Below are positions 1 to 64,000 of a stretch of DNA of 64,000 bases, piece by piece (within the stretch, counting starts at the first letter, position 1; each line of letters starts with the position of its first letter). A model generated the notes under the pieces. That model had not been told where the DNA came from. It saw only the letters and a program-made list of their open reading frames with translations, and did no database searches. A program made the position numbers and the translations under genes. The DNA lies in the IMG/VR virus record IMGVR_UViG_3300027770_000026, positions 124,001-188,000 of that record. The stretch is one strand, 5' to 3'.

Positions 1-1
1 T

Positions 2-1051
2 CAGCTCCTGCCAACGGTTGGGGTTAATCTTGTAAAGGTCAGCCACCTTAAGCGCGGCGCGCAAGCTGATCTCGCGCATCTTGTTCGCATTCTCAGTGAT
101 GAAATTCACAATCTCCGTCGACTGCTCTTCAGTGAAGCCGTACTTCTCAGCGTCGAACAGCGTACCCGTAGCAGCAATCTGACGCAACCGCAGCAGCTTC
201 TCGCGCGTGGTGTGGATGGTCAGGTCCAAGTAGTGGCAGCGCGACTGGAGTGCGTCAATGTGATCCTTCAGCTTCTTGCTCTTGATGTTATCGAACTTCA
301 AATTAGTAATGAAGATCACCGAACCCTTAAAGTCGAAAGCGTTGGGGATACCCTCACGACGCAGCAATGCGCTATCGCTGTTCCAGTGAATGCGCCGCCG
401 GCTGCTGCTGTCGAGCGCAGCCTTGAGGATGTTGAGGCTGAGGTCTTCAAGCAAGATGCTGTCGCAGTCGTCAAACACCAACACGCAGTTGGAGTCGCTG
501 AAGTCAAACAGCTTCTTGTAGAGGCCAATGGGCGTCATCGCACCCTTGACCACTTCGTGCTTGACGACCTTGATCAGCTTGTCAAACATGCTCGCTGTCT
601 CTAGCGTCTGTTCAACGCCGTAGCTCTTGCCCACGCCTGGGGCACCGCTCACAATCATTGCGCGGATGTTGCCTTCCTTAGCAGCCATCGTCATCTCGTT
701 GAGCACCTCAAAGCGGGCACCCACACGTTGCATGATCTGCTCGTCGGTCTCGTCAGTGTCAACGGGCGTCTCGTACATGACGTCGTCATCCTCGCTCTTG
801 TTAACAACAGCAGGCGTGAACGCAATCACGTTGTTGGGAATTTCGCTAGCAGCAACGGGCTGGATAGAGCGAATGCTCTCTACCGTAATACGGATGTTCT
901 TACCGGCGTAGTCGCCCATGTCGTTGCCAGCAAGTACAGTAACGAAGCCGCCCTTGGCGCCTTCCTTGTAATCCTGCACAAGGCGGAACGTCTGATTGCG
1001 GATCTGCATACCGCGATACTTACCGCTAGTAATACGAACGAAATTTGCCAT
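2..1051 (-). CDS. AAA+ family ATPase, early gene (3' end runs off window edge; absent from ORF track)
   Basis: ATG at 1051 (MANFVRITSG...) after a GGAGA RBS. The same frame reads ...AALKVADLYKINPNRWQEL at position 2 with no stop. Walker A SGAPGVGKS and Walker B-like VLVFDDCD. Confidence 0.85.
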   Translation of the reverse strand, partial: MANFVRITSGKYRGMQIRNQTFRLVQDYKEGAKGGFVTVLAGNDMGDYAGKNIRITVESIRSIQPVAASEIPNNVIAFTPAVVNKSEDDDVMYETPVDTDETDEQIMQRVGARFEVLNEMTMAAKEGNIRAMIVSGAPGVGKSYGVEQTLETASMFDKLIKVVKHEVVKGAMTPIGLYKKLFDFSDSNCVLVFDDCDSILLEDLSLNILKAALDSSSRRRIHWNSDSALLRREGIPNAFDFKGSVIFITNLKFDNIKSKKLKDHIDALQSRCHYLDLTIHTTREKLLRLRQIAATGTLFDAEKYGFTEEQSTEIVNFITENANKMREISLRAALKVADLYKINPNRWQEL

Positions 1052-1088
1052 TTGCTTGTTCTCCATATCGTTGTTCCCTATGTGTCGT

Positions 1089-1116
1089 ATTATACAGCCA
1101 TCCAGGTGCAGTGCAA
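1089..1116 (-). promoter_or_regulatory. sigma70-type early promoter TTGCAC-N16-TATAAT
   Basis: Perfect -10 and near-consensus -35 upstream of the ATPase RBS. Confidence 0.7.
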
Positions 1117-1139
1117 CTCTTTTTGGCAGAAAGAATTCT

Positions 1140-1223
1140 AATAAAATCAATAACTTAGCAAGGGCGCACGTAAGTCATTGACTCTACAGGGATTTTAGTT
1201 TTCCCAATAAAATCAACAACTTA
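1140..1223. promoter_or_regulatory. Cluster of three IHF-consensus-like sites (WATCAANNNNTTR)
   Basis: AATCAATAACTTA 1145-1157 (+), AGTCAATGACTTA 1171-1183 (-, one mismatch), AATCAACAACTTA 1211-1223 (+). Confidence 0.6.
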
Positions 1224-1257
1224 CGCAGCCTGGGGCTATTTTGAGCGTTTTTTAGGG

Positions 1258-1461
1258 TTAATCTACCCCAAAATCGTCGTCTAAATCGTCATCAACTTGG
1301 TTTTGCCACTTGCGCAGGTCTGCAGCAGTAGCACGACGGTAGTCGTGATCAGATGGTTCCACGCGATGCTTGAATTGGTCATCCTCGCGCAGGGCCCGGG
1401 CAACAGGGTTACGCTTGATAACCTTGCTGGGATTCTTCGACTTCATAACGCTCTTTTTCAC
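1258..1461 (-). CDS. small basic/acidic phage protein (RNPVA motif, weakly ArfA-like)
   Basis: 67-aa ORF with AAGGAG RBS, coupled to the upstream gene. Confidence 0.6.
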   Translation of the reverse strand: MKKSVMKSKNPSKVIKRNPVARALREDDQFKHRVEPSDHDYRRATAADLRKWQNQVDDDLDDDFGVD

Positions 1462-2168
1462 TCCTTAACAAGATAAAGCACACGATTTAGTTTGGTGGTG
1501 TTGCCGTCTATGTGCGCCTTAACGGTACCACGTATGTAAACGTAATCATCTTCGTAAACATCTTGCTTGCTATGCCAGTAGAGGTAGAGATTGCCATCGT
1601 CTCCCAGCAAAATATGTCCATTGGTTTCTTGATATACTGTGTTCTTTGAAGGAAATACACGCAACACAGTACCACGTACTTCAATACGGTCCTTGAGCTT
1701 GCCCACACAACGAGAGGTCAGTTTGGACCGTTCAATCAGCTCGCCACGACGCTGATTTTCGCGATGTGTAATATAGTAGCCGGGCTGGTTAACCCCAAAC
1801 GTAAAGTTAGTAGATTGGTTAACATCAACTTCTTCCTGCATAAACAGGGTGACTACAATCTTGCCATAGTTGCTGATCTTGCCTGCAATCATATCCAGCA
1901 AGCGACCACGCTGATACTCAATCAGTTCCTGCGCAAGAGCTCGGTCGTCCTCTGTAATTAGAGAGTCATCAGCTAGTGCTGCTTGAGCAAACTGTTGGCG
2001 TTTGAGCACATCAACATGCGAGTGCCCGTCTGGATACTGTTCTCCAATTACGCGATGCCCGCAAACCATTGCAGCCCAGAAATTCTCTGCAGGGATAAAA
2101 TTGGATACATGCTTGACTTGCTTTTTGGAACGCTTCACAACAAAGTCCAAATAACTGTAACAGCGCAC
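1458..2168 (-). CDS. hypothetical early protein with C-terminal OB-fold-like domain (start uncertain)
   Basis: C-terminal pattern G..K.RIEVRGTV...IRGTVKAH...TKLNRV. Candidate TTGACA-N17-TAATAT promoter at about 2169-2197 suggests the true start is slightly downstream of 2168. Confidence 0.65.
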   Translation of the reverse strand: MRCYSYLDFVVKRSKKQVKHVSNFIPAENFWAAMVCGHRVIGEQYPDGHSHVDVLKRQQFAQAALADDSLITEDDRALAQELIEYQRGRLLDMIAGKISNYGKIVVTLFMQEEVDVNQSTNFTFGVNQPGYYITHRENQRRGELIERSKLTSRCVGKLKDRIEVRGTVLRVFPSKNTVYQETNGHILLGDDGNLYLYWHSKQDVYEDDYVYIRGTVKAHIDGNTTKLNRVLYLVKE

Positions 2169-2200
2169 ATATTAATACGTTACTAGGGTTGTGTCAACTT

Positions 2201-2971
2201 TTATTTTGGGTCCAGTGGTTTTTCTATACCAGTTTTGGCACAATAGTCCTTAGTAGTATCCATCCAGGCAAATCTCTCCCATCCCCATTCGCCCTGATTT
2301 AGCCGGCGACCACGGGTTACTTCTCCAATATGGTTAACAATGGGAGAGCCGTCTGTGTTCTTAAGTGTGGATCCACATTGTGTTCCGTTTGTGCGTTCTT
2401 TGGCAGTTACCATTACTAAACCTTCACCCGGACACATATCAGTAGATTCTTTGATATTCATCTGAGATATCCAATAAGGATAAAAACATGCCATCGGACT
2501 AAAATAAGTATGTTCGTAATTAATTCGATAGTTATCTAAAATAACATCGTCGGGTCTTGTAAACTCTTCAACATCGCTAGCATACCAAATTTGTCTTTTT
2601 AGATTAATATGAAATAACTGTGGCAGCTCATTCATTATTTTAATAAGATCATCTATGTGCAACGGCTGCAGTAGTTCTACATCGTCTTCCTGATGCCAAA
2701 CGTAATCGTATTCTTTCTCACTTAATAGCTCATTGACATGTTGCCAAGTAGTTGATATACCTTGATTCTCTGCATGCAATACAATACGAGTATATCCATA
2801 CTTTTGAGCAAGAGCTTCAACGAACGTATCATTTCGACCCGTTGGCCAATCGTCAATAAAAATTCCATCTACTTCATGATCTCCAAAGTCTAAATTCTTA
2901 TGAAAAGACTCCAGAGTAGGTATTAGATATTTGAGACGGTTTGTGGAAAAAATTACTTTACAAATTCGCAT
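2201..2971 (-). CDS. glycosyltransferase, GT-A fold (family 2-like)
   Basis: FIDD, NQG and WHQEDD (DxD-like) motifs and a HIG motif near the C-terminus. Confidence 0.75.
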   Translation of the reverse strand: MRICKVIFSTNRLKYLIPTLESFHKNLDFGDHEVDGIFIDDWPTGRNDTFVEALAQKYGYTRIVLHAENQGISTTWQHVNELLSEKEYDYVWHQEDDVELLQPLHIDDLIKIMNELPQLFHINLKRQIWYASDVEEFTRPDDVILDNYRINYEHTYFSPMACFYPYWISQMNIKESTDMCPGEGLVMVTAKERTNGTQCGSTLKNTDGSPIVNHIGEVTRGRRLNQGEWGWERFAWMDTTKDYCAKTGIEKPLDPK

Positions 2972-2974
2972 GTG

Positions 2975-3430
2975 TTATACCTTTGCATCTTCCATGCCGG
3001 CGGTACGTAGCTTAACTACATTGTTTATCTGAAACTGTTTAGCATCCAAACTCTTGATGATGCCTAGCCATTTGTTACGCATAAGTGCGACTTCGTTAAC
3101 AAGTGTTTCATAATCAATAACTTCGTCCTCGCCGTCTGCATACTTATCTGCATCACGACTAGACAATGCTCGATTATAACTTTCCAAAAACTTTTTATAG
3201 TGTTTGGTTTTAATTTTGCGCAATTGGATATTAATATATTCCAATATTGCTTCAATCTCTTGTAGTTGGCAAAACCGCTGCTCTACCACTCCGGGCAGTT
3301 CAGCGGATTGCTTTTCTACTACTCCACGAAGCTGTACTTCGGTGCGGGCAACTTGATATTCATTTTCATAATAGTCCAGAGCATCTGGAATAGTAGAAAT
3401 GTCGCGTGTTACTTTATGGTACCAAGTCAC
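2975..3430 (-). CDS. uvsY: UvsY-like recombination mediator
   Basis: Helical 151-aa protein with LSSRDADKYADGE and KQFQINNVVKLRTAGMED, typical of UvsY, downstream of uvsX. Confidence 0.85.
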   Translation of the reverse strand: MTWYHKVTRDISTIPDALDYYENEYQVARTEVQLRGVVEKQSAELPGVVEQRFCQLQEIEAILEYINIQLRKIKTKHYKKFLESYNRALSSRDADKYADGEDEVIDYETLVNEVALMRNKWLGIIKSLDAKQFQINNVVKLRTAGMEDAKV

Positions 3431-3438
3431 CCATCACC

Positions 3439-3714
3439 TCATTCGTAATCGTCGTCGTCGCTAGAATCGTAACTATCTTCTTCCTCTTCTTCCTCTTCGT
3501 ATTCCTCAGAGACAGCAGAGTCTTTGGATAGAGTATTTAGATACTTGTCATGTTCACTTAATCCGTCGTAAACAGTAGCAGGGGCTTCCCATGCTCGCAA
3601 CCAATCGTAGACGTGTTGCGCAAGGTCTTCACGCTCCTTATCGGGAACGTATCCTAATACGATATCATACAATTCAAACAGTACATCTTCACTAAGTGCA
3701 TCATTATAAGCCAT
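3439..3714 (-). CDS. small acidic hypothetical protein
   Basis: 91 aa, GGAGA RBS, poly-E/D tail, between uvsX and uvsY. Confidence 0.75.
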   Translation of the reverse strand: MAYNDALSEDVLFELYDIVLGYVPDKEREDLAQHVYDWLRAWEAPATVYDGLSEHDKYLNTLSKDSAVSEEYEEEEEEEDSYDSSDDDDYE

Positions 3715-3745
3715 TAAATAGTCTCCAAACTAAATGCTAGCTTAC

Positions 3746-4834
3746 TTATTCAGCTTCATCTTCGGTGTCAACTTCCTTAGCGATTACGGGCAGGATCTTT
3801 GCGTTCTTAGTAGCAAACTCGTCCATGACTAAGTCTAGGATACCATTCTCGTTAGCCGCCCATGCCTTGCGGAAGTACTTGTGTTCAGTACCCTTAAGGT
3901 CAGTGTATACGTAACGATTGCCATCCTTCTTGACCATGTTCTTAGTTTCCAACATATCGAACAAGCCGCTGTATGGGTCCATACCCGTATCATATGGAAT
4001 CTTAATCTGCATGCTTTCAAATGGCTTGGCGTACCGTGTCTTCATAATCTTACACGCTGCACGGATACCACGTACTTCGCTAATCTTGTTACCGTCTTCG
4101 TCTTCCTTTAGCTTGAGCTTGCGCATGGCAACCACAATGCTACTGGCGTAGATAAAGCCTTGTCCGCCTGAGATCTTGTCGTCCGGGTCAAACATGTCCT
4201 GACTAGCGTAAGTGTGATTAGTACACACCATACCTATGTTCCAGTCACCAAACATGTTTACAGTGTTGCGTACTAGACTGGTTAGTGCCTTAGGTTTGCG
4301 ACCCATGTCACCCTTCATGTCACCAGCTTCAAACTGGTTTACGTCGGTTGGTGTAAGCAACATGCCCAAACTGTCAATTACGAACAGAATCTTTGGACGA
4401 TCTTCTTCCTGTGTAGTAGCGTAGGTATCCTTGTATTCCTTCATGAAGTCACTGATAGTCTTAGCTACTTCGTCAATCATGGCCATGTTGAGCTTGAGCA
4501 ACTTGCTTTCGCTAGTGTCTACACCCAAGGCCTTAAGCCATGTTTCATCCAGTGCATTTTCAGTGTCTACTAGTACAACGAAAATGCCCTGCTCCTGTGC
4601 ATTACGAATTAGATTGCCTGAGCAGATAAAGCTCTTGCCCGCACCTGATTCTCCTGCAAACACTGTTACCTTACCCAGTGGAACTCCACGATGGAAGTCA
4701 CCTGAGATAAGATAGTTTAGAGTATAATTGCCTGTGCTGACCCAAGTATCTGGATCACGAAAGCCAATACTCAATCCCTGAATACTCTTGGTTAGAGTTT
4801 TACGAAACTTTGAAATGTCAAATGGTTTTACCAT
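3746..4834 (-). CDS. uvsX: UvsX/RecA-like recombinase
   Basis: Walker A GESGAGKS, VDTENA, IDSLG and GGQGFIYASS motifs. ATG at 4834 preferred over GTG 4843. Confidence 0.95.
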   Translation of the reverse strand: MVKPFDISKFRKTLTKSIQGLSIGFRDPDTWVSTGNYTLNYLISGDFHRGVPLGKVTVFAGESGAGKSFICSGNLIRNAQEQGIFVVLVDTENALDETWLKALGVDTSESKLLKLNMAMIDEVAKTISDFMKEYKDTYATTQEEDRPKILFVIDSLGMLLTPTDVNQFEAGDMKGDMGRKPKALTSLVRNTVNMFGDWNIGMVCTNHTYASQDMFDPDDKISGGQGFIYASSIVVAMRKLKLKEDEDGNKISEVRGIRAACKIMKTRYAKPFESMQIKIPYDTGMDPYSGLFDMLETKNMVKKDGNRYVYTDLKGTEHKYFRKAWAANENGILDLVMDEFATKNAKILPVIAKEVDTEDEAE

Positions 4835-4858
4835 ATTATTCACTCACATGTTAAGAAC

Positions 4859-4882
4859 GTTGGGGTAGGTAACTACCCCAAC
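4859..4882. terminator. perfect hairpin GTTGGGGTAG-GTAA-CTACCCCAAC between gp32 and uvsX (terminator/attenuator or processing site)
   Basis: 10-bp perfect inverted repeat just after the gp32 stop, with only a weak U tail on the minus strand. Confidence 0.55.
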
Positions 4883-4892
4883 TACAAGGCTA

Positions 4893-5894
4893 TTAGGCCT
4901 TGTTCTGGCGTGCCTTGATGGCTGCGAGAATGTCTTCTGCTCGCTTGCTTGTGGTTGTTGCCGGTGCAGCAGTTACTGCAGGTTTGACTGGAACTTCAAA
5001 CTCTGTAGACGTACCGGCTGACTCAAAAGGGATATCATCATCCGCATCAACCACACGCGCCGCTGGCTTTGGGGCACTGCGCGGAGCAGCATCACCATCA
5101 CCACCTACGCTCAGACCCGATGGACGGAAGAACTGACCCCACTTGGCTGCGTCATATGGCTTACCATCTACGCTGGCTTCAAACATTTCCTTCATGACCT
5201 TAAGGGCCATTTCGGTTGGCTTGGTTGGGAGGAAGTCACGCAGACTGAACAGTCCGTGCTTCTCAATTGCTGCCATCTCAACGTCATTGAGCGCACGTTC
5301 ACGACGTGCATAGCTGCTGCTATTGTAGTCCGAGAACTTGCCCTTAACAGTCTTACTGACACGGAAGTCTGTGCCTTTGACATAGTCAGTTGGCAAGTTC
5401 TCCATATCTGGATCCATCAATGCTGCCTTAATTGGGGTAAACAACTGTGGGCTAATAATGAATCGACGAATTGGATTCTCGGGAAGATTGTCTTCTTTGA
5501 GCGAAGCCGGATCAACCACAAAGCCCTGGAACAAGTAAGTACGCTTCTTCCAATACTTACGACCCATTTCTTCCATGCTTGGATCCTTGAACCAAGTACG
5601 GACTTCAGCAAGGATTGGGCAATTCTCGCCCCACATTTCTACACATGGGACCTGCACCAATACTGGCTTGCTGCTGGGATCACCTGCAACGCCCGGGAAC
5701 GGAAGCTTGATCATTGCCTTCTCTACCCAGAAGAAAGTGTTGGTTTGATCACCATCTGGGAGGAAACGAATTGTTGCTGTTGTGTTTTCTGCGATGTTCC
5801 AATGCGGGAATACTGCATTGTCACCACCACCGCCGCCGAGGGCCTTTGACTCTTGTTGTGCTAGTTTCGCACGAATTTCTGCTAATGTTGCCAT
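4893..5894 (-). CDS. gp32: single-stranded DNA-binding protein, T4 gp32-like
   Basis: IRFLP, CPI, KGTDF..K.....DY..S motifs and C-terminal EDILAAIKAR. Adjacent to uvsX. Confidence 0.9.
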   Translation of the reverse strand: MATLAEIRAKLAQQESKALGGGGGDNAVFPHWNIAENTTATIRFLPDGDQTNTFFWVEKAMIKLPFPGVAGDPSSKPVLVQVPCVEMWGENCPILAEVRTWFKDPSMEEMGRKYWKKRTYLFQGFVVDPASLKEDNLPENPIRRFIISPQLFTPIKAALMDPDMENLPTDYVKGTDFRVSKTVKGKFSDYNSSSYARRERALNDVEMAAIEKHGLFSLRDFLPTKPTEMALKVMKEMFEASVDGKPYDAAKWGQFFRPSGLSVGGDGDAAPRSAPKPAARVVDADDDIPFESAGTSTEFEVPVKPAVTAAPATTTSKRAEDILAAIKARQNKA

Positions 5895-5957
5895 TTTAAT
5901 AAACTCCTAGTTTTCCTTAGTTTCTACGTAACACCATGCCACTGCATGATGTACACT

Positions 5958-5987
5958 ATTATATATGCCTAGGAGCTGTTAAGTCAA
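5958..5987 (-). promoter_or_regulatory. sigma70-type promoter TTGACT-N18-TATAAT for the gp32-uvsX-uvsY operon
   Basis: Near-consensus hexamers upstream of the gp32 leader. Confidence 0.7.
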
Positions 5988-5991
5988 ATTT

Positions 5992-7752
5992 CTATTTGAG
6001 CCCCAAGCCGTTGCGTGTGGCTTGGTAAAGTGTTTGGCCTTTTACTTTCAGTTTTGAGTTCACACCTGTTAATTGGAAGAAGCGTTTTTCATCACCGGCT
6101 GCTGCAGCTTCACGTGCCTTACTGCCGCTAATACCTTCTACGCCCTTGCTGTCTGGATCACGTTCGCCGCTGCTGGCAAAGTTTAGCACCACATGTTCGC
6201 GTCCTTTTGGACCACGAGCAAAGTCTGTAGTACGCACCAGACCACTGTTCCAACTGTTGAGTAGTTTTTCGATACTCTTTGGTCCCGCACCAATTCGATC
6301 CGATCCACCCACAAAGGTCATGTTACGATAACCCTGTTCGTATAGATAGTTGGCTGCGTCAATTGGTGTTTTGAATGCGCCCGATATAATATTCCCTGCG
6401 TATGCTGGATAGATCTGTTTGATAAATTCTGCTTTGGTTTGTGGATCCAACGGATTCTCATCATTATCAACAGTACTGCTGAGGAATATAAATGCCTTAT
6501 CACCACCTGCTTCCACAGTAGTTTGCATCAATTGCTTGTGTCCAAGTGTTGGTGGATTCATTCTACCAAAGCAAAATACTGCTTTGGGCATGGTGCTCTT
6601 GGTTGCAATCTCTTCCGGAGACACTGCAAACTTGGCGCGCAATGCTCGTGTAAAACCTAATCGGTCTACCAACTTGACATTACCACCACCAAATACATAG
6701 CCTTCATGTCCGGCGTCGCCGTTGATCTCAGCATGCACTGCGCTGTTCTTTACCTGCTTGTCTACTTGTTGTTTAACATGTAGCTTGAGATCTGTGAGTA
6801 CAGCCCACATTTCCCACAATGCTTCAAGACCTTTGGCTCCATCTTTTTGATATAGCCAACCGTCTTTGTTTTCGCCCAGCAGTTTCTTTGCTGCCGCAGG
6901 GCTTAGTTGTACTTGGAGATAATCCATAAAGCGAGGCACAATGCGAGAGCTTACATCATTCTCGTCAATCATTTGTGAAATAAACTTGCTCATTGCGGTA
7001 AGCACAGTCTTGGCCTTCATGCCTGCAAGGTCATTGATAAACTTGTTAACAGTGTCTGTATTACTTGCAACTGTACGTTTGGCTGCGGACAACTGTTGCT
7101 TGCCGATTGTAACCTTAGGTGTGTCCTTCATCTCACCCGTAAAGAACACAATGCCTGCACCTTCGCGTAACCCTTGTAATCCACGTAGAGGAATACTAGC
7201 CGATGTTAAGCTAGGGAAGAATGTGTGTACAGCAATACCGCCGTTGCTACGAGCAATGTCCTTACCAAGTGGAGTTTCCACTCCCACAGAGTATTTTACT
7301 GTGCGTGGCTGGAATACGTATTCGCCATTCTTTGTGTCTGGTTTTCCATACCACATGAGGTCGCCAAACCAATACTGGTCTGCTTTCTTAGGTACAATCT
7401 TTTCTAGCAAAGGGCGTATTGCGTCCTCTGCTTCCCATAATTCTACACGTTGAGCGCCACGTGGTTCGTCATATGCACGTATGGTACTAAACTCTGCTTG
7501 GCCTTTGGCTACTTTAGCAAATTGATAATGGTCAACAAATACTACCTTACCTGCAGCATCACGACCAAATACAATGCCTACACTGCCGTCCCATTTAATG
7601 GACAGTTCTTGCGGATTGGCTTCTAGATTAACTAATGCTTCTAACGCTCGCTTGCCACCATCGGGTTCTGTGACCCAGTCCTCGATGTGAGCTGTACCTG
7701 CTTCAAGCAGCGTACGCTTTGCTTTATGCTGCAATACTTCAAATATTTTCAT
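5992..7752 (-). CDS. fusion: ligase-type nucleotidyltransferase domain (KWDG; DUF6267-like) plus HxGH cytidylyltransferase-like domain
   Basis: SIKWDG, GHEGYV and KLVDR motifs, then FGRMNPPTLGH, GGSDR and ISGSKAR. Likely start MKIFEV at 7752. Confidence 0.75.
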   Translation of the reverse strand: MKIFEVLQHKAKRTLLEAGTAHIEDWVTEPDGGKRALEALVNLEANPQELSIKWDGSVGIVFGRDAAGKVVFVDHYQFAKVAKGQAEFSTIRAYDEPRGAQRVELWEAEDAIRPLLEKIVPKKADQYWFGDLMWYGKPDTKNGEYVFQPRTVKYSVGVETPLGKDIARSNGGIAVHTFFPSLTSASIPLRGLQGLREGAGIVFFTGEMKDTPKVTIGKQQLSAAKRTVASNTDTVNKFINDLAGMKAKTVLTAMSKFISQMIDENDVSSRIVPRFMDYLQVQLSPAAAKKLLGENKDGWLYQKDGAKGLEALWEMWAVLTDLKLHVKQQVDKQVKNSAVHAEINGDAGHEGYVFGGGNVKLVDRLGFTRALRAKFAVSPEEIATKSTMPKAVFCFGRMNPPTLGHKQLMQTTVEAGGDKAFIFLSSTVDNDENPLDPQTKAEFIKQIYPAYAGNIISGAFKTPIDAANYLYEQGYRNMTFVGGSDRIGAGPKSIEKLLNSWNSGLVRTTDFARGPKGREHVVLNFASSGERDPDSKGVEGISGSKAREAAAAGDEKRFFQLTGVNSKLKVKGQTLYQATRNGLGLK

Positions 7753-7756
7753 GCTG

Positions 7757-8551
7757 TTACTTACTGTGTGGGAATAGATGCTTGACTGCGTTCCACTTCT
7801 TAGGAACAACTTTCAGCACACGTTCCAAACCTGAGATACTGGATATGTCGCGACCATTCGCATGTGTGCCCACCATAAGTTTAGCAACGCCATCCTTATC
7901 TGCCCAACTAACTAAGACTCTGCCAGTTTCACGATCTACTACGCCCTTGTCTGGACTTAGCTGTAGCGCACTGTTTGGCTTTCCCTTGGCGTCAACAATT
8001 TCTGTCTTGCCGCTAACGGGACTAGGTGTCATCTTGATCAGTGTGGGCCATATTTCTAACCAAAGGTCTCCGCCGCGCATAGTAGGATCAGTGGAGTAGT
8101 CCATCTGATGTCCTTTAATTGCAATGGCTGCATCAGGTTTAACAATTAGGTCCACTTGTGCAAACTTGTCTTGATCAAATCTCACAACACAGTTAAGTGA
8201 CGCTCCGTTGTTTTTGATACCTTTCTCAGTAAGAGCTTGTGCCAACTTCTGCTTGCTACCTTTAAGGTCCTTATCGGAAAATGCACTTAGTACATCTTTT
8301 TCATCTAGCATGATGTCAATGTCGCCAGAATCTTTTTTACGATTGTTTGGGTCGTAGTATGGATGTGTTTCATCCCATATGCCCGCGCCGCCCATAGTCC
8401 AGTCGGCATGCTTGACGCCCACTGCAAGTAGTATCTTAGACAACTTGTCTTTGATTTCTTTAAAGTCTTTTTTAGTGACCCGTGTGACAGATACGCCCAT
8501 CTTCTCAGCGGCCTTCTGACTCATCTCTTGCAGTAGTTCTTGTATCTTCAT
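7757..8551 (-). CDS. Pol-beta-superfamily nucleotidyltransferase-like protein
   Basis: GGAG...DSGDIDI and QVDL motifs. Confidence 0.7.
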   Translation of the reverse strand: MKIQELLQEMSQKAAEKMGVSVTRVTKKDFKEIKDKLSKILLAVGVKHADWTMGGAGIWDETHPYYDPNNRKKDSGDIDIMLDEKDVLSAFSDKDLKGSKQKLAQALTEKGIKNNGASLNCVVRFDQDKFAQVDLIVKPDAAIAIKGHQMDYSTDPTMRGGDLWLEIWPTLIKMTPSPVSGKTEIVDAKGKPNSALQLSPDKGVVDRETGRVLVSWADKDGVAKLMVGTHANGRDISSISGLERVLKVVPKKWNAVKHLFPHSK

Positions 8552-8554
8552 GCG

Positions 8555-10756
8555 TTACTCTGCTCGTGCTTTGAGATGCTTGAGGCTCTTGATTGCGTCA
8601 CGTGCCATTGTGTCCTTTACTGCAGGCTTTTGCTTGTCATGCTTTTCTAAGAAGTTCTTGATAACTGTCATTGATACGTAGTGAGATGTCCCATCTTCAA
8701 AACGTACTTTATGATTACCATCTACGTCCTTAGCTTTACGTAGTTGCATTACAATGTGTGGGATCTTGTCATCATCCGCATCATCTTCTTTATCGTCATC
8801 CTTTGCTTCGTGCAATGGATCATCTTCGTAGAAGTCGTTAGGTGAACGATGGCCATGATGTTCTGTTGAACCACGAACCATTTCGTACTCAACATAATCC
8901 TTAACACGATTGATATAGTCGGCTGCCAGAGTAATCTTGGCCTGTACCCAACCTTCTAGCTCGCCCATACTGTCAAGCATGTTGTGCAAGTCACTTGCGT
9001 TCTTTACCATCTGGTACAGTTGTGACTGTGCCATTTGAACTTCATGATCATCTCTCACATCTAGCATGACCTGATGACCTTCTTTTATAACTTTGGCTTT
9101 TTTCTTTCTAGACTCTTGTACTGGCTGCTCAGGTTGTGCAGTTTCGTCACCGGGTGCAGGTAGTGCAGCAGGTGCTGGTTCCTCTGCTGGCATTTCTTCT
9201 GTATCATCTGCAGCATCCTTTGCTGCACTAATTGCTTCCTTCATGCCCAACGGATCCGTAACCCATGCTCCTAGCAACTTGCGATAAGAAATACCTGACT
9301 CTTCTGATACTTCGTGAATTGCATCGTACTGCTTGTCTAGATCATAGTCTCCGCCTAGTTTTTCGTGAATATCCGATAGTGCAGACTTAACTTCACTTTC
9401 GTCTTCGCCACGTTGCTCGCGGTCTTCTCTGGTTATGATCTGAGTAAATGGAATTGCACCTGCTGGGGTAATAATTATTTTCTTTTTTGTATCAACCTGA
9501 ATTGGGCCTGGTTTGAATTTTTGCTGACCACCTGCACCTGGCATTTGCCCTGGTTTCTGCTGCATCTGCTGTTGTTGCGCTTGTTGTGGTTGTTGCTGTT
9601 GTCCTGGCGCTGGCTGCTGTTGACTTGCCATACCTTGACCAAAAGAACCAACTGCTTGTCCAGCAACATTTGCACCTTTGACTACTGCATTACTTGCCAT
9701 ATTGCCTGCAGCTTGTGCGCCTTTGACTACTGCATTACTTGCCATATTACCTGCAGCTTGTGCGCCTTTAGCTACTACGTTACCTGCAGCTTGTGCGCCT
9801 TTAGCTACTACGTTACCTACAGCTTGTGCTCCTTTTACTGCAGCAGTGCCCAAAGCCTTTGCACCCTGTACTACTGCGCCACCAACACGGGCAGCACCTG
9901 TAGCTAATGCTCCAGCGCCTGCAGCTAATGCTGGAAGAATTTCATCTATTTGTTCTTCGCCCATGTACACTTCGGGTTCGTTGTTGGGCTTCTTACCTGG
10001 CTTTGGCTTCGGCTTTGGCTTCGGCTTTGGCTTCAACACTCCAAATGGATCAGTGTCTTGCTTTGGTTCAACAATTGGTGATAAACTTTTATCTTTTGGA
10101 TCTATTGGTTTACGTATTAGTACTTCGTGAATACTCAAAGGTTGAAATGCCTTACTGAACCATTCGCGTACTGCTGATTCATCCATACCAGCACTCAGAC
10201 GAACACGAGCCGGTACGTTCTTAGCATAAGCAGAATCGTATATAACGCTCCACTCCTCAGATACCATTTCCTTATTATCGCATTCGCACGGCATTGCTTC
10301 ACACACTGGGCAAGCATCCTCGCCTTCTTTTACTTGATAGTTCTTGCCATCTACCTTGAATGACTTCTTGTGTTGCATCTTAGCAGCAGCAAGTGCGCCA
10401 CTAAACTCGTTGCCTTCTTCCATGTCATCTTCGTCAACTAGGTTTTCGGCAATACGTGTCTCTTCGTCGTGTGCGCCTTTTGCAGAATTTAATTCATCTG
10501 CAAAGTCTGCAAATCCGTTCTTTTTAGAAAGGCTATCAAACCCGCTCTTCACTTCATCATGACTTACTCCACGCATGCCGCCAGCGACCCGTGCAGTAAC
10601 CTTATCGGGAGTAGCAGTAGGCTCGGGGCGACTTAATACATCTGAGTGTATTGTTTTTAGTGCGCCTTCAACGTCTTCAGTAATCATACCTTTTTCTTTA
10701 GTGGACGGTGTATTAATTACCGATAGCCATTTCTTCATGTTTTCTTGAGTTGTCAT
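8555..10756 (-). CDS. modular low-complexity protein, probable internal head/ejection protein
   Basis: 733 aa made of short modules separated by hydrophobic-x-E sites. CPVC..PCEC motif, PK, Q-rich and Gly/Ala repeats. Lies in a late operon. Confidence 0.7.
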   Translation of the reverse strand: MTTQENMKKWLSVINTPSTKEKGMITEDVEGALKTIHSDVLSRPEPTATPDKVTARVAGGMRGVSHDEVKSGFDSLSKKNGFADFADELNSAKGAHDEETRIAENLVDEDDMEEGNEFSGALAAAKMQHKKSFKVDGKNYQVKEGEDACPVCEAMPCECDNKEMVSEEWSVIYDSAYAKNVPARVRLSAGMDESAVREWFSKAFQPLSIHEVLIRKPIDPKDKSLSPIVEPKQDTDPFGVLKPKPKPKPKPKPGKKPNNEPEVYMGEEQIDEILPALAAGAGALATGAARVGGAVVQGAKALGTAAVKGAQAVGNVVAKGAQAAGNVVAKGAQAAGNMASNAVVKGAQAAGNMASNAVVKGANVAGQAVGSFGQGMASQQQPAPGQQQQPQQAQQQQMQQKPGQMPGAGGQQKFKPGPIQVDTKKKIIITPAGAIPFTQIITREDREQRGEDESEVKSALSDIHEKLGGDYDLDKQYDAIHEVSEESGISYRKLLGAWVTDPLGMKEAISAAKDAADDTEEMPAEEPAPAALPAPGDETAQPEQPVQESRKKKAKVIKEGHQVMLDVRDDHEVQMAQSQLYQMVKNASDLHNMLDSMGELEGWVQAKITLAADYINRVKDYVEYEMVRGSTEHHGHRSPNDFYEDDPLHEAKDDDKEDDADDDKIPHIVMQLRKAKDVDGNHKVRFEDGTSHYVSMTVIKNFLEKHDKQKPAVKDTMARDAIKSLKHLKARAE
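9676..9831. repeat. coding tandem repeats (2x45 nt plus 2x33 nt; KGAQAAGN units)
   Basis: Units start at 9676, 9721, 9766 and 9799. Confidence 0.9.
9999..10034. repeat. 12-nt tandem repeat x3 (GGCTTTGGCTTC; encodes KP repeats)
   Basis: Direct observation. Confidence 0.9.
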
Positions 10757-10770
10757 GAGTTAGTTAATCC

Positions 10771-11217
10771 TTATCTTGTCTTTAGTGTGCTGCGTAGGAA
10801 CCATGCATGCTTCTTGTGCGCTTCCATTCTGTCAGCGAGGAAGTTGCTGAGTGCATGTTCCTTGTTAGTTTCTGCTAGATCATATGATGCTTGCAGAGAA
10901 TTTAGTATTACTTCGTTTTCTGCAAGTAGACCACTTGCCATTTCAAGTGCGTTTGGAATCTTGCTGCTTTCTTGCACTTGACTGAGCTGCTTAAATCGCT
11001 CTAGTGTTCCTGGTGCGTAGCTTTGTAGCTGACGAATATGCTCGGCAAATGGGTCAACAGATCCTTGTACTTCCGAATAAATTTCTTCAAACAATTTGTG
11101 AAATTCGTAAAAGTCCGCTCCTTCTACGTTCCAGTGATATCCCCAGGCCTTAACATAGAACACAAATGTGTTTGAAAATGCAATCTTAAGTTGCTGAATT
11201 AGTTCGTCCATATACAA
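10771..11217 (-). CDS. dps: Dps/ferritin-like protein
   Basis: YHWNVEG.DF.EFHKLFEE.Y, D..AEHIR and HKKHAWFL signatures. Confidence 0.92.
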   Translation of the reverse strand: MYMDELIQQLKIAFSNTFVFYVKAWGYHWNVEGADFYEFHKLFEEIYSEVQGSVDPFAEHIRQLQSYAPGTLERFKQLSQVQESSKIPNALEMASGLLAENEVILNSLQASYDLAETNKEHALSNFLADRMEAHKKHAWFLRSTLKTR

Positions 11218-11232
11218 TCTCCGCTAGTGTTG

Positions 11233-11871
11233 TTATTTAGCGAAGTTAAAAGACTTTTTGGTATACTCTGCACGGGTCCATCCCATGAGATACCTAGCTT
11301 TCCAATCGTTTTGTGCAAAGCCCTGCAGGTGCTGCCATTCTCCTTGATGCTTGCGTATTTGTTGTGCAAGATCCTGCCAATCTTGTTGAGTTAACCAGCT
11401 TTCAGTTTGCAAGCGTTTATCATTGATGCGATTGAGATCATAATCGTCTAGCTCAATATGCAGCACTTCAACCGCGTCGCCGGTGTCATCCAAATGATCC
11501 ATAGCAAAGTCAAAGCCCCATTTAGGTTTAGTCTGTGCCATAAAAGCTGCACCTGGGTGATTATAGCATTTAATTTGGGCTAATGCATCTTCCGCAAAAT
11601 CACAGCGGTGTAACAGCATGCAGTGATCTAGGTGTAATCCATTTTTAATAATAGGCAGTAGCTCTAGCCAGGGATTCTGAAACGCCCAATGATTGAGGCA
11701 GTCTGATAAGGCAAAATAGTTGTCTTGATATAACTTGCGTTCGGCTACTGTAAGTTCAAATCCATCTTTGTCGTAGTAGTTAAAGTCGCTTCGCCTAACA
11801 TTGTGTGCTTCGCCCCGGCATGTAATATCCGCGCAAAAGCCCGCACCCGTAGATCGCTTTAACATAGTCAC
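11233..11871 (-). CDS. hypothetical protein
   Basis: 212-aa ORF in operon (YDKDGFEL, KPKWGFDF). Start may be ATG 11865. Confidence 0.75.
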   Translation of the reverse strand: MTMLKRSTGAGFCADITCRGEAHNVRRSDFNYYDKDGFELTVAERKLYQDNYFALSDCLNHWAFQNPWLELLPIIKNGLHLDHCMLLHRCDFAEDALAQIKCYNHPGAAFMAQTKPKWGFDFAMDHLDDTGDAVEVLHIELDDYDLNRINDKRLQTESWLTQQDWQDLAQQIRKHQGEWQHLQGFAQNDWKARYLMGWTRAEYTKKSFNFAK

Positions 11872-11875
11872 ATGT

Positions 11876-12442
11876 TTAATTTAGCTGGTTGATACAGCGT
11901 ACTATATTTTTTGCCCAGTTACTGGCTTTTTCTGCTAGTTCCCGATCGGATTCAATCTTCTTACCATCCTGGATGGTGCTTTCTAGCATACTCTTAGGTG
12001 GCGCTGTGAAACCCAGATAGCTAGCAAATGCGTTATGTATACCGTGTATGTGTTGGAAGCCGTCACTACTACCGCTTACTATGGTAGCAAATACTTTCTT
12101 AGCCATTGGGTTAATTTTGTGTTCGTTAGCCCAATCGTCAAAGTTGTCCATGCGCTCGATAAAGCTTTGGGCTAAACTGCTATGCACACCCCACCAAATT
12201 GGGGTAGCAATAACAACAGCGTCCATATCAATTACACTTTTGAGTAATGCCGTCATATCATCTGCACTGCCGTCGTCTGCTGCAAAGTTTGTGCTAAAGT
12301 CGTAAGTCATGCCTTTGAGCGACCGTACTACAACATCGGCGCCTTCGCGTTCCAGTGCTTGTTTAGCCACGCGACACAGTACTCGTGTGTTGCTGGGTTT
12401 GTTTACAGCTTTTAAGCTGGCTTCTACTATTAATATACGCAT
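11876..12442 (-). CDS. flavodoxin-like NAD(P)H-dependent FMN reductase family protein
   Basis: S...SNT FMN-phosphate loop, D.VVIATPIWWG, FIERMD. Confidence 0.85.
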   Translation of the reverse strand: MRILIVEASLKAVNKPSNTRVLCRVAKQALEREGADVVVRSLKGMTYDFSTNFAADDGSADDMTALLKSVIDMDAVVIATPIWWGVHSSLAQSFIERMDNFDDWANEHKINPMAKKVFATIVSGSSDGFQHIHGIHNAFASYLGFTAPPKSMLESTIQDGKKIESDRELAEKASNWAKNIVRCINQLN

Positions 12443-12465
12443 GTGAGTATTTATTGATCTTTAAT

Positions 12466-13344
12466 TTAAGTTGTCCAAGGGCGACCTGTAACTAGTCCGC
12501 CTACGTTAGGATTGTCTACTACTGTATTACCCACATACTGTGTGGGTAATTGTGTGATATCATAGGTAGCACGTGGATTGCCCGAGGCAGCACGATTAGT
12601 TGCAGCTAAATTTAATTTAGCTTTTTGTCTAGCCTCTTTGTCTGCTCCCCCACCTGTACCTGGTACATATATAACAAACGAAGTCCCGTCAGGTATTAAC
12701 GCTGAATTAAGTTCGTTGATTCCAGTACCAGTTAAATTGATGCCGCCGGCTGTGGCAATATTCCAAGTAGGAACTACTTCGGCAGGCAATTCAACATTGG
12801 ACGCAGGTGTTTGCATTGCTCTTATAAAACTAGGCTGTCCGTTAGCAGGTACAAATGTCCAAAGTCTACCAACAGGGGGTGTACCCGAAGAGTAGGAAAA
12901 ACTAGTTATAACACCATCGTCTTCTGCACACACATAGTCCCATACTATGTCATTTCCGGGCGAAACTCCTCCAAGAAGTTGCGTACCAAGCATGGTTAGT
13001 TGGCCACTACTAGCCGAATATCCGCCGGCGCCATATGTACAAACAACATTGCTAAAAGTTCCATTAGCGTTCAATGTAAAGCTAATTAGGGCTTGGCCAT
13101 AGGTAAAGGGTCTTGCTTCTGGAGGATTAATTTGATCAAATACATATTCTTTGGCAGATAGTGCTGGTAGAGCAAGTACTAGTGCTATGTAGGCATCTAT
13201 TGGGCCACTGTCTTTTCTAACACTAAATCCAGCACCGTATGAGTCATAGTTAAACGTGCCTGCGGCTACTAGATAACTGCCAGTAAAACTAGTTGCTGTT
13301 ATTTCAGTTGGTATTGTCAGTGTCGAAATTCCGTTAGCGGCCAT
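12466..13344 (-). CDS. putative virion/decoration protein
   Basis: 292 aa, G/S/T-rich beta-type composition, own TAAATA promoter (13361-13366) and GGGAG RBS. Confidence 0.7.
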   Translation of the reverse strand: MAANGISTLTIPTEITATSFTGSYLVAAGTFNYDSYGAGFSVRKDSGPIDAYIALVLALPALSAKEYVFDQINPPEARPFTYGQALISFTLNANGTFSNVVCTYGAGGYSASSGQLTMLGTQLLGGVSPGNDIVWDYVCAEDDGVITSFSYSSGTPPVGRLWTFVPANGQPSFIRAMQTPASNVELPAEVVPTWNIATAGGINLTGTGINELNSALIPDGTSFVIYVPGTGGGADKEARQKAKLNLAATNRAASGNPRATYDITQLPTQYVGNTVVDNPNVGGLVTGRPWTT

Positions 13345-13422
13345 TGTAATGTCTCCCAGTTATTTAGCATGCAGTGCGAGATTATTTTGGTAAAATTCAA
13401 ATAAATAACAAGAGGGCATTTT

Positions 13423-13644
13423 ATGAGAAAACTACTACTAACTGCTGCGTTCGTGCTGTTAACTGCGGGCTGTAGCGAACATTATCGTTATGCTTGCCAA
13501 GATCCAGCACACTGGAATGACGCAGAATGCAAGCGTCCACGCTGCGAAGTTGACGGCAATTGCCGCGATGAACTAACCGGTGGAGTCAGCGAGAAGATAC
13601 TAGACCCCGATCACCACAAGACTGAGGAACCCGTAAATGAGTAA
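13423..13644 (+). CDS. Cys-rich lipoprotein in lysis cassette (possible o-spanin-like)
   Basis: Signal peptide II with lipobox LTAGC plus four further Cys. Confidence 0.7.
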   Translation: MRKLLLTAAFVLLTAGCSEHYRYACQDPAHWNDAECKRPRCEVDGNCRDELTGGVSEKILDPDHHKTEEPVNE

Positions 13645-13918
13645 TCCACGTTATACAAGCGATGAGCTACACGCTCGTTTGAAGTTTTTTATTGGCGTAA
13701 CACTGTCGCTAACACTAGTTGGTATTGTGTTTGTTGTACTGTACAGCCTAATATTTGTAACACAGCCAATTGGTGTACAAAGTCCAAATGACGCAGAATT
13801 CTTTAAGCTGGTAACTCCAATTGCAACATTCCTCACAGGTCTACTGTCGGGCATAATGTTTGGCAAGAGCCCAGACGAGCCCAAGCCTGAAGCTCCACCA
13901 GAAGATACTATTGCATGA
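13637..13918 (+). CDS. two-TM membrane protein, holin candidate
   Basis: Two hydrophobic segments, overlapping the endolysin start. Confidence 0.6.
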   Translation: MSNPRYTSDELHARLKFFIGVTLSLTLVGIVFVVLYSLIFVTQPIGVQSPNDAEFFKLVTPIATFLTGLLSGIMFGKSPDEPKPEAPPEDTIA

Positions 13919-15036
13919 GTTTAAGTACACTACAAGAAAAAATGGGCGTTACAGCCGACGGAGCGTTTGGTAAAGGAACGCTCACTGCGGCTATGAAATA
14001 TTTCAAGCTAACACCTGATCGAGCAGCACACTTCTTTGGACAAGTTGGGCACGAAACAGGCGGCTTTAAAAGTTTCACCGAAAATCTCAACTATAGTGCA
14101 GAAGGCTTACTGAAGACATTTAGCAAGTACTTTGATACTGCTAGTGCTGCTGCTTGCGCACGTAATCCCGAGAAGATTGCCAATGTAGTGTACGCTAATC
14201 GCATGGGCAATGGTGATAGGGCTAGCGGCGATGGATGGAAGTATCGTGGACGTGGTGCACTACAGTTAACTGGCAAGGAAAACTATCAAGCACTAGCAGA
14301 CGCACTGGGCAAGCAGGAGATCATGCAGGATCCAGACCTAGTAGCAGACGACTATGCGTTTGATAGTGCCATGTTCTTCTTTAACAAGAACAAGCTATGG
14401 GCTATATGTGATCACGGTGTTAATGATGCTGCCATACTCGCACTAACTAAAAAGATTAATGGCGGCACACATGGACTAGATGATCGTACAGAGAGAACTA
14501 AGAAATATGCAGAATGGCTCAAAGGCGAAACGGCACCTGCTACAACACCAGCAGCCGCTGGCGGTAATATGCTAAGTGAAAATTTTGCACTACGAGACTT
14601 CATCAAAAGCGAAACTGCGACACGTAAGAAGATAGACAATACTCCATCACCTGCACATCTTGCAGCACTTAAAGCTGTGGCTAAGAACATATTAGAGCCT
14701 GTGCTTGCTCACTACAAAAAACCCATACGCATCAACAGTGCGTATCGTGGACCTGCACTTAACAAAGCAGTGGGCGGTAGTGCTAAGAGTCAACACTGCA
14801 ATGGTGAAGCTGTGGACTTTGAAATTGACGAGTTATCTAATCCAGAACTAGCCATGTGGGTTAGTAAGAATTTAGAATTTGATCAGTTGATACTAGAGTT
14901 TTATAATCCCAAAGAGGGACCAAATAGTGGGTGGGTGCATTGCAGCTATAAGGCTACAGGTACCAATCGTCGTCAAATCCTAACTGCTGTAACAGCAGGA
15001 GGAAAGACAGTTTACAAACCAGGATTTGTACTATGA
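13915..15036 (+). CDS. bifunctional endolysin: PG-binding segment, GH19 glycosidase and C-terminal peptidase M15A
   Basis: ADGAFGKGT; HET, YRGRGALQLTG.NY and INGG (GH19); TAPATTPAAAGG linker; NSAYR, SQH..GEAVD and WVH (M15). Confidence 0.9.
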   Translation: MSLSTLQEKMGVTADGAFGKGTLTAAMKYFKLTPDRAAHFFGQVGHETGGFKSFTENLNYSAEGLLKTFSKYFDTASAAACARNPEKIANVVYANRMGNGDRASGDGWKYRGRGALQLTGKENYQALADALGKQEIMQDPDLVADDYAFDSAMFFFNKNKLWAICDHGVNDAAILALTKKINGGTHGLDDRTERTKKYAEWLKGETAPATTPAAAGGNMLSENFALRDFIKSETATRKKIDNTPSPAHLAALKAVAKNILEPVLAHYKKPIRINSAYRGPALNKAVGGSAKSQHCNGEAVDFEIDELSNPELAMWVSKNLEFDQLILEFYNPKEGPNSGWVHCSYKATGTNRRQILTAVTAGGKTVYKPGFVL

Positions 15037-15305
15037 CCGTAACAAATTGGATTTTAAAAGTAACAGTGGGTACACTGGCGTGCATTGTCGTTGCTGTAGT
15101 TGTTGTTCTTATGGGTGGATTGTTTAATCCCATTGTAGACAACAACAAAATCTTTGAAATTATTGGTCCAGCATTTAGCACAGTGATTGGCGCGTTTGTT
15201 GGCTTGCTTGGCGGTATTTCTCTAAACAAGGCAGATGCTGCGGCTGCAGTTGAAGCTGATGCTAAAGCAGCGGAAGAGCAAAAGAAGAAGGACGAAGCCA
15301 AGTAG
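15033..15305 (+). CDS. two-TM membrane protein, holin/antiholin candidate
   Basis: Two hydrophobic segments and a charged C-tail, overlapping the endolysin stop. Confidence 0.6.
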   Translation: MTVTNWILKVTVGTLACIVVAVVVVLMGGLFNPIVDNNKIFEIIGPAFSTVIGAFVGLLGGISLNKADAAAAVEADAKAAEEQKKKDEAK

Positions 15306-15320
15306 TATTAAATATCCTGC

Positions 15321-15770
15321 ATGCAGGATAATACCAACTACTGGCGCAGCTTAACTTGGCCGGCCGCCCCCAACGATAACGACTACGAGTTGTTTGCGCA
15401 GCATTGCCAAGGTACAGTGCTGCTGATGGGCAGTACCCGTTTACTACTACCCCTAGCTAGTGAAGCATGGGATACTGAACCAGTGTATGATGATAGTAAA
15501 ATTAAGACTAGAGATTGGTTCTCCTTAGACACACACTATGATACCATCATCATTGATGGCGCACTATCATTTGGGCAAGAGTTTACAGCGCGTCTGCTGC
15601 CCATTGTGCTAGCACATTGTGATTGCTTTGTAGCGCGTGTGTTTTTACGCACCACTTGGCCCGCACGTTATGCTGTTTACTTTCCACGCGCACACGAACT
15701 TGACCCACAACCACAGGAGATTGAAGTAAACGATGTTTACTCATTTTATATATGGAACAACAAATACTAG
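15321..15770 (+). CDS. hypothetical protein with degenerate SAM-methyltransferase-like fold
   Basis: VLLMGST, WD, RDW and YDTIIIDG pattern. Confidence 0.55.
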   Translation: MQDNTNYWRSLTWPAAPNDNDYELFAQHCQGTVLLMGSTRLLLPLASEAWDTEPVYDDSKIKTRDWFSLDTHYDTIIIDGALSFGQEFTARLLPIVLAHCDCFVARVFLRTTWPARYAVYFPRAHELDPQPQEIEVNDVYSFYIWNNKY

Positions 15771-16342
15771 TAATGTACTCAGGCGGATTAGATAGTCTCG
15801 GTACCATCTACCAACTGCTAACTGATCCCCAGTACAAGGATTACACATTGCATGTACATCACGTACATCAACGCAATGTTGAGAATAGAAATCGTGCGGA
15901 AGCTATTGCAGTTGAACTTGTAGTCAATGAACTAGAGCGTATGGGTTACAATTTTGTCTACAGTGAAAGTGAAATTGCATCCCAGCCCTATAATGGCAGC
16001 TTCATGTACGACACCGACAGTGTTAACTTTTTTGCAGGTTACATCTGCTCCGTAAACCCCAACATAAAACATGTGGCAATGGGCATGAATGCCAACGATG
16101 AAAATCACAATCTAAATGAACGACGTGTACGAGCTGATGCTATACTTGCTGCGTTTACCCCAGTAAAGAAGATCTATCCCGTACTCAACATGAGCAAGCG
16201 TGAGATTTATGATATGTTACCTGCAAATTTAAGAAACATGTTTTGGAGCTGTCGTACACCCGTGTACACAGACACCAAGGTTAATCCCTGTGGTCGTTGT
16301 AAGACCTGTGTACAGCTAAGAGAAGCAGGGATTAGGGGCTAG
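15752..16342 (+). CDS. QueC-like PP-loop ATPase
   Basis: YSGGLDS PP-loop, YP.L..SK.EI, WSC...PCGRCKTC zinc site. Confidence 0.8.
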   Translation: MEQQILVMYSGGLDSLGTIYQLLTDPQYKDYTLHVHHVHQRNVENRNRAEAIAVELVVNELERMGYNFVYSESEIASQPYNGSFMYDTDSVNFFAGYICSVNPNIKHVAMGMNANDENHNLNERRVRADAILAAFTPVKKIYPVLNMSKREIYDMLPANLRNMFWSCRTPVYTDTKVNPCGRCKTCVQLREAGIRG

Positions 16343-17006
16343 TATACTTGGCCACAGTTGCGGAGTAGTTTGATCCTGTTATAGTAGTGTCAATGGTTAA
16401 TGCGTCAAACTTGCCTATGTATCTAGCATTTACTTCTATAGAAGTAAAATCAACTACGCCAATTCCAAACACAGACGATGGCGGTGCATTTCTTGTAATC
16501 GAGGATGCAGTAACCGCCGTTTCATTATTCAATGACATACCAATCACACTAGTGGCAGCATTGTAGTAGAGATACAGATGATTCCATGCATTTAATTCCA
16601 CAGTACCTACGGAAGTTAGTGCAGATATTGCTGACATTTCCCATGTTCTGCCACGTAGATATCCACTGCTATTAATTTCTAACATGGAATAGTGATAGTT
16701 TCCGTTCTCCACCGCTTGTCCTAGTTCAGCTATGAGTGTTTTACCCCAGCTGGTAGGATAAAACCACAAGTTGATATTAAAACTTGGAAGACTACCAAAT
16801 GGCGAAGTTAACAAGTATTCCTGTCCGGTGAGACGTTGTACGCCAGCGGTGGTTGCGTCAGGATAAGTCATTGTCCCATATGTTTGATGGCCTGCATTGG
16901 TGTCATACCAATTATATGACACACTGTTAGAAATATAGGAGCCCTGTGGAATTATAGGCACCCAGCTCCTACTTGCACTTTCTACTATTGTTTGTAAGAT
17001 AGGCAT
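16332..17006 (-). CDS. ConA/LamG-like lectin-fold virion protein
   Basis: INLWFYP, NAWNHL and G..D.L pattern. Last gene of the fibre operon. Confidence 0.65.
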   Translation of the reverse strand: MPILQTIVESASRSWVPIIPQGSYISNSVSYNWYDTNAGHQTYGTMTYPDATTAGVQRLTGQEYLLTSPFGSLPSFNINLWFYPTSWGKTLIAELGQAVENGNYHYSMLEINSSGYLRGRTWEMSAISALTSVGTVELNAWNHLYLYYNAATSVIGMSLNNETAVTASSITRNAPPSSVFGIGVVDFTSIEVNARYIGKFDALTIDTTITGSNYSATVAKYTSP

Positions 17007-17012
17007 TAACGC

Positions 17013-20000
17013 TTACCAGTTGTCTACAATACTAGGACCGCTCAGAATCCAACGATTAGTGTCAACCTTTAGCAGTGTATAAATTTCTGTATTGCCCCCG
17101 CTACCGCCACTAATTCTCCAGTCGTTATGATTGCCACCTTCGCCACCAAAGTTGTAACTGTAGCCCGCGGCGTTAATTATTAATCCGTTGGACACGTCGC
17201 CGTCCGTATTAACGTAGATATAACCGTTATTAAAATTATCTACTACCAAGCTAACTGTGTAGCCAATTGGCAATTGAGTTGCTGAATTGTTAGGAACAAC
17301 TAGTGTACTCCCACTTTCACCGCCACTGTAGTAGATAAACTGACCGTTGTGGCTAGCGTTTAGCGTATTGCTCTGATTACCTGGATCAGTAAATGCTCTT
17401 CTAACGCCAGCAAAGTCTGCGTTTGATGTCAGTCTACCCAGTAGGAAGATGCTTACTTCTTCAGTTGGTGTTTGTGTGGTAACATTGGGAGTAGCAGTGC
17501 TGCTTGTCTTTCTAGCATCGTAAACGGTTGGGGTATACCCGCTTATGGACAAACTACCTGCAAGCCATTGATAATCACCAGCTGACCATACATTACCACT
17601 AGTATCAAGTTGTACAACTAACGCACCGAGGGTGCCGGAAAACACACCGCCGCCAATTGCTATGTATCCGTTTTTAACAGCAATATTACTTCCTGAATTA
17701 TACTGCCAGTTGGCACTACCAGTATCTGAATTATTAGTAAGTATTCTTTGCCATACTACATTACCCGCTTCATCAAATTTACCAGCAAACATGCTGGTAG
17801 ATGACGGGTCAACAGTGCCTGACATGTATAGATAGTTGTCATCGCCAACTACTATGCTGCAAGTAATATCATCGCAAGTACCGTCTACTATCTGTGTCCA
17901 CAGTTTATTACCGTTGATGTCAAACTTTGACAAGTACATGGAACTGCCACTAAATCCGCCGTATGTGCCGCAAACATAAACATTACCGTATTGGTCTATG
18001 TCAGCATCTGCACCACTGCAGTTACTTCCTGATGATCGGTTAAGTATGAACTTCTGCCACAACAAGGTGCCATTGGATTGATACTTGGCAACTATTGTGC
18101 CAGCGTCTGCACCCGATACTGCACCAACTTTAACCACCATATCGTCGTCAGGACTGAGAACACCAAATGATGTTCCTAAAATAGTTGTAACTGTGTTGCC
18201 TACAGTCCAATCTCCGGTAGCATCTGCACTAACTGTAAACGTAGGTATACCCACTGTGTCCACTGTATAATTAAAAGTTACACCGCCAGCAGTTACTGTA
18301 CCGCTTGCATTAGCCCATCTAATATTTTGTGCTGACTCAGCATATAGCGCAGTGACTTCGTTTGTGAAATTACCAATGTTAGCAGCATATCCAACAACTA
18401 CTATTTCACTGCTTGGGCCCACGCCCATACCGTAAGCTTCGTCGTTTTGTTGACCGTCCAGCGTCTTTGACCAAGTAACTGTACCATCTGCAGGATTAAT
18501 TTTGGCAGTGACTATACTATTATCAGTGCCGTTATCCACAAAGCCTACCATTATGGGATTACCACTAGTGTCTACGTCTACTACCCAACCTATGCCAATA
18601 TCACCGTAATCGTAGCTCTTAGACCATACAACTACTCCGGTAGTTTGATTGATCTTTGTCAAGACTGGGTACGGACCGGTAGTACTGATGGAGCCAGCAA
18701 CGTAGACGAATCCATTTGCGTTATCTACTGCTAATCCCCAACCATTGGTATAGGTTTCAATAGTAAATTTCATACTCCACACTTGTGTACCGTTGGCAGT
18801 AAACCGAGCAAGACTAGTGTATGAAGAAGTAGTGGTATCAATTTGGTGTTTAAACAACGCAAAAATGTCGCCGTTAGTAGCGTACTCTGTGCTAGTGGCT
18901 ACAACAGGAACATCGTGATATGTATATGTGCTGAAGTCCTGCACCCACTGATTAGTTTTCTCTCCTGCCCATGCTGTTGTTTGTACTGTAGCATCTGGGA
19001 ATGTCAAACTACCATCTGGGTTAAACACCCATTGATTGGTATGGGATTGTCCGGTATATACATTTACAGCGCCATCGTCACCGGTTGCTGGATAATATTC
19101 TTCTCTGTACCCAGCACGGATGTTAACATCGCCGCCTTGGCCAATATTTGAGCCTGGGTTTGAATCGTTAATGTAATCAACAGTGCAGTTACCAGCGGTG
19201 ATATCAATAAACCCACCGTTGCCTTGATCGGAATATCCACCCTCAATGCGAACGTATCCGCCGGCTCCTGTGCCCTGACCTTGACCGCCACGTAGTTTAA
19301 TGTCGCCACCGCTTCCGCCGGCATAGACACCGTTAGTAAGTACGCCTTCACCGCCGGTGCCGCCCCAAAGGTAAACGTCGCCGCCTTCGCCTGGGTTTGG
19401 TGATAACCAATCACTGTCGTCTGTGTTATCAAATCCCTTACGTCCTTGAATGACGATGCGTCGAGCAGCAGGATAATCAACGGTAGGTTTGGGTCCTGTG
19501 ATAATAACTTGGTTAGCTGGATCATTACTGATCTGTAGTGTTCTACCTTCCAACCCGTAATTGTTACGATAACCTACTTGCGACATAATTGGCGGTGTTA
19601 AACTACCGTCCGCATCAAATGTCCATGTACTGGATCTTGCTGTTAAGGGTACATAATCATTTTGCCAACCTCCTCCCACTGTGACTGCTGTAGCTATCAG
19701 TGATGCAGATGTAATTGTTAGTGCGGGATTGGTTACTGTGGTTGTAGCTGTTATATCAACAAGTGTTAGATCATGATCAGCAAAAGTAAAAGTAAAGGAA
19801 GAATTTGATATAGTAAGCTCATCAGAGCCGCCACTTGCAAACGTTCCCGTCAATTCGCCATCTAGTGGATATTGTACAGTGAGATTTTTATTATTTCCGT
19901 CAATTGTTATTGCAAAAGAAATAGTAATATATTTTCCGGTAGGATCAACAATGCTATCACTACTGCTATTGTCGCCGTAACCTGCTCCAAATGCTAAGTC

Positions 20001-21863
20001 GTTTGGAGACGAAAAAGTTCTTGACCACACACAGTCTCCAGTTAGCACATCTAACTTGAGTAGTACGATCTCGTTGTTTGATGACGTGGAATGTTCTGCT
20101 GTAAGATAAACAAATCCCGCATGATAAACCAGACCTGTTCCGCGTAGGTTATATGCATGAGATATTTTCTTTTGCCAACGGCTGACACCTACATTATTAA
20201 TGTTAGTTGATGCAACTATAATATAGTCTGGAGGAGTATCGTTGCCGTTGATTACAACATAGAGATTTCCACTAGGATCTTTGCAAATGTCTTCGCCACG
20301 TAAATTACTTGTGGTGTAGTTAGTGCCAATTCCGTACAAGGCAGTGGTCAGCGAGGGCGGCGCGAACGTTACGGTTCCCAGAATACATTTATAATAGTTA
20401 CTCTGTGCATAGTAACTGCCCACTGCAGCATAAAATACGCTATCATTATTAACTATGGACTTAAAATAACCATCATTATCTATGTCATCTGGTGCGAACA
20501 CGGCTACCAGTGGGGATTGTATATTATTAAAATCTATACCAGCAATCATTGGTCCTTCAAACTGGCCAGAAATAGCAGCAGAATCGGTGCTTGCGTCTGC
20601 TTCTATATCGGTTATTTTTACATCGGCAATTCTAAGTGGGGCTCTTGGTGTTCCTGTCAGGTCAACTAAGTTACCGTCGGTATCCATAGTACCAATATAA
20701 CTTATAATGTCAAGCCATGCATAGCTAGCCACAGCAATTGACTCGTAGGTTGACACTGTAGCTGGCATATAACGCATGCTAGCGTTATAGCTGCCACATG
20801 GCATTCCCGCATTATCAGTCCATGTCTTGCGCCATATTAGTGTGCCGTTGGGGCTATATTTTAAGTATAGGTGATTGCCTTCGCTGTAATCATTGCTAAC
20901 TGTGCTACCTAATACATACGTATAGCCCGCAGCGTCGTATGTAACACTGCCGTTGATAATGAATGAAGGGTCTATCTGTGCAAAATCACCAAATATGTTG
21001 TACCACGGACGACGATCTTCTGCTGTTATTGTGGTTTCAAGTTGAGCTTGAATGTCCACACTACCCGTGTGATCAACCTTTACAAACTTATCGTCGTCAC
21101 CTAGGAACACATCGTAATTTAGATTGTCGCCACTGTCGATGTGCAAGTGACTGTAGTTTTCGTTTGTGCCGCCGCGTACGGTAATATATTTGTTAGCAAC
21201 AAAATCTGTATTGGTTAAGCTGAATTTTACACCATCAACTGAGTTGTCACTGAGTATAGCGCCACTATTTGGTACTGTTAAATTACCGTTAGTGTCAAAT
21301 GTCCATTCTGTGCCGTCTGCCGAAACAATTATACTGCCATCAGATACCGGAATGTCTACACTACTGGTACCATTGAAAATACTTGATTCGCTGCCACCGC
21401 CAATATTCTCAATTGCATTTGGACGCATCTTAGGACGGAATGGGATTTGTGCCCAGTCGCCCGTTACCCAACTTGTAAACATGTTAGGATATGTGTCTGT
21501 GCCAATATACGCATACATGTTAGTTGATTCGTTAGCGGTTGACTGTACAGAAGTATAAGCTGTTCCCGCAGTCACTACATCAATACTGTCAATATGGCCA
21601 TCGTTGTCAATCTCAGGTACTTCGTATGTAGCTAAATTGCTTGGGGTATCGCCATTGTCATAGATATTGTAATTAACTGCGTCGATGACTACCGGAGGCA
21701 CATCAAATATGCGAGACTGATTGCCTGCTTCGTTTACTTCGTCTGCCGAGTATGTGGATGCTTGTGTAACTCCAGGAATGACTATTGTAGTCTCGCCTGC
21801 TTGCAGATCTACTCCGCCTACACGCAGTGTTGAGCTTTGAATTTCAAATGGTTTATTTGCCAT
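17013..21863 (-). CDS. large modular fibre/adhesin protein (beta-propeller-like regions and Gly-rich beta-helix repeats)
   Basis: 1616 aa with K....G...W.K repeats, GGDV.I.(A/G)G repeats and WTFD..G.LT.P linkers. Confidence 0.75.
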   Translation of the reverse strand: MANKPFEIQSSTLRVGGVDLQAGETTIVIPGVTQASTYSADEVNEAGNQSRIFDVPPVVIDAVNYNIYDNGDTPSNLATYEVPEIDNDGHIDSIDVVTAGTAYTSVQSTANESTNMYAYIGTDTYPNMFTSWVTGDWAQIPFRPKMRPNAIENIGGGSESSIFNGTSSVDIPVSDGSIIVSADGTEWTFDTNGNLTVPNSGAILSDNSVDGVKFSLTNTDFVANKYITVRGGTNENYSHLHIDSGDNLNYDVFLGDDDKFVKVDHTGSVDIQAQLETTITAEDRRPWYNIFGDFAQIDPSFIINGSVTYDAAGYTYVLGSTVSNDYSEGNHLYLKYSPNGTLIWRKTWTDNAGMPCGSYNASMRYMPATVSTYESIAVASYAWLDIISYIGTMDTDGNLVDLTGTPRAPLRIADVKITDIEADASTDSAAISGQFEGPMIAGIDFNNIQSPLVAVFAPDDIDNDGYFKSIVNNDSVFYAAVGSYYAQSNYYKCILGTVTFAPPSLTTALYGIGTNYTTSNLRGEDICKDPSGNLYVVINGNDTPPDYIIVASTNINNVGVSRWQKKISHAYNLRGTGLVYHAGFVYLTAEHSTSSNNEIVLLKLDVLTGDCVWSRTFSSPNDLAFGAGYGDNSSSDSIVDPTGKYITISFAITIDGNNKNLTVQYPLDGELTGTFASGGSDELTISNSSFTFTFADHDLTLVDITATTTVTNPALTITSASLIATAVTVGGGWQNDYVPLTARSSTWTFDADGSLTPPIMSQVGYRNNYGLEGRTLQISNDPANQVIITGPKPTVDYPAARRIVIQGRKGFDNTDDSDWLSPNPGEGGDVYLWGGTGGEGVLTNGVYAGGSGGDIKLRGGQGQGTGAGGYVRIEGGYSDQGNGGFIDITAGNCTVDYINDSNPGSNIGQGGDVNIRAGYREEYYPATGDDGAVNVYTGQSHTNQWVFNPDGSLTFPDATVQTTAWAGEKTNQWVQDFSTYTYHDVPVVATSTEYATNGDIFALFKHQIDTTTSSYTSLARFTANGTQVWSMKFTIETYTNGWGLAVDNANGFVYVAGSISTTGPYPVLTKINQTTGVVVWSKSYDYGDIGIGWVVDVDTSGNPIMVGFVDNGTDNSIVTAKINPADGTVTWSKTLDGQQNDEAYGMGVGPSSEIVVVGYAANIGNFTNEVTALYAESAQNIRWANASGTVTAGGVTFNYTVDTVGIPTFTVSADATGDWTVGNTVTTILGTSFGVLSPDDDMVVKVGAVSGADAGTIVAKYQSNGTLLWQKFILNRSSGSNCSGADADIDQYGNVYVCGTYGGFSGSSMYLSKFDINGNKLWTQIVDGTCDDITCSIVVGDDNYLYMSGTVDPSSTSMFAGKFDEAGNVVWQRILTNNSDTGSANWQYNSGSNIAVKNGYIAIGGGVFSGTLGALVVQLDTSGNVWSAGDYQWLAGSLSISGYTPTVYDARKTSSTATPNVTTQTPTEEVSIFLLGRLTSNADFAGVRRAFTDPGNQSNTLNASHNGQFIYYSGGESGSTLVVPNNSATQLPIGYTVSLVVDNFNNGYIYVNTDGDVSNGLIINAAGYSYNFGGEGGNHNDWRISGGSGGNTEIYTLLKVDTNRWILSGPSIVDNW

Positions 21864-21872
21864 GTTTTTTCC

Positions 21873-23915
21873 TTAATCTCTTGTAGTCATTTCAACAGAA
21901 TGTATTCTCAGTGATGCGTTCGAACCGCATGCTGCAGTTTTAGTAGCAACTACTTCGATTGATTTGGTTGTACTGTTTCGCTGTACGGTAAATGTTACTA
22001 ACGGAGAGGTGCTGGTGTAGACTGTGCCATACACTGTCATCACTGGCTCGCCGCCAGGACCACTAAAGCTACTAGCATATCCTCTGCTTGCAATGATTGC
22101 TTCGCATGCTTGACTATGCCAACCTGTTCCGTCGCCTGTTTCATCGGCTTCAACTTGTATCACTAACTTAACAGAACTAATATAATTTTGTACGCTGGTC
22201 CAAACTACTGCACTAGATGCATTTAGGTCTGGTGTTGTTGTTCGTGTGAAACTGTTGTTGAATTCTAATTCACCGTATTTGCCAAAACGCCATTGATTCC
22301 ATCCATTATTCCAATTTGGATCATGCAACGCAACTTGGTGAAAAGAAATTGGCGCACCGGTGTTAGTAGAATTAATGGGAATTGTATATGTACCGGCATC
22401 AAATGTTGCCGGATCCGTTGACGATACATAATGCTGTACGTCATCGTTCTCTGTTATAAATTCTATACTATAAGTCTGAGTCAGATACGTCTCAAGGCTA
22501 GCCTGCATTGTTGCATCGTAACTACTGAATATTAACGTTGCGCCATCCCATATTGCTGTATCGTAAAACCCTTTAAGGTTTGATGTTGATGTGATTATAT
22601 TTACGTGATCAGCTGCCCATATATTACCTTCGCCACCTTTAAGGATGTTAGTCGTCTGGAGATCAAAGGCGCCCTGAGCTGTTAAATTTAAATTATTTGA
22701 AGCTTGGATACGTAGCTCAGGCGTGTAGTAGCTACCTATTTTTTTTACAGTCTTAATTGTTAGATTATCATCGGTCAATGATATCTCATTATTACCAATT
22801 TTGATATTGCCTGGATCATATGCAGTTAATTGATGTGAGCCGTCTCCAAACAAAATACCACTCTGAGAACCGGTTGGGCTTATTTGTCTGCGATAGTACG
22901 CAAAATTGCCGCTGTTCTCTTTTCCCCAATCGGTAAACTTAATGAGATAATACGTGTCGTTGACCGTATCCCACATGATTAGTTCACTGCCAACTAGTTG
23001 CCAACCACCGTGTGACGCAGCGTACAACGGCTTCCATGTTCTTGTTGTAATATCAGTAAAGTCTGCCCAACCATCTGCGTTCCATAATGTGCCTGTTGGC
23101 GAAACATCTGGATCCCAGCTTGCTTCTGCATCACTGTTATAGATGCCGCCGGTGCTTGCTCGCATAATAGTAAGGTCGGTATCTATTGCATCTGCTGCGG
23201 CAGTATCCGCTAATGTGCGTACAAAGTGATAGCTTCCCGCGGTATTAATCAATGAACGGGTATAGGAAAATCCGCCATTGCCATTTAATGTTCCGTTACC
23301 AAAATTGCCGCCGCCGTTGCCAGGTTGCCAAAAGTGAAACTTGATCTTGTAATATTTGTCATTGACTGTATCATGCATGACAAATTCTTTATCTACAACA
23401 CCTGAACCAATGCCATGACCGTTGTTAGCCGCAAGTTCAAATGTGGTATATGTTCGTGCCTTAACATCAGCAAGATCGTTCCAGCCTTCAGAATTCCACT
23501 CTGTACCTAGTGGACTAACATTCCCATTATAACTTGCTTCGACATTGTTAGCACTATTATAAATGCCACCGTTATTACCACGCTTAATTGTTAAGCCGGT
23601 ATCAATAACATCAACTGTGGTTGGACTGTTATTTGGACGTTCAAAGTCAACAGTATTAGAAAGCGTAACAGGGACAGTGTAGGGAGGTGCTGCTGTCAGT
23701 ACGAGAAAAGGCATTTCATTATTAACTGAACCGGTATATCCAACTGTACCCGACGAACCGGTGTAACCAATAACATTAGCAGCAAGCAGCTGATTCAGAG
23801 TGCCTACTGTAACCTTTCTTGTTATATTTGTTTCTACGTCAGTAATAGGTAAAACATCATTTGCCGATAAGTTAGCCAATGATTGAGTAGGCAAGTTTGA
23901 TATTTTAATAGCCAT
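21873..23915 (-). CDS. fibre-like virion protein with an internal duplicated domain
   Basis: MAIKISNLP N-terminus, GYTGS motifs, two copies of D.IDT.LTI.R...GGIYN...SP.GT.WN..GW. Confidence 0.7.
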   Translation of the reverse strand: MAIKISNLPTQSLANLSANDVLPITDVETNITRKVTVGTLNQLLAANVIGYTGSSGTVGYTGSVNNEMPFLVLTAAPPYTVPVTLSNTVDFERPNNSPTTVDVIDTGLTIKRGNNGGIYNSANNVEASYNGNVSPLGTEWNSEGWNDLADVKARTYTTFELAANNGHGIGSGVVDKEFVMHDTVNDKYYKIKFHFWQPGNGGGNFGNGTLNGNGGFSYTRSLINTAGSYHFVRTLADTAAADAIDTDLTIMRASTGGIYNSDAEASWDPDVSPTGTLWNADGWADFTDITTRTWKPLYAASHGGWQLVGSELIMWDTVNDTYYLIKFTDWGKENSGNFAYYRRQISPTGSQSGILFGDGSHQLTAYDPGNIKIGNNEISLTDDNLTIKTVKKIGSYYTPELRIQASNNLNLTAQGAFDLQTTNILKGGEGNIWAADHVNIITSTSNLKGFYDTAIWDGATLIFSSYDATMQASLETYLTQTYSIEFITENDDVQHYVSSTDPATFDAGTYTIPINSTNTGAPISFHQVALHDPNWNNGWNQWRFGKYGELEFNNSFTRTTTPDLNASSAVVWTSVQNYISSVKLVIQVEADETGDGTGWHSQACEAIIASRGYASSFSGPGGEPVMTVYGTVYTSTSPLVTFTVQRNSTTKSIEVVATKTAACGSNASLRIHSVEMTTRD

Positions 23916-23926
23916 TCTATATTACC

Positions 23927-24094
23927 TTAATTTTTGCGTTCACGCAACAATCGTTGATATCTTGCTGCGGCCCACGTTAAACTAGCACTACTAGGGTGTG
24001 CTTGGAATTTTTCCGCAGCTTCCTGCAGAGCTTGTTGTTTAAGTGATTTGTTTGTATCATTTAAACGATGCGAAAACATTTCCTGCAACTTCAT
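23927..24094 (-). CDS. 55-aa protein MKLQEMFSHRLND... (below ORF-track cutoff)
   Basis: ATG overlaps the upstream stop (TAATG). The ORF fills the gap exactly and has an MKLQE N-terminus. Confidence 0.7.
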   Translation of the reverse strand: MKLQEMFSHRLNDTNKSLKQQALQEAAEKFQAHPSSASLTWAAARYQRLLRERKN

Positions 24095-25719
24095 TAGTAA
24101 CTTCTTCCTGTTATCTTTTTGCCCAATGCGCCAATTGGATCGCTCAGTACATCGATTACATCGTGTACCTTGCTTAGTTTTTGTTGATAAGTTTGCCCAA
24201 CGTCAGCTATATCTGCTTTGAATTTTTGAAATCCAGTTAGAGGTTGATCGTCACCTCTGTCGTGCGATCGGCGGCCGTATACTTCGTCGGGACTGCCTTC
24301 AGCTTTAGCTAATACTGCATAATTCACATTTCCGTCGATAGGAAAGTGATGTACTAACCACCAAAACTTATGCTGTTCCACTGTGGAGTTGAATCCGTAA
24401 GTTCCGTCCTGGCGATCAATTACAATAGGCGGGGTTAGTTTGTTACTTTCTAACTTGTACTTAAATGCCTTTACTTCGTCTTTGGGTATGGTTGCAACCA
24501 GTCTGGACAAATCTTTGTTTAGTCCCAAACGGCGTAGCATACCATCTGTTATCTGCACTCGCTTACCTGGACCTTGTGCTAGTTTTGACGGCTTCTTTTC
24601 TGGTTCTTGTGCTGCTTGCGGTGCTGCTTGCGGACGTTGCGGCTGTGGTGCTGCTTGTGGCGCAGGTTGGGGGCGCGGTGGCTGCTGTGGAGCAGCAGGC
24701 GCTTCTGTTAAGTCAACAGAATTAATCCAGTTAACACATTCTGCAACACTCTTGTCCACAGCATTATCCACCGTATGCTCGCCTAGTATGCGTTCAATCA
24801 AAGGTAGCATTGCTGCAACACTTTCGGGAATAGTACTGAAATATGTGCCTAGATTAGTAACGGGCTCTACATATGTTTCCGCAAGATTCTGTGTGTATGC
24901 TTTGTAACCACGCGAACCATTCATTAGCTTGAGGTCTCTGCGGCAGTTAACTTGCTTTTCCTTAAGCAGCTTTAGCAGGGGAACAGTTTTGTTTTCGCAA
25001 ATCTTTTGTGAACGAATTTCGCTTACAAACTTCTTAATGGTGCACAATGTATTTGTAGTTTCTAATATACGCTGTCCCACACGGTCATTCCAATTACCAC
25101 CTTCATCCATGTGGCGTGCCATTGCACGACATCCTGCTAGGTTGACAAATGGAAAGCGAAATCTTTCGCCCTGATTGTTTTCAATGAATAATGCACGAAT
25201 GTTACGACTGCGAGCGCCGTGAACATCGTCGTTAATAATGTCCGCATGCTTGACTTTGATGCGAACATTTTCTAATGCTTGATAGCTACTACGCTTAGTA
25301 CCCGACAATGGAGCAAAGCGACTTTCAGACATTGATTCTTTTGACTGCTTGTCTTGAATTAGGGACTTAATGTCCTTAACTGTCATACCTGACTTGTCTA
25401 GGTCAACTAGATCAAACCCTAGCTGACGGGGTACAGTGTATGCACGTAGGTCACCAACAAACTTAAACCAACGCTTCTTGTCGTTGTTAGCAAACGTATT
25501 GGTTATATTTCTGTTGAAATAAATCTTAAGGTCTGTGGGCTCCATCAGACTGAGAGTAACCATAGTTTCTTTGTCGTTCTGATTAAACAACATGTTGAAA
25601 ATTCTAGCATCGCGAGGGACTAGCGTTGACATGCCCTTCTCGTCAATCATAGTAATGGTTTCAAACCTGTTGCGAATCTTATTAAACAATTCTTCGCAGT
25701 GTTTGTTAGTTAAGTTCAT
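24094..25719 (-). CDS. conserved phage structural/head-associated protein
   Basis: 541 aa with RSRNI..LFIEN..GERF.FP...L.G.RAMARH motif and a P/Q/A linker. Late promoter at 25725-25730. Confidence 0.7.
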   Translation of the reverse strand: MNLTNKHCEELFNKIRNRFETITMIDEKGMSTLVPRDARIFNMLFNQNDKETMVTLSLMEPTDLKIYFNRNITNTFANNDKKRWFKFVGDLRAYTVPRQLGFDLVDLDKSGMTVKDIKSLIQDKQSKESMSESRFAPLSGTKRSSYQALENVRIKVKHADIINDDVHGARSRNIRALFIENNQGERFRFPFVNLAGCRAMARHMDEGGNWNDRVGQRILETTNTLCTIKKFVSEIRSQKICENKTVPLLKLLKEKQVNCRRDLKLMNGSRGYKAYTQNLAETYVEPVTNLGTYFSTIPESVAAMLPLIERILGEHTVDNAVDKSVAECVNWINSVDLTEAPAAPQQPPRPQPAPQAAPQPQRPQAAPQAAQEPEKKPSKLAQGPGKRVQITDGMLRRLGLNKDLSRLVATIPKDEVKAFKYKLESNKLTPPIVIDRQDGTYGFNSTVEQHKFWWLVHHFPIDGNVNYAVLAKAEGSPDEVYGRRSHDRGDDQPLTGFQKFKADIADVGQTYQQKLSKVHDVIDVLSDPIGALGKKITGRSY

Positions 25720-25743
25720 GTTAGTATTTACCTAAATCCAAAA

Positions 25744-27297
25744 TTAATTGATTGGCCTGCTGAATACAAACGGCATGGGCAAATCATTATCCGTTAGTCT
25801 ATCTTTAATTTCGTCGTACAATCCCTGATCCCATTCGCTAACCAATCTCGCCATGCGTGTTATAAGCAATACAGCGGATACTAAATCGTCTGTTTCGCCC
25901 CATTTAGCCGCAAAACTGCTGCCTTTAGCTTCAAAATTCTTAAGTTCTGATATTAGTGCTGCACTGTGAATCACAATTCTATCAGTTTCCACTAGATTTT
26001 TTAATTTAGCGCATGCAGCTAGCTTTTCCCTGTTGGTTGTAGTGAAGCCTTTGCGTGATCTACCGGGCTCCGTTAGGAACAATCCAGCAAATTTATCTTC
26101 ACCTAGATCTCTTATTACTACAAGTGCTGCTTCGCCCAGTGTATTGTTTTCCACAGTATAATAAATCTTGTCATTTTCCCGTGTGTATTCCAATATCTGT
26201 TGCGTTAATTGGCGTAGTATGTTAACCTGCTGCTCAATTGGCGTCTTATTGTGCTGCCACTCTGCTACCTGATACATGCCCGGCAGTTCAAAGACTTCTA
26301 TTGCAGCCTTGTCGCCGCCTGTACCCAAGCAAGGATCCAGTGCTAGCAAATAGGTCTTACCCGGCTTAGGCTTGCGATACCATCGTATCTGCCCAGTCTT
26401 AAATTGTGGATCAGTTGCTTGCATGCGCGATAAATGTAGTGGGTCAATTAGCGTTTCGCTAGCAATAATGAACTCAAGATCGTGTTCACGCCGGAACTTT
26501 TCATCGCCAATTCTACTGCGTTCTTCTGCTGCCCATTCCTCGTCACGTTCAGGATGTTGGCGCCAATCTGCTTTGAATCCATAAAAGCCATTACGTCCCA
26601 GCATGGTCTTATTGCCATATTCGTCAATACACTTGTTGGCTTCGCGCCAAATATCGCTAAACTGGTCTTCGTCGCTGTTGGGTGTGCTAGTAATAATACA
26701 CTTACCACCCGTACTCAGTGTAGGCGATATGGAAGTCCAAAACTCACGTCCAATACGTGGCTGCACGAATGCAAATTCGTCCGCATACACCAAGCTCAGG
26801 CTCATACCGCGTCCTGTTGTTTCTGTAGTGGTTGCGCTTACAATACGCGAGCCGTTGTCAAATTCTATGCTGCCTTTATTGTAGCTAGTAGATCCTGCAC
26901 GTATAAAGTCAGGTACGCTTTCATACCCAAAACGTATTCTGCTCATGATTTCCTGCGCACCTGTGTACTTGTGCGCAGCGATTAGGATAGTTACGTCAGG
27001 ATTAAACATAGCATACCATATGAGATAGCCCGAAGCACAGGTAGTCTTCCCCGTTTGTCTACTCAGCATGGCTACACAGAATCTGTTATTGTGATATGCG
27101 TTAACTAGGTCTACTTGGAATCCAAACGGATCAAATAGCATGCGTCCCTTAACTGGATGCTGTATGTAAAAGTACTTGCGCATGAAGTACATAGGGCCCG
27201 TAACGGGATCTGCACACAATTGCAATTCGTCCAGTTGGTCCTCTGTAAAAGTCTCAACTTTGTGTGCTTGTTTAACTAGGGCCGGCTGAGAATTCAT
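25744..27297 (-). CDS. terL: terminase large subunit (T4 gp17-like)
   Basis: SRQTGKT Walker A, YADEFAF Walker B, TSTPN, LALDP, VENN and DDLV nuclease motifs. Confidence 0.95.
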   Translation of the reverse strand: MNSQPALVKQAHKVETFTEDQLDELQLCADPVTGPMYFMRKYFYIQHPVKGRMLFDPFGFQVDLVNAYHNNRFCVAMLSRQTGKTTCASGYLIWYAMFNPDVTILIAAHKYTGAQEIMSRIRFGYESVPDFIRAGSTSYNKGSIEFDNGSRIVSATTTETTGRGMSLSLVYADEFAFVQPRIGREFWTSISPTLSTGGKCIITSTPNSDEDQFSDIWREANKCIDEYGNKTMLGRNGFYGFKADWRQHPERDEEWAAEERSRIGDEKFRREHDLEFIIASETLIDPLHLSRMQATDPQFKTGQIRWYRKPKPGKTYLLALDPCLGTGGDKAAIEVFELPGMYQVAEWQHNKTPIEQQVNILRQLTQQILEYTRENDKIYYTVENNTLGEAALVVIRDLGEDKFAGLFLTEPGRSRKGFTTTNREKLAACAKLKNLVETDRIVIHSAALISELKNFEAKGSSFAAKWGETDDLVSAVLLITRMARLVSEWDQGLYDEIKDRLTDNDLPMPFVFSRPIN

Positions 27298-27351
27298 AAC
27301 AGTATTTACTTTGGGCTCAGATAGCTTATTTTTTATTCCTATTATATTTCT

Positions 27352-27933
27352 TTATAGATTATGATAAAACTCTTCACCATCAATTTCTAGATCGTTATTA
27401 TATCTTACCGTTATTTCAATGGCAGGAGTATTCATGTGCATACTGTGAAAGATTACCGTAGGAACAACTATTATAATTGTTTCGCCTGTTGAGTTATTTT
27501 TCCACAAGCTTTCCATATTAGCATTATTTTTTTTATCTTTTAAACGTTTCCAGCTAGTAGTGGAAATTAATTTATCAAATAATGATTGCAACGTTATTTC
27601 GGCAATTTCGTCGTCTTCCGGTGGGGGAGTTTTACTGCGCTGTAACGCATCTTGTGCTGCTTGTTTCTTAGCACGGAATGCGCCAAGGTCAACTACATCA
27701 CCTTCACGCAAGGTAGATTTAATCTTTAGTAAGGTCCAACTAGCATCTGCGTCGCTAGCAAACATACGCATTGCATCATCTATATGCATGGCTACGATGT
27801 TGTAAGACTTACTTACATATTGCTCTGCATCTTCCCGAGACATGGGTAGTGGGTCAATGCTACGGTAAGCCTTGTCAGGATTATGAACCACAACATAATC
27901 GCGTGGTTCACCTCTCGTTCCTGAATTAATTAC
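27352..27933 (-). CDS. -1 frame extension of the 490-aa protein (or stand-alone GTG-start ORF 27352-27891)
   Basis: Frame is open from 27951 across the upstream stop. No ATG until codon 17 of the GTG ORF, and the GTG at 27891 lies within a predicted stem. Confidence 0.65.
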   Translation of the reverse strand, partial: VINSGTRGEPRDYVVVHNPDKAYRSIDPLPMSREDAEQYVSKSYNIVAMHIDDAMRMFASDADASWTLLKIKSTLREGDVVDLGAFRAKKQAAQDALQRSKTPPPEDDEIAEITLQSLFDKLISTTSWKRLKDKKNNANMESLWKNNSTGETIIIVVPTVIFHSMHMNTPAIEITVRYNNDLEIDGEEFYHNL

Positions 27934-27942
27934 TTTTTTTTT
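27875..27942 (-). other. candidate programmed -1 ribosomal frameshift signal (A_AAA_AAG plus downstream stem-loop)
   Basis: TCA AAA AAA AAG TAA, then 8-nt spacer, TCAGGA/TCCTGA outer stem and TGAACCAC/GTGGTTCA inner stem. Confidence 0.7.
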
Positions 27943-29402
27943 GAGCCTTCTTTAATTTTGTCAGCTATCTTGTGTGCTTTGGTAATTGTGCTTTTTTCCA
28001 ATGGTGGCTTGTCGCCTGTTGCTTTCATTGCAGCAGCCATCCCAATTGCATACTTGTTCTTAGCTTTCTTTTTCTTAGCTTCGTTTACACTTTCCGTAGC
28101 TTGTCTTCTCAACAATGCAGGTGTTCTTTCGTCATGCGGACCGTAGTATCCTGCTTCTTCGGCTTCTTTGCTACCTTTGTATTCCTTTGGTGCTGGCTCA
28201 TCTATTTCATCTTCTACATTTGATGCAGTCATGCTTAAAGAATATTTGTCCAACAATTCTAATGCAGCATCGTCATGTCGACGATTGCCGGTATTGTCAT
28301 ACGCTAACTTGTGTTGTGCATAACGCTTCATGTCGGCTGCTGCTTCTGGACCGTGTGCATCGGTTACTGCAATGACAACCTGCAGTGCTTCGTGTTTAGC
28401 TCTTGCACGGGCCTCTGAATCTTCCTGAGCATCCTTCTCTGTGCCGTAGTGACGTGCATAACGATTCCACATGTCTCTGAGAGAAAGTTCTTCGCCTTCT
28501 TGTTCGGCAACTGGCATAGGACGACCGCGTCCATGTGTGCCGTGCGATAGCTTTTCAGGATGCGCTGCTGGCCCCATGCCTGCACGTTGTGCTGCTGGTA
28601 CATCTAAGGCTGCTAGTTTGTCTGGGCTAAATCTGTTGTCTCTGCTGAGATCTAGACTTACTCCTCTACCCTTACCCGGACCTGTATCACCTACCAGATG
28701 CTTCATGTCACTAAATGCTTCCTGCACTACATAAACAGGCGATTGTGTCATCACACGGTTTTCAATTACGGGATACACTTTGATGAATCCGTCCTGATTA
28801 CGAACTGCGTATTCACGCGAGCCGTCAATGAACGATTTTGCACCTTCGCTAATTGCACGACCCACAGCACTCATGTCTAGTTCATCTGCATAGTGCTGAA
28901 TCTTAGTTGCTTTCCATTCCTGCATGAGACGATCTTCCATGAGATCGTCTTCTGACTTGGGAAGTGGATTATCGCCGTGACCTGCCTTTGTTACCTTATT
29001 AGGAGTACTAGCTGTGTGGTCAGTGTTAACAATGTCCAACAAGTTCTTCATGGTCTTAGGCTTTGGTGCATTTGCTAATGCTTCTTCTACTTGCTCTTCC
29101 ATTACTGCACCGCATGATGCTTCTTCTGCGTGCTCGTATTCCGGTAATGCACCAAGTCCCGACTTCTGCATGATTGCTCGCATTGCACCCGATGGTAGTT
29201 CCTGTGCCGCCACCTTTACTACAGGAGCTGCAACAGGCTCTTCATGAGCATGCGCTGGGCTCATGCCCGACAGCTTTTGAAGTATTGCAATCAGTTCGTT
29301 TGGATCTTCACTACGTATTGTAGTATTTTGCATTACACCATCTCCACTTGGGTCGCTCTCATTGGAGCGTGTGTCGATGTTTAAATTGTATTTTGTTGGC
29401 AT
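27930..29402 (-). CDS. modular low-complexity protein, probable internal head/core protein
   Basis: 490 aa, GAGGA RBS, many hydrophobic-x-E sites, C-terminal basic module NKYAIGMAAA. Confidence 0.75.
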   Translation of the reverse strand: MPTKYNLNIDTRSNESDPSGDGVMQNTTIRSEDPNELIAILQKLSGMSPAHAHEEPVAAPVVKVAAQELPSGAMRAIMQKSGLGALPEYEHAEEASCGAVMEEQVEEALANAPKPKTMKNLLDIVNTDHTASTPNKVTKAGHGDNPLPKSEDDLMEDRLMQEWKATKIQHYADELDMSAVGRAISEGAKSFIDGSREYAVRNQDGFIKVYPVIENRVMTQSPVYVVQEAFSDMKHLVGDTGPGKGRGVSLDLSRDNRFSPDKLAALDVPAAQRAGMGPAAHPEKLSHGTHGRGRPMPVAEQEGEELSLRDMWNRYARHYGTEKDAQEDSEARARAKHEALQVVIAVTDAHGPEAAADMKRYAQHKLAYDNTGNRRHDDAALELLDKYSLSMTASNVEDEIDEPAPKEYKGSKEAEEAGYYGPHDERTPALLRRQATESVNEAKKKKAKNKYAIGMAAAMKATGDKPPLEKSTITKAHKIADKIKEGSKKK

Positions 29403-29419
29403 TGTTTATTCCTCAAGCC

Positions 29420-29980
29420 TTATAGTTTCGGACGCGATTTATTACCCAGTGGGCTCATGTTCTTTGAGCCGTACACAGGGCCAGCGTCAGCTTTGGGCTT
29501 ACCGCCTGCAATTTCATATTTGAATTCACTCTTGTTCTTCTTGACCAGTTCCTGATTATACTCGTCGCCGTAATACTTTTTACCGTCTTCTGTCTTTTCG
29601 TAGTCGGTACCTAGTACTGCTTTGCCGCTCAGTTCCTTTTCTTCACGATCAGTTTCTAAGGGTTCTTCTGGTGTGCGAACAATAATCTTGTTCATGGTAA
29701 TCTTCAATCCATTTGCTAGCACGTCACGTATTGACTCGCGAGCAGCGGGAAGCCCCAACACTACATCTACCATGTAAACTTCTGTGGGACCAATATCTGC
29801 AAAGTCCAGCGCACGACCTTGTAGGATTGTTTTCTTGACAGTTCCTACTTTCTTAACGTCAAATTTAGCGAGAAGCGATTCCATTTTGTCCTGCATGTCG
29901 GCGTCCACCGGTACAGCAAACTTAATACGGAATATGTATTCCTTCTCAGCTTCTTCGATATATTCAAATAGTTTTTTCAT
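29420..29980 (-). CDS. hypothetical late protein (MKKLFEYIEEA)
   Basis: ATG 29980 follows TAAATA at 30001-30006 and AAGGG. The track start at 30061 overlaps the neighbouring gene. Confidence 0.75.
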   Translation of the reverse strand: MKKLFEYIEEAEKEYIFRIKFAVPVDADMQDKMESLLAKFDVKKVGTVKKTILQGRALDFADIGPTEVYMVDVVLGLPAARESIRDVLANGLKITMNKIIVRTPEEPLETDREEKELSGKAVLGTDYEKTEDGKKYYGDEYNQELVKKNKSEFKYEIAGGKPKADAGPVYGSKNMSPLGNKSRPKL

Positions 29981-29999
29981 AATGATAGCCCTTGATGCT

Positions 30000-30479
30000 T
30001 TATTTAGCGTTTTCTTTTGAATTCTTAATGGTTGCGAGTAATTGATTTCTATTCCCCACAATACGACCCTGTGTTTCAGTCACGCCGTTAGGTCCATTTG
30101 TGCTGCTAGCTTTGGCCCGCAAGGCCTGCAATTGCAAGCTTACTGTGCGCAGTTTAGCGTCAGTCTTACCCTGCTTGGCGTCTAGCGCAGTCTTTAATAA
30201 TTGCGCCGCAACTGCTAATAGCTCTGCACTATGGCGCGGTTCTACGTTCATTGCTAGCTCTTTAATTTCCCTGTACGTGGCCATTGCTTCGTCTGCAATG
30301 TGATCCACTTCCCCTTCTGTTTCGGGAATGTTGCGTACCTGAGGTAATGCTTTGTCTACACGGGTACCTAAATCATTTAATTCTGATTCCTCTGTAATTT
30401 CTAAGGGCAATGCAAAATCCGTAGTTTCCCCGCTTGCCACAGTTGACATATTAAACAATTCTTCTAATTGTTTGTTCAT
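30000..30479 (-). CDS. putative terminase small subunit
   Basis: 159-aa helical protein (ELAMNVEPR..AELL..A.QLL, VG.RNQLL) resembling gp16-type proteins, near terL. Confidence 0.5.
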   Translation of the reverse strand: MNKQLEELFNMSTVASGETTDFALPLEITEESELNDLGTRVDKALPQVRNIPETEGEVDHIADEAMATYREIKELAMNVEPRHSAELLAVAAQLLKTALDAKQGKTDAKLRTVSLQLQALRAKASSTNGPNGVTETQGRIVGNRNQLLATIKNSKENAK

Positions 30480-30901
30480 TTTTTAAACAAATCCTTTTCA
30501 TTTATCACGCGAAAGAAAATTCCCTTTTGCTTGCACCAGGATGCTGCTGCTTGCCATTTAACATAGTTAAGTGCAACTGCTGCTTGATTCTGTATATTCT
30601 TGCCGGCTGCTTCCATATATGTCTGACTCGAAGGTTTAATTTCTATAAGCTCTGCATGTTGTTTACCATTTTTATCCTGGTACACGATAAAAATGTCGGG
30701 TATATATACTGTGTGTTTTCCCGTAAATGGATTCTTGTAGGGTATTTGTATGCACTCGCTAGCCCATTGTACTACAGATGGATGATTATCTGCAAATCTG
30801 AAGAATGCTAATTCCCAGCTAGAACGATATTTTGGCACACGGTTACCCGCATACTTCTCGGGGTTTCTAGGCTGGAAGTTGCCCTTCATCCACTTTCCCA
30901 T
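30476..30901 (-). CDS. gp4: head completion nuclease (T4 gp4-like, TnsA-N fold)
   Basis: P.NPEKY.G, YRSSWE, W.SE...IPY, Y.PD, IEIKP and KW.AA motifs. Confidence 0.9.
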   Translation of the reverse strand: MGKWMKGNFQPRNPEKYAGNRVPKYRSSWELAFFRFADNHPSVVQWASECIQIPYKNPFTGKHTVYIPDIFIVYQDKNGKQHAELIEIKPSSQTYMEAAGKNIQNQAAVALNYVKWQAAASWCKQKGIFFRVINEKDLFKK

Positions 30902-31245
30902 TACACTACTAACCTACTATATACTTGATTAGTTACCACTGGTGATTCGTATCCTACGTAGCTGCTGCTTGCACGGGCAATATTCATTAGGTACGCTGTT
31001 AGCTGCTGCATCTCTGCACTGTCGGCACCGTTATACGTTTTTAATAAATCCAGCACATCTACTTTTGATCCGCCGTTATCTATTGTGGTACTAATTAGTG
31101 CGCCCGCTAGCAGTTCTGCAGCAGTTGCAGTAAAGTTTCTACGTTCAAACCAAACTTTAACAATATTAAAGATATCAGTGGAAACTGTATATCCTTTAAG
31201 GCTTGTACTTTGTCCCGGTGTGTTATTGATATTAGTAATGGCCAT
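30901..31245 (-). CDS. hypothetical structural protein
   Basis: 114-aa coupled ORF with AGGA RBS. Confidence 0.7.
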   Translation of the reverse strand: MAITNINNTPGQSTSLKGYTVSTDIFNIVKVWFERRNFTATAAELLAGALISTTIDNGGSKVDVLDLLKTYNGADSAEMQQLTAYLMNIARASSSYVGYESPVVTNQVYSRLVV

Positions 31246-31246
31246 T

Positions 31247-31549
31247 TTAAATTCCTGGAGGTCCCGGTGGTTGTGGATTTATTATTACCCCATCCCCGTC
31301 TGACTTTACCGCACCCGGCACAGTGGTTGCTGCAACACGCGACGATTTAGTGTTGGACACAATCTGATTAGTGGATGTAGGTTTTGCCACCGTGGTAGTT
31401 GTTTTGGGCAGTATGTTAGATTTTGCAACTGCGGTAGCAGTCACAGTCATTGTACCGTCTGCCGCAATAGCAACCTTATTAACATACTTTGTGCTGGTAT
31501 TATCGCCTTGATAACGTGCAGGCTGTGATACTGTTGTGTTAACCGCCAT
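31247..31549 (-). CDS. hypothetical T/A/V-rich protein
   Basis: 100-aa ORF filling the gap and overlapping the upstream gene by 11 nt. Weak RBS. Confidence 0.55.
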   Translation of the reverse strand: MAVNTTVSQPARYQGDNTSTKYVNKVAIAADGTMTVTATAVAKSNILPKTTTTVAKPTSTNQIVSNTKSSRVAATTVPGAVKSDGDGVIINPQPPGPPGI

Positions 31550-32801
31550 TTTTAGTAGTACTCTTATTTGGGAATATCTTGTTAGTAACTGCAGATATTG
31601 CGGTATTCTGAATAGTATTCTTAACCACTGTACCTAATTCTGATTTAACACCGGGAACAAAGTTCTTATTACTAATAGTTTTAGCAATGCCAATTGCACT
31701 GATCAGATCGCTTAAGCGAGGGCGACCTTTGGTAATGTTACCAATGATTCCTTCTGCACGATCTAGTAGTCCACCCGGGCCTAATAGTGAACGTGGGCTA
31801 CCACGCATTAATGGACTAGAATGATTGTCATAAAATCTCACTGCATCCAGTATGCTTGCTGCTGATACTTGATCCATATAGCTCACGCCTTCGTACGCTA
31901 TGGACATTTTACAAGTAGCTGTACCGTTTTGCGAATAGTCAAAGCTATCGTGGTCCCAGCCTGTGATACGAGGATTGTGCAGTACTATCATGCTGGCTTG
32001 CTTTTGTCCCAGCGGGAATATTTCAATTGCTTTGAGCAAGTGATAGGATTTATCCACGCCAGTTGAATGGAATACTGAACCGTTTGCGCCCCATGCATCG
32101 CTAAACATTGTGCCCACTGTGTCTGCTGTGGTAATTGATTGTAGCAGTAGGGGATACTTTAATGCCATATCCCATTCTGCGCCCGGACGTGGTGTGGATG
32201 TGTCGTCAGTTTGAGTCTGAGAAACTTTATTTGCTTCCGCAGTATTACTGACAGATTTTTTGAAAATTGATTTAACAGCATTACCTACTGCGTTAATTAA
32301 TTTAGAAAATGGATCTCTCATTTTGTTTGGGGAATCAGTACCACTTTTAATAATATATTTGGTACCATCGGCAAAATACCAATTGTAATAAAATGCCCAG
32401 AATGCCCAAATGATATCGCTTGTGTCGTCGTGGAACGTGACGTTTATGGGCTTGTACTTGATCTTTTTATAACTGATTGCAACCTTGTTATATTGATTGT
32501 GTACTGTGTGGTCAATGTCAAAGCTTGGCAGGTCAATGCTCTTGGTTAGTACGCTGAGTACATCGCTATTACGTTGACTACCAATTGTTTCCGCAAATTC
32601 TTTGGCTTCGTACACATTGTTAAGTGCGTCAGTATTAAACACAAAGTTAACGTGGAACATGCCCTTAAACTTAGGGCTGCGGATCATGTCTTCTGCTGTG
32701 AAAACTTTAGCTGCGTGTGACCAATCCTGGACTCCATCCTGGGCCGTAATGCCGGAAGTAAATCCCTTGATCTCTCGCTTTAAAAAACTGCCTATGCCCA
32801 T
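31539..32801 (-). CDS. tail tube-like baseplate/tube initiator protein (gp48/gp54-like)
   Basis: KSIDLP, NQYN, Y.PINVTFHDD and NPRIT...HD.FDY tube-fold motifs. Confidence 0.65.
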   Translation of the reverse strand: MGIGSFLKREIKGFTSGITAQDGVQDWSHAAKVFTAEDMIRSPKFKGMFHVNFVFNTDALNNVYEAKEFAETIGSQRNSDVLSVLTKSIDLPSFDIDHTVHNQYNKVAISYKKIKYKPINVTFHDDTSDIIWAFWAFYYNWYFADGTKYIIKSGTDSPNKMRDPFSKLINAVGNAVKSIFKKSVSNTAEANKVSQTQTDDTSTPRPGAEWDMALKYPLLLQSITTADTVGTMFSDAWGANGSVFHSTGVDKSYHLLKAIEIFPLGQKQASMIVLHNPRITGWDHDSFDYSQNGTATCKMSIAYEGVSYMDQVSAASILDAVRFYDNHSSPLMRGSPRSLLGPGGLLDRAEGIIGNITKGRPRLSDLISAIGIAKTISNKNFVPGVKSELGTVVKNTIQNTAISAVTNKIFPNKSTTKNGG

Positions 32802-32819
32802 ATGTGTATCTCCATATGT

Positions 32820-32827
32820 TATTTATA
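32820..32827 (-). promoter_or_regulatory. T4-type late promoter TATAAATA
   Basis: Exact T4 late consensus upstream of a GGAGA RBS. Confidence 0.8.
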
Positions 32828-32838
32828 GCCAAAAAGAA

Positions 32839-32859
32839 AGGGGCAAAAAATGCCCCCTT
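32839..32859 (-). terminator. intrinsic terminator after the tail tube gene
   Basis: AAGGGGCA/TGCCCCTT stem followed by TCTTTTT on the minus strand. Confidence 0.75.
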
Positions 32860-32885
32860 CCCATAAGCAGATGTACCAGCAGGTA

Positions 32886-33503
32886 TTAGCCTGTTGATAG
32901 CACGTTGATTGAACGGCCAACGGCCGCGCCAACACCATTCTCCATTGGAATCTGGAGTGCGTTATCAAACTTAATTGTCATTGTAATTTCAACAGCGCCT
33001 GATTCAGCATATGATATTGCACCATAGTCTACGCTGTTTAGGTAGCAACCGTAGCATTCCCATGTTTCAAGAACATTTGGAGTATATGCGCCGTTGCCGC
33101 CGTCTAGCATTTCTAAGCGTGTTACAAACTTGTAGCTTGTACCTGCGCTTGCACTTGCTTGCTCGAAGAAGTCCAATTGACGCTGTAGCTGCTCACCAAC
33201 GAGCTTGCTAACCTGCCCCTGAACGTCGTCACGTACAACCAGGTTCATGTCTTGCCATGAATGCTTGCCTGCTAGCTTGACCTTGCTGTTGTACACATCT
33301 AGTACAACTTCTTCAAAGCTAACGTTTGGACGTGATACGCTAACTACCTGCTTGGTCAATTCGCTTCTAGGACTTGTAACGCCAAAATTCTCAAGTGTAA
33401 CGCGGAAGCGATACTTGAGTTTAGGCATCAATAGGCCCTGAGAGGTTGCACTCTGGTCACTGGCCAGTGGTACGGTAAATCTTGTTAAACTTGTAATACT
33501 CAT
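32886..33503 (-). CDS. gp19: tail tube protein (gp19-like)
   Basis: PKLKYRFRV, RP.VSF, AGK.SW and WECYGCY motifs, immediately downstream of the sheath. Confidence 0.85.
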   Translation of the reverse strand: MSITSLTRFTVPLASDQSATSQGLLMPKLKYRFRVTLENFGVTSPRSELTKQVVSVSRPNVSFEEVVLDVYNSKVKLAGKHSWQDMNLVVRDDVQGQVSKLVGEQLQRQLDFFEQASASAGTSYKFVTRLEMLDGGNGAYTPNVLETWECYGCYLNSVDYGAISYAESGAVEITMTIKFDNALQIPMENGVGAAVGRSINVLSTG

Positions 33504-33591
33504 GTTATAAGCTCTCCTTAGTGAGCATCTGCTGTGTGCAATTATTTAGCCATTTGAAATATTTTTTGATGAGGGTATTTTAGTCAAAAAA

Positions 33592-33611
33592 ATAGGGGCC
33601 GTAGCCCCTAT
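33592..33611. terminator. intrinsic (possibly bidirectional) terminator after the sheath gene
   Basis: ATAGGGGC-CGTA-GCCCCTAT flanked by A and T runs. Confidence 0.85.
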
Positions 33612-33631
33612 CTTTTGCTTGGCGTAATTGC

Positions 33632-36600
33632 TTAGGCCAATGCTTCTCCAGTATTCTTGATACGGATTGGGATGTAGATGAATTCCACGGCCTTCACAGG
33701 CTTAATGGCAATATCAATCCACAGCTCGTTACGATCAATGCGCTCTGGTGTATTGTTGCTGGTATCGCACACTACGAGGAAGTCGTACAATGCACGTAGT
33801 CCAACTAGCTCGTTGAAGAATGTTTCAACTGCTTGTTTGACTTCGTTACGTGTCAATGTATCGTTTGGCTCGAAGAAGTATGGTTTTACTAACACTTCTA
33901 GTTGCTTGCGAACATACACAATCAAACGTGCTACGTTCACACGGTCTAGGGCACTTGCAGTTACTGCTAGTGTCTTCTGACCCCAAACAACTATTCCCCC
34001 TGTTGGCTGGATGACAATTGGGTTTAGTCTGTTCTGATACATTACATCGCGAACGCCCTGTCCTAGTGGACTTGGTACGAACTCACCCTCCGAGCTTAGG
34101 TAGCCAACGCTTGTGGCATTGTTAACAACACCACGACGTAGACCAGCTGGGGCAAACCATGGATACGCAACTTGATCGTTTAGGGCGATTGTGCGCAGCA
34201 TGATGTGACTTGCTGGTACCATTACATCTTCACCTGTTAGGTTTGATGTATATGCGTTTGGATAGAACACTGCAGAGTATTCATTTAGTGTTACTAGTCC
34301 TTCTTCACTGTTTGTTGGAGCATTGTTTGCATTGGTTGCCCAATTAAACAAGTCTGTACCAGTTGGCTGCAAGCGGAATGGAGGGTCAACTAGTACAAAC
34401 GCTGTGCCCTTACGGTCAGTGTTTAGTACTACCATTTCGTCCAGCAATTCTGGATAACCTGGGCATGCAATGAGTGTAAAGTCATTTTGCTCTTGGCGTG
34501 CATCCAAGCTAGCGTTGAGACCTGCTTGCATTGCTTCAACGATAACACGACGTTGTGCCTTGCGGCCCATGTATGGTGAACCGTCTGACTTGACTCCTAC
34601 CTTGCTTACCCATGCATCACGTAAAGTTACTGTAGCGTCAAAGTAGTTAACCTTGTACTCTTTGACATTGTAACCGCTGCGGCGTGTGTTGAACAACAAC
34701 ATACCTTGTGGGTACAAGTCTGGATCTGGTGCATCGCTGTCTACGTAACTGCTATCCAACAGGTCCACGATGTCTGAACTGTCTGATGCAGCATCGCCAT
34801 CACGGTAACGAGCATCAGCAAACAAGACACCATTTTCTGTTGTTTGGTCCGTGTTGTTGATTGTTTCCCATGTGCTTGTGCCTGCATTGTAACGCTTGAT
34901 TAGAGGATAGTTTTCTAGATCACTAGTGTCAATCCACAAATCGTTTGTTGCTAATGCAGTCACGCCGTCGCTCTGGTACTCTGGCTGAGTTGCAGAAACG
35001 ACTGGGCCCAATGGGTCAGTTAACCCAAACTCATCGTGATAACCAGTCCACGAGCTACCGTTGTGTACCATGATGTCTACTTCGTCTACCAGGCTGTTGT
35101 ACCACAATGTACCATCAACTGGTGTAGTACGAGGTTCTGCAACACCTGCAGTGTATGTCAATGTCAACCAATTAGTAACTAGACCAGCTGTGATGCCGCA
35201 AGCTGCCAATGGTGAGCCGCCGCCGTCGGCTAAGACGAAGTCATTACCCTTACTGTGTGCAATGGTCAATGTGTTATCTGTATTAACTGTCATTGTCATG
35301 TTTGGAATACTTGCACGACCAAATGCTGTTGCAAGACCTGCAGCAGTTAAAGGATCACCAGCACCAGCGTTATCCAATGTTACTGTGTAGGTAATTCCAC
35401 CAACAATTACATCAAAGTCGTCACCATCCACTAGTGTAGGACTTGTTGTTATGCCGCTAGTTGTTAGCGGAATACCAGTTGCGTCCCACTTGACTATTTC
35501 CATCTGCAAAGTATCAAGGTTTGCAATGTCATATGGCATGTATAGCGCATTAGGAGCGATAGTGTTAGCCGATACACCATCTGTTGCTAGTCCTGCTATC
35601 GCAGGATCGTTAGCAAAGTCAGCCGACAGAGCATATAGCGGAGTTGATACTGTTACCCAATCACCTGCTGCACTCATACGCTTAACAGCGATGTTTGCAC
35701 CATTGTTTGGGCTAGTTGTCTTGAACCAAATTGATCCAGTTGGACGTGGATTTGCACCACCTGTCTTGAAGCCTGGAACAATTGTGTGCTTGTTCTGATG
35801 TAGATCAACTGTCTTGTATTCTACGTTTTCTGTCAGACCAAGCAGTGCTGACAAACCGTTTGTAGTAGCCGAATCAATTGTTACGCTAATCGAACTGTAA
35901 ATGACCAGTTTGTTGCTTTCAATTATAGCCTTCATGTTTGCATTAAGTGTACCGTTGGCATTGATTGCATCAACTAGGTCTTCAAGGTAGTTATTTGGGG
36001 CGTTGGGCACTGCGATGGTCGTGCCATTGATTACCAAGTCCCATGTATCGGTAATTGCAGTAGTAACTTCCACTGTTCCGCGCACTGTTGCGTGACGACG
36101 CTTCCATTCAGCTGTACCAATTAGTGCCCAGTTCTGATTTAGATCTGACCGACCGCCTTTATAGTAAGCTTTGATTGCCCCACTAACGATTGACACAGCG
36201 TAGTCGCCTGTACTACCTGTTTGTGGTAGTGGCAATCCGGCTGTTAACTCTGCACTGGATGTGATTAGTAATGGAGATACTACAGTGAATACCTGATCAG
36301 CTGCATTCCATTCCTGCAAGCCCCATGCTGTTTCTGCGAGGTCCAACCAGTATGTACCTGTTGCAACTTCGCCTGTTGCGGCACTCGAACTTGGTACTAG
36401 TTCTGTTAGATTTACATCTGGACGCATGATGTAGGCCTTGCTGGCCACGCCCAGGAAGCTGTATGCTGCTAGCAGACCGTACTCATTGAGTTCGTCGCCT
36501 TGAACAACTGCTCCACTAACTTTAGTAAAGCTTGGTACGCCAAAGTTTGTTGCTAGTTCACGTTGGCTTGTAACCAACTGCACCTTATTAATATTTGCTG

Positions 36601-36751
36601 CCAATGTACCGGTAGCTGTACCGGTTCCTGCAGGATTAGTCTTATCTTGCGCAGATGGCGCAATGATAAGCGGGACTGGGCCCGCCGCTGCAGGCAAATA
36701 TTGACTTTCGTCAATAATTGTAATTTCTGTTCCAACCGAAGTTAAAGCCAT
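33632..36751 (-). CDS. gp18: contractile tail sheath protein (gp18-like) with large insertion
   Basis: PWFAPAG.RRG, NPI, WGQKT, DRVNVARL, CDTSNNTP and KPVKAVEFI motifs. Confidence 0.95.
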   Translation of the reverse strand: MALTSVGTEITIIDESQYLPAAAGPVPLIIAPSAQDKTNPAGTGTATGTLAANINKVQLVTSQRELATNFGVPSFTKVSGAVVQGDELNEYGLLAAYSFLGVASKAYIMRPDVNLTELVPSSSAATGEVATGTYWLDLAETAWGLQEWNAADQVFTVVSPLLITSSAELTAGLPLPQTGSTGDYAVSIVSGAIKAYYKGGRSDLNQNWALIGTAEWKRRHATVRGTVEVTTAITDTWDLVINGTTIAVPNAPNNYLEDLVDAINANGTLNANMKAIIESNKLVIYSSISVTIDSATTNGLSALLGLTENVEYKTVDLHQNKHTIVPGFKTGGANPRPTGSIWFKTTSPNNGANIAVKRMSAAGDWVTVSTPLYALSADFANDPAIAGLATDGVSANTIAPNALYMPYDIANLDTLQMEIVKWDATGIPLTTSGITTSPTLVDGDDFDVIVGGITYTVTLDNAGAGDPLTAAGLATAFGRASIPNMTMTVNTDNTLTIAHSKGNDFVLADGGGSPLAACGITAGLVTNWLTLTYTAGVAEPRTTPVDGTLWYNSLVDEVDIMVHNGSSWTGYHDEFGLTDPLGPVVSATQPEYQSDGVTALATNDLWIDTSDLENYPLIKRYNAGTSTWETINNTDQTTENGVLFADARYRDGDAASDSSDIVDLLDSSYVDSDAPDPDLYPQGMLLFNTRRSGYNVKEYKVNYFDATVTLRDAWVSKVGVKSDGSPYMGRKAQRRVIVEAMQAGLNASLDARQEQNDFTLIACPGYPELLDEMVVLNTDRKGTAFVLVDPPFRLQPTGTDLFNWATNANNAPTNSEEGLVTLNEYSAVFYPNAYTSNLTGEDVMVPASHIMLRTIALNDQVAYPWFAPAGLRRGVVNNATSVGYLSSEGEFVPSPLGQGVRDVMYQNRLNPIVIQPTGGIVVWGQKTLAVTASALDRVNVARLIVYVRKQLEVLVKPYFFEPNDTLTRNEVKQAVETFFNELVGLRALYDFLVVCDTSNNTPERIDRNELWIDIAIKPVKAVEFIYIPIRIKNTGEALA

Positions 36752-36828
36752 GTGTTTATATCCTCTTGTAATGACTCGCGGTATGCACCGTGTGTCAATA
36801 TTTAGCGGATAGGGGCTTTTTTATGACG

Positions 36829-37455
36829 TTATGCGGACTCAAACATGCATCTAATGCGATATTTAAGCAGATCCAGCGGACCGTTGTTTTCGATTACGTT
36901 ATCAAACTCAGTTCCAACCCAAGACCATTCACTAGCATGTACATTTTGTACTAGCCAAATCTTGTCTGCAGTATCATGATTGACATTAGCGTTAACTGCA
37001 CGGTCATACCAGTTGGGATTGGGTCCGCGCTTAACCCACCAAACTTCGCCACCTAGATTGCGAATGGTGCGTACTTCGTTTGGGAAACGGCAATCGGGAA
37101 TAATAATGTTAAAGGGATTATTACGGATTCTATTCTCTACGCTAGCAGCCCAGATATCATCGTGAAAGCTCATGCGACATACTTCTGTGCCCCACTGCTG
37201 TAGTACCCATCGCGGCGTTAAGTGGGATATGTGCAATCTGGTAGCCCACCACGTGTCTACTTGCTCGCGCCATACGCGACTAGCTTCTGTGTCGCCTTCT
37301 AACAAGTGCCTTGGCCAGCCAAATACTGCTGCTACAGAATCCTTAAGTGTATCCGCAAAGCTAACTTTGGTATAGGCATATTCTTCATCCAGTATGTCTG
37401 CTACTGTGCCCTTGCCAGAGCCAATGAATCCGCAAATTGCAATAATCTTATTCAT
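36829..37455 (-). CDS. deoxynucleoside monophosphate kinase (T4 gp1-like)
   Basis: GFIGSGKGT, FAD.LK, TPR..LQ..GTE, DCRFPNE and H.SE motifs. ATG at 37455. Confidence 0.92.
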   Translation of the reverse strand: MNKIIAICGFIGSGKGTVADILDEEYAYTKVSFADTLKDSVAAVFGWPRHLLEGDTEASRVWREQVDTWWATRLHISHLTPRWVLQQWGTEVCRMSFHDDIWAASVENRIRNNPFNIIIPDCRFPNEVRTIRNLGGEVWWVKRGPNPNWYDRAVNANVNHDTADKIWLVQNVHASEWSWVGTEFDNVIENNGPLDLLKYRIRCMFESA

Positions 37456-37461
37456 GCTGTA

Positions 37462-37489
37462 ATTATAACAGCAAACACACAAATATCAA
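37462..37489 (-). promoter_or_regulatory. sigma70-type promoter TTGATA-N16-TATAAT with extended -10 (TGn), 6 nt before ATG
   Basis: Direct observation. No SD between promoter and ATG. Confidence 0.7.
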
Positions 37490-37855
37490 CTATTTTTGTT
37501 TGGGAGTTGGACTATTCTTTTGAGTATCGCTGGGTTCTTGGCTAGTGGGGGTAGATATTAACTTAGCACTCACTCCCATTAGTTTGGCTGCTAGTTCAAT
37601 GATGCGTTGCTCTTCTGGTGCATAGCTGACCATTGTCAGTTGTTCACCAAATGCACTTTCTCGTTCAAAGTGTAAATTAGGATCACCGCTTGCTGCTGCT
37701 GCAGCTAATGCTAAACCGTAACGATATTGTGTGTAGAAATCATTGTTCTTTAATTGTGGGATAACATAAGTTGCGGGCAGAGTTTCTTGAACAGCCGGAG
37801 CAAGTGACCCTGTATTCTGTTCGCAAATTAAGATTAATTCTTGCAGGCTTTTCAT
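37490..37855 (-). CDS. hypothetical late protein (MKSLQEL N-terminus)
   Basis: 121-aa ORF coupled to the neck gene. Confidence 0.75.
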   Translation of the reverse strand: MKSLQELILICEQNTGSLAPAVQETLPATYVIPQLKNNDFYTQYRYGLALAAAAASGDPNLHFERESAFGEQLTMVSYAPEEQRIIELAAKLMGVSAKLISTPTSQEPSDTQKNSPTPKQK

Positions 37856-37858
37856 ATG

Positions 37859-38608
37859 TTATCCAATAATAAATGTAAGTGGTTGTGAGTTGTCCACGTA
37901 CAGCTTGAGTTCTTCAATCAGCTTTTCCATTTCAGCCTGACCTTCTGTTTTGAGTGCTGTGCCGTTTAGTTGTGCGCTACCGCCTGGACTTGCAATAGTG
38001 GCAAACTTCTCACGTGCCTGTCCCAGCATCATCTTACACTGTGCTAGCGAAAAGCTCTTGAGCCACGGGCCAACATATGGATCAACTAACAACATGTCTT
38101 CGGGCTTTTGCATGAATACATGCAGCAGCACTGTTTCGTTTGATAATACCTTACGTGGTATAGTCAGCTTGCGACTCACGGGATTGTAATAGTAAACCAC
38201 GTAGCCACCAAACATGCGGAAGCTGAGTTCTTGATAGCCCGCAAACAGTTCGTAGGTCAACAAGCCACCGGTGCGGCCCGTGTTGACCAAGTAGGTGTTA
38301 ACGTATGCAGATTGAAATGGGTCAAAGAAACTGGTACCTGCTGTTGCAGTACCTAGCCCTCGACGATGCACGTTTCTAACTGAGACTGTCTCTGCGGGTA
38401 GAGTGTATTCAGTCTGGTCTGTTTCCAGTTCTAGAAATGCGTGGGCTTCTTCTGCGCTGTTCTGTCCGCGCTGACGGTAGGTTGCAATAGCAAAATCCAA
38501 AGCACTGTCGTAGTGCTCTGGATCAAGTTCAACGTCAACCATCTGATCACCTAGACGCAGTCTTACGAAATCATAAACTTGCTGTCGGGGCGTGATAGTA
38601 ATGGGCAT
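37859..38608 (-). CDS. gp13: neck protein (gp13-like)
   Basis: LRLG...VDVEL, W.K...LA..K..LG..R.KF and PGG...LNG motifs. Confidence 0.85.
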   Translation of the reverse strand: MPITITPRQQVYDFVRLRLGDQMVDVELDPEHYDSALDFAIATYRQRGQNSAEEAHAFLELETDQTEYTLPAETVSVRNVHRRGLGTATAGTSFFDPFQSAYVNTYLVNTGRTGGLLTYELFAGYQELSFRMFGGYVVYYYNPVSRKLTIPRKVLSNETVLLHVFMQKPEDMLLVDPYVGPWLKSFSLAQCKMMLGQAREKFATIASPGGSAQLNGTALKTEGQAEMEKLIEELKLYVDNSQPLTFIIG

Positions 38609-38647
38609 AAAGGAACTCCTTGCAGAGTATTTATGCCCGTCGTCAAG

Positions 38648-39823
38648 TTATGCGTTCACACGCAGCAACAGAGTTTGGTCATTAATGCGGGGCTTCATCT
38701 TGAGCTCTACGCCCTTGATAGCGTCAAACCACTTGCGCAGTTGGTTCTTGCCCAGGGCCATAAACTCTGCCAACTGTTTCTCGGGCTTGCGCAGCGTTTT
38801 CTGAATGCTGGATTTCTCCAACGTACCCGTAAAGCCCGTGCCCTTGACCAAGATACTGCCCGGAAACTCGCTGCGGTACACGCCCAACTTGCGCGTCTTG
38901 CTGTTATAAACCCACAGCTCGCTCACGTTGAGACAGTTGACAGGGTTGATGCTGGTGATCTTGAACTCGTCGTTCTTGACCATATACTTGAGCTTGCGCA
39001 CCAGCTTGACCTTGTCTACAGGCTTCTTCTTACGGACCTTAGCTACCTTCTTCTCTGCAGACAAGCGGTTAGCACTAACCAAGCATTCGTCGCAGAATTC
39101 AATAGCAGCTTTGAGCCCGCGATTAGTTACCCAACGGTAACCTTCCTGCATCTGCAGGATGCCATCGTCAGTGGAACGCTTTTCCGCAAGCACAGTCTTG
39201 ATCTCGGCCAGTTCCTGCATCACAGGTTCCAGTGCCTTGCCCAGCTTCTTAAAGTGGATTGCACTGAGCTTGCCGCTGTTGGTAATGTTAGCAGCATTCG
39301 CGCTCTTCTGCGTTCCCTTCATGAGCTCGTATGCAGTCTCGCTAATGGCGTACACGATGTCGTCCACCTGCAGATCCATACGCTCCTGCACCCCCATCTT
39401 CTTCTCGGGTGACAGTTCCTCTACAGCCTTGACCGCAGCCATCTCCGCAGCATAGCCCGCAGTAATCATTTCCCAAATACGGGTCTGTTCCTCGTCCGTA
39501 AGAGGAAAGCCTTGTACCGCAATGCGGGACAAGTGACACAAGGACGAATTGAGAGCCTTGTCCGGCACCTTGTTCAGTATGAGGAGATCTGCTTTAGCAG
39601 TTGCCTCGCGGAAATGACGAACCCAGTCCTCAAGGAACTTGCGATTGTCCTTGTGGTCGCACATATAATTGAGCCAATTCAGCCCAAATAGCATCTGGGT
39701 CTTGCGATTAGCGTCCGTAACGGTACCCGGTTCCCAGGTGTACTCGTTTCCCTTAAACTTGATATCAGCCATGTTTGTGCTGATTGTGTGCTTTTTTAGT
39801 GCAGTTGTCTTGTTCACGCGCAC
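38648..39823 (-). CDS. hypothetical early protein
   Basis: 391 aa, AAGGAG RBS plus GTG, own sigma70 promoter, C-terminal WVYNSKTRKL...KTLRKP...RIN motif. Confidence 0.8.
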   Translation of the reverse strand: MRVNKTTALKKHTISTNMADIKFKGNEYTWEPGTVTDANRKTQMLFGLNWLNYMCDHKDNRKFLEDWVRHFREATAKADLLILNKVPDKALNSSLCHLSRIAVQGFPLTDEEQTRIWEMITAGYAAEMAAVKAVEELSPEKKMGVQERMDLQVDDIVYAISETAYELMKGTQKSANAANITNSGKLSAIHFKKLGKALEPVMQELAEIKTVLAEKRSTDDGILQMQEGYRWVTNRGLKAAIEFCDECLVSANRLSAEKKVAKVRKKKPVDKVKLVRKLKYMVKNDEFKITSINPVNCLNVSELWVYNSKTRKLGVYRSEFPGSILVKGTGFTGTLEKSSIQKTLRKPEKQLAEFMALGKNQLRKWFDAIKGVELKMKPRINDQTLLLRVNA

Positions 39824-39841
39824 TCCTTACTGTGTTTGGAT

Positions 39842-39901
39842 ATTATATAGTATTCTAGCGTAAGATACAACCAAAATAGTTCTAGCAAAATCAATGACTT
39901 A
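39842..39901 (-). promoter_or_regulatory. sigma70 promoter TTGTAT-N17-TATAAT with upstream IHF-consensus site
   Basis: -10 at 39842-39847, -35 at 39865-39870, AATCAATGACTTA at 39889-39901. Confidence 0.7.
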
Positions 39902-39934
39902 CGCGCGGGCATAAATATCATATAGGAGAATCGT

Positions 39935-41083
39935 ATGCCCAGATTAAGTATGTGGCGGCCCGAATACAGTAAAGACTACTACTGGATTGACCGTTCGTCA
40001 AGAGAATATTTCATGATTGGTGGTGTGGGCATTTATGTACACAAATATCTAGGCGTGTCAACCGATTCTAGAGACAGTTCGGGACCTGCACAACCTGCAG
40101 GGGGCGATCTAAGTGTTACGGGAATTCAGGATCTGTTGCTCATGGAAAACCGTGATCGCAAGTATGATCCAAACATTTATGAGCTACGTGGCGTTTATAA
40201 CCCAAACGACACGGACTTTGACCTAAGTCAATTTGGCTTGTTCCTTAGTAATGACAATTTGTTTGTCAGCTTTCACATCAATGACATGGTTGAGCGTCTA
40301 GGCAGAACACTCATGAGCGGTGACGTACTAGAATTCCCTAACCTCAAAGATCCATTCGCTATTCACGACGTAGCAAAAGCACTCAAGCGTTTCTATGTTG
40401 TTAATGACACTAGTCGCAGCGCAGAAGGATTTAGTCCCACATGGTATCCGCACATTTGGCGTGCTAAGGTTGGACCACTTGTGGATGCACAGGAGTACAA
40501 GGATATCTTTGGTAACGGACAAAATCCCAACGACTTACTCAACTATCTCAGCAACTACAACAAGGTCAAGGCTGTTAATGATGCAGTTGTTGCCCAAGCA
40601 GAAGCAGATGTTCCGCAAAGCGGTTACGACACTAGCATGTTCTGGGTTAACCCAACCAATGCAGACGGCAGTATTAATGTAACTAACGAACTAGATATTG
40701 CAGCAGAGACTGGAACCCCATTAGCCATTGAAGGCGAAGGTTACGGTACACCAACGGCCAATGGATATCTTACTACATATCTTCTAGGCGACGGTGATGC
40801 TCCAAATGGTATTACCAGTGGGTTTGGAACTGCGTTCCCGATGAGTCCTGCAACAGGCGATTACTTTAAACGTACAGACTTTTTGCCTGCTCGCTTGTTC
40901 CGTTACGATGGCTTCCGCTGGATGTTCGTTGAGGATGCCGTGAGAACCAATATAAGTAACAACGATACTAAGAATACACTCAAAGGCACCTTTGTTAACA
41001 ACACTAACATTACCGAGACTTCTCGTGGCAATATCAACGAGCGTCAAACACTCAATGACTTGTTGAAACCCAAGGCTGATTAA
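39935..41083 (+). CDS. gp14: neck/head closure protein (gp14-like)
   Basis: IQDLLLMENRDRKYD, LSQFGLF and GDVLE motifs. TAAATA promoter and AGGAG RBS. Confidence 0.7.
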   Translation: MPRLSMWRPEYSKDYYWIDRSSREYFMIGGVGIYVHKYLGVSTDSRDSSGPAQPAGGDLSVTGIQDLLLMENRDRKYDPNIYELRGVYNPNDTDFDLSQFGLFLSNDNLFVSFHINDMVERLGRTLMSGDVLEFPNLKDPFAIHDVAKALKRFYVVNDTSRSAEGFSPTWYPHIWRAKVGPLVDAQEYKDIFGNGQNPNDLLNYLSNYNKVKAVNDAVVAQAEADVPQSGYDTSMFWVNPTNADGSINVTNELDIAAETGTPLAIEGEGYGTPTANGYLTTYLLGDGDAPNGITSGFGTAFPMSPATGDYFKRTDFLPARLFRYDGFRWMFVEDAVRTNISNNDTKNTLKGTFVNNTNITETSRGNINERQTLNDLLKPKAD

Positions 41084-41085
41084 TT

Positions 41086-42612
41086 ATGAGCTCTTATTTT
41101 TACAGTGGACAGATACGTAGATTTCTAGGACAGTTCATTCGTGTAATGAGTGGGTTCAAGGTCAAGTTTGGACGTGACGCCAATGGTAGCGAAGTGTTCC
41201 GTGAAGTTCCGTGTACTTACGGAGACCCTAGTCGTCAGGTAGCGCAGATCATGCGCAGTAATAGTGCAAACGTTGCGCTAACTGTGCCGCAGATTAGCTG
41301 CTATATTGTTGACCTAAAGTATTCACGCGAACGTATTATGGAACCAAACTTTGTCAAAAAGGTTCAGGTAATAGAACGTGCAATCGATCCTGCTACCGGA
41401 CTGTATACCAGTGCGCCCGGCGACAAGTATACAGTGGAACGACTAATGCCCGTACCATATGACCTAAGTGTTAAAGCAGACATATGGACCAGCAGTACTG
41501 ATCAGAAGATGCAGTTGTTAGAACAAATTGGCGTATTGTTTAATCCCAGTATGGAAATACAGGGCAGCGATACATTCTTAGACTGGACCAGTTTAAGCTA
41601 TGTTGAACTAGACGGTTTGCAGTGGAGTAGCAGACAAGTTCCAGTTGGCACCGAAGATCCAATCGATATTGCTAGTATGACCTTTACCATGCCCATATGG
41701 TTAAGTGCTCCTGCTAAAGTCAAGAAGATGGGTGTTATCACAAACATTGTGGAAAATCTTTATACATCCGATGGACAGGTTCGCCCGGATCTAGCAGAAC
41801 AAGGATTCACTGCCGAAGACTTTATATTTGATATACGCTTGCAAAACAGCGGCAGTACTATGGACGATTTCTCCAGCAGTATATCGTCAACAGGCAACAC
41901 AGTTAATCAGTTTCCTGATCCAAACAATCCCAGCGAAACACGATATCAGAACGTGGGACATAATCCAAGACAACGTATTGGCTTGCCGTATGATGTTATT
42001 GTCATAAACGGTGTTGCCCGTGCAGTGAGAAAAGAAACTCCGTCCAGCGACAATGGTGTTAACTCAAACGTCACTGCATCGTCTTACGCGCTTTGGAATG
42101 AAATACTACCGTTATGCTCTACTACATTCCAAGATGGTATTACAAGACTGTACTTGCGATTGAGCGATGACGTAGAAGTAGTAGGTGTGGTATCACTAGA
42201 TCCCTCTGACAATTCAAGACTGATGTTTACTGTAGACGCAGACACTATTCCTAGCAATACACTAGATGCAGTTAATCGAATAGTAAATCCCATACAGTCT
42301 GGTCCTAGTACTGGCTTGCCTGCTAAGGCATTAGGTCAACGTTATCTACTGTTAGACGATATTGGTTCAAGTGCTGATACAGGCGATGCACTTGCGTGGC
42401 GTGGGGCGGATAGTTCTGAGCTTGTTGCCAAGAAGCATGACATTGTGGAATACAATGGTAGCAGATGGGTCGTAAGTTATAGCCCAGCAGGAACAGAAAC
42501 CGTACAATATGTTACAAATCTAACAAATAGCCAGCAGTTCAAATGGGACGGATTTGAATGGCTGCGTAGTTGGGAAGGTGTTTACCGAGAGGGCGAATGG
42601 AGACTACACTAA
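41086..42612 (+). CDS. gp15: tail terminator/sheath stabiliser (gp15-like) with C-terminal extension
   Basis: YFY..QIRR, VP..YG, PVPYDL and Q.LEQI..LFNP motifs. Confidence 0.8.
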   Translation: MSSYFYSGQIRRFLGQFIRVMSGFKVKFGRDANGSEVFREVPCTYGDPSRQVAQIMRSNSANVALTVPQISCYIVDLKYSRERIMEPNFVKKVQVIERAIDPATGLYTSAPGDKYTVERLMPVPYDLSVKADIWTSSTDQKMQLLEQIGVLFNPSMEIQGSDTFLDWTSLSYVELDGLQWSSRQVPVGTEDPIDIASMTFTMPIWLSAPAKVKKMGVITNIVENLYTSDGQVRPDLAEQGFTAEDFIFDIRLQNSGSTMDDFSSSISSTGNTVNQFPDPNNPSETRYQNVGHNPRQRIGLPYDVIVINGVARAVRKETPSSDNGVNSNVTASSYALWNEILPLCSTTFQDGITRLYLRLSDDVEVVGVVSLDPSDNSRLMFTVDADTIPSNTLDAVNRIVNPIQSGPSTGLPAKALGQRYLLLDDIGSSADTGDALAWRGADSSELVAKKHDIVEYNGSRWVVSYSPAGTETVQYVTNLTNSQQFKWDGFEWLRSWEGVYREGEWRLH

Positions 42613-43016
42613 ACGCTCGCGGTTGTTTCATCTACGCGAGAAACACAGGTAGGTTTTTATTTTTACTGAGTAACGAGACAGGACGCTTTCAGTATACCTG
42701 GGGTATCCCCGGTGGTAAACAGGAACCCAACGAAACTGCAAGAGATTGTATTGTCCGTGAAATAGAAGAAGAAACTGGATACAAGATTCTAACTAACTTC
42801 ATCCCGGTAGATACGTTTACAAACGAACGTGGGTCTTTTTGCTATAGTACGTATTTTTGCAGTGTAGGGCGAGAGTTTATACCAGCTCTGAGCAACGAGC
42901 ACTGCGGCTATTGTTGGACACCATTAGACAATTTTCCTCGCCCCATGCATACTGGCGTGTTTAACAGCATGCGGGAAGAGCTAACTCGTGACTTGCTAAA
43001 AGAACTAATAAAGTAA
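42597..43016 (+). CDS. Nudix hydrolase
   Basis: GGKQEPNETARDCIVREIEEETG Nudix box. ATG 42597 with GAGAGG RBS. Confidence 0.9.
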   Translation: METTLNARGCFIYARNTGRFLFLLSNETGRFQYTWGIPGGKQEPNETARDCIVREIEEETGYKILTNFIPVDTFTNERGSFCYSTYFCSVGREFIPALSNEHCGYCWTPLDNFPRPMHTGVFNSMREELTRDLLKELIK

Positions 43017-43658
43017 TTAAGCGATTCCAGTTGAACTAGACTGCAACGTAATGTTAGCTGTATCTAACACAACACTGTCGCTAGTATTTCTAATAGACAA
43101 TGACAGGATTCCAAGTGCCTCGTTATCTACAGTGCCGTTTGTAGATGTAGCAAGAGTCCACGTTTGAGTAGTAGATAACGATGTCCATACTCCAGCACCT
43201 TCGGTCCCCGTGAATGTCCCACCGGTACTAGTTGGGTCAAGTGTCCAAATAGCTTGAACAGAGTAGTCACTAGGATTTTTATTTCCTGGAAGCCATTCAC
43301 CAGTATAACTACCCGAAGCAGATCCAGCAGTTGTTGATGCTATATTATAGGTAAATGTGCCATCGCTTCTTAATCGAACAGTTGCACTACAGCTTGACGA
43401 TGCCACGCTAGTTGATGCTGCACTAACGCTATGACCAGTAATATAAACTTCTGACTTACCAAGTAAATCACTTATTTTTATTGTTCCAGTTGTTGGTACT
43501 GTTGCGCCAACTGAACCAGAATTAATATCAGAAGATTTCACATATGTTCCGTTACGAAGGAAAGCACGTAATGTCTGACTAGTAGCATTAAACTGCGTGT
43601 TTATTTCGCTAAGTTTAAATGGATCGCCCGAGGATGCTGTTGTTTGTAAACGTCCCAT
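43017..43658 (-). CDS. fibre-tip/adhesin-like protein, paralogue 1
   Basis: N-terminal LQTTASSG.P..L.EI..QF...VPT.GTI module shared with the next gene. Confidence 0.65.
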   Translation of the reverse strand: MGRLQTTASSGDPFKLSEINTQFNATSQTLRAFLRNGTYVKSSDINSGSVGATVPTTGTIKISDLLGKSEVYITGHSVSAASTSVASSSCSATVRLRSDGTFTYNIASTTAGSASGSYTGEWLPGNKNPSDYSVQAIWTLDPTSTGGTFTGTEGAGVWTSLSTTQTWTLATSTNGTVDNEALGILSLSIRNTSDSVVLDTANITLQSSSTGIA

Positions 43659-43669
43659 GCTATATCTCC

Positions 43670-44308
43670 TTAGGTAATCTCAAATGTAACTGTGCCGGTA
43701 GCATTGATACTTTGTGTGTTAAGCCATGTATATACAGTATAGTTTCCGCCGGAATTATACGTAGTTGATCCGGTAGATCCCGATGCAGTTGCTCTAGTTA
43801 CGGTCACAGACGCTGCTTGTGTCATAGTAAGACTAGTCCAAGTTGCACTTGAAGTATAATCGCCACCTGCTAATATCAGTGTAGTAGTATACGTAATACT
43901 AGGGAAAGGAAATGATATTGTTACGCGAGTTCCAAATATACCGCCAATAGTAGCTTGCGCTGTTGAACTAGCAGAAATTCCAAAAAGACTATAACCTGTT
44001 AAACTACCAAATGCTCCAATTCCGCTTAAATTGTTTGAATATCCATAATAAACTACGGTACCACTAGTACTAGTGCCGCTAGTAATACTAGATTTAAAAA
44101 TTTTATCAGTACTAAGAAAATTTAATACATCCACTGTGCCACTTGTTGGTATAGTAGCATTAGCTTGGTGATTAGGAACATATCCGCCACCGCGGCGATA
44201 ACTGGTAAGGGTGTTTGGTCCAGTGTTTGAACCAGTATATCCAAACTCTCCTTTAATCTCGTTAATTGTTAATGGATTACCACCACTTGCTGTACTCTGT
44301 AAGGTCAT
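43670..44308 (-). CDS. fibre-tip/adhesin-like protein, paralogue 2
   Basis: LQSTASGG.P..I.EI..EF...YRRGG.YV...IPTSGT module, coupled to the S74-bearing fibre. Confidence 0.65.
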   Translation of the reverse strand: MTLQSTASGGNPLTINEIKGEFGYTGSNTGPNTLTSYRRGGGYVPNHQANATIPTSGTVDVLNFLSTDKIFKSSITSGTSTSGTVVYYGYSNNLSGIGAFGSLTGYSLFGISASSTAQATIGGIFGTRVTISFPFPSITYTTTLILAGGDYTSSATWTSLTMTQAASVTVTRATASGSTGSTTYNSGGNYTVYTWLNTQSINATGTVTFEIT

Positions 44309-45972
44309 GGCTTGTTGGCTAATTGCTGTTCTAGTGACGATACCTTGTTTGTAAGTTCTTTTACTGCTTCAATTAATAATGGAACCAGCTTGTCATATTT
44401 TACAGCAAGTGCACCGTTATAGCTTTCTACTGCTTCGGGTAGTACTTGTTGTACTTCCTGCGCAATAACACCAACTTGATTGCTAGTGTCGATCATTCCA
44501 TTAACTTTACCATTTTCATTCCATGTGTAGTGTACGCCACGTAGTGTATTAATCTTTGCAAGTGCGTTAGTCATTGGTCCACTGATTTCTTTATATCTTA
44601 TATCTGATGTTGCAGCAAAGTCTGTTGCAGTAACTGTGCCAGTGCTAGGGTTAACTACAAATACCGAGTTGTAATAGATATTCGTTAATGGATCTACTGT
44701 ATTGTCTGTGAACAACACATAACGATTTGTGTTTGTACTGTTTGTACCAAATGTTACACCAGTACCTTGACTGCCAACATAGCCCTGCGGACCTTGTGCT
44801 CCTATATTACCCTGTGGCCCTTGTGGTCCACGCGAACCAACAAATCCTTGTGGGCCAACACTTCCGGTGTATCCACCACCACCCCCACCTGACGAGGATC
44901 CAGTAAAACCAGTAGCTCCTTGTGGTCCAACACTTCCGGTGTATCCGCCAGCTGCACTACCAGTATATCCCTGCGGGCCTTGTGGTCCTTGTGGACCCTG
45001 TGGGCCGCGCGATCCTGTGTAACCTGGGTTTGCACTCCAGGTCATTGTGCCAGCGCCGTTAGTCGTTAGTGCATATCCAGATAATCCGTCAGCTGCTGGT
45101 AATGCATATGTAATACTGCTACTACCTGCAAAACCTGCTGCAGCAAGGCCAACATATGCTCCATTAGTTGCATATATCTTTAGACCTGCACTGCTAACGG
45201 CTAGTCTTTGCGATCCTGCCGTAGATACACCAACCGTGTTTGTTGTGGGAAAATATACACCAGTATCGGGATCACCTGTTGTTGTAATACTAGGTAATGC
45301 TGCAGTACCTGCATCAAATTCCACTGTGCCAAATGCAGTAGTACCTGTTACATCTAAGTTAACTACTGTTAACGTGTTAGTGCTTGCGTTATATTCAAAG
45401 CCTGCCTCTGTTGCTACTAGCCCAGCAGTTGTAGTGTAAAGAACACGACCTGTGGTACCGCCTGAAATCTTAAATCCGCCTGCAGTAACTGTACCTGTTA
45501 CATCTAAGTTACCAGTGAATATGCCGTTTGTTGCAGTGACGTCACCTGTTGCAGTGATGTCTGCAGCAACGATGTTACTGTTGCTTACTGTTGGGCCAAT
45601 TAGATCAAAGTCTGTACCGTTATAAACGTACAACTGACCTGTGTCTGACTTAAACCAAAAGTCGCCACTTGCATTTGTTGTGGGACGGGCTGTTGCAATA
45701 ACAGTTGCACTGTGTGGCTTAAAGCCCGATCCGTTATAAACATTTAATCTACCAGTAGAAGTATTATACCAAATTTGTCCAACTAGTGGATTTGATGGGG
45801 CTGTAGAATTAGCAAAGCTTTCTAGTATTCGTACCAAGTTCTGATTCAGTGTTGAACCATATCCTGGATAGTTCTTACCCACCAGTGTAATAGAAGTTTT
45901 AGTGGTATCTAGTGTACCATCCTGTAGTGTTATTAATGTTTGACCATTACTTTTGGTTATAATATATGACAT
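44305..45972 (-). CDS. tail fibre with collagen-like repeats and C-terminal intramolecular chaperone (Peptidase S74)
   Basis: GPQ and GYTGS repeats, then SDIRYK...GVIAQEV...PEAV...V.Y.KLVPLLIEAVKEL. Confidence 0.9.
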   Translation of the reverse strand: MSYIITKSNGQTLITLQDGTLDTTKTSITLVGKNYPGYGSTLNQNLVRILESFANSTAPSNPLVGQIWYNTSTGRLNVYNGSGFKPHSATVIATARPTTNASGDFWFKSDTGQLYVYNGTDFDLIGPTVSNSNIVAADITATGDVTATNGIFTGNLDVTGTVTAGGFKISGGTTGRVLYTTTAGLVATEAGFEYNASTNTLTVVNLDVTGTTAFGTVEFDAGTAALPSITTTGDPDTGVYFPTTNTVGVSTAGSQRLAVSSAGLKIYATNGAYVGLAAAGFAGSSSITYALPAADGLSGYALTTNGAGTMTWSANPGYTGSRGPQGPQGPQGPQGYTGSAAGGYTGSVGPQGATGFTGSSSGGGGGGYTGSVGPQGFVGSRGPQGPQGNIGAQGPQGYVGSQGTGVTFGTNSTNTNRYVLFTDNTVDPLTNIYYNSVFVVNPSTGTVTATDFAATSDIRYKEISGPMTNALAKINTLRGVHYTWNENGKVNGMIDTSNQVGVIAQEVQQVLPEAVESYNGALAVKYDKLVPLLIEAVKELTNKVSSLEQQLANKP

Positions 45973-45987
45973 GTTTGTTCTCTTCTA

Positions 45988-48252
45988 TTACGCTATCTTC
46001 ATTATGAAGTATAGGGTGTAGTATGGAGGCAACGTACTTACAGTATGGGTATGTACCCCATCGCTATTGATTGCGTGAGTATGTGGGTCTCCTGCTCCAA
46101 CACTGCCAACCAATGGTGTTGATAGACCGTTAGTTGATCTGTATGCGCCAACAGAAGCAGGGCCTGTTATCGACTTACCAGCAACTGCAAGACCTGGTGC
46201 ATTGTTAAATCCGTATGACACGTTATCGGTGTCAGTTCCTCCATCAACATATAATGTGTGTGCGTGTGATGGCAGTTCTCCCGCAGTTAGTACGTGCCCG
46301 CCTGTTAGGCCACCATGCGTGTGTGCACCGTTTGACGCCGTTGTACTAGAGCTGCTGCCACCTTCATAGCGAACTTCGCCCGGTGTTGTTGCTGGATTGC
46401 TGTAGTCTGCGCTTGCGCCCATTACAAACTTATTAACTAAGTTTGGTGTGCCGCTGGTGCCGTCACAAATATGCCAATTGGCAGGAACCGCAGCAGCAGT
46501 ACCGTACCACATGATTATTGATCCAACCGGAAGTGTAGTTGACGCGGCACTAATGTCAACATTAACTGTGTTACCAACAGACGAAGTTACGTTAACGTCA
46601 GTGCCGGTAAAGTTAATAGTTGTCACACCCGATGAAGTGCCTACACCTGAACCAGTGTCCTGTACTGTTACACCTGATATACCAGTTCCGTACGTTGTGA
46701 TTGCACTTCTTACAAATGCGGTAGTTGCAATCTTAGTTGAGTTGTCACTTGTTGCCGGAGTAGTTGATATTGGAGCGCCAGTAAAGGTAGGACTTGCAAT
46801 ATCTGCCTTAACATCCACATAAGCTTTTGTTGCAGGATGTGAATTTGCACTTGGTGTTGGCACTGTAATTGTTGCGCCAGTGAAGTTATGCGTTCCGGTA
46901 AAAGTATTGCCAGACTTTAATGCATAGTCGCCTTCAATTACAGTTACACGGTTAGCTACTGTAGTTAGGTCGCTAACATTTGCCTTAGTAATCAGTGTAC
47001 CTGTAATAACATCCTGTACAAACTTAGTATTAGCAATCTGTGCATCGCTTTGTGCAAGATTGCTAATATTTGGTACTGTAGGAATACCAGTTAGGTCAGT
47101 ATTATCAAACTGACCTTTAACATATTCTGTGGTTGCAATACGTGTGCTATTTTCGCTAAACGACAGTACTCCGGTTGCAGTTGGTGCTCCTGTTAGTACT
47201 GTATTGTTAAACTGTGCCTTAACATATGCTGTGGTTGCAAACTTTGTAGTATTGTCTGAAGTTGATGCAGTTACACCAGTGACGGTGCTAGCAAATACTG
47301 CTGCTCCGTCAACTTGTAATGTACCTGTGCCTGCAACATGCAATGTTGCTGCAGGGGAGGCAGTATTAATACCAACTTCTTGTCCTGTTGTTACAGTGAA
47401 TGTACTTTGTAATCCAGTACCATTGGTAGTCTGTAGATAGATGTTCCCGCCATTAACTGTGTTGCTTATGCGGAAGTTATTGCTTTGTGGGTATAGTTGA
47501 ATCTGAGATGCTGACCCAACACTTAGGCCAGTGTTAGCATTCAATGTTCCGGCAATAACTCCATTTGCATTGTTACGAATAATGTTATTAGCCGATAAAG
47601 TACTTGTACCGTCTTTGAGTGTTTCTGCAACAGTTGCAAGTCCACGAATCTTAAAGTCCCAGGTAGTATCGTCGCCAATGTTTAGTCCTGGTGCTAGTGT
47701 TGGTAAAGGAACGCTCTTGAATCCAATTTGCGCACTTGCAGGTACAAATGTTTCGTCTGTAATGATTGCCACGTTCTTGTTATTAACCAATACACGCAGT
47801 ACAGTGTGCGAGCCGCCCGCAGTGTCGATGATTGTATCAGCTAGTACTTGTGTTTCTGCTATACCTGATGGGCCAACTAAACGGAAAGAACCGCCGCTAT
47901 AAACATACAACTTTCTGTCGTTGGTATCAAACCATAATTGATTTTCTACTGGACTAGTTGGTTGAGAGTTTTGAAATACGCCGGTAACTAAACTGTTAAA
48001 TTGCGAACCTGAATAAACTTTGAGACTCTTACCTGCCTTATCGTACCATAGCTGACCGGTTAAAGGACCAGTAGGTGCAGTAACTGCTGCAAAGTTTTCT
48101 GCTAGGTGAACAATGTTTTCATTCAGTGCTTCACCAAATGCAACATAGTTTTTACCTATTAGAGTTAAACCTGCTTGTTCTACTGCAGTGCCTTGTGGTA
48201 CGGTTAAAAATACCGAACCATCGCTTTTATTAATTTCGTAATTAACGGTCAT
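45988..48252 (-). CDS. tail fibre with tail-collar domain and His-repeat tip
   Basis: ATT.(Y/F)V repeats, PVGSIIMW...W.ICDG..GTPNL, HTH/HAH motifs and LPPYY.L.FIMK. Confidence 0.88.
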   Translation of the reverse strand: MTVNYEINKSDGSVFLTVPQGTAVEQAGLTLIGKNYVAFGEALNENIVHLAENFAAVTAPTGPLTGQLWYDKAGKSLKVYSGSQFNSLVTGVFQNSQPTSPVENQLWFDTNDRKLYVYSGGSFRLVGPSGIAETQVLADTIIDTAGGSHTVLRVLVNNKNVAIITDETFVPASAQIGFKSVPLPTLAPGLNIGDDTTWDFKIRGLATVAETLKDGTSTLSANNIIRNNANGVIAGTLNANTGLSVGSASQIQLYPQSNNFRISNTVNGGNIYLQTTNGTGLQSTFTVTTGQEVGINTASPAATLHVAGTGTLQVDGAAVFASTVTGVTASTSDNTTKFATTAYVKAQFNNTVLTGAPTATGVLSFSENSTRIATTEYVKGQFDNTDLTGIPTVPNISNLAQSDAQIANTKFVQDVITGTLITKANVSDLTTVANRVTVIEGDYALKSGNTFTGTHNFTGATITVPTPSANSHPATKAYVDVKADIASPTFTGAPISTTPATSDNSTKIATTAFVRSAITTYGTGISGVTVQDTGSGVGTSSGVTTINFTGTDVNVTSSVGNTVNVDISAASTTLPVGSIIMWYGTAAAVPANWHICDGTSGTPNLVNKFVMGASADYSNPATTPGEVRYEGGSSSSTTASNGAHTHGGLTGGHVLTAGELPSHAHTLYVDGGTDTDNVSYGFNNAPGLAVAGKSITGPASVGAYRSTNGLSTPLVGSVGAGDPHTHAINSDGVHTHTVSTLPPYYTLYFIMKIA

Positions 48253-49586
48253 TGGTTATCCGCCTGTTCCGTGTAAACTAGCTTTTCGCCTGTTAGCTTT
48301 TCTAACAAACGAGCCATCTTAAGCATGTCTACGTTAATCTTTTTGCCGCCACGTTGACTGTAATACGACCAAGCCATTGGCTCACTTGGACCTTCTGGGA
48401 TCAGACTAAAGTTGTGGGGCGATATCTGTGTGTCGTTTCCAGCAGAGTCCATAACAAACATTTCGCCACCGCTGACATAAAATAATGCAGCACCTGCTAC
48501 GCCTGCGGAGGGGATAACACCGTCAAATATGACCAAGCTGTTTTCTGCACCACTTGGGCTTGTTGTTCCGCCGATCAATATGTTACCGTTTGTTGGTCTA
48601 AGAACAATTGCGCCAGTTGATCTAGTATTAGCTACTATAATGTCAGTGCCTGATATGCTAATGGTAGCAGATCCGATTGAACCTATAGTTAGACCCGAGT
48701 TACTCACTGATGTAAAGCCGGTATTAGTTCTAACTACACCCGACACATCTAGTGCTGCTACGGGATCAGTCTTGTTAATGCCAACATAACCCGATGAACT
48801 GGTTAAGCCAACGCCTGCAACTGTTAGTACTTTATTGGCTTGTCCCGAACTTGCTTTAGCTTCTAGGTATACAACGCCGCTATTCTCGGTATTTGCAAGT
48901 GTTACTGAACCAGTTGCTGTTTTAATTGCACCTTGTGCAGTATCACCAATTAAGAATCCGTTATTGTTTGTGAGATATAATTGTGCAGTGGATGGCATTG
49001 TCATGCCAATTACTACATCGCTAAATCCAGTCTCGCCATCTGCCGTATATGCATCCTCGCTGAATGCGGCAACGCGAGAATTACCAACATACATGCTGAT
49101 AATTTCGTGTGATCCAGGCGAAGGTTGCGTATCTGCTGCAGTATCGTGTTCTAATCCGTTTTTACCTAAGCCTGGATCTGCTAGTGGGCCAATTAGTCTT
49201 GCGGATGCTGTTATGTCTGTCCCTTGACTCTTGACATACAATTGTCCAGTTGAGGAATTAAGCCAAAAGTCACCCTGCTTCCAGTATGCTGTAGGTTCTG
49301 TAGTAGAAACGTATGGGCCGCCAACTTCTTTGAAGCGAGAGCCATCATAAACTTTAAGTTTAGCAACTGTGGACGTCTTGTCGTACCAAAGCTGTCCTGT
49401 TATGGGCTTTGTTGGGGAGCTAGTATTCGCAAAGTTTTCTAGCAGCTTTACAAAATTCTGATTCTGAGCTAATCCAAAACTGAAATAGTTTTTACCTATC
49501 AGCGTTAGGTCAGTTGTATTATCCGCGGTACTATCTGCTACTGAAACTAGCGTAGTACCGTCGGTTTTTGTAATTAAATAGGCCAT
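48249..49586 (-). CDS. tail fibre/baseplate-attached fibre paralogue
   Basis: Same N-terminal LTLIGKNY...LLENFA...GQLWYD domain as the two downstream fibres. ATG at 49586. Confidence 0.8.
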   Translation of the reverse strand: MAYLITKTDGTTLVSVADSTADNTTDLTLIGKNYFSFGLAQNQNFVKLLENFANTSSPTKPITGQLWYDKTSTVAKLKVYDGSRFKEVGGPYVSTTEPTAYWKQGDFWLNSSTGQLYVKSQGTDITASARLIGPLADPGLGKNGLEHDTAADTQPSPGSHEIISMYVGNSRVAAFSEDAYTADGETGFSDVVIGMTMPSTAQLYLTNNNGFLIGDTAQGAIKTATGSVTLANTENSGVVYLEAKASSGQANKVLTVAGVGLTSSSGYVGINKTDPVAALDVSGVVRTNTGFTSVSNSGLTIGSIGSATISISGTDIIVANTRSTGAIVLRPTNGNILIGGTTSPSGAENSLVIFDGVIPSAGVAGAALFYVSGGEMFVMDSAGNDTQISPHNFSLIPEGPSEPMAWSYYSQRGGKKINVDMLKMARLLEKLTGEKLVYTEQADNQ

Positions 49587-49654
49587 TACGTTAAATTCCT
49601 TATCCAACTATTTATTGCAGTTGGACCAAAAGCCCTAACGCAATCTACAGCCAG

Positions 49655-50242
49655 TTATACAGTCTCTGTAAATGTTGTGAAGCTTTGAATTCGTAGGGTG
49701 TAATCCACCTGAATAATACGATTCAAACTCTTCTGAACGGGGTGGAATACAACATGGGTAATCAAACGCTTGTTTGTGCCCGTGTTATCGTCCCAACACT
49801 TTAGTCCCAATTCGTCAAACACATAGTCACTAGTACTGGTTGCGTTGTCAAATGCTTCTTGCCCAAGAGGCTCGCCGTAGTCTAGTGTGCAAGTAACTAC
49901 GATATCAGTATACTTCTTGCCTACAGTGTGGCGAACTTCCAAACGATTACGTGCAGGATCAGTATTGAGCCCGTTGTTGTCGTTTACAGTCTTGTAATAA
50001 GTTTCATTATGCAGTCCTGCACTTTGATTCAGCGTGTTTGGGGCTAGGTATGTGATAATTCCCGTGCTGTCGATGGTTGTCCCACCGTTGCCAAACGCCA
50101 TTTCTTGAATGAACCCATGTCCGCGATCTGCTAGTGCATTAGCCATAGCAATTGAAATGTTTTCATAATGGATAGCGTTGTCCTTATCCACTAGTATAAT
50201 GCCAGTCTCTGGCTCCCAAATCTTAATATGTCCCTGAATCAT
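49655..50242 (-). CDS. baseplate-associated structural protein
   Basis: 195 aa with MAFGNGG, FDELGL and THVVFHPVQKS motifs, in the baseplate operon. Confidence 0.7.
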   Translation of the reverse strand: MIQGHIKIWEPETGIILVDKDNAIHYENISIAMANALADRGHGFIQEMAFGNGGTTIDSTGIITYLAPNTLNQSAGLHNETYYKTVNDNNGLNTDPARNRLEVRHTVGKKYTDIVVTCTLDYGEPLGQEAFDNATSTSDYVFDELGLKCWDDNTGTNKRLITHVVFHPVQKSLNRIIQVDYTLRIQSFTTFTETV

Positions 50243-50243
50243 G

Positions 50244-50381
50244 TTATTCTGACCTCTGTTCTACTAAAACTTCACCAGTTTCTGCATCGATTATCTTAAG
50301 TTTGCCCGAAAATAGCAGTCCTGCTGCATCATTTGGTGCTTGCTTATCCTCGCTTGCGGGTAGGTTAGTATCGTTATTCAT
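50244..50381 (-). CDS. 45-aa microprotein (MNNDTNL...SGKLKIIDAETGEVLVEQRSE)
   Basis: Fills the gap, TAAATA 5 nt before ATG, stop 1 nt before the next ATG. Confidence 0.75.
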   Translation of the reverse strand: MNNDTNLPASEDKQAPNDAAGLLFSGKLKIIDAETGEVLVEQRSE

Positions 50382-50389
50382 ACGTGTAT

Positions 50390-53300
50390 TTATGATATGT
50401 CAAATACCGTAGTTTTTTCTCTAATAAAGATAGCCCATTGAGTATCAGTATCAGCCATGCTAGACGTTGGGTCTGTTACATCATACCAGTTATAAGCTTG
50501 CTTGATTGCAAGTACAACTCGTAGCCCACTCTTAGGTGCTTCGTTAAACGTAACCTGATAGTACGATCCTGCGCTTTGATCCACTGTATAGCCTGATGTC
50601 ATCTTTTTACCAGCTACGTATACTAGCACCGAGTCCGTATCATGTTCGGAAGTAGTCAGTAGTAATGGCAGCGCAAAAGACACAGTGGCTCCGTTTGCAG
50701 AGTATGTTTCGCTATTCATGTACTCGGATGCGGGTAACTGATTTCTGTAGCTCATGTCCACTGCAAGTGTACCTACGCGATGATTTCCTGCGCCGGTGCC
50801 TTTCGTTGCTCTTCTCAAACGACTAATGTAGTCTGACCCTTTCTCCCAGTATTCAATTCGTTCCTTGCCAATCATTACTACGCCCGGACGATTGATTAGC
50901 GGGGACGGTGCAACAAGTGCAGAAGCATTAGTTAGATAAATTCTGTCACTGGCTGTAGTAACTGCTTGAGAAACTGTTGTTGAGTTTTCCAATGGTAATC
51001 TGTATGCACTCAGGCTGCCCATCATATCTTTGAATACCCTAAAGCCTATTGTTGAGCTAGTAGTTGATGTTCCTGCAAAGTAGTGAACAACAATTACGTC
51101 ATTGTCGTCAATGCCGCCTGCAATATTCACTATTCTATTGGATTCGGCTTGTAAGTACCATCCTACGACAGGAGCAATGTATACTCCGTTCTTGTATACT
51201 TGTACACGGTTAACTGCAATAATATCATCGCTCAGAACAATCTGTCCGCGAGAATAGAAGTTTGCAAGTTGTTGCTGTGTTGGACTTAATCCAATTCCGT
51301 ATATGCCATATCCTTGATACTGAATGTGCAGTGTATTATCAATGCCAAACACTTCTGTTCTGATACCGGTTAGCGCAGTGTCGTTATACGTTGTAACTAG
51401 TATTTTAGTATTAGTAGAACCGTCGTCTACCATTGATGTCAGTGTTAAGGTGCTACCTTGTACATAGTAATCGCCGCTTGGTAATACTGTTATAGTAACT
51501 ACATCGTTTAGTGCGGGTGTAGCCGTCAACGTAACAACGCCTGAACTGTAACTGCTAATAGATACTATTTGGCCGTTAACTGTTGCTTGAATATCGCCCG
51601 CTACTAGTCCCGCAATATTAAAGTTTGGGCATACTGGTATGTTAAATTGAGCAGTTGCTCCGGTGCCTAGTGCGTATGCTGTTGCAGGCGGGGTTAAACG
51701 TAAGCCTGCTTCTGCACCTTCTGCAACAGCATATGCAATTGTACTAGTGCTCAATGGGGCTGGCGCGCCAGATGGATTTGTTATTGTATAATTCAATGAT
51801 CCATTAATAAAAATTGATTCTACAAAACTTTCTGTGTAGTTTTTGAGATCAACCGGTACACCTGCTACTGTGAGGTATGAAACAATTCTAATTACTGCCC
51901 CAATTGCAGGAGCAGGACTAATAGTTACTAATACATCATTTTCATAAGGAGCTGAATCGCTTGCAAAGGTATGTGCGGTCTTTATTCCATCAACTACAAC
52001 AATACATTGACGCAATGGATTATCAAGTCCTACTCCGGTTACTCGAAACACTTCGCTAGATCCGTTACCTACAAAGTTTTGAACTTGTTCTACGCTTGGC
52101 CCATTATCGTTTGTTACTACAGCAGTGATAATGCTGTTTGCTGCAGGTGCCGTATTAAATTGTAACTCTGCATTTATTTGTCCCAATATGTTAGAGTAAT
52201 CAATAATATATGCAACACCTGGATCCTGTACCAGTCCGTTAACAAATACTGTTATATTATCGACACTACTTGGTACTGGGTTGAGCGCAAAATACGTAGT
52301 TGTTCCGTTTCCTGATATTGTTTGGATACTAATATTCTGATTTTGTGACTCAGCTGTGAATACCTTAACATCCAATGCGTCAAACACTTGCCCCGACACT
52401 AGTTCTTCTGTGCTTGGTGTCGTATCTGGTCCAATGAAGCTGCCGCCCGAATTAGAAACTTCAGCAGATGGGTCGTAACCGCTAGACGACGCAAATCGTC
52501 CACCAGATTGATATGTGTCATACCCGCCTAATTCTACTAAGTTGCCGTACGGGTCTAGTTCCCAATTGTCAAAATCAACAGAATCAAATCCACGCGCCTG
52601 ACTTGCAAAGCCTGGTCCAGTTGAGAATTTAGGACTTACAATCTTAGTCTGATCGTAATCTGCTCCTAACAACAATGGCAGTAACGGAGGATTCAATATC
52701 AACGATATAGTTGTATTGTTACTTGGTGCTGTTGCAAAGTTTATGGTCATCTCGCTTGGATACACCGTGTAATCGCTTGGCTCTACTAGAATATCGCCCA
52801 ATGCAACCTGCATTAATTCTTCGTACATGAAGTCTTGTGGCAGGTCAAATGTAGTGGTTACGCCGTCGCCAATATGTGTTTGAATAATTCTTTCTGGTAT
52901 GCCGGCTTGTCCAGGTTGCGGATCGTAGAATGCTGCAATTCTATCGGCTGCATGCCAATCGTCAAATCCTGGATTATCCTGTGCAGGATCGCGTGTTTCC
53001 GGATAAAGAATATCTGCTGTTCCCTTAACACGGTCAAATCTCATTCCAGTTTTAAACATTCTAACTGGAGTCTTACCTAGTACTGCATATGCTCTTGCGC
53101 CCGATCCATGTCCGGGCAAGCTAACGATTTCTACTGTTGGGGGAGTCAGATATCCCTCGCCTTCGTCTACTACTATGATTTGACGAATTGCATCAAGATT
53201 TACTACACCTGGGCCGCCTGCTACGTTTGCAAGCACATCACCTGGCAAGTCTGTAGTATCAATTGAACTGTCCTTAATTGCTTGCTGATCCAACCATAGC

Positions 53301-56300
53301 TTTCTAGCAGAGAAATAATTATCCGCACCTAATGTTTCAAACGATTGTGCAAATCCTAAATTTACTGCGTAAGCACTAGCAAGTCTGACGTTTCCTTCTA
53401 GTACAGTTTTACCGCCTGTTAACTTAATTGTTGGCGCAATGTCGTATCCAGTACCACCGTCAGCTACTACGATTGCAACTACGCTGTATCCTCGGTTATC
53501 TCTGTAACTGCGCCATGGCCATTCATTTTCAAATCTGCTTGCTTGCTCCGGGTCGTCAACTACACTTGTTTCATAGTGGTTATCAACTAGATGAGGAGGG
53601 CAGTCAAAGTCTGTTGTCAGACTACCAAACACGTCCTTGCCCGAGTATACAGAAGTGTATTCTCGTATCTTAGTATGATAAGGTTTGACTTCTGTAATAT
53701 ACTTTTCTAAGCTGTCGTCTATGTCTAGCGCGTACACAGGACGTTCTGCAAGTTCAGCAACAAAGTGTTTGACTTTAATGAAGCTACTCTTGAATGCCCA
53801 GTCTAGCTGACGCTGTTCAACTAATGCATGACGGACCATACGGAAAAACCAGCTGTTCCACAAATACTTGTATTCATTTACAAATACGTTGTCACGCATT
53901 GCTGTCAGAATGTTTCTAAGTTCAATGGTAGGCTCAGAGTCAAATACTGCACTGTCAAACGAACTTGTATCAAATGACATTGATGTATTGAAATCTGCTG
54001 CAGTGATGTCTAGCTTAATAGTGCCGTTTTCCAGTGCCATTATGGTGGTATCACCTGTTGAATCCTTACGCAGAACTCTCCAGTAGCCCGGACCCAATAC
54101 TTTAACATTAGTATCTACATAATTGCTGTCCTGAAACTCTTGCTCAGTAGCAAGTGTTACTGCTGCGATTGATCCCTCGGGATAGTCTGTAGAATAATAA
54201 TCAAGTCGCGACCAATAGCGTGTTGTATCGTATTTCTGTACACGTGATAGCATTAAGTTTGTGCCGTCCCACATATAGATCGTCCACAAATTTTTACGTG
54301 TCTCGTCGCTTTCAACTAGCAACAAATATCCTGCAGGTTTTGCCAGCAAGTCGCTAACAATAATATCTGCGTATGTAGGAACAGATTCGTCCCAGTTTTG
54401 ATACTCGGTAGTAAGTGTTGTTGAGCCATCGTCAAACGTTGTATCACCTGTGTCGATTGTTAAGTCTTGAACTTCCATGATCAATGGCTGTGGATCAGAC
54501 TGATTCATTGTGCCTAGATCAACATCTTCAACAATGATAGATGCTAGATATTCATTTAGATATTCTGCGCAAACTTCAATTGCCCCTACACGGTCGTTAA
54601 ACATTGTCTGACGTGGACGAATCTTAACGCCCAGTCGCTTGTGCGCAGCTAGTTCAACATCTGGTACATTATTTCCTGCTAGGTCACGCCCCGTCAGGCT
54701 GTCGACCATCTTGTTAACAAGTGAAGTTGGCGGTGCAACGTTATCGCCTTCGCTTAACAATGTCCATTCTACGTGACGTGGGCTATTTTGCTCAACTCGC
54801 AGAACTTCAATTTGTAGAATTTGTTCGCCGTCTACTAAATTATCACGCAAGTTTTGAGTAACAACTCCGGCACTGCCCGCAGCAGCTACCCATTGGTATG
54901 GGCCATTAGTTAATGCTGTTGCGATGCTTGCTACACTCAGTGTTTTCTTACTTGACTGCGAGATAGACTGCTTGCCCGCAACCCAGAAGTAGTATCGGAA
55001 CACCGTAGCGCCGTTGCTGTCTGTTGTAACTTTGGTATTATACGGCTGCAGTCCGCCCAGTGGAGGTGTACCCATTGACGGAGTCATACCATTGACATTG
55101 TACGCTGACGGCACTGTGGTGCTTTCAATCCATTCACATACAGTAATAGTACTGCCTGGGAATAATTGACCCCAGTTCTTTATCTTGTACGATAAGTCGC
55201 CTTGTTCATACCATAACCATACTGCAGTTGAATTATCCCACCATGTAGTTCCAACTTTTTCTTCTGCCCAGAAAGTATTTCCGGGCGAATTCTCTTGATA
55301 GATAGATGGGTCAATTGATAATGTATAATCAACATTGATCATAGCTTCACTGTCGTGTAGATCCTTTAGCGGATCCCATAAAGATAAGAACTCAATAACC
55401 TGATCTTGTACTGGATCGTAGCTGAGTGCGCGATTAATTAGTTTAGTATCAACCACTTGCTCTTGTTGTGTTTCTGCAGCCCATCCGTCTTGCGTATTAT
55501 CGTATTCGTATATCTTGCCGCGAACTGACCAAGGACTTGCAATGATAACTGTATCGTTTACTTCCGATAGTGCTGAACCAAATCCTGTAGTAGAATCATC
55601 TACTGCACTAATAGGATTGAATACAGATCCTTCCCACACATACTGTGTACTATATAAACTCGAACCCGGTGCTGCGCCGTAACGACTGTGCAATCCAAAG
55701 CTTTCTACTGCACCGTATCCAATGATTACATCTGTAAATGTAGTGTCGTTGGCATCAAAAGTTGTTGTACTGCTATCCAGTATTAACTTCCATACATATG
55801 GTGCAGTTGGGTTGCCTACTAGTAGCTTGCCGCTGGTTGTAAACTTAACAGTTTTACCAAACAAGTTTAATCCGTTAGTGTTTGGTCCAGTTAGTACCTG
55901 TGTTAACGACGCAGTTCCTGATGTTGCACTAAAGTCGTAGATTCTAACAATACCGTCAGACACTAGTGTATCAAATGTAGTGTCGCCTGTATCAATGATT
56001 GTGCCAAACGTATCGTAAGTAGTGAATCTTGATCCCACTGCCACACGTACATTTTCACCAACTGTAGTAATGTCAATTGGGTGCTGCGACTTAATGGGGA
56101 TACTTGTAGTCCCTGTTACGATCGCATTTATGTCTTGTGTTAGAATACCGTTCTCGTCAATAGTATACACATAAATGTGGCCATTACCTGCAGTATCTAG
56201 TATTGCTACCTTGTTAGAGTCTGCGGCCATTACAATACCAGTACCTGTTGCTGTTTGTGTAACAGGCGCTAGTTGTATGCTGTATGTATCAGTTGCTGCA

Positions 56301-59300
56301 GCAGAGCCTGTGTATGCAGTGTGTGTGCCCAAACCTACTACAGGAGTAGTAAGATCTTCGTCAATATATAAACTTACAGCAAAGTTATCAATCTTTTCTA
56401 CATAGAATGTACCGCCGTTAATAGCATTGCTGTTTGACTGTACAACTCCTGTTACACCTGTGATAGTAATTGCTTGTTTGTCACTAAGTCCGTGATAGAG
56501 ATTTAGTGCAATTGTTCCAGCTGCTGTTGCAGTCTTAGATAGTGTAATTCTGTTTACGCCCGGAGTATAATCTTCTTCTATATTAATAATGACTGTGTTA
56601 CTTTGAACACCGGTACCTGATACTTGTGTACCAATCTGTACGCCTGCAACAGAACTAGCTGTTGTCACGTATGCACTTGATACGGAAGTAGTGCATGCTG
56701 CAATACCAAATGTCATGTCAATTGGGTCAGGGTACGAATTAACTGTTATATTTTTAACAGGTAATGTAAAGTTACCATACTTCAATTTGTAAATTGTAGC
56801 TTCGCCGGGTGAACCAATTAGCATTAGCGTATCGCTTACACGGGCAAGTGTTGTGCCAAACTTAGCACTGGTTATACCCACAGGAGCGTCAATGGTATAT
56901 CCCAATGTCCAGTCGCCTGTTGGTCCTCTGTTCCAAACTTGTACAGAGCCGTACTCTGTACCAATTATACTATTAGCAGGGCACCCAATAATTAGAGTTT
57001 CGCTGTCCAAGTGTGATATTGAATAACCAAATTCACATGCTGCACTTACGTCCGATGTACTACCGCGTAGTCTATCAACATATGCTAGATCGCCGCCTGC
57101 TTCTGAGCGTTCAAAAATTAATACTGCCTGATCGGTTTGCCCGCCGGCAGCAGTTGCTTCTGCTCTTGCTGCAGTCCAAATAATTGAACGATATGTCCAT
57201 GCGTGTACCCTGGATCCAGTAACTGAATAGTTAGAAGTTGGGGCAGTTAGCCCAGCTGGTTGCGGGCCCACTAGCCATGGATCTTGTTTCTTTAGAACTG
57301 CCCATCCGCCATCGTATGCATCGATCCATAGACGATCGCCTACTTCACTTTCGTACACACGAACTGCAGAGTCTATGTGACTTGAATACGCTACACCTGC
57401 TGCAGTATATGTATTATAAGCCTGTGAGTTTACGGGAATTGTTAGTGCTTGATCGTCGTACAACGAAATCTTATTTGTGCTTACATATTTTGCGTAGTAA
57501 ACTTTGCCGTTAAGTTCAGCCATTCCCGCAATACGATCAATAATTAAACGTTCGCCGCCAATATATGAATGATCGTTGGCAAATGTTAGCACCACTGGGT
57601 TAGTGTTAGTTGCTGCAGTAATAACGTTAAATTCTACTGAATTAAAATTATTGTACTGGACTGGTAGTAACTTAACAATGAAGGCACTAAAGGTATCACC
57701 CTCGTTCAATCCGGTACCGTTAACTATTGTAAAGCTAGTAGTAGATTCAACAGTTTGTACAACTTGATATCCGTTTATACCTGGTACAGGTTGTAGTTGC
57801 CCTGGAGCAGATACCTCGGAGTATGTCAAATCGTCTAGAGTGACTAGCCAGATATCTTCATTTTCTGCAAGATCAAGCTTGCTGTCCAATGACACTACAT
57901 CATTAGCTAGTATTGTTATATTAAATGGGCCAAAACGCTTAGTCTTGTAGATGGCCGAATCAGTTAGTGCTGTTTGTGCAACCCAAATAATTGTGCCATT
58001 TTTGTTCATCAGACTTGCATTGATGTTTGATAGTTGATCGTGCGATAGCACTGTTGCATCAACCTGATCTATTCTTGCATAGCCTGCATATTTTTGTTTG
58101 AATTTTGCTGTAGTCAGCGGGAAGATGCTTCCGCTAACACGTTCGCCTTGATCAAGAATTTTGTCTGCAGGTATTCCTACAACATTACGTTCGTAAGATG
58201 TTGCGTTATCTAGATCTAGTGCTATCTTAGAAAATTCTAAATCGTTTGAGTCTAGTAGTAATTCAACTTCGTCTGTGTTATCTGCTAGACCAAATTCGCC
58301 AATACGGAATGCCCATTCGTCTTTGATATCAACTGACAATTCACTGTTAGGATTAATGCCGCGTAGTAACTTGGTTACTGCTTGCTCTGTACCCTTTTGC
58401 GTAATCATGCCTTGATAGAACTTAAACTGAGATTCGTCATCTACTAATAATGACTGTAGATAATCTCTTGGCTGGAATCCAATCAAGTGACGAGCATAAG
58501 AACTAACGTCGCTTGTAATCTGATCAACACTGAGGTCATAGAACTGTTCAAGACGCGCAGCCATTGATTCTAAGTTTGGCTGCAGGAACTTCTTAGGTTG
58601 CTTTGCCAGCTTCTTCCACTTAGAATAATCAAATATATCACCACTGTTATGCACAGTTGTTGTTATGTATACTGTGGTGCTAATCTTAACAAGATCGCCA
58701 TTTCTGTAATCTGTGTAACTCTGCCAATCGTTGATGTTAGCTTGATCTAGGGTGAAGCCTGGTGCAAACAGTTTACCATTCCAACTATTGCTCTTACTTC
58801 CCTTAATCTTTAAACGTTCTTGTCTTGCGCCAGTTGTTGAATCAAATACGATATCACTGAAATCAGTCTTATCGTCAAACACAACCAAATGGTCAAACTC
58901 GCTTATAACTGCTTTTAGCAAGTAGATTGAGCGATCTGCTGTAACAGACGATACTGTGATTAGGTCAAAGTTTCTGTCTACTGCAATGCTGTTTGCACGT
59001 AGTGGTGTACCGTTTTGATCCAACACGCCGTTAGGATCCGAATATACTCCGTACAGTGGGTCAAGGTCACCTTGCGGGACATACATCTGCACAAACTGAC
59101 TTGCAGGGCTTAGTGTTAACGACGACCCGTTGTTCCAGTTCTGTAGACTCCAAAATAGGAATTCTCTACCAGATAGTATCCAATTGCGAATTGAGCCTAG
59201 GTCATTGTCGAACTGATCAAATACAAATCCTTGATTTTCTAGATAACGTCCGTATGCAATTATAAAGTCAAATACTTCTTGCGCAGTTGAAAAGACGGTT

Positions 59301-62300
59301 CCGTAATAAACCTTAGCAGGATTTGTACTGAATGTTTTCCAATATGTTGCAACAATACCACCTTGTACAGGCAATGTTTGTAGTGCTGCAAAGTTTTCAA
59401 AGTCAAACGCACTGCTGCTTGTGTGATCTGTTGTTACTCTGAAGAATAGTCCGTTATACTTGACTACTTGTCCTTTAATGTAATAGTAACCGTCTCTCCA
59501 ATCTAGATAAGACGACGACTGCTCGCCTACACGCAATGAGTCTTTTTGACCTTCGTCATGTAAGCTTGGTAATATACTGAAGTATGCTTTCTCTGTGTCG
59601 TATCCTTCTACTCTCCAGCCGGTATCAGTACGGGTAATAATTACGCCACTATAGGTTAATGTATCAATTGGACTGCTTTGATCTAGTAGCAATTGATAGT
59701 TGCTATCCGGTAGCAAGCTTAATGAGTTCTTACTGCCAGGTGCAACTGCGTTAATGTATACCTGCAACTTATCCTTGTCAGTAAAGCCAGTCATTCTAAA
59801 CATCAGTCGAGGGCATATACCCGATACAAAATTGTTAAACTCGCTTAGGTCAATATTAAGTGACTTGGCTCTTGCTTGTATCCAAACAAAATATCCAGTA
59901 GTGTAAGTATTAGTAACACTTGCTTCGACATCAGATTGACGTACTACTTTACCTACTGAGGTAATAGTTGTGTCGTATATCTTTTGCAGAGTATTAGTTA
60001 CTGCATCAAATGCAGTATCAAGTAAATCAAATCCTGATCCAAAGTATAGACGAGAATTGGTCAATGCCTGATACAGTTGCACAGCAAATGGATATTCGCT
60101 GCTTCTAATCCAAGCTTGTTCTACCGGACTGCAGTCACCAAACTGCCAATCACGATTTAACAATCTTTGATCTGTAATCTTAACTAGCTGTGATGCATCA
60201 GGTGACAATAGTACGCCGTGATCGTCTACTGGGATGATATCCTGTAGTCTGTGTTCGGCATTGTATCGCACATAACGTGTGTCAACACCTGCACGATAAC
60301 CCTGACGAATTAGACCCTGTTCTAGGTCTTCCCACAGTTTTGTATTTTGCTTGGTGTATGGAGCAGTGCCGTATTCACTTGCCCACCATGTTGGCTCTTC
60401 GTGGAAGCCTAGCATTTCCCATGGTGTAACGTTTGGATATGGTGTGTCAAAATAGTGACGATATACTCCAAACCAGCTGCCAATTAGAATCTTATTACCA
60501 AACACATCTTCCTGACCGCGATAATTCCATTGCCACGGGTCACTAGTAACAGGATGACTGCTGTAGTTTAGCTTGGACTTAAGGATCCATTGTCCAAAGA
60601 ATCTGTCAAATACATCGATGTAATTCTGAAAGTCTCTTTCGCTAGAACGATAGTAGCCCGGCAGTAATGCAAATTTATCTAGTACCTGCTTGTAAGAATC
60701 ACTGCCTTGTTTCTTGATGTTGTTATAGATTCTGTTCTCTAGTTCAAGTAGCAGTTCGTCGCGCTGATCGCCAAATGCTGGCGTCAGGCTTCCGTCGTGT
60801 CCTCTAATAACAGTTACTAGTCCCGATGGCTGCTGTATAGTTGTTAGTGCTGGCACATATGCTGGTGCAATGCCCAGCTTTGCAGGAGTAGCAGCAACCC
60901 AGTTCTCTGTAGTAGTATCGTACTGACGAACAACAATCACATCATTCTGTGTTAGCGGATAATTGGTTGAGATTGTAAGCGACGACAAAGGAGTATCAAA
61001 GTCGTAGTCTTGGTAACGTGCGAGTAGTATGCCGTTGTGATAAACTAGTACAGCCTTTCTATTTGACTCTTCATCTACGTATGCCGTAGTTAGAGGATAG
61101 GTCTTGTCTTCCTGATAGCGAACCTTATAGCTATTTTCCACAAAGTTTGTATATCCCGGAACCATGTCACTGTCATAGAATGGGAAGTCTGCTGTTTTAC
61201 CCAGTACGTATTCCGATAGAATACTGTCCAGCATTGTTGGCACTGGATTTTCTTCGTCAAATACAACTGTATTATACTTCTGTATTACAGAATTTTTAAA
61301 TTTAGTAAATTCGTTACGTGCATATTCTAAGCTTTGAACAAAGCCCAGTGTTCTATTCTTTAGCAAGGCCATTGCTAATAAGATGTTACCGTTGTGATAA
61401 CCAAACTTAGTGCAATAGGAATCTAGTGTTGGTTGTATGAATAGATTGTTGTTGCCAACTGAACGACCATCTAACGTTGTTAGTAACTGTGCGCCGCTAG
61501 TTAAATGAGATGCTAGTTCACCAAACGTCATTACAGAAATTTGTTGATTGGAAGGATTTGTTGTTAGACTTAAAGGAAGCCTCAACACCAAGTCTGTTTC
61601 TGTAATGTCGTCATTAGTCCAATGTGTGATCATTAACTTGTCGTTGACTTTTAATGTATTTCTGAATACTAGTAAACTGTTTGCTTTAACTTGCTTTACT
61701 TTTCCGTCAACTGCTGTTGCATAGTCAATTACTCTATCAACCAGATCGTAGTCTTGACCCTGATACAGCAATTGATCGTTGAGCTCAACTATAACTGTTT
61801 GTTGTACATCACTCTCAATGACGGAGATTTTTAATTCAACTTCGTTAGTTTCTACGTCCACGTAACGTAGATCAATTACAGGAGGTTTGCCAATGATTGG
61901 ACTATCAAGCACAACAGAACGAAGCGAATCATCGTTTACGTTAAGTGTGTAGAAACTTTCGCAAGCTAGTTCTGTAGTAGTTTCTGACAGAGTAAATTGG
62001 AATATGTCCTGGCTATGATTCCATTCAAACTGAATGTCGCCAGTTAAGCCAACAGACTTATAACTCAGAGGGAAGCCAATTTCGCTATCGTTAGTACCTG
62101 TTCCTCGTTTGAACGAGAACAACTTGCTACCAATGAATGTGCTACCTACATATGTTGCTCGATCGCCAATGCTTGTTTTGTTAGAATCAAACAAATCAAA
62201 CAGTGGTTCTTGATTGATTGCTGTTTTATTCTGCGACTGAACCCACTCATTGTTTAGATAATAAAAATTCTTACCTGCATTACTATTGCCGTCAGTAACT

Positions 62301-64000
62301 ACGATACCATCATAATCGCTAACACTTGCAACTTCTGTTAACACAATATTAGGCTGATAGTCGTATGCTGTTAATTCAATATCGTCTAGTGATAATAGTG
62401 TTGTTACTAGCGTAATTTCAATACGTTCTTCTGTACCAATGGTTACACCAGCAGTAGCTGTTACACCAGCACCCGGTGCTGCAATTACTACAGTCACTGC
62501 GGTTGTAGAAGTAGTTGGGTTGGTAATAGTAATAAAATCTACTGCATCTCCAACTAATGTTGCAACTGCAGAACCACCAACAGGTAAACTAGTAACAGTA
62601 TCTATTAGACTTACAGTAGGAGCTGTAGCATACCCACTTCCTCCGTTAGTTACTGTAATTTCTGTAATTGCAGGAATGTTATATACTACATCTGTTGAGT
62701 ACAGATTAGAAGGTATAATATCATCACCATTTTTAAGTTCAATTGTTTTATTTCTAAAATCACCTTGAATGTTGAATACATCACCGGTGTTGGTAGCTAG
62801 CCATTCGTATGGCGCTGTGCCAATTGCACCCGGATTGTATATAGACTTACGTCCTTCGTCTAGACTGGCAATTGTTACTTCGTAAATCTTGTTTCGTACC
62901 TGCAAATCTGTATCAGCAGAGAACACAACTTTCATGCCGTTCTCTAGGCCAACACCATCCGCAGAATATCCAGATGCTGCCATCACGTTGCTTAGAGCAT
63001 CAATTTCTACTTGATCAAATGCATCTACTACTGCAACGTTACGACGTGCATGATTATACAATGCGATATCGTTGTCAAATTCCACAACAGGACGTTTGGC
63101 TTTTTCTGCTTGATCGATTACAAAATCTTGCTCCAGTACTTTAGCAGTATGCTCTAGTACGCGATAATGGAACCAACGATTACTGCGACTCCACGCATTC
63201 CCGTCTAGACTAGAACGTGCAATAGTAATGTAATGCTTGTTTAGAAAGCCGTAGTTGATATCTTGTTCTAGTCCGTTTGGTACTAATAAATCAACGTCAA
63301 GCAAACGAATACTGCTACCAACACCTTCTACGTAATATGTTTTGTTACGATAAGAAGCAGGTAGTACTGTTGCATCAAATGTTACTTTGAGTCCATTCAT
63401 GAACGTAACATCGCCAATTGCAAATCTCTGCTGTCCAATTACGTCTCGTTCAATATCGATAGACGGGACGCCAGTGAATGCCGATGCTGTAGTTGGTACT
63501 TGAATTGTACTAGACTGTTGGATTGGGCTACCTGTCCAACTTGGACCAACTACATATGGGAATACCGGATCGTTAGCGTTGTCAACTGTTAAGAAGTATG
63601 CATACGTTCCGTTAGGGAAATCTGGTGTTACGCAAAAACGTCCATTGTTAACGTCAAGTGTTCCTAGATTTGCAATGTATTCGTAGTCTTCAACATATCT
63701 ACCGTCTGGTGTGCCGCGAACAGCAGTTGCACCTTTGATGCGATAGCTGCTGGTCATGTTAATGATTGAGCCGCTGCCGTCTGCGTTAGTATAACCACGT
63801 GGTCCGTAGATTGGGAAGCCGTCAAACGCATACCCTAGTATCTTACTATGTCCGCTAACTGAATCGCCTAGTTCTGAACTGTATGCGTGATAGTGGAACA
63901 CACCGTTAATGTCTGGATGTCCTGCAAATTCTGTAGGACTGACGTGCTGCACATCCTCGCTGCGATTAAATTCATTTGCTAAATTGCTGCTAGTACTATC
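50390..64000 (-). CDS. giant baseplate wedge/structural protein, >4536 aa (5' end outside window), including a YHYH domain
   Basis: Frame open to 64000. YHYH-domain motifs (FHYH, GYAFDGFPIYG, LD.NNGR, YAYF.T), FG-GAP-like repeats, W...Y..G..V modules, YITEVKPYHTKIRE motif and G(N/D)G.T..F repeats. Confidence 0.85.
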   Translation of the reverse strand, partial: DSTSSNLANEFNRSEDVQHVSPTEFAGHPDINGVFHYHAYSSELGDSVSGHSKILGYAFDGFPIYGPRGYTNADGSGSIINMTSSYRIKGATAVRGTPDGRYVEDYEYIANLGTLDVNNGRFCVTPDFPNGTYAYFLTVDNANDPVFPYVVGPSWTGSPIQQSSTIQVPTTASAFTGVPSIDIERDVIGQQRFAIGDVTFMNGLKVTFDATVLPASYRNKTYYVEGVGSSIRLLDVDLLVPNGLEQDINYGFLNKHYITIARSSLDGNAWSRSNRWFHYRVLEHTAKVLEQDFVIDQAEKAKRPVVEFDNDIALYNHARRNVAVVDAFDQVEIDALSNVMAASGYSADGVGLENGMKVVFSADTDLQVRNKIYEVTIASLDEGRKSIYNPGAIGTAPYEWLATNTGDVFNIQGDFRNKTIELKNGDDIIPSNLYSTDVVYNIPAITEITVTNGGSGYATAPTVSLIDTVTSLPVGGSAVATLVGDAVDFITITNPTTSTTAVTVVIAAPGAGVTATAGVTIGTEERIEITLVTTLLSLDDIELTAYDYQPNIVLTEVASVSDYDGIVVTDGNSNAGKNFYYLNNEWVQSQNKTAINQEPLFDLFDSNKTSIGDRATYVGSTFIGSKLFSFKRGTGTNDSEIGFPLSYKSVGLTGDIQFEWNHSQDIFQFTLSETTTELACESFYTLNVNDDSLRSVVLDSPIIGKPPVIDLRYVDVETNEVELKISVIESDVQQTVIVELNDQLLYQGQDYDLVDRVIDYATAVDGKVKQVKANSLLVFRNTLKVNDKLMITHWTNDDITETDLVLRLPLSLTTNPSNQQISVMTFGELASHLTSGAQLLTTLDGRSVGNNNLFIQPTLDSYCTKFGYHNGNILLAMALLKNRTLGFVQSLEYARNEFTKFKNSVIQKYNTVVFDEENPVPTMLDSILSEYVLGKTADFPFYDSDMVPGYTNFVENSYKVRYQEDKTYPLTTAYVDEESNRKAVLVYHNGILLARYQDYDFDTPLSSLTISTNYPLTQNDVIVVRQYDTTTENWVAATPAKLGIAPAYVPALTTIQQPSGLVTVIRGHDGSLTPAFGDQRDELLLELENRIYNNIKKQGSDSYKQVLDKFALLPGYYRSSERDFQNYIDVFDRFFGQWILKSKLNYSSHPVTSDPWQWNYRGQEDVFGNKILIGSWFGVYRHYFDTPYPNVTPWEMLGFHEEPTWWASEYGTAPYTKQNTKLWEDLEQGLIRQGYRAGVDTRYVRYNAEHRLQDIIPVDDHGVLLSPDASQLVKITDQRLLNRDWQFGDCSPVEQAWIRSSEYPFAVQLYQALTNSRLYFGSGFDLLDTAFDAVTNTLQKIYDTTITSVGKVVRQSDVEASVTNTYTTGYFVWIQARAKSLNIDLSEFNNFVSGICPRLMFRMTGFTDKDKLQVYINAVAPGSKNSLSLLPDSNYQLLLDQSSPIDTLTYSGVIITRTDTGWRVEGYDTEKAYFSILPSLHDEGQKDSLRVGEQSSSYLDWRDGYYYIKGQVVKYNGLFFRVTTDHTSSSAFDFENFAALQTLPVQGGIVATYWKTFSTNPAKVYYGTVFSTAQEVFDFIIAYGRYLENQGFVFDQFDNDLGSIRNWILSGREFLFWSLQNWNNGSSLTLSPASQFVQMYVPQGDLDPLYGVYSDPNGVLDQNGTPLRANSIAVDRNFDLITVSSVTADRSIYLLKAVISEFDHLVVFDDKTDFSDIVFDSTTGARQERLKIKGSKSNSWNGKLFAPGFTLDQANINDWQSYTDYRNGDLVKISTTVYITTTVHNSGDIFDYSKWKKLAKQPKKFLQPNLESMAARLEQFYDLSVDQITSDVSSYARHLIGFQPRDYLQSLLVDDESQFKFYQGMITQKGTEQAVTKLLRGINPNSELSVDIKDEWAFRIGEFGLADNTDEVELLLDSNDLEFSKIALDLDNATSYERNVVGIPADKILDQGERVSGSIFPLTTAKFKQKYAGYARIDQVDATVLSHDQLSNINASLMNKNGTIIWVAQTALTDSAIYKTKRFGPFNITILANDVVSLDSKLDLAENEDIWLVTLDDLTYSEVSAPGQLQPVPGINGYQVVQTVESTTSFTIVNGTGLNEGDTFSAFIVKLLPVQYNNFNSVEFNVITAATNTNPVVLTFANDHSYIGGERLIIDRIAGMAELNGKVYYAKYVSTNKISLYDDQALTIPVNSQAYNTYTAAGVAYSSHIDSAVRVYESEVGDRLWIDAYDGGWAVLKKQDPWLVGPQPAGLTAPTSNYSVTGSRVHAWTYRSIIWTAARAEATAAGGQTDQAVLIFERSEAGGDLAYVDRLRGSTSDVSAACEFGYSISHLDSETLIIGCPANSIIGTEYGSVQVWNRGPTGDWTLGYTIDAPVGITSAKFGTTLARVSDTLMLIGSPGEATIYKLKYGNFTLPVKNITVNSYPDPIDMTFGIAACTTSVSSAYVTTASSVAGVQIGTQVSGTGVQSNTVIINIEEDYTPGVNRITLSKTATAAGTIALNLYHGLSDKQAITITGVTGVVQSNSNAINGGTFYVEKIDNFAVSLYIDEDLTTPVVGLGTHTAYTGSAAATDTYSIQLAPVTQTATGTGIVMAADSNKVAILDTAGNGHIYVYTIDENGILTQDINAIVTGTTSIPIKSQHPIDITTVGENVRVAVGSRFTTYDTFGTIIDTGDTTFDTLVSDGIVRIYDFSATSGTASLTQVLTGPNTNGLNLFGKTVKFTTSGKLLVGNPTAPYVWKLILDSSTTTFDANDTTFTDVIIGYGAVESFGLHSRYGAAPGSSLYSTQYVWEGSVFNPISAVDDSTTGFGSALSEVNDTVIIASPWSVRGKIYEYDNTQDGWAAETQQEQVVDTKLINRALSYDPVQDQVIEFLSLWDPLKDLHDSEAMINVDYTLSIDPSIYQENSPGNTFWAEEKVGTTWWDNSTAVWLWYEQGDLSYKIKNWGQLFPGSTITVCEWIESTTVPSAYNVNGMTPSMGTPPLGGLQPYNTKVTTDSNGATVFRYYFWVAGKQSISQSSKKTLSVASIATALTNGPYQWVAAAGSAGVVTQNLRDNLVDGEQILQIEVLRVEQNSPRHVEWTLLSEGDNVAPPTSLVNKMVDSLTGRDLAGNNVPDVELAAHKRLGVKIRPRQTMFNDRVGAIEVCAEYLNEYLASIIVEDVDLGTMNQSDPQPLIMEVQDLTIDTGDTTFDDGSTTLTTEYQNWDESVPTYADIIVSDLLAKPAGYLLLVESDETRKNLWTIYMWDGTNLMLSRVQKYDTTRYWSRLDYYSTDYPEGSIAAVTLATEQEFQDSNYVDTNVKVLGPGYWRVLRKDSTGDTTIMALENGTIKLDITAADFNTSMSFDTSSFDSAVFDSEPTIELRNILTAMRDNVFVNEYKYLWNSWFFRMVRHALVEQRQLDWAFKSSFIKVKHFVAELAERPVYALDIDDSLEKYITEVKPYHTKIREYTSVYSGKDVFGSLTTDFDCPPHLVDNHYETSVVDDPEQASRFENEWPWRSYRDNRGYSVVAIVVADGGTGYDIAPTIKLTGGKTVLEGNVRLASAYAVNLGFAQSFETLGADNYFSARKLWLDQQAIKDSSIDTTDLPGDVLANVAGGPGVVNLDAIRQIIVVDEGEGYLTPPTVEIVSLPGHGSGARAYAVLGKTPVRMFKTGMRFDRVKGTADILYPETRDPAQDNPGFDDWHAADRIAAFYDPQPGQAGIPERIIQTHIGDGVTTTFDLPQDFMYEELMQVALGDILVEPSDYTVYPSEMTINFATAPSNNTTISLILNPPLLPLLLGADYDQTKIVSPKFSTGPGFASQARGFDSVDFDNWELDPYGNLVELGGYDTYQSGGRFASSSGYDPSAEVSNSGGSFIGPDTTPSTEELVSGQVFDALDVKVFTAESQNQNISIQTISGNGTTTYFALNPVPSSVDNITVFVNGLVQDPGVAYIIDYSNILGQINAELQFNTAPAANSIITAVVTNDNGPSVEQVQNFVGNGSSEVFRVTGVGLDNPLRQCIVVVDGIKTAHTFASDSAPYENDVLVTISPAPAIGAVIRIVSYLTVAGVPVDLKNYTESFVESIFINGSLNYTITNPSGAPAPLSTSTIAYAVAEGAEAGLRLTPPATAYALGTGATAQFNIPVCPNFNIAGLVAGDIQATVNGQIVSISSYSSGVVTLTATPALNDVVTITVLPSGDYYVQGSTLTLTSMVDDGSTNTKILVTTYNDTALTGIRTEVFGIDNTLHIQYQGYGIYGIGLSPTQQQLANFYSRGQIVLSDDIIAVNRVQVYKNGVYIAPVVGWYLQAESNRIVNIAGGIDDNDVIVVHYFAGTSTTSSTIGFRVFKDMMGSLSAYRLPLENSTTVSQAVTTASDRIYLTNASALVAPSPLINRPGVVMIGKERIEYWEKGSDYISRLRRATKGTGAGNHRVGTLAVDMSYRNQLPASEYMNSETYSANGATVSFALPLLLTTSEHDTDSVLVYVAGKKMTSGYTVDQSAGSYYQVTFNEAPKSGLRVVLAIKQAYNWYDVTDPTSSMADTDTQWAIFIREKTTVFDIS

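What the first reader, a model, noticed from the sequence alone, without database searches (positions are those of the whole stretch)
27352..29402. Candidate programmed -1 frameshift extends a head-type protein by 193 aa
Seen (minus strand): the 490-aa ORF ends GGC TCA AAA AAA AAG TAA, so the heptamer A_AAA_AAG (27939-27933) sits immediately before the stop. After an 8-nt spacer comes a two-tier stem-loop (TCAGGA 27924-27919 with TCCTGA 27880-27875; TGAACCAC 27910-27903 with GTGGTTCA 27891-27884), and a weak SD-like GAAGG lies just upstream. The -1 frame is open through the site (VINSGTRGEPRDYVVVHNPD...) and is the frame of ORF 27352-27891, whose GTG is inside the stem. The predicted fusion is about 683 aa. 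The extension has its own LRE site and an AT-rich distal part. Known: A_AAA_AAG plus hairpin is the dnaX/IS3-type signal. Inference: a fixed minority of a capsid-core protein carries extra cargo, a recoding use outside the usual tail-chaperone context. The A9 run could also work by transcriptional slippage or phase variation.
Basis: partly seen in the sequence, partly recalled or inferred. Interest (0 to 1): 0.85.

Follow-up and report, generated by a model that had tools for sequence, protein, structure and literature searches.

The report
Conserved -1 recoding site, jumbo phage
In an uncultured freshwater jumbo phage, a 490-residue probable virion protein ends in a slippery A-run followed by a conserved RNA hairpin, and this probably lets some ribosomes shift frame and add a 193-residue, two-domain tail; it is a new example of a known trick, supported here only by comparison of sequences.

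Summary
The A9 run is not an assembly error. Independent assemblies and 12 diverged relatives all keep the A-run, the G and the TAA.

Comparison supports recoding:
- The A-run never varies at synonymous sites, although Lys codons nearby vary freely.
- The two-tier hairpin is kept by compensatory changes.
- The downstream ORF is always in the -1 frame and is under purifying selection.
- Five of 13 distinct relatives, the window among them, have no ATG for the downstream ORF (ACG twice independently, GTT, CCA).
- No fused one-ORF version exists in any database searched.

My best reading is a -1 ribosomal frameshift at A_AAA_AAG. RNA-polymerase slippage on the A9 run may contribute and would give the same 683-aa protein.

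Caveats:
- Eight relatives carry an ATG 11 nt after the stop, so translational coupling is possible there.
- An in-frame GTG lies inside the stem in every sequence.
- There is no RNA or protein evidence.

The "capsid-core cargo" idea rests only on synteny with a virion protein of phage PA5oct. Both proteins have no known function. I rate this a new member of a known kind, of moderate interest.

The parts
27930..29402 (-). Upstream ORF of 490 aa (zero frame). About half is predicted disordered and its function is unknown. It occupies the position of the PA5oct virion protein gp281. Its C-terminal 36 aa are a widespread module (YAIGMAAAMKATGDKPPLEKSTITKAHKIA), followed by EGSKKK and the stop.
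   Evidence: synteny
27946..27950 (-). SD-like GAAGG, 5 nt 5' of the heptamer. It is part of the block GAAGGCTCA, which never varies in 12 of 13 relatives.
27934..27942 (-). A9 run (T9 on the template strand), the longest homopolymer in the window. It is a candidate RNA-polymerase slippage site.
27933..27939 (-). Slippery heptamer A_AAA_AAG, in frame and invariant in all 13 distinct sequences.
27930..27932 (-). Zero-frame stop TAA directly after the heptamer, invariant.
27925..27932 (-). 8-nt spacer between the heptamer and the base of the outer stem.
27875..27924 (-). Two-tier stem-loop. The outer helix is 27924-27919 with 27880-27875. The inner helix is 27911-27902 with 27892-27883. It is supported by covariation.
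27916..27918 (-). ACG codon in the internal loop of the hairpin. Eight relatives have ATG here; others have ACG, GTT or CCA.
27889..27891 (-). In-frame GTG inside the 3' arm of the inner stem. It is the only canonical start candidate upstream of M31, has no SD, and is the rival start site.
27706..27933 (-). -1 frame, extension residues 1-76: linker plus conserved core domain ending STLR. In three relatives this is the whole ORF.
27604..27705 (-). Extension residues 77-110: low-confidence linker or helix (EGDVVDLG...PPPEDDE).
27352..27603 (-). Extension residues 111-193 plus the stop: AT-rich (28-29% GC), confidently folded alpha/beta domain. It is absent from the short-form relatives.
25744..27297 (-). 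Context: the large terminase subunit gene directly downstream.

Best explanation
Most ribosomes translating the 490-aa ORF stop at UAA (27932-27930). A fraction slip back one base on A_AAA_AAG (27939-27933). The slip is helped by the two-tier hairpin that begins 8 nt downstream, and probably by the stop codon waiting in the A site. These ribosomes continue in the -1 frame through 193 more codons, giving a 683-aa protein that reads ...EGSKKK-VINSGTRGEPRDY.... The extension adds a 76-residue core domain, a linker and an AT-rich second domain. RNA-polymerase slippage on the A9 run (A9 to A10 in the mRNA) may add to the same product.

Shown: the signals, their conservation, the covariation of the hairpin, purifying selection on the -1 ORF, and the lack of an ATG in the window's lineage.

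Inferred: that the shift happens, its efficiency, and any function of the fusion.
For: (1) The slip site is under nucleotide-level constraint. AAA AAA AAG TAA is identical in 13 distinct sequences whose upstream proteins are only 49-74% identical. Four of five other Lys codons within the preceding 20 codons switch between AAA and AAG. No third position varies in the six codons before the stop. This genome prefers AAG (497) to AAA (331).

(2) The hairpin is real. 95% of pair cells are paired, against 26-46% when the partners are slid. One pair shows AU, GC and CG; another shows CG and UA; another shows AU and GC. Every lineage folds to -18.6 to -29.1 kcal/mol. The outer stem starts 8 nt after the heptamer in 11 of 13 sequences.

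(3) The downstream ORF is always in the -1 frame and open from the heptamer. This holds even in L021, which has a 3-nt deletion between heptamer and hairpin.

(4) Five of 13 sequences lack an ATG for the downstream ORF. ACG appears in window/L009/L002 and, separately, in L022. L021 has GTT. L012 has CCA and also lacks M31.

(5) The ORF is nevertheless under purifying selection in those lineages. dN/dS is 0.10-0.24 overall. In codons 17-30, upstream of M31, synonymous changes outnumber non-synonymous ones by 8.5:3.5 (window against L022), 8:2 (L012 against window) and 3:1 (window against L002).

(6) No fused single-ORF homologue was found. The word-indexed search of the 5.8-billion-protein collection listed only 452-507-aa family members and a 313-aa fragment. 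A profile of the extension read against all 1.84 billion representatives found only 188-aa and 71-aa forms. This fits a need for both the short and the long product.

(7) No canonical start has an SD, and the GTG is buried in the stem.

(8) No promoter-like or terminator-like site lies at the junction, where the stop and the -1 frame overlap.

(9) A_AAA_AAG is the most shift-prone heptamer in E. coli and is the dnaX site (PMC5009743).
Against: - Eight of 13 relatives have an in-frame ATG 11 nt after the stop. There the downstream ORF could be made as a separate protein by termination-reinitiation, and the hairpin could serve that coupling.
- An in-frame GTG is invariant in all sequences. It is also constrained as part of the stem.
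- In L012 and L021, which both lack the ATG, the base of the hairpin is 15 nt from the heptamer, longer than the usual 5-9 nt.
- GAAGG is 5 nt from the heptamer, not about 10 nt as in dnaX.
- The host is unknown, so it is unknown whether it has a single tRNA-Lys, on which the shiftiness of AAG depends (PMC5009743).
- The covariation amounts to few independent events in a small, closely related clade, and the stem overlaps coding sequence.
- There is no transcript or peptide evidence. The only RNA-library contig lies elsewhere, at 28613-28782.
Confidence: 0.55

Rival explanations
1. The main route is transcriptional slippage. RNA polymerase stutters on the T9 template run and makes a share of mRNAs with A10. 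Ordinary translation of these gives the same 683-aa fusion. The hairpin would then have another role.
For: The run is at least 9 in all 13 sequences (A9 in 12, A11 in L021). The synonymous third base of TCA, which makes the run 9 rather than 8, never varies. Runs of 9 A or T slip efficiently with bacterial RNA polymerase, and Thermus thermophilus dnaX uses exactly that (PMC5009743). This mechanism would also work in L012 and L021, where the hairpin spacing is poor for ribosomal frameshifting, and in hosts that have a separate tRNA-Lys(CUU).
Against: A hairpin downstream of the run has no known role in polymerase slippage, yet it is conserved by compensatory changes and sits at frameshift-typical spacing in 11 of 13 sequences. 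The invariance of TCA is shared by the neighbouring GGC, so it may reflect a different constraint. No RNA reads across the run were available.
Confidence: 0.2
2. There are two separate proteins and no recoding. The downstream ORF is started by ribosomes that have just terminated at UAA. They use the ATG in most relatives. In the window's lineage they use the GTG at 27891 or the near-cognate ACG. The terminal KKK is then simply a C-terminus.
For: Eight of 13 relatives have an ATG 11 nt after the stop, and gene callers annotate separate genes of 187-192 aa. The GTG is invariant. The hairpin encloses the ATG position, as in structures that enforce translational coupling. The residues between the heptamer and the hairpin are poorly conserved as protein.
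Against: The ATG was lost at least three times while the ORF stayed under purifying selection. L012 has no ATG, no M31 and no near-cognate codon before the GTG. In L012 an ATG abutting the stop opens the wrong frame. The GTG has no SD and lies inside a stem of -19 to -29 kcal/mol that a terminating ribosome would not fully open. This model does not explain the synonymous-site invariance of the A-run, nor the frame-preserving 3-nt indel in L021.
Confidence: 0.2
3. It is an artefact or decay. Either the true sequence is A10 (one ORF), or the downstream ORF is a dying gene fragment, or the phage population varies between A9 and A10 at the DNA level (phase variation).
For: Homopolymers are error-prone in sequencing and replication. 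Only contigs, not raw reads, could be inspected.
Against: A9 is seen in four independent assemblies of near-identical phages. The same frame arrangement is seen in 12 diverged relatives. dN/dS of 0.1-0.2 excludes a pseudogene. No A10 version exists in any database searched.
Confidence: 0.03

Closest known systems
E. coli dnaX (tau/gamma) -1 frameshift
   Same: It has the identical heptamer A_AAA_AAG and a simple stem-loop a few nucleotides downstream, with a purine-rich SD-like element upstream (PMC5009743).
   Different: In dnaX the shift leads to early termination and a shorter product; here it bypasses a stop and lengthens the protein by 193 aa. The SD-like element is 5 nt from the heptamer rather than about 10 nt. 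The stem-loop is two-tiered with a 7-nt internal loop. The zero-frame stop abuts the heptamer.
IS911 / IS3-family OrfA-OrfB fusion
   Same: A_AAA_AAG near the end of the upstream ORF gives a trans-frame fusion. The downstream ORF can also be started on its own near the shift site. The 3' structure is more elaborate than a simple hairpin (PMC5009743).
   Different: These are phage proteins of unknown function in a structural and packaging module, not a transposase. There is no sequence relation. The separate start (ATG) is present in only part of the clade.
Phage T7/T3 gene 10A/10B, and the capsid or tail frameshifts of Lactobacillus phage A2 and Listeria phages A118, A500 and PSA
   Same: A minority C-terminally extended form of a phage structural protein is made by programmed frameshifting, outside the tail-chaperone context. 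In several of these phages the extension is a separable, mobile domain (PMC5009743).
   Different: The upstream protein here is not a major capsid or tail protein, and its virion location is unproven. The extension is not Ig-like in the AlphaFold model. The slip site and the stimulator are different.
Lambda G/GT tail assembly chaperone frameshift
   Same: It is a conserved -1 frameshift near the 3' end of an upstream phage morphogenesis gene, and it sets a fixed ratio of short and long products.
   Different: The location is wrong: between a gp282-like gene and the large terminase, not between tail tube and tape measure. The upstream ORF is 490 aa, not about 100-140 aa. There is no homology.
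Thermus thermophilus dnaX transcriptional slippage
   Same: A run of nine A/T lets RNA polymerase add bases, so that two products arise from one gene (PMC5009743).
   Different: In Thermus the slipped transcripts give the shorter product. No downstream hairpin is part of that signal.

Membership tests
-1 programmed ribosomal frameshift site (dnaX/IS3 type) | X_XXY_YYZ heptamer in the zero frame | tested here: met
   A_AAA_AAG at 27939-27933 is in frame and invariant in 13 of 13 distinct sequences.
-1 programmed ribosomal frameshift site (dnaX/IS3 type) | A -1 frame that is open across the site and encodes a conserved, selected polypeptide | tested here: met
   193 codons are open. dN/dS is 0.10-0.24, including in lineages without an ATG. 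The frame is kept across a 3-nt indel in L021.
-1 programmed ribosomal frameshift site (dnaX/IS3 type) | A 3' stimulatory RNA structure about 5-9 nt after the heptamer | tested here: met
   The spacer is 8 nt in 11 of 13 sequences and 15 nt in L012 and L021. Fold energies are -18.6 to -29.1 kcal/mol. 95% of cells are paired, with compensatory changes at three pairs.
-1 programmed ribosomal frameshift site (dnaX/IS3 type) | A 5' SD-like stimulator at about 10-14 nt (optional; present in dnaX and IS911) | tested here: inconclusive
   GAAGG is present and invariant in 12 of 13 sequences, but only 5 nt from the heptamer, and it is absent in L021. The spacing expected for dnaX is quoted from my own knowledge.
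-1 programmed ribosomal frameshift site (dnaX/IS3 type) | Constraint on synonymous sites of the slip site across relatives | tested here: met
   No third-position change occurs in the six codons before the stop, while Lys codons nearby vary.
-1 programmed ribosomal frameshift site (dnaX/IS3 type) | A trans-frame protein product is observed | not testable with these tools
   No proteome was available. The diagnostic peptide would be VINSGTR.
Transcriptional slippage site | A homopolymer of 9 or more A/T | tested here: met
   A9 in 12 sequences and A11 in one. The length threshold is taken from PMC5009743.
Transcriptional slippage site | Length heterogeneity of the run in RNA but not in DNA | not testable with these tools
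   Only assembled contigs were served. The single RNA-library contig covers 28613-28782, not the run.
Tail assembly chaperone G/GT | Location between the tail tube and tape measure genes, with a small (about 100-140 aa) upstream ORF | tested here: not met
   The pair lies between a PA5oct gp282 homologue and the large terminase, and the upstream ORF is 490 aa.
Translationally coupled separate genes | A canonical start codon at or near the upstream stop | tested here: not met
   The window has ACG at 27918-27916. The nearest canonical start is the GTG 39 nt after the stop, inside the stem. The feature is met in 8 of 13 relatives, which have an ATG 11 nt after the stop.
   There is no PHROG or significant Pfam hit. 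There is no similarity to PA5oct gp281. There is no Foldseek hit, and the model has pTM 0.26. Only positional equivalence to an MS-detected virion protein holds.

The most novel reading that the evidence does not exclude
Within one small phage clade, the same gene pair moves back and forth between two modes of expression. In one mode there are two products, using an ATG with termination-reinitiation alongside recoding. In the other, the start codon is lost and recoding is obligatory. One hairpin serves both as occluder of the start site and as frameshift stimulator. The extension is a modular add-on: a 76-aa core, with or without an AT-rich acquired domain that joins exactly at STLR|E. It tethers a packaging-related function to a virion protein encoded directly upstream of the large terminase.
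Probability: 0.12. Interest if true: 0.7.

Novelty: new member of a known kind. Interest (0 to 1): 0.5.

Why it matters
If confirmed, this adds a well-defined, evolutionarily conserved recoding site in a jumbo myovirus lineage related to PA5oct, at a gene position where none is annotated. Gene callers currently split the locus into a 490-aa gene and a truncated 163-aa gene starting at M31, or miss the second gene altogether in L012. Annotation of the clade would therefore change.

The mix of relatives with and without a start codon is a natural experiment. It shows how frameshift-dependent and independently initiated expression replace each other.

It answers no long-standing question, and the function of both proteins is unknown.

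Tried and rejected
- Near and protein-level searches of GenBank phages found no relative of either ORF. The only hit was the 36-aa C-terminal module in cyanophages.
- PHROGs and Pfam gave nothing significant for either ORF. Sugar_tr, TCAD7 and Alginate_lyase scored below their cut-offs.
- A profile of the extension searched against 1.84 billion representatives found only its own family. The 922-aa hit P0131 is a MucBP repeat protein that matches a 23-residue stretch seven times, so it is spurious.
- AlphaFold models of both proteins gave no Foldseek match at E <= 0.001 in PDB or BFVD. The protein-atlas look-ups scored below useful levels.
- Small-terminase idea for the downstream ORF. Among 78 more distant relatives with TerL 58-63% identical, none carries either ORF. 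The genes upstream of TerL are hypervariable and show no profile similarity to the extension. The idea is unsupported.
- M31 (27843-27841) as the true start was rejected. Codons upstream of it are under purifying selection, and L012 has Leu there.
- Rfam gave no family for the hairpin. One sub-threshold '6A' match comes from the A-run.
- No tRNA genes lie in the window.
- No promoter-like or terminator-like site lies at the junction.
- The scan of JGI metagenome contigs returned only the window's own contig.
Full report
WHAT THE WINDOW IS

The 64-kb window is part of a 265,892-bp contig from a freshwater metagenome, IMGVR_UViG_3300027770_000026. It carries the structural and packaging module of a T4-like jumbo myovirus. 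Recognisable genes include:
- tail sheath (33632-36751);
- tail tube (32886-33503, 31539-32801);
- baseplate and fibre genes;
- a 4520-codon ORF;
- a large terminase (25744-27297) that is 55% identical to that of Pseudomonas phage PA5oct.

No GenBank phage is close at the DNA level.

THE OBSERVATION

The upstream ORF has 490 codons. The -1 frame is open from 27951, and its first listed start is the GTG at 27891, inside the hairpin. The fusion would be 683 aa.

The heptamer alone is not remarkable. There are three in-frame A_AAA_AAG in about 60 kb of coding sequence. Only this one abuts a stop, opens a long -1 ORF (193 codons against 29 and 8) and is followed by a strong hairpin. The A9 run is the longest homopolymer in the window.

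NOT AN ARTEFACT

A 61-kb contig from the probable source run has A9, and so does an independent 253-nt contig from another sample that spans 27828-28080, without indels. Two further IMG/VR assemblies from other samples have A9 too. Only contigs, not reads, were served, so a minor A10 subpopulation cannot be excluded.

RELATIVES

The large protein database holds five full-length homologues of the 490-aa protein. They are 452-507 aa long, 49-64% identical by BLASTP, and cover the whole query. There is also one 313-aa fragment. None is a fused version of about 680 aa.

The downstream ORF has ten database relatives of 71-192 aa. An exhaustive profile search of 1.84 billion cluster representatives, with no length filter, found nothing else.

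I fetched the encoding contigs. This gave 13 distinct junction sequences, aligned as A2 and A3.

EVIDENCE THAT THE SLIP SITE IS FUNCTIONAL

- AAA AAA AAG TAA is identical in all 13 sequences. L021 has A11, because GGC TCA is replaced by ATC AAA, and it keeps the frame, the heptamer and the stop.
- The last six codons before the stop show no third-position change. Four of five other Lys codons within the preceding 20 codons switch between AAA and AAG, and other third positions vary in 3-6 sequences.
- The genome prefers AAG (497) to AAA (331).

EVIDENCE FOR THE HAIRPIN

Every lineage folds into the same two-tier stem-loop, with energies from -18.6 to -29.1 kcal/mol and z-scores from -1.9 to -5.2.

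I counted 16 pairs across the alignment. 95% of the cells are standard pairs, against 26-46% when the 3' partners are slid by 1-3 columns. One inner-stem pair occurs as A-U, G-C and C-G. Another occurs as C-G and U-A. One outer-stem pair occurs as A-U and G-C.

The outer stem begins 8 nt after the heptamer in 11 of 13 sequences. In L012 and L021 the lower helix is re-formed closer to the inner stem and begins 15 nt after the heptamer.

These are few independent events in a small clade, and the stem overlaps coding sequence. The support is good but not overwhelming.

THE START-CODON PATTERN

This is the most telling result. In eight sequences the downstream ORF has an ATG 11 nt after the stop, in the internal loop of the hairpin, with no usable SD. 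At the same position:
- window, L009 and L002 have ACG;
- L022 has ACG;
- L021 has GTT;
- L012 has CCA.

L012 also has Leu (TTA) instead of M31, and an ATG abutting the stop that opens the wrong frame.

A tree of the junction region places the window/L009/L002 clade next to L017 (ATG) and places L022 next to L004 (ATG). ACG therefore arose at least twice, and the ATG is missing in at least four lineages.

The ORF remains under purifying selection everywhere, with dN/dS of 0.10-0.24. This includes codons 17-30, upstream of M31, in lineages without an ATG. M31, which gene callers chose for the window (the 163-aa form), is therefore not the real N-terminus.

L021 has a 3-nt deletion between heptamer and hairpin, which keeps the frame relation.

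The remaining canonical start is the invariant GTG at 27891. It has no SD within 19 nt and lies inside the inner stem.

MECHANISM

I commit to -1 ribosomal frameshifting on A_AAA_AAG, stimulated by the hairpin and possibly by the adjacent stop. It gives a minority 683-aa product beside the 490-aa product.

The absence of any fused homologue suggests that both forms are needed. If only the fusion mattered, a single inserted base would provide it.

RNA-polymerase slippage is a serious alternative or contributor. The run is at least 9 in every sequence, and nine is the length at which bacterial polymerase slips efficiently and which T. thermophilus dnaX exploits (PMC5009743). The protein product would be identical.

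In the ATG-bearing relatives a separate protein of about 188 aa, made by termination-reinitiation, probably coexists with the fusion. The arrangement then resembles IS911, where OrfB can also start on its own.

WHAT THE PROTEINS ARE

Both are of unknown function.

The 490-aa protein:
- It is about half disordered. 250 residues have pLDDT below 50, and pTM is 0.26.
- It has small folded islands and lineage-specific acidic insertions.
- It has no family or fold match.
- Its last 36 residues are a module about 90% identical in hundreds of otherwise unrelated metagenomic and cyanophage proteins.

Its upstream neighbour is homologous to PA5oct gp282 (E = 2e-16). The gene occupies the slot of PA5oct gp281, a 498-aa protein annotated as detected in virions by ESI-MS/MS. 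The two share no detectable similarity. 'Virion protein' is therefore a positional guess, and 'capsid-core' has no support.

The extension models as two domains: residues 10-76, and residues 111-193 at pLDDT 81-90. A poorly modelled linker joins them. There is no structural match.

Three relatives (L006, L019/L020, L012) have only the 76-residue core. It ends at STLR or STIR, followed immediately by the terminase gene. This is exactly where the long forms continue with EGDVV....

The added part is AT-rich, at 28-29% GC, which suggests an acquired module. Whether it is a protease site cannot be tested here.

More distant phages, with TerL 58-63% identical, lack both ORFs. The system is confined to a narrow clade.

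UNEXPLAINED

The block GAAGGCTCA before the run is invariant at synonymous sites in 12 of 13 sequences. RNAfold pairs GG-CUCAA (27947-27941) with UUGA-CC (27857-27851) in the window and in L012, enclosing the slip site and the hairpin. Both sides are invariant, so covariation cannot test this pairing.

VERDICT

The recoding interpretation is supported by comparative evidence but not demonstrated. The functional story is not supported. This is a new member of a known kind, of moderate interest.

Noticed in passing
window 27301-27308, 25723-25730, 12446-12453, 3532-3539, 38626-38633 (all minus strand): The motif TAAATACT sits 3-9 nt upstream of the ATG of the large terminase, of the 541-aa virion-protein gene and of the ORF 11876-12442; the other two copies lie 17 and about 100 nt upstream of the nearest ORF start. 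Before the terminase gene it is conserved in relatives (L006, L012, L019). It resembles the T4 late promoter TATAAATA but lies too close to the ATG for a normal leader. The count is not significant on its own (5 found against 3.6 expected), but all copies are on the coding strand.
   Followed up: partly
window 27941-27950 with 27851-27857: The invariant block GAAGGCTCA 5' of the A-run can pair with the near-invariant UUGA-CC in the codons for S-I-D-P of the -1 ORF. This would close a long-range helix around the slip site and hairpin. No covariation is available to test it.
   Followed up: partly
window 27933-28040 (C-terminus of the 490-aa ORF): A 36-aa module (NPYAIGMAAAMKATGDxPPLxKSTITKAHKIA) is about 90% identical in hundreds of otherwise unrelated metagenomic and cyanophage proteins, for example S-RIM8 gp114. 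It is often found in proteins that also carry DUF5661 and DUF5824. It looks like a highly mobile, strongly constrained peptide module of unknown function.
   Followed up: partly
window 27352-27603; L006 7380-7595; L019 373-588; L012 2167-2394: The downstream ORF exists in long (about 190 aa) and short (71-76 aa) forms. The short forms end at STLR or STIR. The long forms add a linker and an AT-rich (28-29% GC) domain at that exact point, so the domain looks acquired or lost as a unit.
   Followed up: yes
L013 3820-5065: One relative has two extra genes between the downstream ORF and the terminase gene: one of 116 aa, and one of 304 aa with a weak DUF559 endonuclease-like hit. This looks like a mobile (homing-endonuclease-type) insertion.
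   Followed up: no
window 50390-63952 (minus strand): A single ORF of 4520 codons, a giant protein, lies upstream (5') of the tail fibre and baseplate genes on the minus strand. It was not examined.
   Followed up: no
window 29420-30061: The listed 213-aa ORF starts at a TTG. Relatives (187-190 aa) and the alignment to PA5oct gp282 indicate that the real start is the ATG at 29980, giving 186 aa.
   Followed up: partly
window 28613-28782: A 170-nt contig from a lake metatranscriptome library matches the 490-aa ORF exactly. This hints that the phage or a near-identical one is transcribed in nature, although DNA carry-over cannot be excluded.
   Followed up: no
window 29270-29290 and 29170-29200 (490-aa ORF residues 36-47 and 73-84); L001 7449-7500: Short motifs ELIAILQKLSGM and MRAIMQKSGLG recall INDILRLAGV at the N-terminus of PA5oct gp281 and LLQLAGV in another protein that carries the 36-aa module (P0043). 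This may be a shared short linear motif among these disordered phage proteins.
   Followed up: no
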